Part shown: positions 1 to 64,000 of the stretch, in pieces
Position numbering within the stretch: the stretch's first letter is position 1
How the letters are laid out: every line of letters begins with the position of its first letter
Source of the DNA: an uncultured Pseudomonadota bacterium
Lineage (GTDB): Bacteria; Pseudomonadota; Alphaproteobacteria; JACZXZ01
Length of the DNA stretch: 64,000 nt
Assembly: GCA_963749075.1 (NCBI GenBank)
Contig: CAVVLJ010000020.1
Coordinates: 96,001 to 160,000 of the forward strand
Reading direction: 5' to 3'
The notes under the pieces: generated by a model
The model's input: only the letters and a program-made list of their open reading frames with translations
What the model was told of the DNA's origin: nothing
Database searches by the model: none
Position numbers and translations under genes: made by a program

Positions 1-7
1 CGGGCAT
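1..7 (-). CDS. 5' start of a gene running off the window edge, possibly adenosylhomocysteinase (ahcY) by context
   Basis: ATG at 7..5 preceded by a GAGGAG Shine-Dalgarno on the minus strand. Identity is only inferred from the SahR-like box upstream and the known hprK-manX-npr-ahcY synteny in Alphaproteobacteria. Confidence 0.35.
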
Positions 8-77
8 GGCGGTCTCCTCGGGCGATGGCAACGGCCTTGCCGCCGGCGCCTGCGGGCGCCGGGGCGGCACGCGCGTC

Positions 78-106
78 CTCATAACAGCGCTCCGGTCCCG
101 CGGCAA
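78..106 (-). promoter_or_regulatory. sigma70-type promoter TTGCCG-N17-TATGAG
   Basis: Hexamers read directly on the minus strand with a 17-nt spacer, upstream of the ATG at 7. Confidence 0.45.
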
Positions 107-111
107 GCGAA

Positions 112-131
112 ATATAAAGAAATGTTTATAT
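112..131. promoter_or_regulatory. 20-bp operator palindrome ATATAAA-GAAATG-TTTATAT, SahR (ArsR family)-like box
   Basis: Perfect 7-bp arms in an AT island directly upstream of the -35. Resembles the recalled alphaproteobacterial SahR methionine-cycle operator. Confidence 0.6.
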
Positions 132-180
132 CGTTATGTTTGCGTTTGGCTCTGCGGGCTGGTTGCGCGCCGGGGCGCGC

Positions 181-981
181 TCAGAACACGGGGAGGGGCG
201 GCAGGTCGAGGCCTGTGTACTTCTTGTAAAGCGCCGCGAGCACGCCGTTCTGCGTGTTGAGGAAGATCCAGGTATTGATCCACTGCCTGAGCTCGAAATC
301 GCCGGGCCGCACGATCGGAGCGTAATAGGCCGTCGTCACGTTCAGCTTGGTCTCGATCTTCTTGTCCGGATTGCCGTCCGCCACGGTCTTGCCGGCAAAG
401 GACGTCATCGCGACGGCGTCGACCTGGCCCGAGAGCAGCGCCTGGATGGTGGCGCCGATGTCGTCGAACCAGACGATCTTGGTGCCTTCCGGCGCCATCT
501 TCGGCACGGTCGCCTCCTCGAGCGTAGCGCGGGTGATGCCGATGCGCTTGCCGACGAGATCGGCAGGCGTCTTGATGGCGACGCTCTCTGGCCCGAAGAT
601 GACGATCGAAAGCGCTCCGTCGGGGTTGCAGAACATCACCGCCTTGGCGCGGTCGGCGGTGACCGAGATCGAGGCGATGGTGACGTTGGCGCGGCCGGCC
701 AGGAGGGCCGGGATGCGGCCGGTCGAGGGGACTTGCACGAACTCGAGCTCGGCGCCCATGTCCTTCGCCATCTGGCGGGCGACGGCGACATCCGAGCCGT
801 CGGGCTGGCCGTCCTTGCCGAGCACGCCGAAGGGCGGATTGCCGACATCGATGGCGACGCGGAGCTTCTTCTCCTTGAGGATCCTGTCGAGCGTGCTTTC
901 GGCCTCAGCCGGTTTGGCCGCCAGCATCGCCGGCATGGCGATGAGGAGCGCCAGTACCACCCATCTCAGAGCGACCTTCAT
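181..981 (-). CDS. Polar amino-acid ABC transporter substrate-binding protein (family 3)
   Basis: Signal peptide followed by STLDRIL-KKLRVAID-NPPFG, RIPALLAG and ALLSGQVDA motifs. Confidence 0.9.
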   Translation of the reverse strand: MKVALRWVVLALLIAMPAMLAAKPAEAESTLDRILKEKKLRVAIDVGNPPFGVLGKDGQPDGSDVAVARQMAKDMGAELEFVQVPSTGRIPALLAGRANVTIASISVTADRAKAVMFCNPDGALSIVIFGPESVAIKTPADLVGKRIGITRATLEEATVPKMAPEGTKIVWFDDIGATIQALLSGQVDAVAMTSFAGKTVADGNPDKKIETKLNVTTAYYAPIVRPGDFELRQWINTWIFLNTQNGVLAALYKKYTGLDLPPLPVF

Positions 982-1031
982 GGCATCTACTCCCTCGTTC
1001 AATAGGTTTGTAAGTCGTTGATTCGATGTGA

Positions 1032-1072
1032 TGATAGCGCTTACATTGTAGCAGCTTCTGGGCGCGAGTCAA
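1032..1072 (-). promoter_or_regulatory. Promoter TTGACT-N16-TACAAT with overlapping LacI-family operator TGTAAGCGCTATCA (1032-1045)
   Basis: Near-palindrome with the central AGCGCT typical of LacI/GalR operators, immediately downstream of the -10 of the binding-protein gene. Confidence 0.65.
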
Positions 1073-1164
1073 GCGCCCGCGGCGGCGGGTCGTGTCCTAA
1101 TTTGTCGGTCCCCGTTAAAATAGCAGCGACGACAGAACACATCAGCACCTTGGCAGGAGGACTG

Positions 1165-1845
1165 ATGCCTTGTCCCAAGGATTTCTCTCGCATAAATTCA
1201 ACGGGTCGGGCCTATGCCGGAAGCCAGCGGCAAATCCAGACGTACGTGAACGAAAGAACACACGCGCTCAATTCTGCCGTCGCGCAATCCCTGTCGCGGT
1301 GCGACCTCGATGAGAAAGACATTCATTGGGTGTCGCCCCTGGCGGCGGACACGTACTCGGAATACCGAGACTCGGAATTTCTGGAACGCGTCGGACTTGG
1401 CCTTCTCGCGCCCCGGCTTCTAGAGTTCTGGCCGCGAGGTGGACCGTGCTGGGACGCACTGGCACGGATTGAAGGTGGATGCCTCCTCATAGAGGCAAAG
1501 AGCCATGTGCAGGAGATTTATGGTAGGGGCTGCCGAGCCTCTCCTCGAAGCAAGCAGAAGATTCAGGCAGCATTCCAAGCAACGAAGGCTTGGCTCGGGA
1601 TTTCTCCTGATATTGACTGGACCGGACGGCTCTATCAGTCCGCGAATCGATATGCGAGCCTGTACTTCCTGAGAGAGATTGCGGGGGTTCAAGCGTTTCT
1701 GGTCAACCTGTACTTCGTTGGCGACCCGATTGCACCGACGCCGATGACGAGAGAAGACTGGGATACCGAAATCGGGTGCGTCAATCGAGAACTCGGCATT
1801 GTTCGCGAAGTGCCGTACAGCGCGGCCGTCTTCCTGACGGCGTAA
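1165..1845 (+). CDS. Hypothetical protein with PD-(D/E)XK nuclease-like motif
   Basis: AGGAGG RBS before ATG 1165. Motifs WDAL...LLIEAKSH and a later YQ..NR. Lower GC than the backbone. Confidence 0.65.
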   Translation: MPCPKDFSRINSTGRAYAGSQRQIQTYVNERTHALNSAVAQSLSRCDLDEKDIHWVSPLAADTYSEYRDSEFLERVGLGLLAPRLLEFWPRGGPCWDALARIEGGCLLIEAKSHVQEIYGRGCRASPRSKQKIQAAFQATKAWLGISPDIDWTGRLYQSANRYASLYFLREIAGVQAFLVNLYFVGDPIAPTPMTREDWDTEIGCVNRELGIVREVPYSAAVFLTA

Positions 1846-1953
1846 TGAGCAAGGGCAAAGCACTCCGCTGAGGGACAAGCCGGAGGCAACGTACGCCTCC
1901 AAACGGGACGTCTCGCGCGAGAAGTCCCCATGGAAATGGGTCAGTCGACATGA

Positions 1954-2406
1954 TTATGCGTCTATGGCCTCAGACTCGCGTGTCATCTTCGCACACAGGG
2001 CTTCCATCTTATGGCGTGGGAGCTGGTCAACCAGATATGCCCTGATTAGTGATCCGGCTTCCTTTAAAGACTCTTCGGTTGGAATACATGAAATCGTTAG
2101 GTACTCGATTTCGTCGTCGTACCCTTTCATACCGAAGGTATTCATCCACGCCCTAAATATCAAAGAATCGTCCACTGGCATCACCTGATTGATAAGAATG
2201 CCCTTTCGCAGCCGGCGCGAAACCCGACTGAAAATACCATTGCCGTCGTAAGGTGGTTTGTCGGGAAACCATTCGTTCCATTCAATCTTTGAAGGACCAT
2301 GTACAACAGAATCGAATACGGCATTCCAATGCTTCTGCGCCTTAACATAGTCAGCGTGTTCTGTACGAAAACGAGGAAACATAATACGGGGTTCGGTCTT
2401 CTTCAT
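1954..2406 (-). CDS. Hypothetical protein, candidate immunity/antitoxin
   Basis: 150 aa, low GC, ATGA overlap with the upstream 102-aa ORF. Trp/aromatic-rich with a DGNGIFS motif. Confidence 0.65.
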   Translation of the reverse strand: MKKTEPRIMFPRFRTEHADYVKAQKHWNAVFDSVVHGPSKIEWNEWFPDKPPYDGNGIFSRVSRRLRKGILINQVMPVDDSLIFRAWMNTFGMKGYDDEIEYLTISCIPTEESLKEAGSLIRAYLVDQLPRHKMEALCAKMTRESEAIDA

Positions 2407-2711
2407 GGTACGAAAGCCCGTCCTGCGAAAACTTGGATGTCCACACGTCGGTTATCGCGATCTCCTCTGACCAGACAGGTCTTTGGTCTCACAGGCGCGG
2501 TAACGCCGCCAGCACGCCGACACACGTGTATATAGGTTTCGGCACAATCTATTGCACCAAGTCGTCGATTCAGTTCGTCCGCTGTCAACCGATCGACTAA
2601 GTCATTAAGCATATTTAGGCCCTCGTCTGCAGTAAGGGGCTGATTCCTATCCCACGCCTCCGAATCCTCTACGCCGCCCCCTTGCATTTGGATTCGTCCG
2701 CGATTTTGCAA
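2403..2711 (-). CDS. Small hypothetical protein, candidate stand-alone toxin domain
   Basis: 102 aa with RGRIQMQGGG-E-SEAW...RVDIQVFAG, translationally coupled to the 150-aa ORF. Confidence 0.6.
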   Translation of the reverse strand: MQNRGRIQMQGGGVEDSEAWDRNQPLTADEGLNMLNDLVDRLTADELNRRLGAIDCAETYIHVCRRAGGVTAPVRPKTCLVRGDRDNRRVDIQVFAGRAFVP

Positions 2712-2739
2712 AACCCTTCACCCTTGCCGTGTATCGCCA

Positions 2740-2934
2740 TTATCCCCGGAGCTTTCGCTGTATCTGATTTCGTTCCTCGTAGGGCTGGTGCTCTTCCAGC
2801 AGTTCATCCCGGCGCACACCCAGAAGCCGACAAGTCAAAGAACGAAACCGCTCCATGGGCGCAGCGTCACCACCCGAAATCTCCCGCCTGGCGATTTCAC
2901 GTATCGTCTTGGTCTGATTTGGGCGATGCTTCAT
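2740..2934 (-). CDS. Small helical protein of the type recalled downstream of IS1595 transposases
   Basis: 64 aa with ERFRSLTCRLLGVRRDEL, directly after the transposase remnant. Confidence 0.45.
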   Translation of the reverse strand: MKHRPNQTKTIREIARREISGGDAAPMERFRSLTCRLLGVRRDELLEEHQPYEERNQIQRKLRG

Positions 2935-2940
2935 GTCCGG

Positions 2941-3330
2941 TCAGTCGCTCATAGCTGAGGCGCCGTCCTGGAACCGATGATAGCACGGCAGCGAAACGGG
3001 CGTAATCATCTTCGCTGCGCCCATTGAAACGGAAAACCTGTTCATCGAGGTGCCGTTCTTACAATTGGCGATCATCCAGATCGCCGCGAACCACTTGTCG
3101 AGCCCAACCGGACTGTATTCGAAAACCGTTCCGACCTTCGCTGAGAATCGCCGCTTCTCATGGTTCTCCTGGCATTCCCAAACGCGAGGGATTGGGATGC
3201 AGCGAACGTCGATTCTGTCACAGATCGAGCAGCGCATGCCGCTCGGCCACCGCTAGGCAACGATCGACCGCAGGGATACGTCGGGGTCAGCAACATAGCG
3301 GATCGTCCGGAGGAGGGTTTTGGGGGCATG
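2941..3330 (-). pseudogene. IS1595-family transposase pseudogene (N-terminal zinc ribbon only)
   Basis: One frame reads PKTLLRTIRYVADPD...*RWPSGMRCSICD...WECQENHEKRRFSAKVGTVFEYSPVGLDKWFAAIWMIANCKNG. It has an in-frame stop and the DDE domain is absent. Confidence 0.85.
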
Positions 3331-3439
3331 GTCTACCATCCCCATATCCTAGTGGTGCCCTAACCGTGGACGGTTACGTGGGATTTCGCCGCAGCGCTGC
3401 GCCGCTGCTTGCGCGCGCCGCCTCGTCTCATAGCGCCCG

Positions 3440-4465
3440 CTATGCACGCCGGGACCCGCCAGCGGCGCGCGCCGGTCCGGTCGATTGCCGGATGATGACG
3501 TCGGCCTCGAGCTTGATCTTGCGCGGGCCCGCCCGGCCCGCGATCCAGTCGAGGAGAAAATCGGCGATGCGCGTGCCGATGCGGTCGGCCGGGATGTGGA
3601 CCGTGCTCAGCGGCGGGTCGAGCTCGGCCACGATCTCGAGGTCCGAGAAGCCGGCGACCGAGACATCCTGCGGGACGCGGACGCCGAGCGCGCGGCACTC
3701 GAAGAGCGCGCCGATGGCGAGCGTGTCCGTCGTGCAGCAGATCGCCGTGAGATCGGGATGCTGCGTCAAGAGCGCCCGCGTGGCGCTGCGGCCTGCGACG
3801 ATCGTCTGCGCCACCTCGCGGATTTGCGCGGGCGGGACGGCGATGCCGCGCTCGCCCAAGCAATCGGTGATGCCCTTGAGGCGCGCCGCGATCCTGTCGT
3901 TGAGGCTGGGCGGAGCGGTGACGATGCCGAAGCCGCGGTGGCCGAGCTCGACGAGATGGCGCGTCAGCTCGAAGGACCCGCTGCGATTGTCGAAGCCGAT
4001 GCAGGGATGCGGGTTCTCCCCGTCGAACTGGTAGGTGTTGACATAAGGGAGATTGCGCAAGCGCAGCAGCTCGTAGACCTCCGGCGCATGGCGGTTGCCG
4101 ACCAGTGCCATGCCGTCGACGCCGCGCTCGATGAGGGCACGGACCTGCCGCACCTCCTTCTCCTCGTCGTAGTGGCTGGCGGCGACCAGGAGCTGGTAGC
4201 CGCTCTCCTCGAGGCGCCGCTGCAGCGCCTCGACGCCGACCGCGAAGATGCCGATGCCGAACGTCGGTACGACGTTGCCGATCGTGAAGGAATGGCGCGA
4301 CGCGAGCGCCCGCGCGGCACCGTGGCGGAGATAGTCGAGCTCGCCCATGGCGCTCATGACGCGCTCGCGAACCTCCGGACTCACCTTCGCCGGATGATTG
4401 AGAACGCGCGACACCGACGCCGAGGAGACGCCGGCCCGCCGAGCCACATCGCTGAGAGTAGCCAT
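3440..4465 (-). CDS. LacI-family transcriptional regulator
   Basis: MATLSDVARRAGVSSASVSRVLN helix-turn-helix, AARALAS hinge, and sugar-binding domain VPQDVSVAGFSD. Confidence 0.95.
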   Translation of the reverse strand: MATLSDVARRAGVSSASVSRVLNHPAKVSPEVRERVMSAMGELDYLRHGAARALASRHSFTIGNVVPTFGIGIFAVGVEALQRRLEESGYQLLVAASHYDEEKEVRQVRALIERGVDGMALVGNRHAPEVYELLRLRNLPYVNTYQFDGENPHPCIGFDNRSGSFELTRHLVELGHRGFGIVTAPPSLNDRIAARLKGITDCLGERGIAVPPAQIREVAQTIVAGRSATRALLTQHPDLTAICCTTDTLAIGALFECRALGVRVPQDVSVAGFSDLEIVAELDPPLSTVHIPADRIGTRIADFLLDWIAGRAGPRKIKLEADVIIRQSTGPARAAGGSRRA

Positions 4466-4545
4466 GAGAGGAACCATAATGGCGGGCGGCGGGAATGGCC
4501 AGACGCCTCTCCGGCTGGAGCCTCGCGCCTTGCGCAGCGGCCGCC

Positions 4546-5208
4546 TTACCCCACCCCTTCGAAATCGTCGAGCAGTGCCGCGATGCGGCCTGAATCCCAT
4601 TGCGTCATGATCATCTCGGCGCGCCTCGTCGCCTCGCGCTGGTCGAGCGCTCTGATGCGCTGCTTGATGCGCGGCAGTGCCGCCGTCGGCATCGAGAGGT
4701 CGCGGATGCCGAGGCCCAAGAGGAGCGGGGTATAGCGCGCGTCGCCCGCCATCTCGCCGCAGAGACAGAGCGGGATGCGCGCGCGCAAGGCGGCACCCGC
4801 GGCGAACTGGATGAGGCGGAGGACGGCCGGGTGGAGGGGATTGTAGAGATAGGCGACCTGCTCGTCGCCGCGGTCGATGGCGAGGGTGTACATGGTGAGG
4901 TCGTTGGTGCCGATCGCGAAGAAGTCGGACTCGAGTGCCAGCGCGTCGGCGGCGAGTGCGGCGCCCGGCACCTCGATCATGACGCCGAGCTTGGGCACTT
5001 CGGCCGCCGCCTTGACGCCCTGGCGCTTAAGGCGGGCGTGCAGCTTGTGCAGGATCGCCTTCACCTGGCGCACCTCGCCGAGCGAGGCGATCATGGGGAG
5101 GAGGATGCGCACCTCGCCGTGGGCGCCCGCGCGCAGCATGGCGGCGAGCTGGGCCTCCAAGAGCTCCGGATGCTTGAGCGAGAGGCGGATGGCGCGCAGG
5201 CCGAGCGC
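4546..5208 (-). pseudogene. ptsI: Orphan 3' fragment of ptsI (about 220 codons)
   Basis: Reads ALGLRAIRLSLKHP...LLDDFEGVG*. Identical to the end of the full gene except for the edge codons. Confidence 0.9.
4556..5205. repeat. 650-bp perfect direct repeat, copy 1
   Basis: Line-by-line comparison with 8416-9065 (offset 3860) showed no mismatch. Confidence 0.95.
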
Positions 5209-5366
5209 CGTGCGACCGCGTAGCTGATCTCGATCCGGCGGCACCAAACGACGTCTGCAATGCGGTAGGACCGTTTCGGGTGTATTCGATTTTGTCGCAG
5301 ACTTGTGAAAAAAAAATCTATAGAGGTAGACGCCGGGTCACGAACAATGTCCGTCGGGGGGGGCAA

Positions 5367-8328
5367 ATGGCACCGCCAAGGGCGATTATCGAACTCGTTG
5401 AGCGGTTTCACGAGCAATTCGACAACTACGTTTCGCCCAAATACAACGAGACCCAAGTCCGGCGCGAGTTCATCGATCCTCTCTTTAAAGCGCTTGGGTG
5501 GGATGTTGACAATACCCAGGGCTTCTCCGAAGCGTACAAAGAAGTTGTTCATGAAGAGGCCATAAAAATTGCCGGCGATCATCGGGCTCCCGATTACAGC
5601 TTCCGCATCGGTGGTGGGCGCAAATTCTTTCTAGAAGCGAAGAAACCCGCCGTCAGCATCAATGATGAGTTCGCCCCAGCATATCAGCTTCGTCGCTATG
5701 CATGGTCAGCCAAGCTCCCCCTATCGGTAATAACGAGTTTCCGCGAATTCGCCGTCTATGATTGTCGTGTCAGGCCAGCTAAAATCGATAGGCCGTCTGT
5801 AGCTCGCATCATGTATCTCACGTTCGATGAGTACGGGGCGCGATGGGACGAAATCGCGGGTGTCTTCTCTAAGGAAGCAATTTACAAGGGTGGCTTTGAT
5901 CGCTTTGTCGACTCGAACAAGCTAATCAGGGGCACAGCTGAATTCGATGACGACTTCCTTGCTGAAATCGAATCGTGGCGCGACGTTCTCGCTCGGAACA
6001 TGGCATTGCGAAATCCGCGACTCGCCCAGGAGGAATTAAATTATGCAGTTCAGTCAACCATCGATCGCATCATCTTTCTTCGAATAGGCGAGGATCGAGG
6101 ACTAGAGCCATACAAGCAGCTGCAGAGCATATCGGTAGGCGACCAAGTCTACGGAGCACTCGTAAAACTCTTCAAAAGCGCGGACGAGCGATATAATTCC
6201 GGCTTGTTTCATTTCCGCCCGGAGACGGGTCGTGCAGAAACTCCCGACACGATCACTCCCAGGCTTATCGTCGATGATAGACCGCTCAAAGGGATTATCT
6301 CGGCTCTCTATTATCCGGAGAGCCCGTATGAATTCTCTGTCGTTGGCGCCGACATCCTTGGTCAAGTTTATGAACAATTTCTTGGAAAAATTATACGACT
6401 TACACTCGGACATCGCGCAGTAATCGAGGAGAAGCCAGAAGTCAAGAAGGCTGGAGGTGTATATTATACACCAACATATATAGTAAATTACATTGTTCGA
6501 CAAACCTTGGGTATATGGCTCAAAGGCAAGTCGGTAGCGCAAACAAAGAAATTGCGGATCCTCGATCCGGCATGCGGCTCTGGATCCTTCCTCATCGCTG
6601 CATACCAATATCTATTGGATTGGCATCTCGAACGGTATTCGAGACAGCCGGAAAATCACAGGAGTCTAATCTATCGTGGTGGGCATGGAGAATGGCGCCT
6701 CACGTCCGCCGAGCGCAAGCGTATTCTCACTACGCATATCTTTGGCGTCGACGTAGATCAGCAGGCCGTCGAAGTGACCAAGCTTTCGCTGATGCTGAAG
6801 GTGCTCGAAGGGGAGTCGTCTGACAGCTTGAAAAAGCAATTGGAGATGTTCCACGAACGTGCGCTGCCAGATTTGGGGACGAATATTAAATGTGGCAATT
6901 CGCTAATTGGTCCGGAATTCTATGCCAATGAGCAATTCGACATGCTGGACGACACAAAGAGAGGGAAGGTAAACCTATTCGATTGGGAGGGAGATGGTGG
7001 ATTTAAAGAGACAATGTCCCGCGGCGGGTTCGACGTGATCGTCGGAAATCCTCCCTACGTCAATGCCTGGATCATGTATGAAACCCACCCTGAAATACGT
7101 AATTATATTAATTCCGCGAAGCTCTACCGCTCCGCAGACAGACATTGGGACGCGTACATTTTATTTCTCGAAAAAAGCCTGATGCTTCTTCGATCTTCTG
7201 GATATTTGTCCTTCATCATTCCATTTTCGTACTGCATTCAGAAATACGCTACATTATCACGCAAGATAATAACCGAGGAATGTACGATTTCGAGCATAGC
7301 TGACCTTCGCACCGTGCGTGTTTTCAAAAATGTCCCGGTAATCACAATTATTCCCGTTGTTATCAGGTCAAAACCTTCTCCTCATCATCGAATTCAGATA
7401 CTCGGACCAGGTCACGGAGCAACGGATCGGCACCCTGGCGATATCGCGCTCCGTCACAAAGTCGCGCAAGGGGTGTTCCGAGATGGGATTGAATGCATGT
7501 GGCGCCTCGATTTGCGCCCTACAGCAGTGTCGGCGTGCGATGCAATAGAGGCAGCTAGTATCACGGTGGGTGATATTTCTTGGGTCAATTATGGCGCTCA
7601 GATGTCCAGTAAAAAGAAAAAAGAGTTTGGAAAGGAGTATGTCTTGCGAGACCGTCGGGCATCGAAGACATGCAAAAAGACGATCTCTGGGCGCGACCTG
7701 TACCGGTACAATATCACGTGGAACGGGCAATATGTTGAATGGGCCCTCGCACCAAAAATGTATGGACCGCGAGAGTCGTGGTTTTTTGAGACACCGAAGC
7801 TAATGATTCGAGATATTACCGGCACTCATCGGTTAGAACTGTCGTTGGACGAAAGCAAGCTCTATTGCGATCACACAGTGTTGTGTTGTTTGCGTATCTG
7901 TGATGCCGCTGGCCATCACAGATTTGATGAGCGCGCCGTTAGGCTCTCCGCCGAATACCCGCTTGAGCTTCTGTTAGGTCTTCTTGCGAGCCGGCCGATT
8001 TCCGCCTTTTACTATTGGAAGTTAACGGGCGAAGGAGTTCGGACGGGCGGTGGGTTCCATACATATCCGAACACAATCCGCGCGCTCCCCGTATTTGATG
8101 TCACTCGCGCATCAAGATTCTCAGGAACATCTCGCAAAGAACATCATAACGCTGGTACGACGGATTCTTGACCTTCGACAGGGAGCGAGCACAGCTAGAA
8201 CCCCCCAATCGCGGACAGCACTCGAGCGGCAAATCTCAGCGCTAGATGATCAGATCGATGCCGATGTGTACAAGATTTACAACCTAAATGCTGAGCAAAT
8301 TCGAATGATCAAGGAAGCTACCAAATGA
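5367..8328 (+). CDS. Type IIG (Eco57I-like) single-chain restriction-modification enzyme, frameshifted near 8110
   Basis: N-terminal nuclease ETQVRREFIDP...APDY...FLEAKK, methyltransferase motifs GVYYTP, LDPACGSG and GNPPY, and a TaqI-like recognition region. The typical C-terminal helices (ERQISALDDQIDADVYKIYNL) continue in another frame to 8328. Low GC. Confidence 0.9.
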
Positions 8329-8405
8329 CCCGGTAAAAAAAGTTGAGATGAGTTATTCCCGGAAGCAGATTTCCTCCGTGCTAGCAAAATGGTCCCGGCC
8401 TACTT

Positions 8406-10193
8406 TCACCCGAGTCCTTCGAAATCGTCGAGCAGTGCCGCGATGCGGCCTGAATCCCATTGCGTCATGATCATCTCGGCGCGCCTCGTCGCCTCGCGCT
8501 GGTCGAGCGCTCTGATGCGCTGCTTGATGCGCGGCAGTGCCGCCGTCGGCATCGAGAGGTCGCGGATGCCGAGGCCCAAGAGGAGCGGGGTATAGCGCGC
8601 GTCGCCCGCCATCTCGCCGCAGAGACAGAGCGGGATGCGCGCGCGCAAGGCGGCACCCGCGGCGAACTGGATGAGGCGGAGGACGGCCGGGTGGAGGGGA
8701 TTGTAGAGATAGGCGACCTGCTCGTCGCCGCGGTCGATGGCGAGGGTGTACATGGTGAGGTCGTTGGTGCCGATCGCGAAGAAGTCGGACTCGAGTGCCA
8801 GCGCGTCGGCGGCGAGTGCGGCGCCCGGCACCTCGATCATGACGCCGAGCTTGGGCACTTCGGCCGCCGCCTTGACGCCCTGGCGCTTAAGGCGGGCGTG
8901 CAGCTTGTGCAGGATCGCCTTCACCTGGCGCACCTCGCCGAGCGAGGCGATCATGGGGAGGAGGATGCGCACCTCGCCGTGGGCGCCCGCGCGCAGCATG
9001 GCGGCGAGCTGGGCCTCCAAGAGCTCCGGATGCTTGAGCGAGAGGCGGATGGCGCGCAGGCCGAGTGCGGGGTTGACCGAGGGCCCGACGTGGCCGCCCA
9101 AGGAATAGGCGAGCTTGTCGCCGCCGATGTCGAGGGTGCGCATGGTGACCGGGCGGCCCGCCATGCCCTCGACGAAGGTCCGAAGCGCCTCATACTGCTC
9201 GTCCTCGCCGGGCAGGTCGTCGCGGTTCATGAAGAGGAACTCGGTGCGCAGCAGGCCGATGCCCTCGGCCCCCACCGCAAGGGCATGCTCGAGCTCGCGC
9301 GGCAGCTCGACGTTGACCTGGAGCGTCACGCGCACGCCGTCGCGCGTCACCGCCGCGAGCTTGGAAAGGCGCGCGAGCTTGTGCTCCTCGCGCTGGAAGG
9401 CGCGGCGCTGCGCCTCGTACTTGGCGAGCGTGGCGTCCGAGGGATTGACGATGACGCGCCCGCCGGTGCCGTCGATGACCGCGAGCGTGCCCGGTGCCGT
9501 GCCGACCAGGAGACCGCCCACGCCGAGCACGGCGGGGAGGCCCAACGAGCGCGCCATGATCGCGGTGTGGCTCTCGGCACCGCCGAGCACGGTCGCGAAG
9601 CCGCCGATGCGGTCGGGATCGAGGAGGGCGGTGTCCGCCGGCGTGAGCTCCTCGGCGAGCACGACGCTCCCCACCGGCAGCGCCGAGAAGGCCTGGTAGG
9701 GCCGCTGCATGAGGTTGCGCACCAGCCGCGCCGCCACCTCGCGGATGTCGTCGGCGCGGCTCGCGAGATACTCGTCGCCCATGCCGGCGAAGCCCTTGGC
9801 GATCTCGTGCGTCTCGGCCTGCACCGCCGCCTCGGCGTTGATCCCCTCGCCGGCGATGCGCCCGTCGGCGCCGCGCAGCAGGCGCGAGCCCGCCAGCATC
9901 TGGAGATGGGCGTCGAGGAGGAAGCCGAGCTCCTCGCCGGCCGCCCCTCCGAGCGCCATGGCCTTGAGCTTGAGCTTGTGGAGCTGCTTGCGCGAGCGCT
10001 CGACCGCCTCCTTGAGGCGCGCTCGCTCGCCTGCGAGCTGCTCCGCGGGCACGCGGTACTCGGGCACCTCGAGGGCACCCGCCTCGCGCACATGGGCGGG
10101 TCCGATCGCCACCCCCGGCGCCACGCCGAGGCCATGGAACACGCGTTCGCGACCCTCGCTTCCCCGCCTCGCTGGTGCGCCGCTGCGCGCCAT
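8406..10193 (-). CDS. ptsI: PTS enzyme I (PEP-protein phosphotransferase), no GAF domain
   Basis: GGAESHTAIMAR phospho-His motif, GIGLLRTEFLF, NPALGLRAIR, IGTNDL and CGEMAGD. Confidence 0.95.
   Translation of the reverse strand: MARSGAPARRGSEGRERVFHGLGVAPGVAIGPAHVREAGALEVPEYRVPAEQLAGERARLKEAVERSRKQLHKLKLKAMALGGAAGEELGFLLDAHLQMLAGSRLLRGADGRIAGEGINAEAAVQAETHEIAKGFAGMGDEYLASRADDIREVAARLVRNLMQRPYQAFSALPVGSVVLAEELTPADTALLDPDRIGGFATVLGGAESHTAIMARSLGLPAVLGVGGLLVGTAPGTLAVIDGTGGRVIVNPSDATLAKYEAQRRAFQREEHKLARLSKLAAVTRDGVRVTLQVNVELPRELEHALAVGAEGIGLLRTEFLFMNRDDLPGEDEQYEALRTFVEGMAGRPVTMRTLDIGGDKLAYSLGGHVGPSVNPALGLRAIRLSLKHPELLEAQLAAMLRAGAHGEVRILLPMIASLGEVRQVKAILHKLHARLKRQGVKAAAEVPKLGVMIEVPGAALAADALALESDFFAIGTNDLTMYTLAIDRGDEQVAYLYNPLHPAVLRLIQFAAGAALRARIPLCLCGEMAGDARYTPLLLGLGIRDLSMPTAALPRIKQRIRALDQREATRRAEMIMTQWDSGRIAALLDDFEGLG
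8416..9065. repeat. 650-bp perfect direct repeat, copy 2 (inside intact ptsI)
   Basis: Identical to 4556-5205. Confidence 0.95.
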
Positions 10194-10507
10194 CACTCTT
10201 CGCCGAACTTGCCGTCCACCAAGGCCGCGAGCGCATCGAGCGCCGCGCGCGCCTGCGGCCCCGCGGCGCTCACCTCGATCGCCGTGCCCGGGCCCGCCGC
10301 GAGCATCATCAGCCCCATGATGCTGAGGCCCGAGACCGTCATGTCCTTCTTGGCGACGGTGATCTCGGCGGCGAACGCCTCGGCGCATTTGACGAAGCGC
10401 GCGGCCGCACGGGCGTGGAGCCCGCGCTGGTTCTTGATGACGAGGCTGCGGCTCTCCGCGCCGGCCGCGGGTGCTGCCGGCCGGGCGCCGCTGGCGCTGT
10501 CGTTCAT
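10193..10507 (-). CDS. ptsH: HPr/NPr phosphocarrier
   Basis: NQRGLHARAAARFV (His15) and SIMGLMML (Ser46) motifs. Confidence 0.95.
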   Translation of the reverse strand: MNDSASGARPAAPAAGAESRSLVIKNQRGLHARAAARFVKCAEAFAAEITVAKKDMTVSGLSIMGLMMLAAGPGTAIEVSAAGPQARAALDALAALVDGKFGEE

Positions 10508-10917
10508 CGCTTGTCCTTCTCCTCGGCGAGGAGGGCGGAGGCGACGTTGATGTACTTGCGCCCGGCCTCCTGGGCCGCGGCGACCGCCTGGGGCAGCTTC
10601 TCGCTCTGGCGTACGCTCGCGAGCTTGATGAGCATGGGAAGGTTGACGCCGGCGATGACCTCGACCTTGGCGTTGTCGAGGATGGAGATGGCTAGGTTGG
10701 AGGGCGTGCCGCCGAACATGTCGGTGAGCAGCACGACGCCGGTGCCGTCGTCCACCTGGGCGACCGAGCGCAGGATGTCCTCGCGCCTTTTCTCCATGTC
10801 GTCGTCGGGCCCGATGCAGACGGCGCGGATGCGCTGCTGCGGGCCGACTACGTGCTCGAGCGCCGAGATGAACTCCTGCGCGAGATTGCCGTGGGTCACG
10901 AGCACCATGCCGATCAT
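10504..10917 (-). CDS. manX: PTS EIIA mannose-type component
   Basis: MIGMVLVTHG...LTDMFGGTPSN...GVNLPML. Confidence 0.93.
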   Translation of the reverse strand: MIGMVLVTHGNLAQEFISALEHVVGPQQRIRAVCIGPDDDMEKRREDILRSVAQVDDGTGVVLLTDMFGGTPSNLAISILDNAKVEVIAGVNLPMLIKLASVRQSEKLPQAVAAAQEAGRKYINVASALLAEEKDKR

Positions 10918-11891
10918 TGCGCATCCCTGCTGTTTTGCCCGGGGCCGTTATGCTCTTGGCCGTCCGGCGTCCGCTCCATGTCGCGGTGGATGAGCGTCGC
11001 GCGCGCGCCGAGCGCGCCCAGCCACGCCGCGAGCCGTGAAGCTACCACGACCGAGCGGTGCCGGCCGCCGGTGCAGCCGACCGCGATGGTGAGATAGCTC
11101 TTGCCCTCGCGCTCGTAGCGCTGCAGGAGCGGCTGGAGCCAGCCCTCGAGCCCGGCGAGAAAGCCGGCGAAGCTCGCATCGCGCTCGACGAAGGCCGCGA
11201 CGCGCGGATCCTCGCCCGTAAGCGGGCGCAGCTCCGGCACGTAATGGGGATTGTCGAGGAAGCGCACGTCGATCACGAGGTCGGCCTCGCGCGGCAGCCC
11301 GCCGCGATAGGCGAAGGAGAGCACGGTGACGGCGAGAGCGGAGCCGCGCCCGAGCGCAAAGGAGCCGCCGATCACGCGCTTGAGGTCGCCGAGCTTCATG
11401 GCGGTGGTGTCGATCACCACGTCGGCCCGCTCCCTGAGCAGCACCACCATGGCGCGCTCGCGGCGGATGCCGTCGGAGACCGGGCGGTCGTCGGCGAGCG
11501 GGTGGCGCCGGCGCGTCTCGGTGAAGCGCCGCTGCAGCACCTCGTCGTCGCAATCGACGAAGAGCACGCTCACGGCGGCATGCCGCTCCTTGAGCCGGTC
11601 GATCTCGCGCAGCAGCGGGTCGACGGCGAAATCGCGCGTGCGGATGTCGATGCCGATGGCGAGCGGTCGGGCCAAGCGGTCGCCCGGACGCACGAGCGTG
11701 GCGAGGAGCGAGAGCGGCAGGTTGTCGACGGCCTCGTAGCCGAGATCCTCGAGCGCCTTGAGCGCCGTCGAGCGGCCGGCGCCCGAGAGCCCGGTCACCA
11801 GCACCACGCGCGCGGCCGCGGGCCGAGGTACGGGCGGACTCTTGGCGGATGCTGGGGCTTGCGCATCGGGCGAGGCTGCCGCTCTGCTCAT
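10914..11891 (-). CDS. rapZ: RNase adapter RapZ
   Basis: VTGLSGAGRS, VDNLP, RRFTETRRRHPL, DVRFLDNP and IAVGCTGGRHRSV. Confidence 0.95.
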   Translation of the reverse strand: MSRAAASPDAQAPASAKSPPVPRPAAARVVLVTGLSGAGRSTALKALEDLGYEAVDNLPLSLLATLVRPGDRLARPLAIGIDIRTRDFAVDPLLREIDRLKERHAAVSVLFVDCDDEVLQRRFTETRRRHPLADDRPVSDGIRRERAMVVLLRERADVVIDTTAMKLGDLKRVIGGSFALGRGSALAVTVLSFAYRGGLPREADLVIDVRFLDNPHYVPELRPLTGEDPRVAAFVERDASFAGFLAGLEGWLQPLLQRYEREGKSYLTIAVGCTGGRHRSVVVASRLAAWLGALGARATLIHRDMERTPDGQEHNGPGQNSRDAQ

Positions 11892-12322
11892 GGCGCGGCC
11901 ATTATAGTCCCGCCGAGGCTGCGCACGGCAAGGCGCACTTTGGCCGCCGCCGAGGCCTCGGTGGCGACCAGCCGGACGAGCGGCAGGCGGTGCTCGAGAT
12001 AGCTGCAGAAGCGCTGCTCGGGCAGGCGCTCGACCTCTTCGAGCGGCACCAGATCGACGACGAGGGAAAGCGTCACCTCGGCCAGGGCCGCCACCCTGAT
12101 GATGCCGAGGCCGCGCACCTCGATCTTGCCGGCGATGGGCTTGGGCGAGGAGGCGATGACGGCACCCCCCGCCGCGCGCAGGTTCACCCGGTCGTCGGCG
12201 ACGAGACGGGCGCCGCGGTCGATGAGGCGCAAGGCGAGGTCGGACTTGCCGCGCCCCGACGGCCCGCGCAGCAATACCCCTCGGCCCTCGAGCTCGACGC
12301 AGGATGCGTGAACCTGGATCAT
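11888..12322 (-). CDS. hprK: Short alphaproteobacterial HPr kinase/phosphorylase
   Basis: HASCV...GVLLRGPSGRGKSDLAL...LVADD...IEVRGLGI. Confidence 0.9.
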   Translation of the reverse strand: MIQVHASCVELEGRGVLLRGPSGRGKSDLALRLIDRGARLVADDRVNLRAAGGAVIASSPKPIAGKIEVRGLGIIRVAALAEVTLSLVVDLVPLEEVERLPEQRFCSYLEHRLPLVRLVATEASAAAKVRLAVRSLGGTIMAAP

Positions 12323-12430
12323 CGGCAGCCCCAAGGCGCCTCCAGCATGGTCGGCGCGTTTGCAACCGGCGTGCCTGCAACCGCCAGTGCAACCGCCGGG
12401 CCGGGAGGGTGGCGTCGGCGGTGCCTCCTG

Positions 12431-14173
12431 TCAATGCCGGGGTGAGCCGTTCTCCTGCAGCGCCAGCGGCAGGCCGACGATGAAGCGGGCGCCGGTGACG
12501 CGGCCGGCCTCGTCATGGCGGTTCTCGGCGCGGATGGTGCCGCCGTGGACCTCGACGATCTGCTTGGAGATGGAGAGGCCGAGGCCGGAATGGGTGCCGA
12601 AGCTCTCGCCCCGCGGCCGCTCGCTGTAGAAGCGCTCGAACACCGCCTCGAATTTGCCCTCGGGCAGGCCGGGGCCCTCGTCCTCGACGCGCGTCTCGAC
12701 CATGTCGCCCGCGGCGTGCGCCGAGAGGCTGATGACGCCGCCCGGCGGGCTGAAGGAGATGGCATTCTCGATCAGGTTGCGGAACACCTGCGCGAGCCTG
12801 CCCTCGATGCCGCGCACGACGACATGCTTGGCCTTGAGCGGCGTGAGCCGGAAGTGCACCCCGCGCTCGGCCGGCGAGGCCTCGTAGACCTCGACGAGGG
12901 TGGCAAGGAGGCCGCCGAGCTCGACCGGCTCCGTCGTGGCGCGCGACAGCTCGGCATCGAGGCGCGAGGCGTCGGAAATGTCCGAGATCAGCCGGTTCAA
13001 CCGCCGCACGTCCTCGGCGATGATCGCCATCAGGCGGCGCTGCTGCTCGGGCTCCTTGACGCGCGCCGCGGTCTCCACGGCGCTCTGCAGCGAGGAGAGC
13101 GGGTTCTTGATCTCGTGCGCCACGTCGGCGGCGAAGCGCTCGATGGCGCCCATGCGTTGGCTGAGGAGCTCGGTCATGCGCTTGAGCGCCTGCGAGAGAT
13201 CGCCGATCTCGTCGCCGCGCGCCGCGAAGTCGGGAATCTCGGCGGCACCCAGCTCGCCCGAGCCGATGCGCTCGGCCGCCTGGGCGAGGCGCCGGATCGG
13301 GCGCACGATGGTGCTGCCGAGGTAGATGGAGACGAGGCTCGTGAGGAGGAGTGCGAAGGCGAACGCCTTGAGGATCTCGAGGCGCACCGAGCGCATCGCC
13401 GCGTCGATGGCGGTCGACGACTGGGAGACCATGAGGGCGCCGACCACGCGGCGGTAGCGCTGCACCGGCACCGCGACCGAGAGGATCATGCCCTCGGGGT
13501 CGTTGTCGTAGACGGCGTGCGCCTCGACGCCGGCGAGCGCCTTGGCGGCCTCCGGGTAATCGCTCGCGTGCTGCTCGGGCCGCTCGCGGTAACGCGGCAG
13601 CGCGCCGAGGCCCGGGATGGCGCGCACCAGCCGGTCGTAGGTGCTGTCGAGGAAGTGGCCGATCGGCGACTCGGCGGCCGGCGGCGGCAGCTCCTCGACC
13701 TGGACGGCGCCGCCCGGGCCGGCGAGGTAGCGGCTGTCGGCGATGAGCTCGCCCGACGGGAGGAAGAGCCGCGCGCGCGCGCTCGTCGGCTCGATGAGCC
13801 GGCGCAAGAGAAGGCGGCTCTGCTCGGGCATGAGCGCGAGCGTGTCCTCGCCGTCGCCCACCACGGCACTCTCGCCCAAGGCGCCGGCGAAGATGCGCGC
13901 CTGGGTCATGAGCGATTGGAGCTCCGAGGCGATCAGGCTGCGCTGATACTCGCCGAGATAGGTGACGCCGATGACGAGGATGATGAGGGCCGCGACATTG
14001 AGGAGGAGGATGCGCTGGGTGAGCGGCGAGAGGATGGCGAGGCGCCGGGTGCGCCGGCGCCACAGACGGAAGAGCGCCGGTGCGCTGCGCTGGCGCACGC
14101 GCGCCTCGGCGGCCGGGGCATCGCCGGCCCCGGGCGCTGCCGCGCGCTCCTCGGGACTTGTCTCGACCGCCAT
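12431..14173 (-). CDS. chvG: Sensor histidine kinase ChvG/ExoS
   Basis: SPLTQRILLLN, two TM segments, HAMP, FAADVAHEIKNPL, and FGTHSGLGLSIS. Adjacent to chvI. Confidence 0.93.
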   Translation of the reverse strand: MAVETSPEERAAAPGAGDAPAAEARVRQRSAPALFRLWRRRTRRLAILSPLTQRILLLNVAALIILVIGVTYLGEYQRSLIASELQSLMTQARIFAGALGESAVVGDGEDTLALMPEQSRLLLRRLIEPTSARARLFLPSGELIADSRYLAGPGGAVQVEELPPPAAESPIGHFLDSTYDRLVRAIPGLGALPRYRERPEQHASDYPEAAKALAGVEAHAVYDNDPEGMILSVAVPVQRYRRVVGALMVSQSSTAIDAAMRSVRLEILKAFAFALLLTSLVSIYLGSTIVRPIRRLAQAAERIGSGELGAAEIPDFAARGDEIGDLSQALKRMTELLSQRMGAIERFAADVAHEIKNPLSSLQSAVETAARVKEPEQQRRLMAIIAEDVRRLNRLISDISDASRLDAELSRATTEPVELGGLLATLVEVYEASPAERGVHFRLTPLKAKHVVVRGIEGRLAQVFRNLIENAISFSPPGGVISLSAHAAGDMVETRVEDEGPGLPEGKFEAVFERFYSERPRGESFGTHSGLGLSISKQIVEVHGGTIRAENRHDEAGRVTGARFIVGLPLALQENGSPRH

Positions 14174-14195
14174 CGCGCTTGGCGCCGAGCCTTGC

Positions 14196-14903
14196 TCAGC
14201 TCTCCTTGTAGCGGTAGCCGATGCCATAGAGCGTCTCGATCTGGTTGAAGCCGTCGTCGGCGGCCTTGAGCTTCTTGCGCACGCGCTTGATGTGGCTGTC
14301 GATCGTGCGGTCGTCGACGTAGATGTGCTCGCCATAGGCGGCGTCCATCAGCTGGTCGCGGCTCTTGACGAGGCCCGGCCGCTGGGCGAGCGCCTTCAGG
14401 ATGAGGAACTCGGTGACCGTGAGGTTGACCGCACTGCCCTTCCAGCTGCACAGGTGCCGGCCGGGATCGAGCACGAGCTCGCCGCGCACCACCGTGCCCT
14501 CGCCGTTGCCGCTCTCGCCGGCCCCTTGCGCGAGCTCGCTGCGGCGCAGGAGCGTGCGGATGCGCTCGATGAGGAGGCGCTGGGAGAAAGGCTTGGTGAT
14601 GTAGTCGTCGGCCCCCATGCGCAGGCCCAGCACCTCGTCGACCTCGTCGTCCTTGGAGGTGAGGAAGATGACCGGCATGGCCGTGGTCTTGCGCAGGCGC
14701 GAGAGCAGCTCCATGCCGTCCATGCGTGGCATCTTGATGTCGAGGATGGCGAGATCGACGGGCTGCGCCGAAATCCCGCGCAGCGCCTCGTCGCCGTCGC
14801 TGTAGCTCTTCACGGCAAAGCCCTCCGCTTCGAGCGCCATGGCGACCGAGGCGAGGATGTTGCGGTCGTCGTCGACGAGCGCGATGGTGCGCTTGAGCGG
14901 CAT
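14196..14903 (-). CDS. chvI: Response regulator ChvI
   Basis: [11 protein letters not shown]...[10 protein letters not shown]...[15 protein letters not shown]...[11 protein letters not shown]. Confidence 0.95.
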
Positions 14904-15083
14904 CACGTCCTCTCTTGCGGCCGGGAGGCTCGGGGATTGCCGCGCGGTGGCGCTTGGCTCGTCCCCTCTTGCCCGGATCGTCCGGACATATTGTGTCAAA
15001 GTCGTGGCATTTCCACCACCTCCCGCCGCGCCCTCCGAGAGCGCCCATTGACGGCCGGGACCGCCTGGCCGATTGTCCCTTTC

Positions 15084-15830
15084 ATGGCCGATCGGGGAAG
15101 CGCCGGGACGCCCTCGCCCGGGGACGAAGCGCGCCGGCTCATGCGCGCGGCGGACCGGGCGACGCTTGCCACCAGCCTGCAGCGCGCGGGCCGCGAGGGC
15201 TGGCCCTATGCCTCGCTCGTCATGGCGGCACTGGCGCCCGATCTGAGCCCGCTCCTCCTCCTCTCGGACCTCGCCGACCATGCCAAGAACATCGCCCGGG
15301 ACGCCCGCGTCTCGCTCCTCTTCGACGGCACGGGCGGCCTCGAGGAGCCGCTGACCGGCCCCCGCTGGACACTCCTCGGGCGCGCCCGCGAGAGTGCCGC
15401 GGCCGGGGATAGGGCGCGCTACCTGAGGCGCCATCCGAGTGCCGAAAACTATATGCAGTTCAAGGACTTCCGCCTCTATCGCGTCACCCCGGAGAGCGGC
15501 CATCTGGTGGCCGGCTTCGGCCGCATCCATTGGCTCGAGGCAAGGGATTTCCTGCCCGAGGGCAAGGCGGCTCCGGCCCTTGCCGAGCAAGAGGCCGACG
15601 TCCTCAAGCACATGAACGGGGACCATGGCGATGCCGTGGCCCTCTACGCGCGGAAGCTCCTCGGGCTCGCCGGCGAGGGCTGGGTCATGACCGGCATCGA
15701 CCCCGAGGGCATCGACCTGCGCGCGGGCGGCCGCACGGCGCGCCTCGCCTTCGAGCGCCCGCTCGGCGGCGCCGCGGACGTCCGCCCGGCGCTCGTGGAG
15801 CTCGCCCGGCGGGCCAGGGAAGAGGGCTAG
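15084..15830 (+). CDS. HugZ/pyridoxamine-oxidase-like protein with DUF2470 domain
   Basis: [29 protein letters not shown] and HMNGDHGDA. Usual position between chvI and pckA. Confidence 0.85.
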
Positions 15831-15963
15831 CCCCCCGGCTCACGGCCGGCTCATGGCCGTTGCGCGGCCGGGGTGCCGCTTGTATCTTCGCCGCCTGCCA
15901 ACGCGAGGGACCGGCAGGGCGCTTGAAGCGGTCCCCGATGCATCGTCAAGTCGGGAGGAAGCC

Positions 15964-17574
<1,611 letters not shown>

Positions 17575-17712
17575 GGGGCCGAGCCGCGTCTCTCTCGCCT
17601 GCTGACAAGCGCCAGACCGACGAAGCTCTCAGCGGAGGGAACGCCCCGCTTTCCGGCAGGACCTGTCGCCGGACTGAAGGAAACCGCTGCCGCTTGCCAA
17701 CGGCACGACCGT

Positions 17713-18282
17713 TCAGTTTTCGCCTCTGCGCAACCTGATGCGGCTGGTCCGCCATGCGGCCCAGTCGACCGGCTCGGAGTCGAGGACGCTGAGGTCGGCA
17801 GGGGTGAAGCGCTCCGTGAAGATCACGAGGTTCTGGCAATGCCATCGCGCGCTCGGGGCGAGAATTCCATCGAATCCGAGAAACGCGGCGGCATCGCCGA
17901 TCTCCCGGGTCCGCTCGTAATTGAGGCTTCTATAGGAGTCCATCGTCACTCCTAAGGCCTCTATGGCTGCCAGATCGGCGATCCGCAAGGTCCGACTGGT
18001 CCTCACCGAGATGCGATGCAGCACCGACCTGATCTTTGACGGGAAAACCGGCTGGCGGCTGAGGTGGAAGTGCATCTCCTCGAGCGCGCCGTCGCGCTCC
18101 AACGATGTGTAGATCACGTCGAAGGTGCCGGGATCCCATCGCGCCGCCGCAGGATAACCCTCTAACGGGTGGCGCTCCTCGCGAACGACGCGCCAGACAT
18201 GCCCTTCGAAGGCCACGCCCTGATGTGCGTCCAACGCATCGAGCAGGGCCAGATCACGCGCCTGCCGATTTGCCGCTGCCAT
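17713..18282 (-). CDS. RES-domain toxin (NAD+ phosphorylase family)
   Basis: VWRVVR...ARWD...IYTSLERDGALEE...GILAPSAR...NLVIF. Lies directly downstream of the antitoxin. Confidence 0.9.
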   Translation of the reverse strand: MAAANRQARDLALLDALDAHQGVAFEGHVWRVVREERHPLEGYPAAARWDPGTFDVIYTSLERDGALEEMHFHLSRQPVFPSKIRSVLHRISVRTSRTLRIADLAAIEALGVTMDSYRSLNYERTREIGDAAAFLGFDGILAPSARWHCQNLVIFTERFTPADLSVLDSEPVDWAAWRTSRIRLRRGEN

Positions 18283-18283
18283 G

Positions 18284-18622
18284 TCAAATATAGGCGCCGG
18301 CGTCCAGACGCTCGATCACGGCGAGAACCTCCTCGGTCCGGTCCGCGTTGACGAGGTCGATTGCCCGCTGGTTGTTCAAAAGCGGATGGCGCGAATGGAG
18401 CCAGAGCCGCGTTTCATCGGGGGTATAGAAGTCCGACAGCCGATCGACGACATAGCGTAGGTCGGCGATGACGGTCTGCGTCCGTAGGCTCGGCGACCCA
18501 TTGCCATGCGACCAGCGCGAAACGGTGGCTGTGGACACATCGACAATGTTGGCGATGTCCTTTCCTTGAAGTCCGCCGCGCGATCGCAGATCGTCGAGAA
18601 TTCTGGCAACCGCCGTGCTCAT
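18284..18622 (-). CDS. Xre/MbcA/ParS-family antitoxin
   Basis: HTH DIANIVDVSTATVSRW plus C-terminal WLHSRHPLLNNQRAIDLV...VLAVIERLDAGAY. Confidence 0.9.
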   Translation of the reverse strand: MSTAVARILDDLRSRGGLQGKDIANIVDVSTATVSRWSHGNGSPSLRTQTVIADLRYVVDRLSDFYTPDETRLWLHSRHPLLNNQRAIDLVNADRTEEVLAVIERLDAGAYI

Positions 18623-18693
18623 GGGATCACCGATGGCATGACGCGGCGAGGGATGAGGGCCCGCTCCGGTAAGGACCTCCAATTGAATGCACG

Positions 18694-18722
18694 ATGTTAC
18701 GAAACAGTTTCAAGGCTGTCAA
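18694..18722 (-). promoter_or_regulatory. TA operon promoter TTGACA-N17-TAACAT with palindrome GAAAC-A-GTTTC in the spacer
   Basis: Consensus -35 and -10 read directly. Palindrome at 18701-18711 is the likely autorepression site. Confidence 0.75.
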
Positions 18723-18791
18723 GTCGTGTAATCAAAACGGGCGGCCTCCTCCCCCGAGCATTGCTGCCGTGAAGCCCAAGCTGCCCCCCTT

Positions 18792-19607
18792 TCACTCGAA
18801 CTGGGCGAACTGCTCGGCGCGCCAGGCGAGTGCCGCTTTGAGGCCCTTGCTGCGGCGGATCTCGTCGAAGGTGTCGTTCTCGAGCGTGCCGCCCGCGTGC
18901 ATGAGGCAGGCCGCCTCGGCGCCATAGGCGAGTGCGGAGCGCAGCCCCATGGTCTCGAAGGTGTTGTTGATGACGCGCTTGTTGGTCTGAAGGCAGCTCA
19001 ATGCCACGCGCGACATGCGCTTGGCGATCTTCATGGTTTCGGCGGCGAGCGCCTCCTTGGCGAAGACGCGGTCGACGAGGCCGAGGCGATGGGCCTCCTC
19101 GGCCGTGATGATGTCGCCCGTGTAGATGAGCTCGCGCGCGCGGTTGCCGATGATCCAGGGCATGATCATGGTGACGATGCTGCCCGCGAAGCGCGCCTCG
19201 ACCGCGCCGAAGCTCGAATCCGCCGAGCAGTAGCGCAAGTCGCAGCATTGCGCGAACTCGAGGCCGCCCGCGAGGCAGTATCCGCTGATCATGGCGATCA
19301 CCGGCTTGCTGCAGTTCCAGACGCAATAGGTGAAGTCGAGGTCGCCCTTGAAGCGCGCCGTCCATTCGGCCGCGGTGCGCTTCGGCGCCTCGGCCGACTC
19401 CTTGAGGTCGTAGCCCGCGGAGAACGCCTTGCCGCCGGCGCCGGCGATCACGATGACCCGCACCTCGGGGTCGCCGTCGGCCGCGGCGACCGCCGCCTTG
19501 ATCTCGCGGATGAGGGCGAGGCTGAAGGCGTTGAGCCGCTCCGGCCGGTTGAGCGTGATGACGGCCACCCGGTCGTCCGCCGCATAGAGAAGCTGATCGT
19601 AGGTCAT
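18792..19607 (-). CDS. Enoyl-CoA hydratase/isomerase family protein
   Basis: ITLNRPERLNA, AFSAGYDL and KPVIAMISGYCLAGGLE. Confidence 0.92.
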   Translation of the reverse strand: MTYDQLLYAADDRVAVITLNRPERLNAFSLALIREIKAAVAAADGDPEVRVIVIAGAGGKAFSAGYDLKESAEAPKRTAAEWTARFKGDLDFTYCVWNCSKPVIAMISGYCLAGGLEFAQCCDLRYCSADSSFGAVEARFAGSIVTMIMPWIIGNRARELIYTGDIITAEEAHRLGLVDRVFAKEALAAETMKIAKRMSRVALSCLQTNKRVINNTFETMGLRSALAYGAEAACLMHAGGTLENDTFDEIRRSKGLKAALAWRAEQFAQFE

Positions 19608-20443
19608 CGTGACCTCCCTGGTTCGAAGGCGTCCCTCGCGCGCCCGGGGCCGAAGCGGCTGCGGACGAGCTCCGCCACGACGAGAATGGCGGTCGAAAGT
19701 GCGATGAGAAGCGTCGAGACCGCGGCGATGGTCGGGCTGATCTCGAAGCGGATCGCCTCCCACATCACGCGCGGGAGCGTCATGGTCTCGGGGCCGGCGA
19801 GGAAGATCGAGATCACCACCTCGTCGAAGGAGATGAGGAAGGAGAAGAGGAGGGCCACCACCACGCTCGATCGGATGAGCGGCAGCGTCACCGCGAGGAA
19901 GGCGCGCACGCGGTTGGCGCCGAGGCCGACGGCCGCGTCCTCGAGCTGGCGGTCGCACTGCTCGAGCGACGCGCCGATCACGACCGTGGCATAGGGAAAG
20001 GCCACCACCATGTGGCCGAGCATGAGGCTCGCGAAGGTGCCGCTCAAGCCGAGCCGCACCATCATGTAGTAAAGCCCGGCCGCCAGCACGATGACCGGGA
20101 CCACGAGCGGCGCCATGATGAGGGCGTTGAGCGCCTGGCGGCCGGGAAAGCGGTAGCGCGTGAGCACGACGGCGGCACCGATGGCAAGCACCGTGGACGC
20201 AAGCGCCACCGCCGCCGCGAGCTCGAGGCTCATCCAGCTCGCGGCGATCCAGCGCGCGCTGCCGAAATAATCGCGGAACCAGCGCAGCGACCACTGCCGC
20301 GGCGGAAACTGCATGAAGGCCGAATTGTTGAAGGCGGTTGCGATCACCATGAGGAGCGGGCCGCCGAGGAAGGCGAGCACGAGGGCGACGAAGGCGCGGA
20401 GCGCCGCCGCCGCCGCGGCGAAGGGATCGAGGAGCGCCCTCAC
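19604..20443 (-). CDS. ABC permease, PotC-like
   Basis: LEDAAVGLGA EAA loop and SFLISFDEVVI. Confidence 0.9.
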   Translation of the reverse strand: MRALLDPFAAAAAALRAFVALVLAFLGGPLLMVIATAFNNSAFMQFPPRQWSLRWFRDYFGSARWIAASWMSLELAAAVALASTVLAIGAAVVLTRYRFPGRQALNALIMAPLVVPVIVLAAGLYYMMVRLGLSGTFASLMLGHMVVAFPYATVVIGASLEQCDRQLEDAAVGLGANRVRAFLAVTLPLIRSSVVVALLFSFLISFDEVVISIFLAGPETMTLPRVMWEAIRFEISPTIAAVSTLLIALSTAILVVAELVRSRFGPGRARDAFEPGRSR

Positions 20444-21363
20444 TTGACCGCCGCCCTCGACTGGAAGAGGCGGGAGAGGCCGATGCCGGCAAGCGCTAGG
20501 GCGAGGAGTGTGGCCGCCAGCGCCGAGCCGAGGCCCCAGTCGACCGTCTCGGTGAAGTAGGTGTCGACCTGCATGGCGATGGTGATCTCGTGGCTGCCGC
20601 CGAGAAGCGCCGGCGTCACGAAGAAGCCGAGCGCCACCACGAAGATGAGCGTCGCCGCCGCCCACACGCCCGGCATGCTGAGCGGCAGGAAGACCGCGGC
20701 GAATGCCTTGAGCGGGTCGGCGCCGAGGCCCTGGGCCGCCTTGAGCAGGCGGAGGTCGATGCGCTGCATGGCGGTATAGAGCACGAGGATGTTGACCGGC
20801 ACCAGGTAATGGACGAGGCCGATCAGCACGGAGGCGAGGTTGAAGAGAAGCGGCAGCGGCTGGGAGACGAGATGCAGCCAATCGACCAAGAGGGTATTGG
20901 CCGCGCCGTTCTTCTGCAGGATCAGGATCCAGGCGTAGCAGCGGATGAGGACGTTCGTCCAGAAGGGCACCAGGATGACGGCGAGCATGATGCTGCGCGT
21001 GAGCGGGCGCACGACGAGGAGCGTATAGGCGACGGGATAGCTCGCCGCCATGCTCGCGATCGCGCTCAGGATCGCGATCTTGAAGCTGATCCAGAAGACG
21101 AGGCCGTAGACGGGCACCGTCGCGATGCGCCGGTAGAATTCAAGGGTGAAGCCGGGCGCGAGGAAGCTCTGGCGCAGTATGAGGGCGACCGGCACCGCGA
21201 AGAAGACGGTCATGAGAAGGGCGCTCGGCAGTGCCAGGAGCGCCGGCCCCGCCCGCCTGGCGCAGCGGTCGGCGAGGCTCGCTCGCGGCGAAATCGCCCA
21301 GCCGCCGCCTGCGGAGGCCCCTCCGGCCGGCGAGGGACTTGCGGCTATTTCGCGAGCTTCCAC
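20440..21363 (-). CDS. ABC permease, PotB-like (start uncertain)
   Basis: VPFWTNVLIRCYAW, LLKAAQGLGA and FFVTPALLGG. Confidence 0.88.
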   Translation of the reverse strand: MEAREIAASPSPAGGASAGGGWAISPRASLADRCARRAGPALLALPSALLMTVFFAVPVALILRQSFLAPGFTLEFYRRIATVPVYGLVFWISFKIAILSAIASMAASYPVAYTLLVVRPLTRSIMLAVILVPFWTNVLIRCYAWILILQKNGAANTLLVDWLHLVSQPLPLLFNLASVLIGLVHYLVPVNILVLYTAMQRIDLRLLKAAQGLGADPLKAFAAVFLPLSMPGVWAAATLIFVVALGFFVTPALLGGSHEITIAMQVDTYFTETVDWGLGSALAATLLALALAGIGLSRLFQSRAAVK

Positions 21364-22409
21364 TGATTGAAGCGCTCGGTCAGCGCCACGATGTTCTCCG
21401 CCCAATAGGCGTCATTCCGCGGGATGAGCTCGCCCTTCTGGAAGTGGTAGGTGGGCAGCGCCTCGCGCGTCTTCTCGTCGAGCAAGTCGAGCGCCTTGAG
21501 GTTCGACGGGCCGATCTGGCTCGCGCGCGCGTGCTCGGCCTGGTGCTGGGCATCGAGCATCCAGCTCATGAGCTTGAAGGCGTTCGCCTTGTGCTTGGCG
21601 CCGTGCGGCACCGAGAGGTAGTCGGTGCTCATGAGGCCGGCCGGGCTCGGATTCCAGATTTGGTAGATCGGCGTCGAGCTGTCCTCGGCGAGGAGCTCGC
21701 GCACCACGTCGTGGGAGGTCTCGGTCGCGACATACTCGCCCGAGGCGAGCAGGCTCGCACCCTGCGGCCACTTGTCCCACCACACGATGTCGCCCTTGAT
21801 CTGCTCGAGACGCTTGAAGGCGCGCTCGACGTCGAGCGGATAGAGCTTGTCCGCCGGCACGCCGTCGGCCATGAGCGCCACCTCGAGCGTCTCGCGCGGC
21901 GAGTTGTACATGCCGCGCTTGCCGGGAAATTTCTTGAGATCGAAGAGATCCGCCCAGCTCGCCGGGCCCTTGCCGGCGGGGAAGGCCTTGGTGTTGTAGG
22001 CGAGCGTCGAGGCGAAGGTCTGCACCCCCACGCCGTATTTGCCCTTGATCGAATCGGGGATGCCGTCGGTCTTCACCGCGCCGTAGTCGATGGGCTCCCA
22101 GAGCGAGCCGCCGGTGGTCGCCTGGTTCTGCCAGAGGCCGAGCGCCTGCACGAGGTCCCATTCGACGTTGCCGCTGTCGACCATGGTCTTGATCTTGGCG
22201 AGGTTGAGGTCGGAGACCTCGACGACCTTGATCCCGGTCGCCTTGGTGAAGGCGTCGAAGTAGTAGGCGCGCTCGGACTTGAGGATGGGGCCGCCCCAGC
22301 CGCCGAAGATCACCACATCGTCCTCCGCCATCGCGGGGAGCGGGAGCGCCAGCGCGAGCGCCGCCGCGGCAAGTCGGAGCGTGCTGCGGCGTCGGATGAG
22401 GTGGGCCAT
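21345..22409 (-). CDS. ABC substrate-binding protein, PotD-like
   Basis: RR-type signal, GWGG, KIKTMVDSGNVEWD and LEVALMADGVP..LYPLDVERAF. Confidence 0.9.
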   Translation of the reverse strand: MAHLIRRRSTLRLAAAALALALPLPAMAEDDVVIFGGWGGPILKSERAYYFDAFTKATGIKVVEVSDLNLAKIKTMVDSGNVEWDLVQALGLWQNQATTGGSLWEPIDYGAVKTDGIPDSIKGKYGVGVQTFASTLAYNTKAFPAGKGPASWADLFDLKKFPGKRGMYNSPRETLEVALMADGVPADKLYPLDVERAFKRLEQIKGDIVWWDKWPQGASLLASGEYVATETSHDVVRELLAEDSSTPIYQIWNPSPAGLMSTDYLSVPHGAKHKANAFKLMSWMLDAQHQAEHARASQIGPSNLKALDLLDEKTREALPTYHFQKGELIPRNDAYWAENIVALTERFNQWKLAK

Positions 22410-22422
22410 GACGGTTCCTTTC

Positions 22423-24547
22423 CTAGGATGCGCCGGGTGCGGCGCCGCGGCGGACGACGAGCGCATCCACCGCCAGCGCGCGCCCCGTGCGCGGATCGAG
22501 GATGAGCGGGTTGAGATCGATCTCCTCGATCTCCTCGCCGAGCTCGGAGAGGAGATCGTCCAGGCGGAGGAGGAGGGGTGCGAGGACGGAGGCCGCATCC
22601 AAGCGGCACTCGCCCCGCTTCTCGAGGATGCGCCCGAGGGCCGGCACCTCCGCGATCATGGCGCGCGCATCGAGCTCGTCGATCGGTGCCACGCGCAGCG
22701 AGAAGGCGCGGATCGCCTCGACCAGGCCGCCGCCGAGGCCGAAGAGGAGGGTGTGGCCGAACTGCGCGTCGCGCTTGCTGCCGAGGATGACCTCGATGCC
22801 GCCCTCGACCATGGGCTGCACGAGGATGCCCTCGAGGCGCGCCCCTGGTGCTCTGCGGGCGACGGACTCGCGGATGCGGGCGAAGGCGCGGCGGAGCTCG
22901 TCGGCCGAGCGCAGCATCAGCTCGACGCCGCCCGCCTCGGCCTTGTGCGGGATATCGGCGGAGACGACCTTGGCCGCGACTGGATAGCCGAGTGCCTCTG
23001 CGGCCGCCACGGCCTCCTCGGGCGTGGTCGCGAGGCGCTCCGCCACGACGGGGAGGCCATAGAGCTCGAGCAGCGACTTGCTCGCGTGCTCGGCAAGCGT
23101 CCGACCCTGGCCGTCAAGGAGCTTCTGCGCCTTCTCGCGCCGCGCCGCATCGGATGACGGCGGCCTCGCCGCAGCTGCCGGCCGCAGGTGAAAGTCGATG
23201 AAGGCCTTGATCGCGCGCATGCCCGGCCCCATGCCCTGGAGATAGGGCACCCCCGCCTTGGCCAGGACTGCGGCCACCTCGGGATGCGGCGGCCGCGAGA
23301 AGTTGTTGAGGAAGACGAAGCTCTTGTCGCTCTCTTGCGAGAATCTCGGCGATGGCCTGGGCCGAGGGCAGGTCGTAGACCGCGGGGCTGTCCTGGGAGG
23401 CCATGACCACGCCGATCTCGGGCTCGGCCGCAAGGAGGCGGAGCGAGCGGCGGAACACCTCGACGCGGTCGAGATGGCTGCCCGCCACGTCGATCGGATT
23501 CTGCTTGGGGCCGAACCAGGGAATGATCTCGGCGAGCGCCTGCCTTCCCTTATCCGAGAGCGGCGGCACCTCGATGCCGCACTCGACCGCGTGATCGAGC
23601 ACGAGCGCGTTCTCGCCGCCGGAGACGCCGAGGAAGCCGAGCCCGCCCGTCTTGGGCGGCCGGCCGTGGCGAAAGATCTCGATCGCCTCCATCCACTCGT
23701 CGAGGCTGTCGCAAAGCGTGATGCCCTTCTGGCGGAAAAGCGCGCTCTGCACCTCGTAGGAGCCGGCGAGGCTCGCGGTATGGGCGGCGCTGGTGGCGCG
23801 GCCCGCGGCGGTGCGGCCGGCCTTGATGAGGATGATCGGCTTCCCCGCACGCCGCGCGTTCTCCGCGGCCTCGACGAAGCGCTGCGGCTTGTTGACGCCC
23901 TCGAGATAGGCGGCGAGCACGCGGCTCTTGGGATCGTCGACGAAATGCTGGAGGTAGTCGGCCGCGGCCACGCCGACCTCGTTGCCGGAGGAGATGATGT
24001 AGCTGAAGCCGATGGGCTTCTCGCCGCGCACGAGCGCCACCACCACGGTGCCGCTCTGGGCGACCACCGCCACGTCGCCCGGGATGAGGTGCTTGGGCGA
24101 GGTGCTGTGGTAGCCGGCGACGCGGTCCTGCACGTTGATCACGCCGAGGCAGTTGGGGCCGCAGAGCAGCATGCCGCTCGCCTCGATGAAGGCCTTGAGT
24201 GCCGCCTGGCGCTGCCGCCCGACCTCGCCCGCCTCGGCGAAGCCGCTCGACATCACGACCGCGGCCGGCACGCCCGCGGCGTGCGCCTCCTCGAGCACGC
24301 TGAGCACGCGCTCGCTCGGAATCCCCACCACGACAAGATCGACCCGCTCCGGCAGGGCCTTGAGGCTCGGATAGCAGGGCAGATTCATCACGCTCTGGTA
24401 TTTGGGATTGACCGGGTAGATGCCGCCCTTGAACTCGAGCTCGAGCAGGTTGCGGATGGCGCCGTTCACCCGGCCGTCTTTCTGCGAGGCACCGACGATC
24501 GCCACCGACCGCGGAGAAAGCAGCGCCTTGAGATCCGTCTTCGCCAA
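22423..24547 (-). CDS. Acetate/acyl-CoA ligase (ADP-forming) family, frameshifted near 23335
   Basis: N-terminal PRSVAIVGAS, GPNCLG, SSGNE and AHTASLAG in one frame. ATP-grasp part IPHKAEAGGV...LVQPMV...DLNPL in another. The junction is at a short AG run. Confidence 0.88.
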
Positions 24548-24692
24548 TCCCCGACCCGTTCCGTCCGCTTGCGGACTTTCTTTCTTGGTGCGCAGCGGCC
24601 GTTCTCTCGCATGTTCGGCTGAGAGAGTCAATTGCACCGCCGCCGGGCGGCGCGAGCGATCCCGGGCCCTAGATGCGGCCGCCCGACCGCTC

Positions 24693-24711
24693 ACAATTTA
24701 TTTCAAATTGT
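24693..24711. promoter_or_regulatory. Operator-like palindrome ACAATTT-ATTTC-AAATTGT
   Basis: Perfect 7-bp arms in the only AT-rich patch of a divergent intergenic region. Confidence 0.55.
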
Positions 24712-24850
24712 TACTGGTCATCGCGCGCCGGCTCGTATAAGACCGACCGTGGGGAGCTAGCTGGCCCGATGAGAGGTCAGGCGCACCTCGCGGGGAGTCC
24801 GACAGGGAGCCTCGATCCTGAGAACGAAAAACGTCGCCACAGGGGAGACG

Positions 24851-25432
24851 ATGATGGCGAGGACCGATGAAGCCGGCCGCAGCGGCCGCGCGGGACGTTT
24901 GCAACGGCGCAGCCTGCTCAAGCTCGGAGCCTATGCCGCAGCCCTCCTCCTTCCCATGCCGGCGCTCGCGCGCGCGGCGCCGGGGAGCGCAGAGCGAACC
25001 CTCAAGCTCTACAATCTGCACACCGGCGAGCAGCTCAAGGCCACCTTCTGGGCGGCGGGCAGATATCTGCCCGACGCGCAGGCGGAGATCGACCGCATCC
25101 TGCGCGACCATTATTCCGACGAGGTGACGCAGATCGATCCGGCATTGCTCGATCTCCTCTACCGCATCCAGAGCGGGGTCGGCGCCGCGCGGGGGCTCGA
25201 CGTGGTGTGCGGCTACCGCTCGCCCGCGACCAATGCCGAGCTCGTGCGCGAGGGCCGCGTGCACGCGCGCAACAGCTACCACATCAGCGGCCAGGCGCTC
25301 GACTTCCGGGTCCAGGGCCGCGATCTGCGCGGCGTGCGCAAGCTCGCCATGAGCTTGAGGGGCGGCGGCGTCGGCTATTATCCGCGCTCCCACTTCATCC
25401 ACGTGGACGTGGGGCCGCTGCGCCACTGGTAG
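24851..25432 (+). CDS. YcbK/DUF882 (MepK-like) peptidase M15 family, Tat-exported
   Basis: RRSLLK Tat motif, LYNLHTGE, GYRS, SYHISGQALD and FIHVDVG. Confidence 0.9.
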   Translation: MMARTDEAGRSGRAGRLQRRSLLKLGAYAAALLLPMPALARAAPGSAERTLKLYNLHTGEQLKATFWAAGRYLPDAQAEIDRILRDHYSDEVTQIDPALLDLLYRIQSGVGAARGLDVVCGYRSPATNAELVREGRVHARNSYHISGQALDFRVQGRDLRGVRKLAMSLRGGGVGYYPRSHFIHVDVGPLRHW

Positions 25433-25461
25433 CGCTGCGAGAGGCTTGCGCGCGGGCCTGG

Positions 25462-26109
25462 TCAGAGCAGCCGCGCCACCGCGAGGAAGTCCGCGATGCG
25501 CGCCGGGTCCTTGTGGCCCGGGCGGTCCTCGACGCCCGAGGAGACGTCGACGACCGTGGCTCCGCTCGTGGCTACCGCCTCCGCCAGGTTCCCGGGCGTG
25601 AGCCCGCCCGAGAGCATCCACGGCTTGGACCAGCGCTGCCCGGCGATGAGGCGCCAATCGAAGCTCAGCGCATTGCCGCCCGGGAGTGCCGCGGTCATTG
25701 CCGCGGGCGGCTTGGCGTCGAAGAGCAGCCAGTCGGCGACGCCCTCGTAGTGCTTCGCCTCGCCCACGTCCTCAGCGGCTGCGATGCGGATCGCCTTCAT
25801 GACCGGCACGGCAAAGCGCTCCCTGATGGCGGCGACGCGCTCCGGCGTCTCGCCGCCGTGGAGCTGCAGGAGCTCGAGGCCTGCGGTGGCGATGGTCTCG
25901 CCGAGCGTGCCGTCGTCGGCATCGACGAAAAGCCCGACGCGCTTGATGGTCGGCGGCAGCCTTGCCGCGAGGGCCGCCGCCGTCTCGGCCGTGACGTGGC
26001 GCGGCGAAGGCGGATAGAAGACGAAGCCCACGAAGGCGGCACCACAGGCCGCGGCGGCGGCCGCGGCGACGCTGCTGTTGACCCCGCAGATCTTGGCTTT
26101 CACGCTCAT
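25462..26109 (-). CDS. trpF: Phosphoribosylanthranilate isomerase
   Basis: KICG, FYPPSPR, LQLHGGE, LLFDA and VDVSSGVE. Confidence 0.95.
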   Translation of the reverse strand: MSVKAKICGVNSSVAAAAAAACGAAFVGFVFYPPSPRHVTAETAAALAARLPPTIKRVGLFVDADDGTLGETIATAGLELLQLHGGETPERVAAIRERFAVPVMKAIRIAAAEDVGEAKHYEGVADWLLFDAKPPAAMTAALPGGNALSFDWRLIAGQRWSKPWMLSGGLTPGNLAEAVATSGATVVDVSSGVEDRPGHKDPARIADFLAVARLL

Positions 26110-26152
26110 GAGGCGCTCTCTATAGCAGAGCGCCGCTGCCCGGCGAAGCGCC

Positions 26153-27094
26153 TCAGCCGCCGGTCCTCTCGAGCACGAGCTCGGCCGCGGCGAGGTCCTC
26201 GAGTGCTGCACCCACGGACTTGAAGAGGGTGATCTCGCCGTCGCTGCCGCGGCCCGGCCGCTCGCCGCGGCAGAGCTGGTAGAGATCGCCGGCAATGGCC
26301 GCCTCGCTGAGGGTGCCATTCGCGAGCGGCTGCACGATGTCGCCGGCCTCCTTGGCGGCGCCCGCGCGGGTGTCGACGAAGACGCGGGCGCGGCGGACCG
26401 CCTCGTCGTCGGCTTCGCGCATGGCGGGCGTGTAGCCGCCGACGAGGTCGAGATGCTGACCGGGCCTGAGCCAGCGTCCGCGGACGAGGGGCTCGAGCGT
26501 CATGGTGGCGCAGGAGATGACGTCCGCTTCCGTGACGGCTCTTTCGAGATCGCCCGCCGCGCTCACGGCAAGGCCGGGCCGCGTCAGGCGCTCGGCAAGT
26601 GCCGCCGCCTTCTCGGGATGGCGGCCCCAGATCGCCACCTCGCGGAGCGGCCGCACCGTGCCGTGGGCGCGCACGAGGTGAGGTGCCAAGGCGCCGGTGC
26701 CGACCATGAGGAGGCGGGCGGCATCCTTGCGCGCGAGATAGCTCGCGGCGAGTGCCGAGGCGCAGGCGGTGCGCTTCACCGTCAGGCTGGGGGCGTCGAT
26801 CAGCGCCAGCACGCGGCCGCTCTCGCCGTCGAGCAGGACGTAGATGCCCGCGACGCTGGGCTTGCCCTTGGCCGCGTTGCCGGGAAAGACGGTGACGAGC
26901 TTGATGCCGATGTGGCGGCCCTCCTGCCAGGCGGGCATGAAGAGGAGCGTCGCATCGGCAGCGCCCGGCACTTTGACCGTCTCGTGGGTGCGCAGCGGCA
27001 TCACGCAGCCGGCGCTGAACATCCGCCGCAGCCGCTCGATCAGGCTCGCCTCCTCGAGTGCCGCCTCGACCTCGGCCGCGGTCACCGTGCGCAT
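26153..27094 (-). CDS. Ornithine cyclodeaminase/mu-crystallin family
   Basis: MPAW, KLVTVFPGN, RTACASALA and FKSVGAALEDL. Confidence 0.92.
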   Translation of the reverse strand: MRTVTAAEVEAALEEASLIERLRRMFSAGCVMPLRTHETVKVPGAADATLLFMPAWQEGRHIGIKLVTVFPGNAAKGKPSVAGIYVLLDGESGRVLALIDAPSLTVKRTACASALAASYLARKDAARLLMVGTGALAPHLVRAHGTVRPLREVAIWGRHPEKAAALAERLTRPGLAVSAAGDLERAVTEADVISCATMTLEPLVRGRWLRPGQHLDLVGGYTPAMREADDEAVRRARVFVDTRAGAAKEAGDIVQPLANGTLSEAAIAGDLYQLCRGERPGRGSDGEITLFKSVGAALEDLAAAELVLERTGG

Positions 27095-27121
27095 GGTTTC
27101 GTCTCCCGAGACGGCGCGTGC

Positions 27122-27484
27122 TCAGCCGGCGCGCGGCAGCGCGGGAAGGGTCGCCGAGGGAGAGGCGCCGGGTGCCGCGCCGGATGGAGCGGGCGGGGGC
27201 GGCGGGGCGCTGCGCCGCGCCTCGGCGAGCTCCTCCTTGAGGCGCCGGGCTTCCGCCTCGGCCAGGCGCGCGCGCCGTCGCGTCCGGCGGCCCGCGATCC
27301 AGGCGCCGATGCCGCCGAGGACGAAGCCGAGCACGAGGCTCGCGAAGACCCCGCCGTAGAGCGGCAGCTCGAGGGCGAAGGGGAACGGCTCGAGACGCAA
27401 GCTGACCGGCGCGCGGTTGGAGACGGCAAAGAGCACGAGGACGAGCGCCGTTAGGGCGCCGGCGAGCCAGGAGATCAGCTTCAT
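27122..27484 (-). CDS. lapA: LPS assembly protein A (LapA/DUF1049)
   Basis: FAVSNR..V.L...PF and two TM segments, directly downstream of ihfB. Confidence 0.8.
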   Translation of the reverse strand: MKLISWLAGALTALVLVLFAVSNRAPVSLRLEPFPFALELPLYGGVFASLVLGFVLGGIGAWIAGRRTRRRARLAEAEARRLKEELAEARRSAPPPPPAPSGAAPGASPSATLPALPRAG

Positions 27485-27526
27485 GACCCTGCCCTCGAGC
27501 AGGTGACGGGGAAGCGCGCGTGTGCG

Positions 27527-27817
27527 CTATTTCTTGCCATTGAGCCGCTCGCGCAGCTCCTTGCCGGTCTTGAAGAAGGGGATGTGCTTCTCGCTCACCG
27601 CCACCGCCTCGCCCGTGCGCGGGTTGCGGCCGAGGCGCGAGCCGCGCTTCTTGACCGAGAAGGCGCCGAACCCGCGCAGCTCGACGCGGTCGCCCGCCGC
27701 GAGTGCCGCCGAGATTTCGTCGAAGATTGTAGAGACGATGCGTTCGACATCCCGCTGGTAGAGGTGCGGATTGCGCTCGGCGATGCGCAGGATCAACTCC
27801 GACTTGGTCATCGACAT
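27527..27817 (-). CDS. ihfB: Integration host factor beta
   Basis: MTKSELI...[11 protein letters not shown]...GRNPRTGE...[13 protein letters not shown]. Confidence 0.97.
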
Positions 27818-27998
27818 CGACCCCCCTTCCCGGACCTTGTCTTGACCGAAGCGTGCCAAGTTTTGCGAAGCGTGCCAGAGCGGGCCCCGGCCGTCAAGGG
27901 TAAGTCTCTAAGAATACGAGACTTTTTCGCCTGAGCCGCGGCCGAAATCCGCTCGCATTTGCTCTCGTTTTGTGCAAGGGCGGCGGCTGCGGGCAGGC

Positions 27999-28037
27999 AA
28001 AAGCAAAGGGCGCGCCGCCCGGGAAGGCGGCGCGCCC
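27999..28037 (-). terminator. Intrinsic terminator of rpsA
   Basis: GGGCGCGCCGCC/GGCGGCGCGCCC 12-bp stem followed by TTTGCTTTT on the minus strand. Confidence 0.8.
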
Positions 28038-28065
28038 GATCTCTCCCGCGCGGTGCCGGCGGACG

Positions 28066-29862
28066 CTATTCCTTGGCCTCCTCCTCCTCCTCCTCGGCGC
28101 CGCCTTCCCCCTCGGCGCTGCCTTCCTCCTCGGCGTCGTCATTGTCCTTCGCCTTGGCGGCGCGCTCCTTGGTGGCGCGCGTGAGCGCCGCACCCAGGAT
28201 GTCGCCGAGCGAGGCGCCGCTGTCGGACGAGCCGTACTGCGCCATGGCCTGCTTGTCCTCCTCGATCTCCCGCACCTTGATCGAGAGGCTGTAGCGCCGC
28301 GTGGCGCGGTCGATGCTGGTCACCTTGGCGTCCACCTTCTCGCCGACCGCGAAGCGGTCCGGGCGCTGGTCGACGCGGTCGCGCGAGAGCTCGGCCTTGC
28401 GGATGAAGCCGGTGGCGCCGTCGGCGACGGCGACCTCGATGCCGCTGTCCATCACCTTGGTGATCGTGCAGGTGACCACGTCGCCCTTCTTGATGGCGGT
28501 GGCCGCGCGCTCGAAGGGATCGTCGGTGAGCTGCTTGATGCCGAGCGAGATGCGTTCCTTCTCGATGTCGACGTCGAGCACCCGCACCTTCACCCGGTCG
28601 CCCTTCTTGTAGTCCTTGATCGCCTCCTCGCCCGGTCGGTTCCAGTCGAGGTCGGAGAGATGCACCATGCCGTCGATCTCGCCGGGCAGGCCGACGAAGA
28701 GGCCGAACTCGGTGATGTTCCTGATCTCGCCCTCGAGCTCGCTGCGCGCCGGGTGCTGCTCGAGGAAGGACTCCCACGGGTTCTCGAGGCACTGCTTCAA
28801 GCCGAGCGAGATGCGGCGCTTCTGGGGGTCCACGTCGAGCACCATCACCTCGACCTCCTGGCTCGTCGAGATGATCTTGCCCGGATGCACGTTCTTCTTG
28901 GTCCAGCTCATCTCGGAGACGTGGACCAGGCCCTCGATGCCGGGCTCGAGCTCGACGAAGGCGCCGTAGTCGGTGATGTTGGTGACGCGCCCCTTGAACT
29001 TGGTGCCGACCGGGTACTTGAGGGCGACGCCCTCCCACGGATCGGCCTCGAGCTGCTTCATGCCGAGCGAGATGCGCTGGGTCTCAGGGTTGAAGCGGAT
29101 GACCTGCACGTCGACGTTCTGGCCGATGTGCAGCGCCTCCGAGGGATGGTTGATGCGGCGCCAGGCGATGTCGGTCACGTGGAGGAGGCCGTCGACGCCG
29201 CCCAGATCGACGAAGGCGCCGTAATCGGTGATGTTCTTGACGACGCCCTTCAAGACCTGGCCTTCCTTGAGGTTGGCCACGAGCTCGGAGCGCGCCTCGG
29301 CGCGCGTCTCCTCGAGCACGGCGCGGCGGGAGACCACGATGTTGCCGCGCTGGCGGTCCATCTTGAGGATCTGGAAGGGCTGCGGCTGACCCATGAGCGG
29401 GGAGACGTCGCGCACCGGGCGGATGTCGACCTGGCTGCCGGGCAGGAAGGCGACGGCGCCGTTGAGGTCGACCGTGAAGCCGCCCTTGACGCGCCCGAAG
29501 ATCACGCCGGTGACGCGCTGGTTCTCCTTGAAGGCCTTCTCGAGCTGGGTCCAGGCCTCCTCGCGCCGCGCCTTCTCGCGGCTCAAGACCGCCTCGCCGT
29601 TCTTGTCCTCGATGCGCTCGACGTAGACGTCGATGCGGTCGCCGATCTCGACCTTGCCGCTTGCGCCGTGGCCGCCGAACTCCTTGAGCGGCACGCGGCC
29701 CTCGGCCTTGAGGCCCACGTCGACCAGCGCATAGTCGCCCTCGACGCCGACCACGCGGCCCTTGACGACGGTATGCTCGAAGGTCTCGGTGCTCTTGAGG
29801 CTCTCCTCGAGAAGGGCGGCGAAGCTTTCCTCGCCTGCCGCACGGGTCATGGTCTCTGCCAT
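28066..29862 (-). CDS. rpsA: 30S ribosomal protein S1
   Basis: Six S1 repeats (NITDYGAFV, LVHVSEMSW) and YGSSDSGASLGDIL. Confidence 0.98.
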   Translation of the reverse strand: MAETMTRAAGEESFAALLEESLKSTETFEHTVVKGRVVGVEGDYALVDVGLKAEGRVPLKEFGGHGASGKVEIGDRIDVYVERIEDKNGEAVLSREKARREEAWTQLEKAFKENQRVTGVIFGRVKGGFTVDLNGAVAFLPGSQVDIRPVRDVSPLMGQPQPFQILKMDRQRGNIVVSRRAVLEETRAEARSELVANLKEGQVLKGVVKNITDYGAFVDLGGVDGLLHVTDIAWRRINHPSEALHIGQNVDVQVIRFNPETQRISLGMKQLEADPWEGVALKYPVGTKFKGRVTNITDYGAFVELEPGIEGLVHVSEMSWTKKNVHPGKIISTSQEVEVMVLDVDPQKRRISLGLKQCLENPWESFLEQHPARSELEGEIRNITEFGLFVGLPGEIDGMVHLSDLDWNRPGEEAIKDYKKGDRVKVRVLDVDIEKERISLGIKQLTDDPFERAATAIKKGDVVTCTITKVMDSGIEVAVADGATGFIRKAELSRDRVDQRPDRFAVGEKVDAKVTSIDRATRRYSLSIKVREIEEDKQAMAQYGSSDSGASLGDILGAALTRATKERAAKAKDNDDAEEEGSAEGEGGAEEEEEEAKE

Positions 29863-29986
29863 CAAATTCTCCAATCGTCGTTCATGTTTCCGGCCGGCCG
29901 GTTGCATCCGGCGGTCTTTCACAAGTTGCCTGTGCGCTCGCCCGCGTGCGCGTCGCGGGCGTCTCCGTCATCGAGGCGAGGTCCGC

Positions 29987-30631
29987 TCAGCCTCCGGCGC
30001 CGCACTTGGCCAGCACGTGGCCCAGTGCCGCCTGGAAAGCCTCTTCCGCGTCGAGCGTGCTGGTATCGAGCACGATGGCGTCGGCTGCCGGCTTGAGCGG
30101 CGCTACGCTCCGCGCGGCATCCCGCGCGTCGCGCGTCCTCAGATCCTCGAGCACGCGCGCATATATACTGTCAAGCCCCCGCGTTCGCAACTCCTTATGG
30201 CGGCGCTCCGCGCGCACCTCGAGGCTCGCGGTCACGAAGAGCTTCACCCCGGCATCCGGGCAGATGACCGTGCCGATGTCCCGCCCGTCGAGCACGGCGC
30301 CCTTCTTTCCCCCTGGCGGGGCATGGGCGAAGCCGCGCTGGAGATCGACGAGGGCGGCGCGCACGCCCGGCATGGCGGCGACCGTGGAGGCGGCGTTGCC
30401 GACCGCGTCGCTGCGCAGCGCCGGATCGTCGAGTGCCGCGAGATCGACGGTGCCGGCCGCCGCCTCGGCGAGGCGCTCGTCTTCAGGATCGCCGCCGGCC
30501 TTGAGCACGGCCAATCCGACCGCGCGGTAGAGGAGCCCGGTGTCGAGGTGTGCGAGATCGAAGTACCTCGCGAGCCGGCGCGCGAGCGTGCCCTTGCCCG
30601 AGGCCGCCGGCCCGTCGAGCGCTATGATCAT
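29987..30631 (-). CDS. cmk: Cytidylate kinase
   Basis: [21 protein letters not shown] and DGRDIGTV. Confidence 0.97.
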
Positions 30632-31965
30632 GGCGCCGCGATCCGCGCCCCCAGGCCGTTCATCAGCTGGGCGAAGCCGGGGAAGCTCGTCTCGATCATG
30701 GCGCCGTCGTCGACCGTTACGGCTGCCTTTGCGGCAAGGCCGAGGACGAGGCCGGCCATGGCGATGCGATGGTCCATGTGCGTCTCGACGATGCCGCCGC
30801 CCGCGACCGGTCCGCCCGAGCCGTGCACGATCAGGCTGTCGCCCTCGATCTCCAGCTCGACGCCGTTCCTGGCAAGGCCCGCGGCAATGGCGGCGAGCCG
30901 GTCGCTCTCCTTGACGCGCAGCTCGGCCAAGCCGTCGAAGCGCGAGGTGCCGTGGGCCGCCGCTGCGGCCACGGCGAGGACCGGGTACTCGTCGATCATC
31001 GACGGCGCGCGCGCGGCCGGTACATGCACGCCCTCGAGCCGGCTCCCTGCAACGATGAGATCGGCGACCGGCTCGCCCGCCTCCTCGCGCTCGTTCTCGC
31101 GGCGGATGTCGGCGCCCATCTCCGCGAGGGTGGCGAGAAGGCCGCTCCGCAGCGGATTGACGCCGACGCCCGTGAGCGAGACGCGGGCACCAGGCACCAG
31201 GAGGCTCGCCACCAGGACGAAGGCGGCGGAGGAGATGTCGGCGGGCACGGCCAGGCGCTGCGGCCTGAGCTCGGGCTGGCCCGCGAGCGTCACGCTCCAG
31301 GCGCCGTCATCGCCATGGCCGAGCTCGAGCCTGGCGCCGAAGGCGCGCAGCATGCGCTCGCTGTGATCGCGCGTGCGCACGGGCTCGATCACGGTGGTGG
31401 CGCCCGGCGCGTTGAGGCCGGCGAGCAGCACGGCCGACTTCACTTGCGCGGACGGCACCGGGAGGCGGTAGACGATGGGGAGCGGCTCCGCGGTGCCGAT
31501 GACGGCAAGCGGCATGCGGCCGCCGCTGCGGCTGATCAGGCGCGCACCCATGCGCGCGAGCGGCTCGGCCACGCGCTGCATGGGGCGGCGGCAGAGCGAG
31601 GCGTCGCCGGTGAGAAAACTCGTAAAAGGGTGGCCGGCGAGAAGGCCCATGAGGAGCCGCGCCGCGGTGCCGGAGTTGCCCATGTCGAGCACGCTCGCCG
31701 GCTCCGCGAGGCCGCCCACGCCGCGCCCGTGGACGTGCCAGAGGCCGCTCTCGTCGCGGCGGATCTCGGCGCCGAGGGCGCTGAGTGCCGCTGCCGTGTG
31801 CAGTACGTCCTCGCCTTCGAGCAGCCCCTCCACCACCGTCTCGCCCACGGTGACGGCGCCGAGCATCAAGGCGCGGTGCGAGATCGACTTGTCGCCCGGC
31901 AGCCTCGCGGCGCCGGCAAGGGTTGCGTCGGGGGCTGCGAGCGGCGAGGAGACGAGCGGCTTCAA
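30628..31965 (-). CDS. aroA: EPSP synthase
   Basis: [30 protein letters not shown] and DHRIAM. Confidence 0.97.
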
Positions 31966-32196
31966 GGGCGGCGTTCCCTCAGGCGGCAGGCGTGACGGCC
32001 GTCACAGGCGCATGGCGGAGAGCCTCCTAACATAATCCATGCGAGGGGGCAAAGCGCCCAACGCTCGGCGCCGCGCGGTCCGGCCGGGTCCCACGCTCCA
32101 TGCCGCCGCGGCGGCCGGCTTTTTCCTTTTGACAGGGCCGAGGGAACGTGGCAATTGGCACCCCTTCGCCGATGAGGCCAGCGAGGAGTGTTGCCG

Positions 32197-32541
32197 GTGA
32201 CGAAGCCGGAATGGGGAACCAAGCGAATCTGTCAAAGTTGCGGCACGCGGTTCTACGATCTGCGCCGCCGCCCGATCGAATGCCCGAAGTGCGGCACGAT
32301 CTTTGACCCCGAAACCTTGATCAAGGCGAGGCGCCCGCGCCAGGCGCCTCAGCCGGTGCCCGCCGTGGTCGAGGAGGTGGTGGCCGTCGAGCCCGAGCTC
32401 GTCGAGGAGGAGGCTGCTGCCCCCCAGGTCAGCGAGAGCGAGGAGGAGGAGGTCATCGAGGACGCCTCCGAGCTCGGCGAGGACGAGGACGACGTGGCCG
32501 AGGTGATCGAGAACGTCGAGGAGGAAGAGGGCGAGCGCTGA
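32197..32541 (+). CDS. TIGR02300 / FYDLN-acid family protein
   Basis: KPEWGTKRICQSCGTRFYDL...CPKCG with an acidic tail. Usual position between aroA and tRNA-Ala. Confidence 0.92.
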   Translation: MTKPEWGTKRICQSCGTRFYDLRRRPIECPKCGTIFDPETLIKARRPRQAPQPVPAVVEEVVAVEPELVEEEAAAPQVSESEEEEVIEDASELGEDEDDVAEVIENVEEEEGER

Positions 32542-32678
32542 CGGCGCTACGCCGGCGCTCCGGCGCCAACGTATCGCGTTCGGCGGCGGCAAGTTTTCTT
32601 GTCGGTACGACCGCGGGGGCAAGGCCTCCTCGACCGGTCCGGCTGCCAGCCGTACATTGGCCGCATATCTCGGGCCGC

Positions 32679-32780
32679 ATGTCTCGGATGAAAGCAATGA
32701 CGGATCGCACGGCCGCACGCAAGCCGGCGCCGCGGCTCAAGGCGGCGGCACGCCGCTATATCGAGACTTTGGGCCGTTGA
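32679..32780 (+). pseudogene. Internally deleted DUF1778-type antitoxin remnant
   Basis: 33-aa frame MSRMKAMTDRTAARK-PAPRLKAAARRYIETLGR*. The C-terminus resembles DUF1778 tails and its TGA overlaps the GNAT TTG start. Confidence 0.5.
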
Positions 32781-33106
32781 CGGATGCGGCGCTGCCGCCG
32801 TTGCGCATCGAGCCGCTTGACGATCGGCATGAGCGAAGCGCGTTCGCAAGCAATGTCGAGCCCCTGGATCGCTATTTCAGGACGCAAGCGAGCCAGGACG
32901 TGCGCCGGCGGGTCGCGTCCTCTTTCGTCCTGATCGCGGAGCGGCAAGAGAGGCCGCTCGGCTTCTACACCCTGGCCGCGGTTTCCATTGCGCTGGCGGA
33001 TTTGCCCGCGGAGATCGCCAAGCGGCTTCCGCGCTATCCATCGATAGCCGCAACGCTCATGGGCCGGCCGGCGGCCAAGTTTTCCCTTGCCTCGATGACG
33101 GCCTAA
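32777..33106 (+). pseudogene. C-terminally truncated GNAT toxin (AtaT/TacT type)
   Basis: IEPLDDRHERSAFAS...LDRYFRTQASQD...GFYTL...LPRYP..ATLMGR, then breaks off before the acetyl-CoA-binding QGxG motif. Confidence 0.85.
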
Positions 33107-33155
33107 CTCATACTTTGCGCACCCGCCGCTGCCCAGCGGCGGCTCTCCCCCCAAT

Positions 33156-33231
<76 letters not shown>

Positions 33232-33296
33232 ATGAAGGCAATGGGCCAGGCAGGCGCTGCTTGGCCCATTGTCGTTGGCGGGAGGTGCGCGCGATC

Positions 33297-34250
33297 CTAA
33301 AGGCGCGCTACGACCTCGTCGCGGAAGTGCCGCATGTTGGCAATCGTCGCCTCGGCGCTCTCGCCTTCGAAGCCGAAGTCGACCGCGGAGAAGCCGAGCT
33401 TGCCGAGCGCCCGCAGGTCTGCGGCCATCTCGGCCGCGTCGCCGGAGAGGAGGTGCCGCTCGCCCTCGTCGGTCGTGCGCGGTGCGGCGGCCCCATGCTT
33501 TTGGCAGCGGTAGGCAAGGGCGATGGACGCGGGTTCGCGGCCGCTCTCCGCCGCGAGGAGGCGCAGCCTGCCGAGCGCCGCACTGCAGCGCGCGATAGTA
33601 TCGAGCGGCGCCTTCGGGTTCGTGCCGATGGGATACCAGCCGTCGCCGAGACGCGCGGTGCGGCGCATGGCGGCAAGCCCTTCGCCGCCGATCCACAGCG
33701 GCGGGTGCGGCTTCTGCGCGGGCTTGGGCGCGAAGACGATGTCGGCGAAGCGCACGTAGCGTCCCTCGAAGCGCGGCTCGGCCTCGGTCCAGAGGGCGCG
33801 GAAGACCTTGAGATACTCGTCGGTGACGGCACCGCGCTCGGCAAAGGGCGGCGTGCCCAGTGCGGCGAACTCCTCCTCGAGCCAGCCGGCGCCGACGCCG
33901 ACGATGAGCCGCCCGCGGGACAGCACGTCGATGGTCGCCAGCATCTTGGCGGCGAGCACGGCCGGGCGATGGGGCACCACCATGACCGAGGTGAGGAGGC
34001 GGAGCCGCGAGGTGCGGCCGGCGAGGAAGGCGGCCGTGGTCAGCTGCTCCTGGCGGTCGCCCTGCGAGCCCGCCGGGAACTCGCCCGAGCTCGAATAGGG
34101 ATAGCGCGACTGGATGTCGGCCGGGAAGACCACGTGGTCGCTGATGGTGACATAGTCGAAGCCGATGGCCTCGCCCGCGTCGACCACGCGCGTCAAGTTG
34201 TCCGCCGATGAGAGCGGGCCGCGGGTCGGTGCGCTGAAGCCGATCTGCAT
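33297..34250 (-). CDS. Luciferase-like (LLM class, probably F420-dependent) oxidoreductase
   Basis: GFDYVTISDHVV, AKMLATIDVLSRGR, GVGAGWLEEEF and PKPAQKPHPPLWIGG. Confidence 0.9.
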   Translation of the reverse strand: MQIGFSAPTRGPLSSADNLTRVVDAGEAIGFDYVTISDHVVFPADIQSRYPYSSSGEFPAGSQGDRQEQLTTAAFLAGRTSRLRLLTSVMVVPHRPAVLAAKMLATIDVLSRGRLIVGVGAGWLEEEFAALGTPPFAERGAVTDEYLKVFRALWTEAEPRFEGRYVRFADIVFAPKPAQKPHPPLWIGGEGLAAMRRTARLGDGWYPIGTNPKAPLDTIARCSAALGRLRLLAAESGREPASIALAYRCQKHGAAAPRTTDEGERHLLSGDAAEMAADLRALGKLGFSAVDFGFEGESAEATIANMRHFRDEVVARL

Positions 34251-34307
34251 GCGCGCCACTCTACGTGCATGGGTGGGCGGCGTCGAGTCCCGCGGGAGCG
34301 CCGCGGC

Positions 34308-35066
34308 TCAGCGGTTGAGCACGACGCTGATGAAGGCGCGCGTGCGGGCCTCGCGCGGGTTCTCGAGGATGCGCTCGGGCACGTCCTCCTCGACGATCAA
34401 GCCGTGATCCATGAAGATGACGCGGTCGGCGACCTGGCGCGCGAAATTCATCTCGTGCGTCACGATGATCATGGTCATGCCGTCGGCGCTCAGCTGGCGC
34501 ATGACCTCGAGCACTTCGTGCACCAGCTCGGGATCGAGCGCCGAGGTCGGCTCGTCGAACAGCATGGCCATCGGATCCATGGCAAGCGCCCGGGCGATCG
34601 CCGTGCGCTGGCGCTGGCCGCCCGAGAGCTGCTCGGGATAGCTTTGCGCCTTGTCCTCGAGGCCGACGCGGCGGAGGAGCTCCATCGCCTTCGCGGTGGC
34701 GCTCGCCCGGTCGAGGCCGAGCACGTGCATGGGCGCCTCGATGATGTTCTTGAGCACGCTCAAATGCGGGAAGAGGTTGAAGTCCTGGAAGACCATGCCG
34801 AGCTTGGCGCGCACGCGCGCGATGCGCTTGGCCGAGTGCGGCACCCGCTTGCCGCCGACGACGTCGTAATAGGCCGCCTCGCCGTTGATCCTGATGGAGC
34901 CGCGCTCGGGCGGCTCGAGCATATTGAGGCAGCGCAGCAGGGTCGACTTGCCGCTCCCCGAGGGGCCGATGACGCAGACCACCTCGCTCGGCGCCACCTT
35001 GAGCGAGATGCCGCGCAGCACCTCGAGGCTGCCGAAGCGCTTGTGCAGATCCTCGACCTCGATCAT
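34308..35066 (-). CDS. Amino-acid ABC transporter ATPase
   Basis: [17 protein letters not shown] and [11 protein letters not shown]. Confidence 0.95.
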
Positions 35067-35072
35067 GCCGGC

Positions 35073-35741
35073 TCAGCGGTGACTGTAGCCCCGAGAGGTG
35101 ATCCTCTCGAGGTAGCGCACGAAGAGCGCCGCGGGGTAGCCGACTGCGAAATAGAGAATCATGGTGAGGGTGTAGATGGAGAAATACTGGTAGGTGCGGG
35201 CGGAGATGATCTCGCCGGTGAACATCAGCTCCTGCACGGTCATGACGGAGGTGAGCGCCGTGTCCTTGAAGATCGAGATGAAATAGTTGCCGAGCGCCGG
35301 CGTGACGATGCGCAGCGCCTGCGGCAGGATGATGCGGCGGAAGGCGAGGAGCCGGGTCATGCCGAGCGCCGCCGCGGCGTTATGCTGGCCGCGGGGCACG
35401 GCTAGGATGCCGCCCCTGTACACCTCGCCCAGATAGGCGCTGTAGTGGAGCGTGAGCCCGATGATGCTGGCACTCAAGGGATCGAGCCTGATGCCGGCGC
35501 CGGGCAGCACGTAGTAGATGTAGATGAGCTGCAGGAGGAGCGGCGTCGCGCGCATGAGCTCGACGTAGGCGTCGATCGGGATGCGCACCAGCGGCGAGCG
35601 CGACATGCGCAGAACCGCCACTGGAACCGCCAGAACGACCGAGAGAAGGAGAACGACGAGGGCGATCAGGACGGTGAGCTCGAGGCCCTGGAGCAGGACG
35701 CCGATGTAATCGCGCGCGAACGAAAGGTTGAGGAGCTGCAT
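35073..35741 (-). CDS. Amino-acid ABC transporter permease
   Basis: YVELMRATPLLLQL, SAYLGEVYRGG and ILPQA. Confidence 0.93.
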   Translation of the reverse strand: MQLLNLSFARDYIGVLLQGLELTVLIALVVLLLSVVLAVPVAVLRMSRSPLVRIPIDAYVELMRATPLLLQLIYIYYVLPGAGIRLDPLSASIIGLTLHYSAYLGEVYRGGILAVPRGQHNAAAALGMTRLLAFRRIILPQALRIVTPALGNYFISIFKDTALTSVMTVQELMFTGEIISARTYQYFSIYTLTMILYFAVGYPAALFVRYLERITSRGYSHR

Positions 35742-35807
35742 GCCACGCCTCCCTCGTGGCGGCGGCGCGGCCGGAGGACCGCGCCGCCGCCGATCGTCTG
35801 CCGTTCG

Positions 35808-36677
35808 TCAGTTGGTCGGGAAGAAGAACAGATTGCGGTTGCCGAGGCCGTTCTTCTTGAGGATGGCCGAGACGATGCCGTTGCCGCGGATCTCGGCGAG
35901 CGCCCGCGAGTAGGCGGCGCGCAAGCTGCAGTCCTCCTTGCGCAGCGCATAACGCGCGTAGCCGTAGCCGTATTTGAAGATGAGCTCCTGCGGCACGGTC
36001 ACGTTGGGCACGAGCTCGAGGGGCTCGCTCGGGTTCGCCTTCATATAGGCGAGGAACTTCACGTCGTCGTCCATCACCACCGAGACGCGGCCCTCGGCGA
36101 GGGCGGCGAAATGCTCGGGGTTGGTGCGGAACGGCACCACCGTGGCGCCGACGTGGCGCAGGTACTCGTTGGCCGCCGTGCCGATCATGGCGCCCACCTC
36201 CTTGCCCTTGAGCTCGTCGAAGGAATGGAGGCCGGTCGGATTGCCCTTCTTGACGATGATGCCGGGGCCGTACCACCACGCCGGCCCGGTGAAGGAGATC
36301 ACTTTGACGCGCGCGGGCGTGTAGTGGATGTTGGTGGCGATCACGTCGACGCGCTTGGAGAGCAGTGCCGCGACCAGCTCGGAGAAGGGCATGATCTCGT
36401 AGCGGACCTTGGTGATTTCCAACCACTTCAGCGCATTCTGGTTGATCTCCACGTCGAGGCCGTAGGCCTGCTTGCTCTGCGGGTCGATGCCGCTATAGAG
36501 CGGGCTCGGCGAGATGCCGAGCGTAATCCCGTCCTTCACCGCGCGGTCGTAGGAGCCGTCGCCGCAGTTCTCGAAGAGCGGCGTCGCTTCGAACGTGAAG
36601 TCCTCGGCGAGCGCGGTGCGAGCGGCACCGGCAATGACAAGGCCGAGGGCTGCGATCAAGATACCCATCCGTGTCAT
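35808..36677 (-). CDS. Amino-acid ABC substrate-binding protein
   Basis: Signal peptide, GLDVEI, FSELVAALLSKRVDVI and IVKKGNP. Confidence 0.9.
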   Translation of the reverse strand: MTRMGILIAALGLVIAGAARTALAEDFTFEATPLFENCGDGSYDRAVKDGITLGISPSPLYSGIDPQSKQAYGLDVEINQNALKWLEITKVRYEIMPFSELVAALLSKRVDVIATNIHYTPARVKVISFTGPAWWYGPGIIVKKGNPTGLHSFDELKGKEVGAMIGTAANEYLRHVGATVVPFRTNPEHFAALAEGRVSVVMDDDVKFLAYMKANPSEPLELVPNVTVPQELIFKYGYGYARYALRKEDCSLRAAYSRALAEIRGNGIVSAILKKNGLGNRNLFFFPTN

Positions 36678-36714
36678 GACAGCCTCCGAAGTTTTTTGCC
36701 TTCTGGCGCGCTTG

Positions 36715-36738
36715 TGCTGTATAATATATAAGACAGCA
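36715..36738. promoter_or_regulatory. GntR/HutC-type operator TGCTGT-ATAATATATAAG-ACAGCA
   Basis: Inverted arms around an AT core, between the divergent transporter and GntR genes. Contains TATATAAGACA as in recalled SdhR-type boxes. Confidence 0.65.
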
Positions 36739-36923
36739 GAGTGCGGCGGGCCGTCAATGGATTTTTGCCGCCGGGCGGCAGCGCGGCGGGGAGGCGCGAG
36801 CATGGGGTGGCACCCTCGCCCGCGGGCGATGGCGCCGCGGCCGCTCGCGCGGGCGGACGAGGCAGGGAGGCGGGATTGGCGCCAGTCGGAAGCCGGGCCA
36901 AGCGGGAGGAGGCGGGCGAGCGG

Positions 36924-37640
36924 GTGCTCGATTTCCAGCCGCTCTACCTGCAGGTCAAGGAGCTCATCATCCGCCGCATCGTGAGCGGCGTGTGGCGGCC
37001 GGGCGGCGCGGTGCCGAGCGAAATGCGGCTCGCCGCCGAGCTCGGCGTCAGCCAGGGCACGGTGCGCAAGGCGATCGAGGAGCTGGCGGCGCAGAACCTC
37101 GTGACGCGCCAGCAGGGGCGCGGCACCTTCGTCGCCTCGCATAGCCATCAGCGCGCGCAGTTCCACTTCATGCGCATCATCCCGGAGGACGGCCAGAAGG
37201 AGCTGCCGACCGGCCGGCTTCTGGCGCTCGCCAAGGAGCGCGCCGACAGCGCCCAGGCGGAGCATTTGCGCCTGCGCGCGGGTGCGCCGGTCTATGCGCT
37301 CCTCCGCCTGCGCAGCATCGGCGGCAAGCCGGTCATGCTCGAGCGCATCTTTCTGCCTGCCGCGCTCTTTCCCGACCTCAGCCTGCCGCTCCATGTCGAG
37401 CTGCCGGACGAGCTCTACGGGCACTACGAGCGCAATTTCGGCATGACCGTGGTGCGCGCCGAGGACCGCCTCAGGGCCGTCGCGGCGGATGCGCTTGCCG
37501 CGACACACCTCGGCGTGGCGCCGGGCGCGCCGCTCCTCGAGGTCGAGCGCACGGCGCTCGGCCTCGACGGCACGGTAATCGAATGGCGCTTCAGCCATTG
37601 CAATACGCAGCACCATCACTACGGCAGCGGCATCGAATGA
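36924..37640 (+). CDS. GntR family (HutC/UTRA) regulator
   Basis: PLYLQVK...PSEMRLAAELGVSQGTVRKAI...QQGRGTFV plus a UTRA domain. Confidence 0.93.
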   Translation: MLDFQPLYLQVKELIIRRIVSGVWRPGGAVPSEMRLAAELGVSQGTVRKAIEELAAQNLVTRQQGRGTFVASHSHQRAQFHFMRIIPEDGQKELPTGRLLALAKERADSAQAEHLRLRAGAPVYALLRLRSIGGKPVMLERIFLPAALFPDLSLPLHVELPDELYGHYERNFGMTVVRAEDRLRAVAADALAATHLGVAPGAPLLEVERTALGLDGTVIEWRFSHCNTQHHHYGSGIE

Positions 37641-38407
37641 GCGCTGCCGCAGAGAGGAACGGGAGCACGCGCATGAGCGACGCACTCCGTGAGGCCCGCA
37701 TCGACCTCGCAGCGGCGCTGAGGCTCGCCGTGAGATTCGAGATGCAGGAAGGAATCTGCAATCATTTCAGCTACATGGTGCCGGGCCGGGACGATTGCTT
37801 CCTGGTCAATCCGCAGGGCTTCCACTGGTCCGAGGTCCGCGCGAGCGATCTCCTGCTGGTCGGCCGGGAGGGGCAATTGCTCGAGGGCAAGGCGCCGCCC
37901 GAGCCGACCGCCTTCTACATCCACTGGCGCATCCACCGCGGCTTGCCCCACGCCCGCGCGGTCCTCCACACGCACATGCCCTACGCCACGGCGATCACCT
38001 CGCTTGCCGACGGCCGGCTCGAGCCGATCAACCAGAAGGCGGTCGGCCGCTTCGGCGAGCGCGTCGCCTATGACGATCAATTCAACGGCTTCGCCCTCGA
38101 CGAGGCGGAGGGCGACCGCATGATGCGCGCGCTCGGCAACAAGAGCGTGCTCTTCCTTGCCAACCACGGGGTCGTCGTCACCGGGCCCAGCATGGACATA
38201 GCCTTCGACGATCTCTACTACCTCGAGCGCACGGCCCAGAACCAATGGCTTGCCATGGCGACCGGGCAGCCGCTCCGCATGATCGCGAGCGAGGTGGCGG
38301 CGAAGACCGCGCGGCAATATCTCGAGCTCGGCAATTACCAGGCCAAGCCGCATTTCGCCGCCCTGAAGCGCATCCTCGACCGCGAGGAGCCCGACTACAA
38401 GGATTGA
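37637..38407 (+). CDS. Class II aldolase/adducin family protein
   Basis: EGICNHFS, TAFYIHWRIH, VLHTHMPY and LANHGV. Confidence 0.92.
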   Translation: MSAAAERNGSTRMSDALREARIDLAAALRLAVRFEMQEGICNHFSYMVPGRDDCFLVNPQGFHWSEVRASDLLLVGREGQLLEGKAPPEPTAFYIHWRIHRGLPHARAVLHTHMPYATAITSLADGRLEPINQKAVGRFGERVAYDDQFNGFALDEAEGDRMMRALGNKSVLFLANHGVVVTGPSMDIAFDDLYYLERTAQNQWLAMATGQPLRMIASEVAAKTARQYLELGNYQAKPHFAALKRILDREEPDYKD

Positions 38408-38651
38408 CGAAGGCCCGTGCCGGCGAGGCGGAGCGGCAGGCCGGCAGCTTTCCGCGGGCGGCAGCACCCGCCGGCCCTCCCTCCCTGTGGCGTATAATAG
38501 GCAGCCGGGCACCTCTCCGCTGGGGCGGCTCAGCGGGCGTGTCCCTTAGCAACGGAGGCCCCGGGAGCATCCGCGCCACTCGACAGGAGAACGCAATGCC
38601 CCCATTTTGGTGCCTGAGCGGGGCATCCGACAGGGCATCGGCGAGGCTTGA

Positions 38652-39536
38652 GTGAGCACCTCCGTTGAGACCATTGCCGAGCGGGCGGCGCCGCACCGCG
38701 ACCTCGGCGTCCCGCCCTCGCGCGACGCCGCGGGTCGGCGGCCGCGCGCCGCCGGCCTCGCCGCGGCGATCCTGCTGCATGGCGCGGTCATCGCCCTCGT
38801 GCTCGTCAAGCTGCCGGCGGCGGAGCCGGCGAGGGAGCCGCCCGCCATCCCGGTCGAGCTCGTGGTCGTACCCGAGGCGAAACCGAAGCCGAAGCCGGTC
38901 CCCGTCGAGCAGCCGAAGCCGCCGGCGCAAGCCCAGCCCTTCCGCGAATCGGGAGGCGATCCCGATAAGACGCCAGGGCACGTGGCGGAGGCGGAGGCGC
39001 CCAAGAAGGCGGAGCCCGTGCCGCCGCCCGCCGAGGCGCCGGCGCCGCAGCAGGCGGCCCCGGCCCTCGAGGGCGAGCTGCCGCCGCCGCCCCTGCCGGT
39101 GCCGCCGCCGCCGCAGCCGCCCCAGCCGCAGAGGGCGAAGCCGCTCCTCGCGGCACTGCCGCCGCTTCACCGTCCGTCCGCGGAGAGTGCAACGCCACGG
39201 CCGCCGAGCGAGAGCAGCCTCACCGGCGAGGGCGGCGGCGACCGCTATCTCAACAAGGTGCGGGATATCATCATCAGCAATCTGATCTACCCGGGTGCCG
39301 CGCGCGCCGGCGACATTGCCGGCGTCGCCAGGTTCGAGCTGGTCATCGACCGCCAGGGCCACCTGCTCGAGCTTCGCCTCGCGCGCTCGTCGGGCGCCGA
39401 GGTCCTCGACCGCGCCGGACGCGAGGCCGTCGAGCTCTCGGCGCCCTTCGGGCCGCCGCCGCCCGACGTGATCGGCGATCAGATCGGTCTCTTGCTGACG
39501 CTCTATATCGGACCCGACGCGCCGGGGACGCGGTGA
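38652..39536 (+). CDS. TonB family protein
   Basis: TM anchor with LLHG, Pro-rich linker, and C-terminal YP..AR...IDRQG...RSSG..VLD.A. Confidence 0.85.
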   Translation: MSTSVETIAERAAPHRDLGVPPSRDAAGRRPRAAGLAAAILLHGAVIALVLVKLPAAEPAREPPAIPVELVVVPEAKPKPKPVPVEQPKPPAQAQPFRESGGDPDKTPGHVAEAEAPKKAEPVPPPAEAPAPQQAAPALEGELPPPPLPVPPPPQPPQPQRAKPLLAALPPLHRPSAESATPRPPSESSLTGEGGGDRYLNKVRDIIISNLIYPGAARAGDIAGVARFELVIDRQGHLLELRLARSSGAEVLDRAGREAVELSAPFGPPPPDVIGDQIGLLLTLYIGPDAPGTR

Positions 39537-39551
39537 GCCGCCGCCGAGCCG

Positions 39552-40769
39552 TCAGTTGACGGTCTCGCGCGAGTGGTCCCGGCTGTTGATCCAGTCGAGC
39601 GTTTGCTCGAGCGGCATCGGGCGCGCGAAATAATAGCCCTGGAGCGAGGGCACGCCGAGCGTTCCCAGCACGCGGGCGAGCACCGCCGTCTCGACGCCTT
39701 CCGCCACGCTCTCGAGGCCGAGGTTGCGCGCGAGCTCGATGACCGATTTGACGATCGCGTAGGCGTCCTGGGAGTCGGCGAGGTCGAGGACGAAGGACTT
39801 GTCGATCTTGAGCTCGGAGAAGGGCATCTCGCGCAGCGTCTTGAGCGAGGAATAGCCGGTCCCGAAGTCGTCGATGGCGAGCCGGAAGCCCTTGAGGCGC
39901 AAGCGCGTCAGGATGTCGGCGGTGGCGTTCGGGTCCTTCATGGCCACCGTCTCGGTCACCTCGAAGGAGATCGAGGCGGCCTGGGAGCCGCTCTCGATGA
40001 CGAGGGTGGCGACCCGGTCGGGGAAGTCGAGCCGGCGCAGATTGGCGTGCGAGATGTTGATCGCGATGGGCAGCCCGGCATGGCCGTTGTGGAAGTGGCT
40101 CTGATGGGAGATGGCCTCGCGCACCACCCACATGGTGAGCTGGTCGATGACCTCGTCATCGCGCTCGGCGAGCGGGATGAAGCGCTCGGGCAGCAGCATG
40201 CCGAACTCCGGATGCGGCCAGCGGATCAAGGCCTCGAACTTGGTCACGTCGCCGGTTCCCGCGGTGACGACCGGCTGCAGGAAGAGCCTCATCTCGCCTT
40301 CGCTGAGCGCCCGCTCGACGTCGGCCGAGGAGAGGGGACGCTGAGGGGATGCGGCTCGGCTGAAGGGCTCGCCGGCGCTCACCGCGACCGTCTCGCTCTT
40401 GACCGCGTCGCGCAGGTAGGCGCGCACTTCCGAGGCGCGCGCGGGCTTCTCGAGCACGCCGGCGATGGCGAGGCCGAGCGAGGTGCCGAGCTGCTCGGTC
40501 GCCGTGAGCACGCGGCGGTCGAAGCCGCTCACCAGCACGATGTCGCCGCGGAACTCCTCGCGCTGCAGGAAGCGCAGCTGCTCGACGCCGTCGGAGTGGC
40601 CGAGCTGGAGGTCGAGCATGACGAGATCGGGGAGCGTGGCGCGGAACATCGCCTGGAACGACGTCTCCTCCATCGCCGCCTCGGCGCTCCAGCCGGCACC
40701 CCGCGCCACCGCGACGATGAAAGAGGCGATGCGCTCCTCGTCGTCGAGCACAAGCAAATGCATGGTCAT
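39552..40769 (-). CDS. Response regulator with EAL c-di-GMP phosphodiesterase domain
   Basis: REC domain (LVLDDE...MLDLQL...LEKP) plus EAL, FEVTE, IDDFGTGYSS, KIDKSF, AEGVE and QGY motifs. Confidence 0.92.
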   Translation of the reverse strand: MTMHLLVLDDEERIASFIVAVARGAGWSAEAAMEETSFQAMFRATLPDLVMLDLQLGHSDGVEQLRFLQREEFRGDIVLVSGFDRRVLTATEQLGTSLGLAIAGVLEKPARASEVRAYLRDAVKSETVAVSAGEPFSRAASPQRPLSSADVERALSEGEMRLFLQPVVTAGTGDVTKFEALIRWPHPEFGMLLPERFIPLAERDDEVIDQLTMWVVREAISHQSHFHNGHAGLPIAINISHANLRRLDFPDRVATLVIESGSQAASISFEVTETVAMKDPNATADILTRLRLKGFRLAIDDFGTGYSSLKTLREMPFSELKIDKSFVLDLADSQDAYAIVKSVIELARNLGLESVAEGVETAVLARVLGTLGVPSLQGYYFARPMPLEQTLDWINSRDHSRETVN

Positions 40770-40780
40770 TCTCCCCGCGC

Positions 40781-43457
40781 CTATGTTCCGTCCAATATCC
40801 GCCGCAGCGTCCGCGCCAGCTCGTTCCTGCGATAGGGTTTGGTGATGAGATGCGCGCCGAGAGCCGCGAGCTTGTCGCGCGACACGGTCGGGCTGGCGAA
40901 GCCGGTGGTGAACAGTATCTTGATCCTCGGGTTGCGCTCGCGCAGCTCGCGCCCGAGGGCAGCACCATTGAGCCGGCCGGGCATGACGATGTCGCTGAAG
41001 AGGAGATCGTAGCCGCTGTCGCGCGCGAAGAGCTCGAGTGCTGCGTCGGCGTTGGCGGCGGCGGTCACCTTGTAGCCGAGCTTCCTCAGCATCGCCTCGC
41101 CCATCTTGCGGATCTGCGGGTTGTCCTCGACGTAGAGCACGCGCTCGCTGCCGGTCGGATCGGACGAGCGCGCGTCCTCCTGCGGCTCGGCCGCGTCGCC
41201 GTCGTCGATCGCGCGCGGCAGATAGAGCCGGACGGTGGTCCCCTTGCCCTGCTCGCTGTAGAGCCGCACGGTTCCCCCCGTCTGCTTGGCGTAGCCGAAG
41301 ACCATGCTGAGGCCGAGGCCGGTCCCCGCACCCTGTGCCTTGGTCGTGAAGAACGGCTCGAAGGCGTGCGCCATGACTTCCGGCGTCATTCCGGTGCCGC
41401 TGTCGGTCACCGCGACGACGACGTAGTCTCCGGCATCGAGCTCGTCGTTCTGGCGCGCCTGGTCCTCCTCGACGGTGGCGTTGCGGCAGTCGATCCTCAC
41501 GGTGCCGCCGTAGGGCATGGCGTCGCGCGCGTTGACCGCGAGGTTGAGCACGGCGCTCTCGAGCTGCACCGCGTCGGTCATCACCGGCCACACGTCGCTC
41601 GCGATGCTGCTCTCGATGCGCACCTGCTCGCCGAGCGTGCGCTTGAGGAGCGGCAGGAAATCGTGGATGGCGCTGCGCAAGTCGGTGCGTGCCGGCTTGA
41701 GCGGCTGGCGGCGCGAGAAGGCGAGCAGGCGCTTGACGAGCTCGGCGCCGGCGAGTGCCGCATCGAGGGACGCGCGCGCGAAGCCGGCCGCGGTCTTGTC
41801 GTGCACCAGGCGCTCCTCGAGGAGATCGAGATTGCCGATCACGGCGCCGAGGATGTTGTTGAAGTCGTGCGCGAGACCGCCGGTGAGCTGTCCCACGCTC
41901 TCCATCTTCTGCGCCTGGGTGAGGCGCTCCTCGACGCGTTTGCGCTCGGTCACGTCCTCGAGCTCGAAGATGACGCCGTGGAGCGCGCCGCCGTCGCCGT
42001 AGACCGCGGCACCCGAGAACAGCACGTCGATCATGGTACCGTCCTTGCGCAGGTGGAGCATCTCGATGCCCTGCTGCAGGTCGCCGGCGAGTGCGCGCAT
42101 GAAAAGGCGGTCGAACGCCTCCTGCTCGTCGGGCGGCACGAGCGGATAGGGCCGCCCGATCGTCTCCTCGGCGCTGTAGCCGAAGATGCGCTCGGCGGCG
42201 CGGTTCCAGATGACGATGCGGCGGTTGGGCGCCAGGCAGACGATCGCCATCGGCGAGGCCTCGACGACGCGCTCGAGCATGATGCTGGCGCGCGCCAGCT
42301 CCGTCTCGGCGGTCTCGCACTCCTGCTTGGCGCGCACCAGCGCCTCGCTCGAGCGCGAGAGCTCGCTGTCGCGCGCCGCCGCCTCGCTCTCCGCCTGATG
42401 CCTGCGCCGGCCGTCGGTGAGGAGGTAGGCGACGAGAAGGAGGGTGAGCAGCAGGCCTGCCGCCGGAAGCGCCAGCGTGAGGGGGGAGTGCAGCCCGGCC
42501 ACGCTCGCGGCGGGGAATTCGAGCGTGAGCGTCCACGGCTGGCCGAACTCCCGGAAGGACTTGACGACGATCTCGCTGTTCGCGGCCGCGGCCGCGGCGT
42601 CGCTCGAGCCCGCGACGAAGCGCCTGAGCGAGGGGAGATAGAGGACGACGGGCGGCTCGTTCATGGACGGTGCTGCGTGCCGGCCCATGTAGACGCGCAG
42701 CGTGTCGTCCGCGAGCGGCGCATCGGCGGTCGCGGCATCGAGGGACGAGGCAAAGCGCAGCGAGGCCGCGACGAAGCCGGCCAATCTGGCGCGGCGCTCG
42801 CCCACGCTCGTCGGCGTGATGCCGCCCCGGTAGACCGGCAGGAAGACGACGTAGCTCGGCTGGGGATCGCTGCGCGAGCCGAGCATCAGGGGCTCGCTGC
42901 TCACCGCCTCGCCGGCGTTCGGCCGCCTGCATCATGGCGTCGCGGCGCGCCGGATCGGATGCGGCGTCGAGCCCGCGCTCGCTCACCGTGCCGTCGAAGG
43001 CGGCGTCGTAGAGCACGGGGAAATACTCGGAGCGCTCGTCGGCCGGCACGAGGTCGTCGCCCTTGCGCTCGACGACGCGGAAATCGGCGGCGCCCGCCGC
43101 GCGCTGAGCCGCCTCGAACTTCGCCAGCTCCTCGCGCGGCACGCGCGGCAGCCAGGCGAGCCGGTTGATCGGCGGATCCTCCTGGCGGGCGCGCAGGGCA
43201 AAGCGCTGGAAGTCGTCGCGCGCGATGTCGTGCCGGTTGTCGAGGAGGACGGCAAGCTGGTCGAGCGGCTTCACCAGGCTGCCGATGCGCTGCTGGATGT
43301 CGCGCGCGCGCAAATCCGCGCGCAGATCGAGCACCGTCCGCACGCGGCCGTCGTCGGCGCGGCGCAGCTGGTCGAAGGCGAGCCCCGACAACAGAATGCC
43401 GAGCGCCGCAATGATCCAGGGCGCGCCCCTCAGCGACAGAATCCTCGCCCGCCGCAA
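40781..43457 (-). CDS. CHASE-PAS hybrid histidine kinase, frameshifted near 42915
   Basis: The N-terminal TM and first half of CHASE are in one frame. The rest of [19 protein letters not shown], HATPase and REC are in another. Removing one base at about 42915 joins them. Confidence 0.88.
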
Positions 43458-43788
43458 AATCTGCCCCCTTTGCTCAAGCCGAGCCGGGTTTTGTTGGCCG
43501 CACTCGGCGCATTGTAGAGGAGATTACGGCTTTATCAACAATAACAAGTAGTTCTACCTGAAAATTGAGACTCCTCATGAGCCGAGTCCCAACCTCGTCC
43601 GGGCGGCCCCGCCCGGGCGCCCGAGTCGCGGGGCGGTTGGCGGCCAATTCCGGCGCTCCGGCAGGCAAATGCCGTCCGGGAAGGCGGCCCAAGCAGTGCC
43701 CCGGCCGGCGTTCGGCGCGCCGATCCGGCGGCGGGCCGCGACTCGGGGGCGGCCGGCCGCTCGCGACTCGGGCGGCTCCGGCGGCGCC

Positions 43789-44298
43789 TCAGGCTTCCGG
43801 ATAGGCGATCGTGGTGATGGTGAGTGCCGTCTCGCCGGCCGGCCGCCGCCAGGTCACCGTGTCGCCCGCGCGATGGCCGAGGAGAGCTTCGGCGAGCGGC
43901 GACTTGACGTTGATGAGGCCGCGCTTGGGATCGGCCTCGGTCGAGCCCACCAGCGTATAGCTCTGCGCGTTGCCGTCCTCGTCCTCGACGGTGACGCGGG
44001 CGCCGAAGGCAACGGTATCGGCATGCCCGCCGTGCTGCTGAGGGGCTACGACCACGGCGGCGCTGCGCCGCAGCTCGAGGATGCGCATCGTGCGCATGGC
44101 ACGCGCGAGGGCCAGCTTGTCCTCGGGCGAGGTGGCGCCGCGCAGCCGCGTGACCTCGGCGTGGGCGCCCGCGAGCGCTACCTTGAGGCGCTCGAAGCCG
44201 CCGGGGGTGAGCAGTACCTGACCCTCGATCTGGGGCAGGTTGAGCTCCTCGTCGGTCAGCTTGTCCTCGTCATCCTCTTTAACGAAGGCGCGGCTCAC
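43789..44298 (-). CDS. GreA/GreB family elongation factor
   Basis: MSRAFVKE...LTPGG...VAFGARVT...LVGSTEAD...SPLAEALLG. Confidence 0.88.
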   Translation of the reverse strand: MSRAFVKEDDEDKLTDEELNLPQIEGQVLLTPGGFERLKVALAGAHAEVTRLRGATSPEDKLALARAMRTMRILELRRSAAVVVAPQQHGGHADTVAFGARVTVEDEDGNAQSYTLVGSTEADPKRGLINVKSPLAEALLGHRAGDTVTWRRPAGETALTITTIAYPEA

Positions 44299-44406
44299 GG
44301 CACCCCTCCCTCCCGAGGCAGGCTGCCGCCGGGGCAGCCTCGGCTTCGGCCCTAGCTTCCACCCGCGGTGGTGGCGGCGTCAACGGCGCTAAACCTGCGG
44401 TACGGG

Positions 44407-44463
44407 TGCGGCCCAGGGACTGTGGCCCAGGGATTGCGGCCCAGAGACTGCGGCCCTAGGGAC
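44407..44463. repeat. 14-bp imperfect tandem repeat x4 (TGCGGCCCAGGGAC)
   Basis: Units begin at 44407, 44421, 44435 and 44449 in a divergent intergenic region. Confidence 0.85.
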
Positions 44464-44559
44464 CGCGAACCCGGCCGCGGCTTCCGGCGTCCGGGGCATT
44501 CATGGTAGCGTCCACGCCACGCGAGCTCGCTGCCGCGGCGGGGCTAAGGAGGATCACGG

Positions 44560-46290
44560 GTGAGGGGCACGGAGCGCACGGCGCCGACGGCGGCGGAGGC
44601 CTATGTGCGCGGCCTCGCCGAGCGCGGCATCGATTATCTCTTCGCCAATGCGGGCACCGATTTTCCGCCCATCATCGAGGCGCTGCAGCGCGCCGCCGAG
44701 GAGGCGACGCCGACGCCCAAGGCGCTCGCCATCCCGCATGAGAACCTGGCGATCGCCATGGCCTACGGCCATACCATGGTGTCGGGCCGGCCCCAGGCCG
44801 TGATGCTGCATGTCAACGTCGGCACCGCGAACGGCATCTGCGGGCTCCTCAATGCCGCGCGCGAGCGCATCCCGATGCTGGTGTCGGCCGGGCGCACGCC
44901 CTATAGCGAGACGGGGCACCCGGGCTCGCGCAGCCTCTTCATCCATTGGGCCCAGGAGATGTTCGACCAGGGCGCCATGCTGCGCGAGATCGTCAAGTGG
45001 GACTACGAGCTCAGGCTGCCCGACCAGGTGGCCCCGGCGCTCGACCGCGCGCTGGCGCTTGCCATGAGCGAGCCGCGCGGCCCGGTCTATATGACGCTGC
45101 CGCGCGAGGTGCTCGCCGCCGCGGCGCCGGCGAACGGTGCCGCCGTCCGGCTCTCGGCCGCCACGCGGGCGCCGGCACCTGCCGCCGCCGCCATCGCCGA
45201 GGCGGCGGCCCAGCTCGCGCGCGCCGAGCGGCCGCTCATCATCACCTCGAGCCTCGGCCGCGACACTGCTGCGGTGGCGGCGCTCGCGGCACTCGCCGAT
45301 GCCTGGGCCTTCCCGGTGGTGAGCCACATCGCCAAATCCCTCTGCCTGCCGAGCGACCACCCCATGCATCTCGGCTACGACCCGACGGCCCTCCTCAAGG
45401 AGGCGGACGCCGTGCTCGTCCTCGAGTGCGACGTGCCGTGGATTCCCGATCGCATGGCGCCGCCGGCGCAAGCCAAGGTGATCCATCTCGCGGTCGATCC
45501 CCTCTTCGTCCGCTATCCGATGCGCGGCTTTCCCTGCGACCTCGCGCTCGCCGGCGATCCCGCGAGCGGGCTCCGCATGCTGGGCGAGGCGCTCGCGGGC
45601 GAGGTGCCGCGCATGGCGGGCAGAATAGCAGCCCGCCGCGCGCGCCTGGGCGCCTTGCGCGCGGCAGCGGCAAGCGCCCTCGCGGCACTCCACGAGCGGG
45701 TGCGCCACGAGCGGCCGCTCCATCCCCTCCTCGTCTCGGCAGCGCTCGACCGGGCGAAGGGCGAGGACGCCATCGTGGTCAACGAGCTCGGTGCGGCCAT
45801 CGAGACGATGAGCTTCACGCGGCCCGGCAGCTATTTCGCGGCGAGCCCCGCGGGCGGGCTCGGCTGGGGCCTGGGGGCGGCACTCGGCGCCAAGCTCGCG
45901 GCACCCGAGCGCCTGGTCATCGCCACCATCGGCGACGGCTCCTACATGTTCGGCAATCCGACGCCGGCCCATTACGTGGCGCGCGCCTACGATCTCCCCG
46001 TGCTCTTCGTCGTCTTCAACAACGCGGGCTGGGCGGCGGTGCGCAAGGCGACCGAGGCAATGTATCCGGACGGGCTGAGCCGCCGCGCCAACCGCATGCC
46101 GCTCGCCACCCTCGAGCCCTCGCCCGCCTTCGAGAAGGTGATCGCGGCCTCGGACGGCTACGGCGAGCGCGTCGAGACGGCAGACGAGCTGGCACCCGCC
46201 TTTGCGCGGGCGCTCCACGCCGTCACGGTCGAGAAGCGCCAGGCCCTCCTCAACGTGATCTGCGGCATTCCCGCCGTGCGCCATTTCTGA
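44560..46290 (+). CDS. Thiamine pyrophosphate-requiring enzyme (acetolactate synthase-like family)
   Basis: FANAGTDF, PHE, HVNVGTAN and GDGSYMFG...NNAGW. Confidence 0.92.
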   Translation: MRGTERTAPTAAEAYVRGLAERGIDYLFANAGTDFPPIIEALQRAAEEATPTPKALAIPHENLAIAMAYGHTMVSGRPQAVMLHVNVGTANGICGLLNAARERIPMLVSAGRTPYSETGHPGSRSLFIHWAQEMFDQGAMLREIVKWDYELRLPDQVAPALDRALALAMSEPRGPVYMTLPREVLAAAAPANGAAVRLSAATRAPAPAAAAIAEAAAQLARAERPLIITSSLGRDTAAVAALAALADAWAFPVVSHIAKSLCLPSDHPMHLGYDPTALLKEADAVLVLECDVPWIPDRMAPPAQAKVIHLAVDPLFVRYPMRGFPCDLALAGDPASGLRMLGEALAGEVPRMAGRIAARRARLGALRAAAASALAALHERVRHERPLHPLLVSAALDRAKGEDAIVVNELGAAIETMSFTRPGSYFAASPAGGLGWGLGAALGAKLAAPERLVIATIGDGSYMFGNPTPAHYVARAYDLPVLFVVFNNAGWAAVRKATEAMYPDGLSRRANRMPLATLEPSPAFEKVIAASDGYGERVETADELAPAFARALHAVTVEKRQALLNVICGIPAVRHF

Positions 46291-46342
46291 GGCACCGCCC
46301 TTTTCCGGGCAAGCTATTGGCGCAGCACGCGTTTCTGAGCCA

Positions 46343-46370
46343 CTTGATCGCCCTTCCAGGCGTTCTAAAT
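46343..46370 (+). promoter_or_regulatory. Probable RpoH promoter CTTGAT-N15-TCTAAAT
   Basis: Resembles the alphaproteobacterial sigma32 consensus and sits upstream of the sHSP gene. Confidence 0.5.
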
Positions 46371-46379
46371 AATCATTCG

Positions 46380-46469
46380 TGGCAGTGCCCGCCGGGGCTG
46401 CCGCAGGACCGGGTGCCGGAAACGGACCCAAGCGGGCGACTCGCTCGTCAAAGAGGAGGTTGCTGGATG
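46380..46469 (+). ncRNA. ROSE-like RNA thermometer in the sHSP leader
   Basis: CTCGCTC-GTCAAA-GAGGAG hairpin pairs the U(U/C)GCU motif with the Shine-Dalgarno. Further GC hairpins lie upstream. Confidence 0.65.
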
Positions 46470-46958
46470 TCGCGGCTCACGCTCTTCAACAGTCCGCTTA
46501 TGCTCGGCTTCGATCACTTCGAGCAGGCGCTCGAGCGGGTCTCCAAGGCGGCCGCCGACGGCTATCCGCCGTACAACATCGAGCAGACCGGCGACGACGG
46601 GCTCAGGATCACGCTCGCGGTCGCGGGCTTCGCCGAGTGCGAGCTCGCCATCCAGCTCGAGGACAACCAGCTCGTCATCCGCGGCAAGCAGAGCGAGGAG
46701 GAGGGCGAGCGCGTCTACCTCCACCGCGGCATCGCTGCGCGCCAGTTCCAGCGCAGCTTCGTCCTCGCCGACGGCATCGAGGTGGTACGCGCCCATCTCG
46801 AGAGCGGCCTCCTCCACGTCGAGCTGCGCCGCCCGCCCGCGGCGTGCCGCGTGCGCCAGATCAAGATCGAGGCGGGCAAGATCGAGGCGGCGGCCAAGCG
46901 CGCCGCGCGAAACAAGGCGGAAGCGATCGAGCTCGTGCCCGCCAAGAGCGAGTCCTAG
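46467..46958 (+). CDS. ibpA: Small heat-shock protein (Hsp20, IbpA-like)
   Basis: LGFD, GYPPYNIE, LAVAGF and YLHRGIAARQFQRSFVLADG. Confidence 0.93.
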   Translation: MSRLTLFNSPLMLGFDHFEQALERVSKAAADGYPPYNIEQTGDDGLRITLAVAGFAECELAIQLEDNQLVIRGKQSEEEGERVYLHRGIAARQFQRSFVLADGIEVVRAHLESGLLHVELRRPPAACRVRQIKIEAGKIEAAAKRAARNKAEAIELVPAKSES

Positions 46959-47003
46959 GAGAGCCGGCCTAAGGAGGCGGCCTTCGGGACGGAAGGAGCA
47001 AGT

Positions 47004-47225
47004 GTGATGTCCGATGCGTTCGTCAATCCCCGCACGATCACGCCCCAGGAGCTCTATGTCCTGGGCGTGCAGCACCTCGCCTATGTCAAGCAGGTCTCCG
47101 AGGACGGTATGGAGGGCTACGCCGCCTTTGCCGCCGACGGCACCAAGCTCGGCGTCATGGCCTCGCGCGAGCTCGCCTTCGCCGCCCTGCGCCAGCACGA
47201 CCTCGAGCCCGTGAGCGTGCACTGA
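47004..47225 (+). CDS. DUF1150 family protein
   Basis: LAYVK...AADG..L.V...RELAFAA.RQHDLEPVSVH, in its usual position after Hsp20. Confidence 0.88.
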   Translation: MMSDAFVNPRTITPQELYVLGVQHLAYVKQVSEDGMEGYAAFAADGTKLGVMASRELAFAALRQHDLEPVSVH

Positions 47226-47231
47226 GGAGAT

Positions 47232-47265
47232 CCCTCTCCTCCTTCAGGAGGAGGGCAGGGTGAGG
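47232..47265 (+). repeat. REP-like palindromic element (left)
   Basis: CCCTCTCCTCCTTCAGGAGGAGGGCAGGGTGAGG. Confidence 0.6.
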
Positions 47266-47397
47266 AGGCCCTCGCTCCAAAAACCGGCCAGCTGGAGAGG
47301 GGCCTACGCCGCGCGGCTCTCATCTCCCCGTTGCAATCGCGGGCGCGCGAGCGCACCTTGAACGCGCGTCTCGGCCGTGCGTCAGGGGGAGCGGGGA

Positions 47398-50300
47398 GTG
47401 GCCTCGGCCTTCGCGACCTACCTTGAGGAGATGGGCGCCATCAGGCGCCACGGCGCCTCGCCCGAGACCTCCTACTACACGCCGCTCCAGAACCTCATCA
47501 ACGAGCTCGGCCGGCAGCTCAAGCCCAAAGTGCTCTGCGTCGGGCAAATCCCCGGTGCCGGCGCCGGGACGCCCGACTTCGGTCTCTACACGCTCTCCCA
47601 GCTCGGCCGTGGCAAGCCGCACGGCCGCGATCTCAGCCCCACGCTGCCGCCCGACCGCGGCGTCATCGAGGCGAAGCCGCCCGAGCGCGATTTCGACGGC
47701 ATCGTGCGGAGCGAGCAGGTGCGGCGCTATTGGGAGCGCTACGGCCTCGTGCTCGTCACCAACTACCGGTGCTTCCTTCTCGTCGGCCGCGACGAGGCCG
47801 GGCGCGACGTCGAGCTCGAGCACATCGAGGTGGCGCCCGACGCCGAGGCCTTCTGGGAGCTTTGCGCCCATCCCGGCCGCGCGCGCAAGGACATCGCACG
47901 GCGCGTCGAGGAGTTCGTCCGCCGCGTACTGCTCCATCGCGCCGTGCTGACGCAGCCCAAGGACGTGGCGTGGTTTCTCGCGTCCTATGCGCGCGACGCG
48001 CTGGCGCGCGTTGAGGCGGAGCCCGATCTCCCGGCTTTCCTCCAGCTCAAGGAGGCGCTCGAGGAGGCGCTCGGCATGGCCTTCGACGACAAGCGGGGCG
48101 CCCACTTCTTCCACTCGACGCTCGTCCAGACGCTTTTCTACGGCGTGTTCTCGGCCTGGATCCTGTGGTGCAAGACGGACGCGGACCCCGCCAAGCGCCA
48201 GCCCTTCAACGACAGGACCGCCGCCTGGCACCTCCGTCTCCCGGTGCTGCAGCAGCTCTTCCACGCCGTCAACGATCCGTTTCTCTTGGGCCGGCTCAAG
48301 CTCCAGGAGCTCGTCGAATGGGCCGCGATGACCTTGCGGCGCGTCGACGAGAAGGCGTTCTTCGCGCGCTTCCAGGACGAGCACGCGGTGCAATACTTCT
48401 ACGAACCCTTCCTCGAGGCCTTCGACAGCGAGCTCCGCAAGAGCCTCGGTGTCTGGTACACGCCGCCCGAAGTCGTCGACTATATGGTCGAGCGGGTGGA
48501 CAGCGTGCTGCGCGAAGAGCTCGCCATCGCCGACGGCCTTGCGGACAACCGCGTCTTCGTGCTCGACCCCTGCTGCGGCACCGGCTCCTATCTCGTCGCG
48601 GTCTTGAGGCGCATCGAACGCACGCTGCGCGCCAAGGGCGAGGATGCCCTCGTGGCGGCGGAGCTCAAGCGCGCCGCGATGGAGCGCGTCTTCGGCTTCG
48701 AACTCCTCCCCGCTCCCTTCGTGGTGGCGCACTTCCAGCTCTCCCTTCTCCTCGAGCAGCTCGGCGCCCCGCTCGGCCGCCACCTCCACCACGGCACCGA
48801 GATGGCCGAGCGCGCCGCGGTTTATCTGACCAACGCGCTCACCGGCTGGGGTCCGCCGCCCGCAGGCGCGCACCAGCTCCATCTCCTGGCGGGCCTCCAG
48901 GAGGAGGCCGATTACGCGCGCGAGGTGAAGCGCGAAAAGCCCATCATCGTCGTGCTCGGCAATCCGCCCTATAACGGGTTTGCCGGGGTCGCCGTCGCGG
49001 AGGAGCGCCAGCTGAGCGCCGTCTACCGGAGCGTCAAGCGCGTGCGACCGCCCGAGGGCCAGGGCCTCAACGACCTCTACGTGCGCTTCTTTCGTATGGC
49101 CGAGCGGCGCATCGTGGAGCAGTCCCAACGCGGCATCGTCTGCTTCATCTCGAACTATTCCTGGCTCGACGGACTCTCCTTCACCGGCATGCGCGAGCGC
49201 TACCTCGAGGTTTTCGATAAGATATGGATCGACAATCTCCATGGTGACCGGATTATCTCGGAGGTTGCACCGGATGGACGCGCAAGTGAAACCGTCTTTG
49301 CGATCGGAGGTAAGTCTCCCGGTATCAAGGTCGGGACCTCGGTCAGTTTGTTCGTTCGCAAAGAACGTGCGTCGCCCGTGGAGGGCATGCTCTATTATCG
49401 CGACCTACACCAATCACACGCTGCCGAGCGACGTGTGGCGCTGTTGAAGTCTGCGCACGAGACTCCGGATAATGCGTACCGGCCGCTTCGACCGGCACCC
49501 GAACTTGGCCTGCCCTTCAAGATACGACACATCGCCGGCTCCTACTTGGAGTGGCCGCATGTGTTTGCACTTTTCCCTGTGTCATTTCCCGGCATCAAGA
49601 CAAGCCGAGACGAAGCCCTCGTGGACATCGATCATTGGCGCCTGATGCGGCGCATGGAGCGTTATTTCGACGACCAAGTCTCCAACGAGAGCATCGCGCA
49701 AGCAGACCCAGGCTTGATGAGAGATACGGGCGCGTTCGACGCTAAAGCCACGCGAGAGATCTTGATAGCTCGCGGCTTTCTCGAGGAGAACGTCGTCCGA
49801 TATTATTACCGCCCTTTCGATGTCCGATGGCTCTATTGGGAGTCCGAAACCAAGCTTCTCGACCGCAATCGCGCCGACTACTTCTCGCAGATACGCGAGG
49901 GTAATCTTTGGCTGAGCGCAGGCAACCGGAACCGCAGGGACGTGTTCTATAGGCCGCAGGTTACGGCGCGGCCAGCCGATCATCACGTCGTCGAATCGAA
50001 CGTCGCGATGTTCCCGCTCTATGAGCGCGGGCACGTGGCGGGGAACGGCCTTTCCCATGGCAAAGCATCGGAGTGGAAGCCGAACGTTCCCTCATCAGTG
50101 CAAGCCGTGCTCGATGGATTCGGGGCCGACGCGTCTGACCTCTTCATGCACGTGATCGCGATCCTACATGCCTCAGCCTACGAGTCCGACAATATAGGTC
50201 CCCTCCGCCAAGATTGGCCACGCATACCGCTGCCGGCGAAGCGCGAGGCGCTCCTCCTCGCCTCGGCGACGCTCGGACGCCAGGTCGCGGCCTTGCTCGA

Positions 50301-50844
50301 TCCCGAGACGCCTGTCGACGGCGTTACGGCCGGCAATCTCAGGGCCGAGCTCGTGCCGATTGGGCTGGTCAGCCATCGCGACAGGGGCAGCCTCGGTGCG
50401 CGCGAGCTCGAGCTCGACGCCGGCTGGGGCCATGCCGGCCAGGGCGGGGTCACCATGCCCGGCCGCGGCATCATCGAGGCGCGCCCCTACATCGCCGAGG
50501 AGCGGCGCGCCATCGCCAAGGGTGCCGAGGCGCTCGGCCTGAGCTTCGAGGAGGCGCTCGCCTGCCTCGGCAGCGAGACCTGCGACGTTTATTTGAACCG
50601 CGTGGCGTACTGGCGCTCCATCCCCCGGCGCGTCTGGGACTACACGCTCGGCGGCTACCAGGTGATCAAGAAGTGGCTCTCCTACCGGGAGCATGCCCTC
50701 CTCGGCCGCGCGCTCACCCTTGACGAGGCCCGCCATGTGACCGCCATGGCTCGGCGCATCGCCGCCCTCCTCCTCCTCGAGCCCAGGCTCGACGCCAACT
50801 ACCGCGCCACGGCGGCGGACGCGTATCCATGGCCGAAGGCGTGA
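47398..50844 (+). CDS. Single-chain RM enzyme (N6-adenine MTase, N-terminal PD-(D/E)XK domain, type ISP-like C-terminal specificity region, no helicase)
   Basis: GTPDF...GVIEAK, YFYEPFL, GVWYTP, LDPCCGTG, GNPPY, DWPRIP and VWDYTLGGYQVIKKWLSYR. Confidence 0.9.
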   Translation: MASAFATYLEEMGAIRRHGASPETSYYTPLQNLINELGRQLKPKVLCVGQIPGAGAGTPDFGLYTLSQLGRGKPHGRDLSPTLPPDRGVIEAKPPERDFDGIVRSEQVRRYWERYGLVLVTNYRCFLLVGRDEAGRDVELEHIEVAPDAEAFWELCAHPGRARKDIARRVEEFVRRVLLHRAVLTQPKDVAWFLASYARDALARVEAEPDLPAFLQLKEALEEALGMAFDDKRGAHFFHSTLVQTLFYGVFSAWILWCKTDADPAKRQPFNDRTAAWHLRLPVLQQLFHAVNDPFLLGRLKLQELVEWAAMTLRRVDEKAFFARFQDEHAVQYFYEPFLEAFDSELRKSLGVWYTPPEVVDYMVERVDSVLREELAIADGLADNRVFVLDPCCGTGSYLVAVLRRIERTLRAKGEDALVAAELKRAAMERVFGFELLPAPFVVAHFQLSLLLEQLGAPLGRHLHHGTEMAERAAVYLTNALTGWGPPPAGAHQLHLLAGLQEEADYAREVKREKPIIVVLGNPPYNGFAGVAVAEERQLSAVYRSVKRVRPPEGQGLNDLYVRFFRMAERRIVEQSQRGIVCFISNYSWLDGLSFTGMRERYLEVFDKIWIDNLHGDRIISEVAPDGRASETVFAIGGKSPGIKVGTSVSLFVRKERASPVEGMLYYRDLHQSHAAERRVALLKSAHETPDNAYRPLRPAPELGLPFKIRHIAGSYLEWPHVFALFPVSFPGIKTSRDEALVDIDHWRLMRRMERYFDDQVSNESIAQADPGLMRDTGAFDAKATREILIARGFLEENVVRYYYRPFDVRWLYWESETKLLDRNRADYFSQIREGNLWLSAGNRNRRDVFYRPQVTARPADHHVVESNVAMFPLYERGHVAGNGLSHGKASEWKPNVPSSVQAVLDGFGADASDLFMHVIAILHASAYESDNIGPLRQDWPRIPLPAKREALLLASATLGRQVAALLDPETPVDGVTAGNLRAELVPIGLVSHRDRGSLGARELELDAGWGHAGQGGVTMPGRGIIEARPYIAEERRAIAKGAEALGLSFEEALACLGSETCDVYLNRVAYWRSIPRRVWDYTLGGYQVIKKWLSYREHALLGRALTLDEARHVTAMARRIAALLLLEPRLDANYRATAADAYPWPKA

Positions 50845-51087
50845 TTGCTCAGAGGATCAGTACTCGATTTGGCGCCGGCCGCACGCTACCTGACTCAAGG
50901 TTCTGATACAGCTGCATTTTTTGATTCTGGCTGATAGCCTCTCTACAGGGCGCCCAATAGCCTTTTTACAGCGCCACGCGAATGCCTCGCCGGACGGTTG
51001 CTCGCGGTATCAACACAGTCGCTTTGGGCCCGGGCGAGCCGCGCCTGAGCCGGCGCGACCCTCAATCGGAAGGCGTCGGTGCCATTG

Positions 51088-51504
51088 TCACGGTGCCTCG
51101 TCCTCGTCGATAGGCACGCCGATCTCGGCTGCAATGGCGGCGACGAATTCCGCGATTTCGCGGAGCGCATCGTTCATCTCGGACCGCCAGCGTGCCGGAT
51201 CGATCGGCTTGTTGGGCGTCTCATCGTGCATCCGATCGTATTCGAGCCAAAACAACCTCGAGAGCAAGCGATCGGCGGCGCTGCCGGCCGCGTCGCCTGC
51301 CAGATCGCGATACCTATTCCGGATCGCGCCAGAGCCGCCCCGCTCCTCAACGTTCCGCGCCAACAGCCACGCATCGATGGCCCAGAGGACGGCGCCGCTC
51401 GCTCTGTTGACGATACGGAGGATGTGATCGGGGTAGTAGCTCAGGAGGTGGCGGGCGTCGGCGGCCCACTGGACGCTGGTCTCCATGGCAAATTGAGCAT
51501 CCAT
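51088..51504 (-). CDS. Hypothetical all-alpha protein, weakly HEPN-like
   Basis: 138-aa ORF with amphipathic helices, convergent on the RM gene, non-backbone codon style. Confidence 0.5.
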   Translation of the reverse strand: MDAQFAMETSVQWAADARHLLSYYPDHILRIVNRASGAVLWAIDAWLLARNVEERGGSGAIRNRYRDLAGDAAGSAADRLLSRLFWLEYDRMHDETPNKPIDPARWRSEMNDALREIAEFVAAIAAEIGVPIDEDEAP

Positions 51505-51593
51505 GGGATCATCCTGGTGGCGTGCAAGGGTCGATCGCAAGGCCCGGCCGACATGGAATGTCGGCGGACGGCCAGAAGGGCGCCGCGCGATCT

Positions 51594-51652
51594 CTCACCC
51601 TCCCACGGCCTTCGGCCGCGGGCCCCTCCCTCTCCCGCAAGCGGGAGAGGGG
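51594..51652 (-). repeat. REP-like palindromic element (right), inverted relative to 47232-47265
   Basis: CTCACCCT...CCCTCTCCCGC-AA-GCGGGAGAGGG. Confidence 0.7.
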
Positions 51653-51663
51653 AGCGGGGGCAT

Positions 51664-52128
51664 TTACGCCGCGCGGCTCGCCGTTGCGTCGGTGAGAAGC
51701 GCGTAGAGCGCCTCGGCGGTGTCCGAGCCGCGCAGCTTCTCGCACACCGAGCGGTCGCGCAACAGGCGCGAGATGCGCGCCAGCGCCTTCAAGTGGTCGG
51801 CGCCGGCCTTCTCGGGGGCGAGGAGGAGGAAGATGAGGTCGACCGGCTGATCGTCGATGGCCTCGAAGTTGACCGGCGTCTCCAGGCGGGCGAAGACGCC
51901 GTAGAGGCGCTGAAGGTTGGGCAGCTTGCCGTGCGGGATGGCGATGCCGTTGCCGACGCCCGTGGTGCCGAGCCGCTCGCGCTCGAAGAGCACCTCGTAG
52001 ATCTGCCGGTCGGAGAGGCCGGTGAGCTCGGCGGCGCGCTTGGCCAGCTCCTGCAGCGCCTGCTTCTTGCTCGTCACCCGCAGGTGGGGAATCACGCTTT
52101 CGAGCGCGATCAGCTCTGCCATTTCCAT
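51664..52128 (-). CDS. ptsN: PTS EIIA-Ntr
   Basis: SKKQALQEL, RERLGTTGVGNGIAIPHGK and GADHLKALA. Confidence 0.95.
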   Translation of the reverse strand: MEMAELIALESVIPHLRVTSKKQALQELAKRAAELTGLSDRQIYEVLFERERLGTTGVGNGIAIPHGKLPNLQRLYGVFARLETPVNFEAIDDQPVDLIFLLLAPEKAGADHLKALARISRLLRDRSVCEKLRGSDTAEALYALLTDATASRAA

Positions 52129-52160
52129 CCTTGTTCCCCCGACGCCCAGGCCGTCCAAGT

Positions 52161-52742
52161 CTATGATTTGCCGTTGCCCGGGTCCACCCAGCCGATATTG
52201 CCGTCCGGCCGGCGGTAGACCATGTTGAGCTCGCCGTGGGCGCTGTTGCGGAACATCATGGCGGGAAGCTCGGCGAGATCGAGGCGCATGACGGCCTCGC
52301 CCACCGTCATGGTGTCGACCGCGGTGGTGAGCTCGGCCACGATCACCGGCTGCTCGGCGCCGGGCGGCTCCTCCTCGGCGTCCTCGCGGCCGGCGGCGAG
52401 CACGTATTGCCGGGCGTTGAGCGCCGCCGCCTGCCCGCTCTGCTGCCGGTGATGGGCGCGCAAGCGCCGCTTGTAGCGGCGCAGGCGCTTGCCGATGCGC
52501 TCGGCCGCCGCGTCGAAGGCGGGGTAGGGCGCGTCGGCCTCGGCGTGGCCCTGCACCAGGATGTTGCGCCCGACGTGCACGGCCAGGTCGGCGCGGAAGA
52601 GGTGCGCCTCGCGCGACAGCACGACGTGGCCGTCGAGCGCGTTGCCGAAGTATTTGTCGACCACGGCGAGCAACGTCGACTCGACGTGGCTGCGCAGGGC
52701 GTCTCCCACGTCGAGGTGCTTGCCTGAAACGGAAACCTTCAT
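52161..52742 (-). CDS. hpf: Ribosome hibernation promoting factor (long HPF)
   Basis: VSGKHLDVGDALR...KRLRRYKRRL...NMVYRRPDGNIGWVDP. Confidence 0.95.
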   Translation of the reverse strand: MKVSVSGKHLDVGDALRSHVESTLLAVVDKYFGNALDGHVVLSREAHLFRADLAVHVGRNILVQGHAEADAPYPAFDAAAERIGKRLRRYKRRLRAHHRQQSGQAAALNARQYVLAAGREDAEEEPPGAEQPVIVAELTTAVDTMTVGEAVMRLDLAELPAMMFRNSAHGELNMVYRRPDGNIGWVDPGNGKS

Positions 52743-52845
52743 CGTCGCTCTATCTGCCGCCGCCGACCGCGCCGCGCCGCGTCGCCCGCCCGGGGCCGCC
52801 GAGGGGGCCGGCGCCAGGTGGCGGGGCCGGCCATGGAGGGGCGGG

Positions 52846-52874
52846 AACATAGTGAGCCCACCAGCTTGAGTCAA
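52846..52874 (-). promoter_or_regulatory. sigma70 promoter of hpf, TTGACT-N17-TATGTT
   Basis: Hexamers and spacing read directly. Confidence 0.6.
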
Positions 52875-52943
52875 GCGCACCGCCACCGTCAAATGTGATG
52901 GCGGCAGCGGCCCCCCGCAAGCCCTGCCTCATGCGGCCCCCGG

Positions 52944-54530
52944 TCATCCGGCAGCCTTCAGCCGCCGGCGCTGCACCGAGGAGGGGATGCGCAGGGCCTC
53001 GCGGTACTTGGCGACGGTGCGCCGCGCGATGTCGACGCCCTCCTTGTTGAGGATCTCGACGATGCGGTCGTCGGAGAGCACGTCGCTCACCGCCTCCGCC
53101 TCGACGAGCGCCTTGATGCGGTGGCGCACCGACTCGGCCGAATGCGCCTCGCCGCCCTCGGAGCTGGCGATCGAGGAGGTGAAGAAGTACTTGAGCTCGA
53201 ACATGCCGCGCGGCGTCGCCATGTATTTGTTGGTGGTGACGCGGCTCACCGTGCTCTCGTGCATGTCGATCGCCGCCGCGATGTCGCGCAGCACGAGCGG
53301 CCGCAGATGCTGCACGCCGTAGGCGAAGAAGGCGTCCTGCTGGCGCACGATCTCGCTCGCCACCTTGAGGATGGTGGTGGCGCGCTGGTGCAGCGACTTG
53401 ACGAGCCAGTTGGCGGACTGGTAGCGCTCCGAGAGATACTCGCGCTCGACCTTGCCCTTCACCTCGCGGCTCACGCGCGCGTAATACTGGGTGTTCACCA
53501 GCACGCGCGGCAGCGTCTCGCTGTTGAGCTCGATCTGCCAGCCGCCGTCGGGATGCGGGCGCATCATCACGTCGGGCGTGATGGGCTGTGCGATGCTGCG
53601 GTCGAAGGCGAGGCCGGGCTTGGGGTTGAGCGCCCTGATCTCGGCCATCATGTCGAGGAGGTCCTCCTGGCTCGCCTCGCAGAGCTTGCGCAGGGCTGCG
53701 AAGTCGCGCTTGGCGAGGAGGTCCAGGCGCTCGAGCAGGCGCGCGATGCAGGGGTCGAGGCGGCCGCGGTCGCGCAGCTGGAGCGAGAGGCACTCCTTGA
53801 GGTCGCGCGCGAAGACGCCCGGCGGATCGAGCTGCTGCAGCTTGAGAAGCGCCGCCTCGACGCGCGCCACCTCGCAGCCGAGCTGGCGCGCGGCCTGGGC
53901 GAGATCGGCCGGCAGATAGCCCGCGTCGTCGAGGAGGTCGACGAGATGCACGCCGATCATGCGGTCGACCGGGTCCGCGAGGTCCATGTTGAGCTGCTCG
54001 ACCAGATGCTCGCGCAATGTCGCCGGCTCGGAGAGCGTGTCGGCAAAGTCGAAGCTGCGCTCCTCGAAGCTGCCGCCGCGGCCCTGGCCCCAGCTCGCCG
54101 GCGCATCGGCGGGACCCGGCTGCGCCGGCGCACCCTCGGCGGCGTCCCACAGGTTCTCGTACTCGGTGTCGAGCGGCGCCTCAGCCGCCGCAGGCATGGA
54201 GGGATCGGCCGTCAGCTCGGCGGTGTCGCGCTCGTCGCCGTCCCCTACCTCGCCGCTGCCGTCGCCCTCCGCGCCGTCGTTCTCGCTGGCCTCCGACTCC
54301 TCAGCACTGCCGTCCGCCTCGCCGCCCTCCGCCTCGACGCCGTCCGGCGCCGCGCCCTCGGGCTCGATGCCGTCCGGCCGCTCGAGGAGCGGGTTCTGCT
54401 CGAGCTCCTGCTCGACAAAGGCGGCGAGCTCGAGGTTCGACATCTGCAAGAGCTTGATCGCCTGCTGCAGCTGAGGCGTCATCACCAGCGTCTGGGTCTG
54501 GCGCAGATCGAGGCGGGTGGTGATCGCCAT
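52944..54530 (-). CDS. rpoN: RNA polymerase sigma-54
   Basis: LVMTPQLQQAIKLLQ, HESTVSR and the RpoN box ARRTVAKYRE. Confidence 0.98.
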   Translation of the reverse strand: MAITTRLDLRQTQTLVMTPQLQQAIKLLQMSNLELAAFVEQELEQNPLLERPDGIEPEGAAPDGVEAEGGEADGSAEESEASENDGAEGDGSGEVGDGDERDTAELTADPSMPAAAEAPLDTEYENLWDAAEGAPAQPGPADAPASWGQGRGGSFEERSFDFADTLSEPATLREHLVEQLNMDLADPVDRMIGVHLVDLLDDAGYLPADLAQAARQLGCEVARVEAALLKLQQLDPPGVFARDLKECLSLQLRDRGRLDPCIARLLERLDLLAKRDFAALRKLCEASQEDLLDMMAEIRALNPKPGLAFDRSIAQPITPDVMMRPHPDGGWQIELNSETLPRVLVNTQYYARVSREVKGKVEREYLSERYQSANWLVKSLHQRATTILKVASEIVRQQDAFFAYGVQHLRPLVLRDIAAAIDMHESTVSRVTTNKYMATPRGMFELKYFFTSSIASSEGGEAHSAESVRHRIKALVEAEAVSDVLSDDRIVEILNKEGVDIARRTVAKYREALRIPSSVQRRRLKAAG

Positions 54531-54550
54531 GGCGCGGACGAGCCTCTGGC

Positions 54551-55351
54551 CTACAGGCTGAAGCGCTCGCCGAGATAGACCCGGCGCACGTCCTCGTGGG
54601 CGACGATCTCGTCCGGCTTGCCCTCCATCAGCACCTGGCCCTGGTGGATGATGTAGGCCCGGTCGACGATGTCGAGCGTCTCGCGCACGTTATGGTCGGT
54701 GATGAGCACGCCGATGCCGCGGTCCTTGAGGTGGGAGACGAGGTCGCGGATGTCGCTCAAGGCGATGGGATCGATGCCGGCGAGCGGCTCGTCGAGCAGC
54801 ATGAAATGCGGCTGCGAGGCGAGTGCCCTCGAGATCTCGACGCGGCGGCGCTCGCCGCCGGAGAGCGCCAGCGCCGGAGCGCGGCGCAGATGCGTGATCG
54901 AGAACTCGGCGAGGAGGTCGTCGAGCATCTGCTCGCGGCGGTCGCGCTCGGGCTCGACCACCTCGAGGACGGCGCGGATGTTCTGCTCGACCGTCATGCC
55001 GCGGAAGATCGAGGGCTCCTGGGGCAGATAGCCGATGCCGAGCCGCGCGCGGCGGTACATCGGCAGGTCGGTGATCTCGACGTTGTCGAGGAGGATGCTG
55101 CCGTAGTCCGCCGAGATGAGGCCGGTGATGATGTAGAAGCAGGTCGTCTTGCCGGCCCCGTTGGGCCCGAGCAGGCCAACCGCCTCGCCGCGCTCGACCG
55201 AGATGCTGACGTTGCGCAGGACCGGGCGCTTCTTGAAGCGCTTGCCGAGGTTGCGCGCGAAGAGGCCGGCATTGTCGGCGACGAGACGGGGCCCCGGCGC
55301 CTCCGGCGCCGGCGCGCGCGCCGTTCCGCTGTCGTCGCGCCGCTCGCTCAC
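54551..55351 (-). CDS. lptB: LPS export ATPase
   Basis: GPNGAGKTT, GIGYLPQEPSIF, LSGGERRR and TDHNVRETL. Confidence 0.95.
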   Translation of the reverse strand: MSERRDDSGTARAPAPEAPGPRLVADNAGLFARNLGKRFKKRPVLRNVSISVERGEAVGLLGPNGAGKTTCFYIITGLISADYGSILLDNVEITDLPMYRRARLGIGYLPQEPSIFRGMTVEQNIRAVLEVVEPERDRREQMLDDLLAEFSITHLRRAPALALSGGERRRVEISRALASQPHFMLLDEPLAGIDPIALSDIRDLVSHLKDRGIGVLITDHNVRETLDIVDRAYIIHQGQVLMEGKPDEIVAHEDVRRVYLGERFSL

Positions 55352-55379
55352 CACCGCGCACCCCTCATCGTTCCATGCC

Positions 55380-56420
55380 TCACTTCTTCGCCGGGGCGTC
55401 GCCCGGCTTGGCCGGCTGCGCGCCGCCCGGCGTCTCGCCCTGCTTCGGCACCAGGAGGCCGCGCACGCGGTCGTCCTTGGCGCAGGCATAGAGGCGGCTG
55501 ATGCCGGTCTTCATGTTCATGACGGCGCACTCGCCGTCGAGCTGGTCCTGGCCGCGCGTGATCTTGACCGAGCCCTTGAGGTCGGCCACGTCGCGGTCGA
55601 GATCGTAGTTTCCGTAAAGCGCGCGCGCGGTCGAGGTCGCGGTGCTGACGACCACGTTGTTGAACGCTTCGATGAAGCTCATGACGAGCTGGCCCTTCTC
55701 GTCGGGCTTGAAATGGGCCTCCAGCACGTCTGCAGTCACCGTCCTGTCCTCGCGCACCGCCTTGGCATCGCCGCGCGCCACCGCGTACTGCTTCAGCTTC
55801 CAGTACTCGAGCGAGTCGCGCGCGGTGACCACCCCCTTCGGCGTATCGAGCTCGAGCTTCTTGCCGGTCAGCACGAAGACGCCATTGTCGACGTCGTAGA
55901 CCGCCTTGTCGCCGAACGCGGTGTCGCTGGACGTCGTGATCTTGACCTGGTCGTCGGCGTCCAAGCGCCAGATGTCCGAGCCGCCCGATGGCGTCTTGCG
56001 ATAATAGGCCGTCAGCACCTGGCCGTAAACCGTAACGTCGCCGCGCACCGCCTTGGCATTGCCGCGCGCGATGTAGAGCTGCTTCTCCTGCTGCCATTCG
56101 ATGCCCTGATCGGCCTCGACCGTCACGGGCATGCCGTTTTCCTGGCCGGGAATCCCGAGCATGTTCTCGCCCGCGGGCGCCCCCTGCCCGGGCGCCGCCG
56201 GACTGGCCGTGCCGGTGGCCTGGCCTGCCGTCGCGGGCGCCTTGCCCCCGGCGGCCGGCGGCGCTTGCGGCGGCCGCGGCGGCGCCGGTGGAGCCGGTGC
56301 GGCGCTTCCGCCTGCCGCACTATCCTGCGCCTGCGCGGAGGGCGAAGGCGCTGCGGCGGCGAGCGCCAGCAGTGCCGCCACGGCCGCGGCGCGCGTGGCG
56401 CCTCCGGCGAGCCGCCTCAT
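55380..56420 (-). CDS. lptA: LPS export periplasmic protein LptA (tandem OstA-like domains)
   Basis: Signal peptide, PVTVEADQGIEW and beta-jellyroll repeats, between lptC and lptB. Confidence 0.85.
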   Translation of the reverse strand: MRRLAGGATRAAAVAALLALAAAAPSPSAQAQDSAAGGSAAPAPPAPPRPPQAPPAAGGKAPATAGQATGTASPAAPGQGAPAGENMLGIPGQENGMPVTVEADQGIEWQQEKQLYIARGNAKAVRGDVTVYGQVLTAYYRKTPSGGSDIWRLDADDQVKITTSSDTAFGDKAVYDVDNGVFVLTGKKLELDTPKGVVTARDSLEYWKLKQYAVARGDAKAVREDRTVTADVLEAHFKPDEKGQLVMSFIEAFNNVVVSTATSTARALYGNYDLDRDVADLKGSVKITRGQDQLDGECAVMNMKTGISRLYACAKDDRVRGLLVPKQGETPGGAQPAKPGDAPAKK

Positions 56421-57166
56421 CCGTGCCCCTTGTCCGCCGGTGCGCTCTCCTTTGGGCCGCCGCCGGGCAGCGTCTCGGGGGCGCCGCCCTCCTCGCGCGA
56501 GCGCAGGACGAGATGCGCCTTGCCGGTGAAGAGGATGCTCTGGCCCTTGTCGAGGACGCGGAAGCCCTCGGAGTGGATGTCGCCGGCGGGGCCCTGGCCA
56601 TGCACCGGGTCGTCGCCGTCGGCGGTGTTGTCGGCCAGGTTCACGTGGGCGGCGAGGGTCTCGAACTCGTAGCCGTCGTCCTGGTAGAGCTGCACGTTGC
56701 CGATCAGGTCGAGCTGCTGATCCTGCTCGCGATAGACGCCGGAATCGCCCTTGAGCGCCACCCAGTTGCCGCGGTTGAGCATGATGTCGGCCATGGGATG
56801 ATCGAGCTCGACGACGTCGGACTGCGGGTTCTTCTTGATCGCGGTCTTGGCCGTCACGGTGAAGGGCTCGCCGCGCTTGTCCATGCCCTGATAGCGCGGA
56901 TTCAGCATGCGGAGATTCTGCACGTCCTCCTGGGTGATGTTGGCGAGGCCGACGCGGAAACCCTCGTCGTGCGCCCTGAATTGCGGCCAGACGACGACGA
57001 GCAGGACGATGGCGGTGGCGACCGCCGGCAACACGATCTTCATGACGCCGACGAAGGAGGTATGGCCCCGGCCTGCCAGCGCGCTGAGCGGGCGCGGCCG
57101 CGGCATCGCGAAGTGCAGGCGCGCGCGGCCCTCGCCCGGCGGCCTTTCCTTGGTGAGCTCGCCCAT
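56417..57166 (-). CDS. lptC: LPS export protein LptC
   Basis: Single TM segment, MLNPRYQG.D...PFTVTA and VHGQGPAG. Confidence 0.88.
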   Translation of the reverse strand: MGELTKERPPGEGRARLHFAMPRPRPLSALAGRGHTSFVGVMKIVLPAVATAIVLLVVVWPQFRAHDEGFRVGLANITQEDVQNLRMLNPRYQGMDKRGEPFTVTAKTAIKKNPQSDVVELDHPMADIMLNRGNWVALKGDSGVYREQDQQLDLIGNVQLYQDDGYEFETLAAHVNLADNTADGDDPVHGQGPAGDIHSEGFRVLDKGQSILFTGKAHLVLRSREEGGAPETLPGGGPKESAPADKGHG

Positions 57167-57180
57167 CGGCAGTCCCGCGC

Positions 57181-58203
57181 TCAGCTCACGCCTGCGCGCA
57201 GGCAGTCATGGATGTTGAGGATGCCAACGGGACGGCCGTCCTCGACCGCGAAGAGGCAGCCGATGCCGCGATTGTCGATGCCGCGCGTGTTCATGAGGTT
57301 GAGCGCCTCCGCGGCGAGCGCCTTGGGCCTGATCGTCTGGGGCTCGCGCGTCATCACCTCGCCGACCGTCATGGCGAGGATCGCCGCTCCCATGTGCCGG
57401 CGCAAATCTCCGTCGGTGACGATGCCGATGAGGAGGCCCGACCCGTCGACCACGCCGACGCAGCCGAAGTGCTTGGCGGTCATCACCAGGATCGCCTCCG
57501 ACATGGGCGTCTCGGGGCGCGCGAGCGGCATCTCCTCGCCGCCGTGCATGAGGTCGGCCACGCGCAGCAGGCGGCGACCGATAGCGCCTCCGGGATGGAG
57601 GAGCTGGAACTCGTCGACGGAGAAGTCCCGGCGCTCGAGGAGTGCTATGGCGAGCGCGTCGCCCAGGGCCAGCATCATCGCGGTCGAGGTGGTGGGCGCC
57701 AGGCCGAGCGGGCAGGCCTCGGGTGCCGCGGGGAGGAGGAGAGCCGCGTCCGCCGCCTCGGCGAGCGAGCTTCCCGCACCGCCCGTGATGACGACAAGCG
57801 GGATGGCGAAGCGTCGCGTATAGGCGACGAGATCGGCGAGCTCGTTGGTCTCGCCGGAGTTGGAGAGTGCCAGGACCGCGTCCTCGCGGATGATCATGCC
57901 GAGATCGCCGTGGCTCGCCTCGGCCGGATGCACGAAGAGCGCCGGCGTGCCGGTCGAGGCGAGCGTCGCCGCGATCTTGCGCGCGATGTGGCCGCTCTTG
58001 CCCATGCCGCTCACCACGACGCGGCCGCGCACGCGATGCAGGCGCTCGACCGCCGCGACGAAGTTGGCGCCGAGCGTCTTGGCGAGGCTCGCGATGGCCG
58101 CCGCCTCGGCGTCGAGCACGCGCGCCGCCGCCGCCAGGTCGCGGCTCCCTGGCGCGCTCTCGCCCGTCGCCTCGCGGGTCATGAGGGGACTTACCCGCTC
58201 CAT
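57181..58203 (-). CDS. kdsD: Arabinose-5-phosphate isomerase KpsF/GutQ
   Basis: GMGKSGHI, HPAEASHGDLG, APTTST, HPGG and a CBS pair. Confidence 0.95.
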   Translation of the reverse strand: MERVSPLMTREATGESAPGSRDLAAAARVLDAEAAAIASLAKTLGANFVAAVERLHRVRGRVVVSGMGKSGHIARKIAATLASTGTPALFVHPAEASHGDLGMIIREDAVLALSNSGETNELADLVAYTRRFAIPLVVITGGAGSSLAEAADAALLLPAAPEACPLGLAPTTSTAMMLALGDALAIALLERRDFSVDEFQLLHPGGAIGRRLLRVADLMHGGEEMPLARPETPMSEAILVMTAKHFGCVGVVDGSGLLIGIVTDGDLRRHMGAAILAMTVGEVMTREPQTIRPKALAAEALNLMNTRGIDNRGIGCLFAVEDGRPVGILNIHDCLRAGVS

Positions 58204-58296
58204 CGCATTTCCTTGTAATATCTCAATGAATCACGCTGCGCCCAGTATGCGCCGGGGGCACCGCACGGTCAACGAATAGCACCCCTCGGGCTTGCG

Positions 58297-58923
58297 TCAA
58301 TGGGCGAAGACGTCGGGCTCGTCCCAGCCGCCGAGGTCGAGCTCGGCGCGCGCCGGCAGGAAGGCGAAGCAGGCCTGGGCGAGCGCCTGCCGCCCCTCGC
58401 GCTCGAGCAGCGCCTCGAGCTTGTCGCGCAGCGCGTGCAGGTAGAGCACGTCGGTGGCGGCGTAGGTGAGCTGCTCCGGGCTGAGCTGCTCCGTGCCCCA
58501 GTCGGAAAGTTGTTGCTGCTTGCTGAGGTCGACGCCGAGGAGCTCGCGGCAGAGGTCCTTCAAGCTGTGGCGGTCCGTGAAGGTGCGCGCGAGCTTGGAG
58601 GCGATCTTTGTGCAATAGACCGGGCGGCAGGCGACGCCGAGGTAGCAGCGCAGCGCCGCGAGATCGAAGCGCGCGAAATGGAAGAGCTTGACGACCGCGG
58701 GGTCGGTGAGGAGCGACTTCAAGTTGGGCGCCTCGTAGCGGCCGCGCGCGAACTGCACGACGTGGCAGACGCCGTCGCCGGCCGAGAGCTGCACGAGGCA
58801 GAGCCGGTCGCGGCGCGGCAGCAGCCCCATGGTCTCGGTGTCGATCGCGACGATCGGGCCGAGCGAGAGGCCGCCGGGAAGGTCGCCCTGATGCAGTCTG
58901 GTCTGCGGCTGGGAGCTGCTCAT
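58297..58923 (-). CDS. rnd: Ribonuclease D-like 3'-5' exonuclease
   Basis: AIDTETMGL, RLCLVQLS, FHFARFD and YAATDV. Confidence 0.92.
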   Translation of the reverse strand: MSSSQPQTRLHQGDLPGGLSLGPIVAIDTETMGLLPRRDRLCLVQLSAGDGVCHVVQFARGRYEAPNLKSLLTDPAVVKLFHFARFDLAALRCYLGVACRPVYCTKIASKLARTFTDRHSLKDLCRELLGVDLSKQQQLSDWGTEQLSPEQLTYAATDVLYLHALRDKLEALLEREGRQALAQACFAFLPARAELDLGGWDEPDVFAH

Positions 58924-58955
58924 CGGCGAGGCACCGTCCGGTCCGTGCAAATGAA

Positions 58956-59042
58956 TGGTGCCCAGGAGAAGACTCGAACTTCCACGACCTTGCGGCCACA
59001 GGTACCTGAAACCTGCGCGTCTGCCAATTCCGCCACCTGGGC
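58956..59042 (-). tRNA. tRNA-Leu (CAG)
   Basis: GCCCAGGTGGCGGAATTGGCAGACGCG-CAGGT-TTCAGGT-ACCTG, long variable arm, GTTCGAGTC and CACCA, 87 nt. Confidence 0.98.
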
Positions 59043-59071
59043 AGAGCTCATGTCGATTTTTCGGCCCGCAC

Positions 59072-59100
59072 TGCCTAGCCCGACCCTCCGGCGATGTCAA
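59072..59100 (-). promoter_or_regulatory. tRNA-Leu promoter TTGACA-N17-TAGGCA
   Basis: Consensus -35 at 59100-59095 and a GCTAGG-type -10. Confidence 0.65.
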
Positions 59101-59101
59101 T

Positions 59102-59197
59102 TGGCAAATCCCCGCGGTGGCAAATCCCCGCGGTGGCAAATCCCCGCGGTGGCAAATCCCCGCGGTGGCAAATCCCCGCGGTGGCAAATCCCCGCGG
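59102..59197. repeat. 16-bp perfect tandem repeat x6 (TGGCAAATCCCCGCGG)
   Basis: Six identical contiguous units with no spacers. Confidence 0.97.
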
Positions 59198-59440
59198 TCG
59201 AGGGCAAACCCATTTGGCGCGGCACGAATTTCCTCATCCTTCGAGACGGGCCTGCGGCCCTCCTCAGGAAGAGGAAATCCGCCGAACGTGGGGGCCACCT
59301 CGCTGAGATCGAGGCGGCCATAGGCGATCCCCCTGCCTACGGCCCGGGTGCGCGACTGCCTCAGCCGGCGCCCGCCGAGGCAGCGGCTTGCGGCGCGGCG
59401 CAAGACCGGATAAGAAGCGGCGAGCGATGGGAGACGACGA

Positions 59441-60454
59441 ATGGCCACTCGCCGCGTCACGATTTTCGGCGGATCGGGCTTTCTCGGGCGCCACCTGGTG
59501 CGGCGGCTCGCCGCGCGCGGCAACGTCCTGCGCATCGCCACGCGCGATCCGGCCGCGGCGCATTTCCTCAAGCCGATGGGCGACGTGGGCCAGGTGGTGC
59601 CGCTCAAGGTCGACGTGCGCGACGAGGCCGCGGTCGCCGCCGCCACGGCGGGCGCCGACGCGGTCGTCAATCTGGTCGGCATCCTCTTCGAGCGGGGCAA
59701 GCAGCGCTTCGCCGAGATTCACCAGGCGGCGGCCTGGCGCATCGCCCGCCAAGCGGCGGCCGCGGGCGCCAAGCATCTGACGCACGTCTCGGCACTCGGT
59801 GCCGACCCTCAGGCGCCGGCGCTTTACGCGCGGAGCAAGGCGGCCGGCGAGGAGGCCGTGCGCAAGGCGTTTCCCTCAGCCGCCATCCTGCGCCCGAGCG
59901 TGGTATTCGGCCCCGAGGACGACTTCTTCAACCGCTTCGCGGCCCTCGCGCGCATGCTCCCGGCGCTGCCCGTGTTCGGTGCCGCCCCGCGGTTCGAGCG
60001 CCGTGCCGACGGCGGTGCCGCGCTCAACTGCTTCGGCGGCGGCGGCGTGCGCTTCCAGCCGGTCTATGTGGGCGACGTGGCGGAGGCGATCGTGCGCACG
60101 CTCGAGGAGCGCGCCGCCAGGGGGCGGACCTACGAGCTCGGCGGCCCGCGCATCTACAGCTTCAAGGAGCTCATGGAGCTCGTGCTGCGCGAGACCGGGC
60201 GCAAGCGCCTTCTCCTTCCCCTGCCGCTGCCCATCGCCGAGATCGAGGGTGCGCTCCTCGGCCTCGTGCCGCTGCTCCCGCCGCTTCTCACGCGCGACCA
60301 GGTGCTGCTCATGCGGCGCGACAATGTGGTGAGCGCGGGCGCCCTCGGGTTGGCCGAGCTCGGCGTGGCGCCGACGCCGGCGGAGAGCGTGCTGCCGACT
60401 TACATGGACATCTACCGGCGCGGCGGGCGCCGGCGCGGCCTTGGTCTTGCCTGA
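59441..60454 (+). CDS. Complex I NDUFA9-like NAD(P)-dependent oxidoreductase
   Basis: TIFGGSGFLGR, LKPMGDVGQV, RPSVVFGPEDDFFNRF and FQPVYVGDVA. Confidence 0.92.
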   Translation: MATRRVTIFGGSGFLGRHLVRRLAARGNVLRIATRDPAAAHFLKPMGDVGQVVPLKVDVRDEAAVAAATAGADAVVNLVGILFERGKQRFAEIHQAAAWRIARQAAAAGAKHLTHVSALGADPQAPALYARSKAAGEEAVRKAFPSAAILRPSVVFGPEDDFFNRFAALARMLPALPVFGAAPRFERRADGGAALNCFGGGGVRFQPVYVGDVAEAIVRTLEERAARGRTYELGGPRIYSFKELMELVLRETGRKRLLLPLPLPIAEIEGALLGLVPLLPPLLTRDQVLLMRRDNVVSAGALGLAELGVAPTPAESVLPTYMDIYRRGGRRRGLGLA

Positions 60455-60461
60455 CGCCCCG

Positions 60462-61304
60462 TCAGGGGCGCAACAAATGGTACAAGTGGCGCAAGATGAA
60501 GGGGAACATGGCGAGCGCTGCCGCCGAGGCTATGAAGCGGTAGACGAGGAAGGGCGTCATGCTGTGGCGCTCGAGCCAGCCGAGGAAGACGGCGGCGGCG
60601 AAGAGCCCGCCCAAGGCTGACACCAAGACGGTGAGCGCCAGGCTCGCCTCGGGCACGGCGGCGAGCGAGCCCGCGAGATAGAACCGGGCGCCGCTCAGCA
60701 GCACCTCCCCGCCAAAGGCAAAGAGCGCCAAGAGATAGGCGATGCGCGCCGCATCGGGGCGCTCGAAGCCGAGCACGCGCGCCACCGTCATGGCGAGCGG
60801 TATCAGCCCCACCCCCGGCATGAAGGCGGCGAGCTGGGCAATCCCGAGCACGACCGCGTCGACCGCCGATAAGTGCTCGATGCGGCGGATGGCTAGGCTG
60901 TAGCGGTCGGCGAGCAGCATGACGAGGGCCATCGCCATGCCGGTCAAGGCAAGGTAATCGATGCGTCCGAAGCCGAAGCGGCTCACATAGTCCGCGAAGC
61001 CCGCCACCCTCAGCGCGCCGATCGGCAGCAGGGCGATGACGAGATTGACCGAAAGCCGCGCCTCAGGCCGCCAGCGCCCGCGCAAGAGCTGCCAGCCGCC
61101 GCGCAAGCTCTGACCGACCTCGCCGCGGAGCACGATCAGGAGTGCCAGCACCGTGCCAAGATGGCAGGCGATATGCTGCACGGGGGAAAACCCCGGCCAG
61201 CCGAAGAGACGCGGCACCACCGCCATGTGCAGGTTCTCGCCAAGCGGCATGAGCAAGCTCAGCCCATGCACGAAGGCAAGACAAACGACGGGCAGGTAGG
61301 GCAA
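60462..61304 (-). CDS. uppP: UppP/BacA homologue with degenerate catalytic motifs
   Basis: Overall UppP pattern (HLGT..A, G.AQ..A..PG, F.VYR) and canonical locus between the NDUFA9-like gene and gltD. Both active-site motifs are substituted. Confidence 0.8.
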   Translation of the reverse strand: MPYLPVVCLAFVHGLSLLMPLGENLHMAVVPRLFGWPGFSPVQHIACHLGTVLALLIVLRGEVGQSLRGGWQLLRGRWRPEARLSVNLVIALLPIGALRVAGFADYVSRFGFGRIDYLALTGMAMALVMLLADRYSLAIRRIEHLSAVDAVVLGIAQLAAFMPGVGLIPLAMTVARVLGFERPDAARIAYLLALFAFGGEVLLSGARFYLAGSLAAVPEASLALTVLVSALGGLFAAAVFLGWLERHSMTPFLVYRFIASAAALAMFPFILRHLYHLLRP

Positions 61305-61599
61305 GGCGACCTCGGAGCGCTGCGCCGCCGCTTATATCACGGCGCAGAATCCATTCCTAGAGACCTAGACCCGCTCGGTTTTGATGTGTAGTACCGTATT
61401 GGTACCATCTGACCTTGCCTTTTGCGAGTGCGAAGTATAATCAAAAGAGCCTCTCGGGTCGCGCCAAGAAAATACGTCAGCTATACTGACTTATCGATTT
61501 GACCTCGCCGGACGAGCGGGCCGAACGCCCCAGGACGGTGCCGGGCGGCTGAGGGCGGCGGGCAAAAACAGCCCGGTCAGACAACCCTGGGATGGGAAG

Positions 61600-63045
61600 A
61601 TGCCGCGCAATCTCCTGAAATTCGTCAATACCGAGATGCGCATGCCGGACAAGCGCGAGCCCGGCACGCGGAGCCACGACTTCCGGGAAATCTACGCGGA
61701 TTTCGACGAGGGGCGCGCCAAGGAGCAGGCCGGGCGCTGCTCGCAATGCGGCGTGCCGTTCTGCCAGGTGCATTGCCCGCTGCACAACAACATCCCCGAC
61801 TGGCTGATGCTGACCGCCGAGGGCCGCATCGAGGAGGCCTATGAGATCGCCTCCGCCACGAACAACATGCCCGAGGTGTGCGGACGCATCTGTCCCCAGG
61901 ACCGCCTCTGCGAGGGCAACTGCGTCATCGAGAAGGGCTTCCACTCGGTCACCATCGGCTCGGTCGAGAAATTCATCACGGAGACGGCCTTCCGCAAGGG
62001 CTGGGTCAAGCCGCCGCGGCCGCCCCATGAGCTCGCGCAATCGGTCGGCATCATCGGCGCCGGGCCGGGCGGCTTGGCCGCGGCGGAGCAGCTGCGCCGG
62101 CGCGGCTACCAGCTCCACGTCTACGACCGCTATGACCGGGTCGGCGGGCTGCTGCTTTACGGCATTCCCAATTTCAAGCTCGAGAAGACGCTGGTCGGGC
62201 GGCGCTCGGCGCTGCTCGAGGAGGGCGGCATCCGCTTCCACCTCGACTGCGAGGTCGGCCGCGACGTGTCGCTCGCCGAGCTGCGCCGGCGCCACGACGC
62301 GGTGCTCATCGCGAGCGGCGTCTACCAGGCGCGCGACATCGCCGCACCCGGCGCCGGGCTCGGCAACATCGTGCAGGCGCTCGACTACCTCACGGCGAGC
62401 AACCGCAAGGGCCTCGGCGACATAGTACCGCGCTTCGACGACGGTACGCTCGACGCCGCGGGCAAGGACGTCGTGGTGATCGGCGGCGGCGACACGGCGA
62501 TGGATTGCGTGCGCACGGCCGTGCGCCAGGGTGCGGTCTCGGTCAAGTGCCTCTACCGCCGCAACCGCAGCAACATGCCGGGCTCCCAGCGCGAGGTGCT
62601 GCACGCCGAGGAGGAGGGCGTCGAGTTCGTCTGGCTCTCGGCACCCGAGGCCTTTCTCGGCGATCGCCAGGTGGCCGGCGTGCGCACCGTGCGCATGCGC
62701 CTGGGCGTCGCCGATTCGAGCGGCCGCCAGGTGCCGCAGGTGATCGAGGGCTCCCACTTCACCATCGACGCCGGCCTCGTGATCAAGGCGCTCGGCTTCG
62801 ATCCCGACGACGTGCCGGCGCTTTTCGCGGCGCCCGAGCTCGCGGTCACGCGCTGGGGCACCCTCAAGATCGACTACAAGACGATGATGACGAGCCTGGA
62901 CGGCGTCTTCGCGGCGGGCGACATCGTGCGCGGCGCCTCGCTCGTCGTGTGGGCGATCCGCGACGGCCGCGACGCGGCGGAGAGCATGCACAAGTACCTC
63001 AAAGCCAAGGCCGCGGCGCAAGCGGCGGCGGCGGCGGCGGACTAA
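61600..63045 (+). CDS. gltD: Glutamate synthase small subunit
   Basis: RCSQCGVPFCQVHCP, GRICPQDRLCE, GGGDTAMDC and GDIVRGASLVVWA. Confidence 0.96.
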   Translation: MPRNLLKFVNTEMRMPDKREPGTRSHDFREIYADFDEGRAKEQAGRCSQCGVPFCQVHCPLHNNIPDWLMLTAEGRIEEAYEIASATNNMPEVCGRICPQDRLCEGNCVIEKGFHSVTIGSVEKFITETAFRKGWVKPPRPPHELAQSVGIIGAGPGGLAAAEQLRRRGYQLHVYDRYDRVGGLLLYGIPNFKLEKTLVGRRSALLEEGGIRFHLDCEVGRDVSLAELRRRHDAVLIASGVYQARDIAAPGAGLGNIVQALDYLTASNRKGLGDIVPRFDDGTLDAAGKDVVVIGGGDTAMDCVRTAVRQGAVSVKCLYRRNRSNMPGSQREVLHAEEEGVEFVWLSAPEAFLGDRQVAGVRTVRMRLGVADSSGRQVPQVIEGSHFTIDAGLVIKALGFDPDDVPALFAAPELAVTRWGTLKIDYKTMMTSLDGVFAAGDIVRGASLVVWAIRDGRDAAESMHKYLKAKAAAQAAAAAAD

Positions 63046-63050
63046 CGGCG

Positions 63051-63686
63051 ATGCTGCGCCTTTACGACAACATGTCCTCGGGCAACGGCTACAAGGCGCG
63101 ACTGATGCTGAGCCTGCTCGATATTCCGTTCGAGCGCGTCGAGCTCGACATCGACCGCAACGAGACGCGCGCGCCCGCCTTCCTCGCCAAGAACGCCAAC
63201 GGCCGCATTCCGGCGCTCGAGCTCGCCCCGGGCGACGTCCTCGCCGAATCGAACGCCATCCTCTGGTACCTGGCCGAGGGAACCCCCTATCTGCCCGACG
63301 AGCGCCGCGCGCGCGCCGCCGCGCTGCAGTGGCTCTTCTTCGAGCAATACAGCCACGAGCCCAACATCGCGACCTTGCGCTACTGGATCACCCACAAGGT
63401 GATGACGCCGGCGCGCGAGGCGATGGTGGCGGAGAAGCGCCGGCTCGGCTACGCGGCGCTCGATGTCATGGAGCGCCATCTCGGCGGCCGCCGCTTCTTC
63501 GTGGGCGAGCGCGCGGGCGTGGCCGATCTCGCCCTCTACGCCTACACCCACGTGGCGCACGAGGGCGGCTTCGAGCTCGAGCCCTATCCCGCGATCCGCG
63601 GCTGGCTCGCGCGCATGGCCGAAATTCCCGGCTACATCCCGATCAGCCATCCCGCGGGCCGCGAAGTCCGCGTGGCCTGGCATTGA
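63051..63686 (+). CDS. Glutathione S-transferase family protein
   Basis: SSGNGYK, NANGRIPAL, LAESNAILWYLA and FFEQYSHEP. Confidence 0.92.
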   Translation: MLRLYDNMSSGNGYKARLMLSLLDIPFERVELDIDRNETRAPAFLAKNANGRIPALELAPGDVLAESNAILWYLAEGTPYLPDERRARAAALQWLFFEQYSHEPNIATLRYWITHKVMTPAREAMVAEKRRLGYAALDVMERHLGGRRFFVGERAGVADLALYAYTHVAHEGGFELEPYPAIRGWLARMAEIPGYIPISHPAGREVRVAWH

Positions 63687-63702
63687 GGCGAGGAGGCCTG
63701 TC

Positions 63703-64000
63703 ATGAGCGGCCACCACCAGGACGAGGGGCAGAAGTTCGTCGAGGAGTATCGCAGGAACGCCGAGCACCTCGCGCGCGAGGGGCTCTACGACCCGAGAGA
63801 TGAGCACGACTCCTGCGGCGTCGGCCTCGTCGCCGCGATCGACGGCAAGCCGCGGCGCGCGGTGGTGACGGCCGGCATCGCGGCACTCAAGGTGCTGTGG
63901 CACCGCGGCGCGGTCGACGCCGACGGCAAGACCGGCGACGGCGCCGGCATCCACGTGCAGATCCCGCAGAACTTCTTCAAGGAGCACATCCGCGACCAGG
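63703..64000 (+). CDS. gltB: Glutamate synthase large subunit, 5' part (runs off the window)
   Basis: GLYDPRDEHDSCGVGLVA...HRGAVDADGKTGDGAGI. Confidence 0.95.
   Translation, partial: MSGHHQDEGQKFVEEYRRNAEHLAREGLYDPRDEHDSCGVGLVAAIDGKPRRAVVTAGIAALKVLWHRGAVDADGKTGDGAGIHVQIPQNFFKEHIRDQ

What the first reader, a model, noticed from the sequence alone, without database searches (positions are those of the whole stretch)
4546..9068. Integrase-free 3,860-bp defence cassette: a type IIG RM gene held between two identical 650-bp copies of the ptsI 3' end
Seen: 4556-5205 and 8416-9065 are identical and enclose only a low-GC RM gene, with no integrase, transposase or terminal inverted repeats. The intact ptsI ends in one copy and an orphan copy lies beyond the RM gene. 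Known: RM genes inserted with long target duplications have been described, for example in Helicobacter pylori, though as I recall with much shorter repeats. Inference: a circle made of the ptsI 3' fragment plus the RM gene entered by a single homologous crossover. One RecA event would excise it leaving ptsI functional, or amplify it in tandem. A conserved core-gene tail would then act as a portable attachment site, giving copy-number or on/off control of defence.
Basis: partly seen in the sequence, partly recalled or inferred. Interest (0 to 1): 0.85.

Follow-up and report, generated by a model that had tools for sequence, protein, structure and literature searches.

The report
Restriction gene inserted behind ptsI, 650-bp duplication
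A foreign restriction-modification gene sits directly behind a sugar-uptake gene (ptsI) of a soil bacterium, between two identical 650-base copies of that gene's end; this is a large, fresh example of a known integrase-free way for such genes to enter genomes.

Summary
Bases 4556-5205 and 8416-9065 are identical at 650 of 650 positions and occur only twice in the genome. They enclose 3,210 bp of low-GC DNA whose only convincing gene is a type IIG restriction-modification (RM) enzyme. No integrase, transposase, tRNA or terminal inverted repeats were found.

Three corrections:
- The RM gene has a frameshift about 70 codons before its end.
- The two ptsI ends differ in their last 10 bases. The intact gene's end, next to the foreign DNA, is the one that matches same-genus relatives.
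- The ptsI-ahcY gap is variable in relatives. None of the 10 family genomes or 80 more distant ptsI loci has a second ptsI tail.

The structure fits "insertion with long target duplication", described for RM genes with repeats up to 423 bp. The excise-and-amplify idea was also proposed there (PMC2853133, sections 13 and 18 read). Notes of this scan report the same kind on other DNA.

That is not proven. No long reads could be laid, so excision, circles and amplification remain untested. I class it as a new member of a known kind, of modest interest.

The parts
1..106 (-). 5' end of ahcY (S-adenosylhomocysteine hydrolase), the conserved neighbour that lies directly beside ptsI in more distant family members
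   Evidence: Pfam AdoHcyase E 1e-146 on L251:6587-8107 (-), which equals window ..106. In G007, G006, G010 and G027 homology to this gene lies 24 to about 670 bp from the ptsI stop.
181..1002 (-). Amino-acid ABC transporter solute-binding protein gene (context)
   Evidence: Pfam SBP_bac_3 E 2e-27; NCBIfam hits. It lies next to the lacI-type gene in G004.
1005..3440 (.). Second low-GC islet with small ORFs of no known family (context, not part of the cassette)
   Evidence: GC 0.47-0.58. Absent between the lacI and SBP homologues of G004. No Pfam, NCBIfam or PADLOC hit; one weak PHROG hit.
3440..4466 (-). LacI-family regulator gene; its native upstream region reaches about 4502-4506
   Evidence: Pfam LacI + Peripla_BP. 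82% DNA identity to G004 and G002 up to window 4502/4506.
4507..4555 (.). 49 nt of unknown origin (GC about 0.71), including tail t2 (4546-4555: last three codons, G-V-G, plus TAA stop) of the orphan ptsI fragment
   Evidence: No homology in relatives or elsewhere in the genome. Sequence, translation. Matches same-genus tails at only 6-7 of 13.
4556..5205 (-). Left copy of the 650-bp repeat: orphan ptsI 3' fragment (PEP-binding domain, profile positions 105-291 of 293)
   Evidence: No ptsI similarity beyond 5205.
5206..5366 (.). Left end of the insert: 74 nt of GC-rich DNA of unknown origin (5206-5279, GC 0.65), then the RM upstream region with A9 (5308-5316) and G8 (5356-5363) runs
5367..8171 (+). 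Type IIG RM gene, main frame (935 codons from the ATG at 5367; the mechanical ORF starts at GTG 5280). PD..EAK nuclease-like motif and NPPY methyltransferase motif present
   Evidence: Homologues align from 5361-5373.
8050..8328 (+). C-terminal about 70 codons of the RM gene, in another frame (frameshift between about 8100 and 8140)
   Evidence: 6 of 7 full-length homologues give a second tblastn segment in frame 1 at 8044/8143-8313/8325, while the body is in frame 3. Frame translations.
8329..8402 (.). Low-GC spacer (GC 0.49), right end of the foreign DNA
8403..8415 (-). Tail t1: last three codons (G-L-G), TGA stop and 3 nt after it of the intact ptsI. Orthologous to the ptsI ends of same-genus relatives
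   Evidence: 10-11 of 13 identical to G003, G005 and G001. BLAST alignments of these relatives run to 8403.
8416..9065 (-). Right copy of the 650-bp repeat, inside the intact ptsI
8406..10136 (-). Intact ptsI (enzyme I of the PTS), last gene of the chvG - rapZ/hprK-like - EIIA(Man) - HPr - ptsI row
   Evidence: Pfam, three PEP-utilising domains. NCBIfam PTS_I_fam E 9e-149, from residue 85 of the 660-aa ORF 8406-10388.

Best explanation
This is a real, recent, integrase-free insertion. A horizontally acquired type IIG RM gene (3.2 kb, about 50% GC in a 69% GC genome) sits 3 nt behind the stop codon of ptsI, in a gap (ptsI-ahcY) that is rearranged in several relatives. It is bracketed by a 650-bp duplication of the ptsI 3' region. 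It belongs to the known class 'insertion with long target duplication'. My favoured route is that the incoming DNA already carried a ptsI 3' part, from a conspecific or very close donor in which the RM gene lay behind ptsI. That DNA entered by RecA-type homologous recombination in ptsI: either a single crossover of a circularised fragment, or homology at one end plus an illegitimate join at 5205/5206. This leaves an intact ptsI ending in the donor-side tail t1, and an orphan 3' fragment ending in the resident tail t2 next to lacI. Shown: the repeat, the foreign gene, the absence of mobility genes, the single-copy state in relatives, and the orthology of t1. Inferred: the recombination route, the recency (from 100% identity), and that the copies could recombine to delete or amplify the 3,860-bp unit.
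For: Repeat: 650 of 650 identical, two copies only. Foreign origin: GC 0.498 against 0.697; the RM gene was not found in the 10 other genomes of the order; its best relatives share 44-66% amino-acid identity and are scattered over many phyla and archaea. No integrase or transposase family, tRNA, Rfam hit or terminal inverted repeats. Relatives carry one ptsI tail each, 10 of 10 family genomes. The neighbours behind ptsI vary: ahcY directly in G007, G006, G010 and G027; a radical-SAM gene then ahcY in G001; a FUSC transporter in G003, G005 and G002; trpF/trpB in G009. Tail t1, next to the foreign DNA, matches same-genus ptsI ends at 11, 10 and 10 of 13 nt; t2 matches at 6, 7 and 6 of 13. A target duplication limited to the 650 bp would place t1 inside the insert and would not predict that match. 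Assembly quality: the assembly runs through repeats of 830 bp to 5.7 kb, and only 2 of its 47 listed repeat pairs (300 bp or more, 98% or more) are local direct repeats. In run X1, short-read contigs end or begin exactly at 4556 and at 9065, and one contig bridges t2 into the repeat. One repeat contig has depth 15.1 against 7.5 in the left flank.
Against: No single read spanning repeat-RM-repeat could be examined. Contigs cannot tell the integrated form from an empty site plus a circle or tandem form. A second repeat contig (8826-9065) has depth only 6.0, so the two-fold depth is not consistent. The favoured route needs a donor whose 650 bp were identical to the recipient's although the adjoining 10 nt differ at 4 positions. 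That requires either a conspecific donor with a rearranged ptsI end or later gene conversion. More distant relatives do not separate t1 from t2 (t1 6-8 of 13, t2 5-8 of 13). No donor, empty-site genome of the same species or second instance was found. lacI is not next to ptsI in any relative searched, so the 'resident' arrangement ptsI-t2-lacI is itself only inferred.
Confidence: 0.55

Rival explanations
1. Insertion with long target duplication in the strict sense. Foreign DNA without ptsI homology was joined by illegitimate recombination or double-strand-break repair just behind the native ptsI (t1 native), and the process itself duplicated about 663 bp of target. A later rearrangement at this variable site (arrival of the lacI block, or a deletion) replaced the last 13 nt of the left copy with t2.
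For: The intact ptsI is genus-like to 3 nt past its stop. Both repeat ends are sharp, with no residual homology beyond them. lacI is not next to ptsI in any relative, so a separate rearrangement on that side is plausible. The class is documented for all RM types, including IIG, with repeats up to 417/423 bp (PMC2853133, section 13).
Against: It needs two events, yet the copies remain 100% identical. It treats the in-frame stop of t2 at exactly the same codon position as chance (about 1 in 20, my estimate). The mechanism of the class is unknown. Ku, needed for one possible end-joining route, was not found in this 96%-complete genome.
Confidence: 0.27
2. Assembly artefact or unresolved mixture. 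The sample holds an empty-site chromosome (ptsI-repeat-t2-lacI) together with a separate molecule or strain carrying RM joined to a ptsI fragment (a circle, tandem array or other context), and the assembler threaded them into one path.
For: The genome is a metagenome-assembled one with 5.15% estimated contamination. Two contigs overlap by 9.15 kb at 99.6%. All four junctions would exist in both scenarios, and short contigs cannot separate them. In runs X2 and X3, contigs run through the t2/repeat border without a break.
Against: The assembly resolves many longer repeats, which implies reads far longer than 650 bp. The junction at 5205/5206 joins RM-side DNA to an internal ptsI position with no shared sequence, so it must exist in real molecules and cannot come from an overlap mis-join. 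Both flanks have host-like GC and 80-84% identity to the same genus. X2 and X3 cover the region at only 2-4x.
Confidence: 0.1
3. Remnant of a site-specific integrative island that targeted the ptsI 3' end and has since lost its integrase. The 650-bp repeat would be an unusually long att duplication.
For: Integrative elements often carry a copy of the 3' end of their target gene. A second low-GC islet (1005-3440) with unknown ORFs lies 1.1 kb from the left repeat.
Against: No integrase, excisionase or phage family hit was found in 1-14,000, apart from one weak PHROG of unknown function. The repeat is about ten times longer than usual att cores, as recalled. The 650 bp end sharply 10 nt before the stop, whereas an att duplication would be expected to include the gene end.
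Confidence: 0.04

Closest known systems
Insertion with long target duplication of RM gene units (Nobusato et al. 2000, cited as ref. 37 and not read; Furuta, Abe & Kobayashi 2010, PMC2853133: abstract, passages, sections 13 and 18 read)
   Same: An RM gene with no mobility gene, flanked by long direct repeats that are a single-copy target in relatives. The insert is under 20 kb. Type IIG cases are listed. The authors propose amplification through the repeats followed by release.
   Different: The repeat here is longer (650 bp against at most 423 bp in their Table 3, which only examined 1 kb of flank) and perfectly identical. The tail next to the insert is itself a ptsI end, which points to homology carried on the incoming DNA. 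No conspecific empty site is available.
Campbell-type single-crossover integration of a circular DNA carrying chromosomal homology (textbook; recalled)
   Same: It predicts exactly this topology: an intact gene ending in the incoming copy's tail, then the cargo, then a truncated fragment ending in the resident tail. It is reversible by one RecA event.
   Different: No circle, replication or transfer function was seen. The circle-closing joint (5205/5206) would have to arise by illegitimate recombination. Nothing here shows the event happened this way.
Homology-facilitated illegitimate recombination (PMC3240628, abstract seen in a search listing only) and transformation-triggered merodiploidy (Johnston et al. 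2013, PMC3784515, abstract read)
   Same: Foreign DNA is integrated using homology on one side only. Duplications bordered by repeats arise through interchromatid pairing of a partly repeated donor fragment.
   Different: These processes were described in naturally transformable species, and the merodiploid duplications span 100-900 kb. Competence of this organism is unknown.
Type IIG RM enzymes of the Eco57I/MmeI-like group (PADLOC PDLC03604, Pfam PF07669, PF20473, PF12950)
   Same: One polypeptide with an N-terminal nuclease domain, a gamma-class N6-adenine methyltransferase domain (NPPY) and a TaqI_C-type specificity domain.
   Different: At most 44-66% identity to the 80 relatives fetched. 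The C-terminal about 70 codons are out of frame. Specificity and activity are unknown.

Membership tests
Insertion with long target duplication (criteria of Furuta et al. 2010, PMC2853133) | The inserted sequence contains both restriction and modification functions | tested here: met
   A single type IIG gene with nuclease, methyltransferase and specificity domains, although it is frameshifted near the 3' end.
Insertion with long target duplication (criteria of Furuta et al. 2010, PMC2853133) | Insert shorter than 20 kb and flanking direct repeat longer than 30 bp | tested here: met
   The insert is 3,210 bp (5206-8415). The repeat is 650 bp, 650 of 650 identical.
Insertion with long target duplication (criteria of Furuta et al. 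2010, PMC2853133) | No mobility-related gene in or beside the unit, and the repeat is not a multicopy element | tested here: met
   No integrase, transposase or phage family among the ORFs of 1-14,000 that were scanned. Two copies in the genome.
Insertion with long target duplication (criteria of Furuta et al. 2010, PMC2853133) | An empty site exists in another genome, with the repeated sequence present once and both flanks aligned | tested here: inconclusive
   The repeat is single-copy in 10 of 10 family genomes and the right flank (ptsI) aligns. The left flank (lacI) is on other contigs or absent, and the DNA behind ptsI differs among relatives. No conspecific genome was available.
Campbell-type (single homologous crossover) integrant | The gene end adjoining the cargo derives from the incoming copy and is a genuine end of the same gene | tested here: met
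   t1 matches same-genus ptsI ends at 10-11 of 13, against 6-7 of 13 for t2. This is also compatible with t1 simply being native.
Campbell-type (single homologous crossover) integrant | The circular or empty-site forms are detectable, or a donor has the same cargo behind the same gene | not testable with these tools
   Only short contigs could be laid. No donor was found.
Type IIG restriction-modification enzyme | Fused nuclease + gamma-class MTase + specificity domain in one polypeptide | tested here: met
   Pfam HSDR_N 54-165, Eco57I 486-682, N6_Mtase, MmeI_Mtase and TaqI_C 800-917. PADLOC E 6.1e-181. NPPY at residue 561 and a PD..EAK-like motif from residue 71.
Type IIG restriction-modification enzyme | Uninterrupted reading frame through the conserved C-terminus | tested here: not met
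   The C-terminal segment lies in another frame for 6 of 7 homologues compared. No insertion or deletion relative to the window was reported in the contigs laid, but cover of the exact site was not displayed.
Site-specific integrative island / prophage | Tyrosine or serine recombinase gene and a short att core at both ends | tested here: not met
   No recombinase family hit. The repeat is 650 bp of coding sequence.
IS / composite transposon | Transposase and terminal inverted repeats with a short target duplication | tested here: not met
   No transposase hit. None of the 16 listed inverted pairs joins the insert ends.

The most novel reading that the evidence does not exclude
The 3,860-bp unit (650 bp of ptsI 3' end + RM gene) is a live, integrase-free mobile element. 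It would loop out by RecA recombination, persist or travel as a circle or tandem array, and re-enter conspecific chromosomes by homologous recombination with ptsI. A housekeeping gene's tail would then serve as its attachment site, and defence could be switched on, off or amplified at population level.
Probability: 0.1. Interest if true: 0.6.

Novelty: new member of a known kind. Interest (0 to 1): 0.3.

Why it matters
How single defence genes move without any recombinase of their own is still mechanistically unexplained. This case is unusually clean: the duplication is 650 bp with perfect identity, the cargo is a single gene, and two distinguishable gene tails mark which copy came with the cargo. 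If long reads of the source sample or conspecific strains become available, it offers a direct test of homology-driven (Campbell-like) entry against break-repair duplication. It would also allow loop-out or amplification to be caught in a natural population. As it stands, it adds one more, larger example to a class described since 2000 and found repeatedly by this scan.

Tried and rejected
1. I scanned metagenome contigs and genome contigs for a 20-mer at the repeat's tail end, hoping to find conspecific empty or filled sites. This gave 35 and 31 loci. On BLAST against window 1-16,000, only 1 of 66 loci gave any hit (48 nt, E 5.5e-6) and none was a ptsI relative.

2. Public runs: 4 runs of one study, all kept as contigs. 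Laying them cannot show linkage across 650 bp. Depths were inconsistent (15.1 and 6.0 for two pieces of the repeat; flanks 3.6-10.2). No joint for an empty site or a circle was listed. I draw no conclusion on excision or copy number. X1 may be the source sample and is not independent.

3. Donor search. The insert and the 1005-3440 islet have no match in the plasmid collection. RM relatives reach at most 66% amino-acid identity.

4. Homology of the 74-nt GC-rich piece 5206-5279, of 4507-4555 and of the spacer 8329-8415 to the own genome or to relatives: none beyond 11-15-nt chance words, apart from the lacI upstream 32 nt.

5. ptsI similarity in the orphan copy beyond 5205: none at protein level.

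6. End-joining capture. The Ku family PF02735 was not found in G000 (96.3% complete), so I gave this route little weight.

7. Promoter and terminator scan of 4400-9200: counts at or below the shuffled expectation.

8. A regex script to extract tails failed and was replaced by counting on the alignment.

9. One of 8 homologue ORFs (L078) was extracted wrongly (62 aa) and gave no tblastn hit, so the frameshift comparison rests on 7.

10. G002 and G004 (same genus) were not included in the tail alignment.

11. The local 781-bp repeat on contig C16 was inspected by ORF list only. It looks like tandem paralogues and was not pursued.
Full report
**Observation.** I compared the window with itself at an offset of 3,860 bases. 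There is one unbroken identical run, 4556-5205 = 8416-9065 (650 of 650), and identity falls to background immediately on both sides (one search found the same spacing). The window is G000:C20:96001-160000, in a 5.49-Mb, 23-contig assembly with 96.3% completeness and 5.15% contamination. In the whole assembly the 650-mer has only these two full copies, plus three weak partial matches of 44-131 nt at 71-82%. GC is 0.43-0.54 between the copies and 0.67-0.74 outside them. The RM region is 0.498 GC and the repeat 0.697.

**Genes.** All genes below are on the minus strand unless stated.
- A ChvG-like sensor kinase, a RapZ-domain protein, EIIA(Man) and HPr precede ptsI.
- ptsI runs from 8406 to about 10136. 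It has three PEP-utilising domains and matches NCBIfam PTS_I_fam at E 9e-149.
- Beyond the ptsI stop lies the type IIG RM gene, on the plus strand. Its mechanical ORF is 5280-8171. The likely ATG is at 5367, which is where homologues begin to align.
- Then comes an orphan ptsI fragment at 4546-5205, matching the PEP-binding domain at profile positions 105-291 of 293.
- Then a LacI-family regulator at 3440-4466, a low-GC islet at 1005-3440 with no family hits, a solute-binding protein gene at 181-1002, and the 5' end of ahcY up to base 106.
- The RM protein has HSDR_N, Eco57I/N6_Mtase/MmeI_Mtase and TaqI_C domains and matches PADLOC REase_MTase_IIG at E 6.1e-181. It has an NPPY motif and a PD..EAK-like motif.
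- No integrase, transposase or phage family, tRNA or Rfam family was found. None of the 16 listed inverted pairs joins the insert ends.

- The RM frame is broken. Of 7 full-length homologues compared by tblastn, all align in frame 3 from about 5361-5373. Six give a second segment in frame 1 at 8044/8143-8313/8325. The frame-1 translation carries the family's conserved C-terminal stretch, whereas the main frame stops at 8171. The contigs laid reported no insertion or deletion, but cover of the exact site was not displayed.
- The two ptsI ends differ just outside the repeat. The intact gene ends ...DDFEGLG-TGA and the orphan ends ...DDFEGVG-TAA, with 4 differences in 10 nt.
- In an alignment with nine relatives, the 13 nt after the repeat in the intact gene (t1, 8403-8415) match the three same-genus genomes at 11, 10 and 10 of 13. 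The orphan's 13 nt (t2) match at 6, 7 and 6. More distant relatives do not discriminate.
- The orphan copy shows no ptsI similarity beyond 5205.
- The 74 GC-rich nucleotides at 5206-5279 and the 49 nt at 4507-4555 have no detectable relatives.

**Surroundings in relatives.** Each of the 10 other genomes of the family, which is also the whole order as held, has one ptsI tail and none has a second. The RM gene was not found in any of them at E 1e-30 or better. What follows ptsI varies:
- ahcY directly in G007 (24 bp), G006, G010 and G027;
- a radical-SAM gene and then ahcY in G001;
- a FUSC-type transporter in G003, G005 and G002;
- trpF/trpB in G009.

The lacI homologue (82% identity) is on other contigs in G004 and G002, and in G004 it lies next to the solute-binding protein gene without the 1005-3440 islet. 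So the ptsI-ahcY gap is a rearrangement-prone site. Here it holds 8.3 kb, but the cargo in relatives is ordinary and is not flanked by ptsI duplications. Among 80 more distant ptsI loci (54-67% amino-acid identity, up to 10 kb of flank), self-BLAST found no second copy of the ptsI 3' end. RM relatives are widespread but distant, at 44-66% identity in the 80 loci kept of 459 confirmed, across many phyla and archaea. The insert has no match among plasmids.

**Is the structure real?** No long reads were available. Four runs of one study hold parts of the region, all as contigs. In run X1:
- one contig covers 3983-4585, so it bridges t2 into the repeat by 30 nt;
- one begins exactly at 4556, with depth 15.1 against 7.5 for the left flank;
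- one ends exactly at 9065, but at depth 6.0.

The breaks at the repeat borders show that each border has two contexts in that sample. The depths are too uneven to count copies. Short contigs cannot distinguish the integrated form from an empty site plus a circle.

Indirect support for the assembly comes from three points:
- The assembly runs through repeats of 0.83 to 5.7 kb at 99.0-99.9% identity, so its reads must be much longer than 650 bp.
- Local direct repeats are rare: 2 of the 47 listed pairs.
- The joint at 5205/5206 links RM-side DNA to an internal ptsI position with no shared sequence, which an overlap mis-join cannot create.

I put an artefact or unresolved mixture at about 0.1.

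**How it most likely arose.** The anatomy is the one a single homologous crossover gives. Reading in the ptsI direction, it runs: ptsI 5' part, repeat, t1, spacer, RM, 74-nt piece, repeat, t2, lacI. Because t1 is a genuine genus-type ptsI end lying against the foreign DNA, the RM gene was probably already linked to a ptsI end when it arrived. The likely source is a conspecific or very close donor in which it sat behind ptsI. Entry would then use homology in ptsI, with the joint at 5205/5206 made illegitimately.

It has a cost. The donor's 650 bp must have been identical to the recipient's although the next 10 nt differ at 4 positions. That implies either a conspecific donor with a rearranged gene end or later gene conversion.

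The main rival (about 0.27) has the foreign DNA joined 3 nt behind a native t1, with a target duplication made by the insertion process itself. A later rearrangement then gave the left copy its t2 end. An end-joining route gets little weight because Ku was not found. A decayed integrase island is unlikely (about 0.04).

**Comparison with what is known.** Furuta, Abe and Kobayashi (PMC2853133) defined "insertion with long target duplication" for RM units. Their criteria were R and M functions present, an insert under 20 kb, a repeat over 30 bp, no mobility genes and a low-copy repeat. They listed cases for all RM types, including IIG, with repeats up to 417/423 and 384/412 bp, and they examined only 1 kb of flank (section 13). 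They also state that RM units flanked by long direct repeats amplify themselves, and they propose a cycle of insertion, amplification and release, with experimental evidence only for amplification (section 18).

The present case meets every criterion I could test. The exception is the conspecific empty site, which is inconclusive. The case differs in repeat length, in perfect identity and in the informative tails.

Notes of this scan report the same class on other DNA, including duplications of about 400 and over 600 bases. I did not test those notes.

Related routes are homology-facilitated illegitimate recombination (PMC3240628, abstract in a search listing only) and transformation-triggered merodiploidy (PMC3784515, abstract read).

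**Verdict.** This is a new, large and fresh member of a known kind, and I score interest at 0.3. The most novel reading still open is that the 3,860-bp unit is an active RecA-dependent shuttle among conspecific strains. I rate that at about 0.1.

Noticed in passing
window 1005-3440: A second low-GC islet (GC 0.47-0.58) with ORFs 1018-1845 (+), 1954-2406 (-), 2403-2711 (-) and 2941-3237 (-). None hits Pfam, NCBIfam or PADLOC; one has a weak PHROG hit of unknown function. The islet is absent between the lacI and SBP homologues of G004, so it is a separate insertion 1.1 kb from the orphan ptsI copy.
   Followed up: partly
window 5308-5316 and 5356-5363: An A9 run and a G8 run lie just upstream of the likely RM start codon (ATG 5367). 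Homopolymers of this kind could make expression phase-variable. Length variation among reads was not examined.
   Followed up: no
window 8100-8140: A frameshift puts the conserved C-terminal about 70 codons of the RM gene in another frame. It could be a true mutation (decaying or attenuated RM) or a consensus error.
   Followed up: partly
ptsI-ahcY gap in relatives (L244-L250, L007-L017): The gene row chvG-rapZ-EIIA-HPr-ptsI is conserved, but what follows ptsI differs. ahcY follows directly in four genomes, a radical-SAM gene in G001, a FUSC transporter in G003, G005 and G002, and trpF/trpB in G009. This is a rearrangement-prone junction.
   Followed up: partly
G000 C14:56379-65532 and C5:1-9153: A 9.15-kb overlap at 99.6% between a contig end and a contig start. 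It is probably an unmerged join or a second haplotype, which is relevant to the 5% contamination estimate.
   Followed up: no
G000 C16:176844-177624 and 178538-179318 (L253): The only other local long direct repeat in the assembly: 781 bp at 99.1%, 1,694 bp apart. From the ORF list it looks like tandem paralogous genes, not an insertion.
   Followed up: partly
G000, e.g. C16:1369435-1370272, C17:689808-690641, C21:513282-514117, C22:72399-73247 and 90931-91781, C23:70946-71780: An element of about 830 bp present in at least six full-length copies at 99.0-99.8% identity, plus partial copies. It is IS-like but was not annotated. None lies near the ptsI cassette.
   Followed up: no
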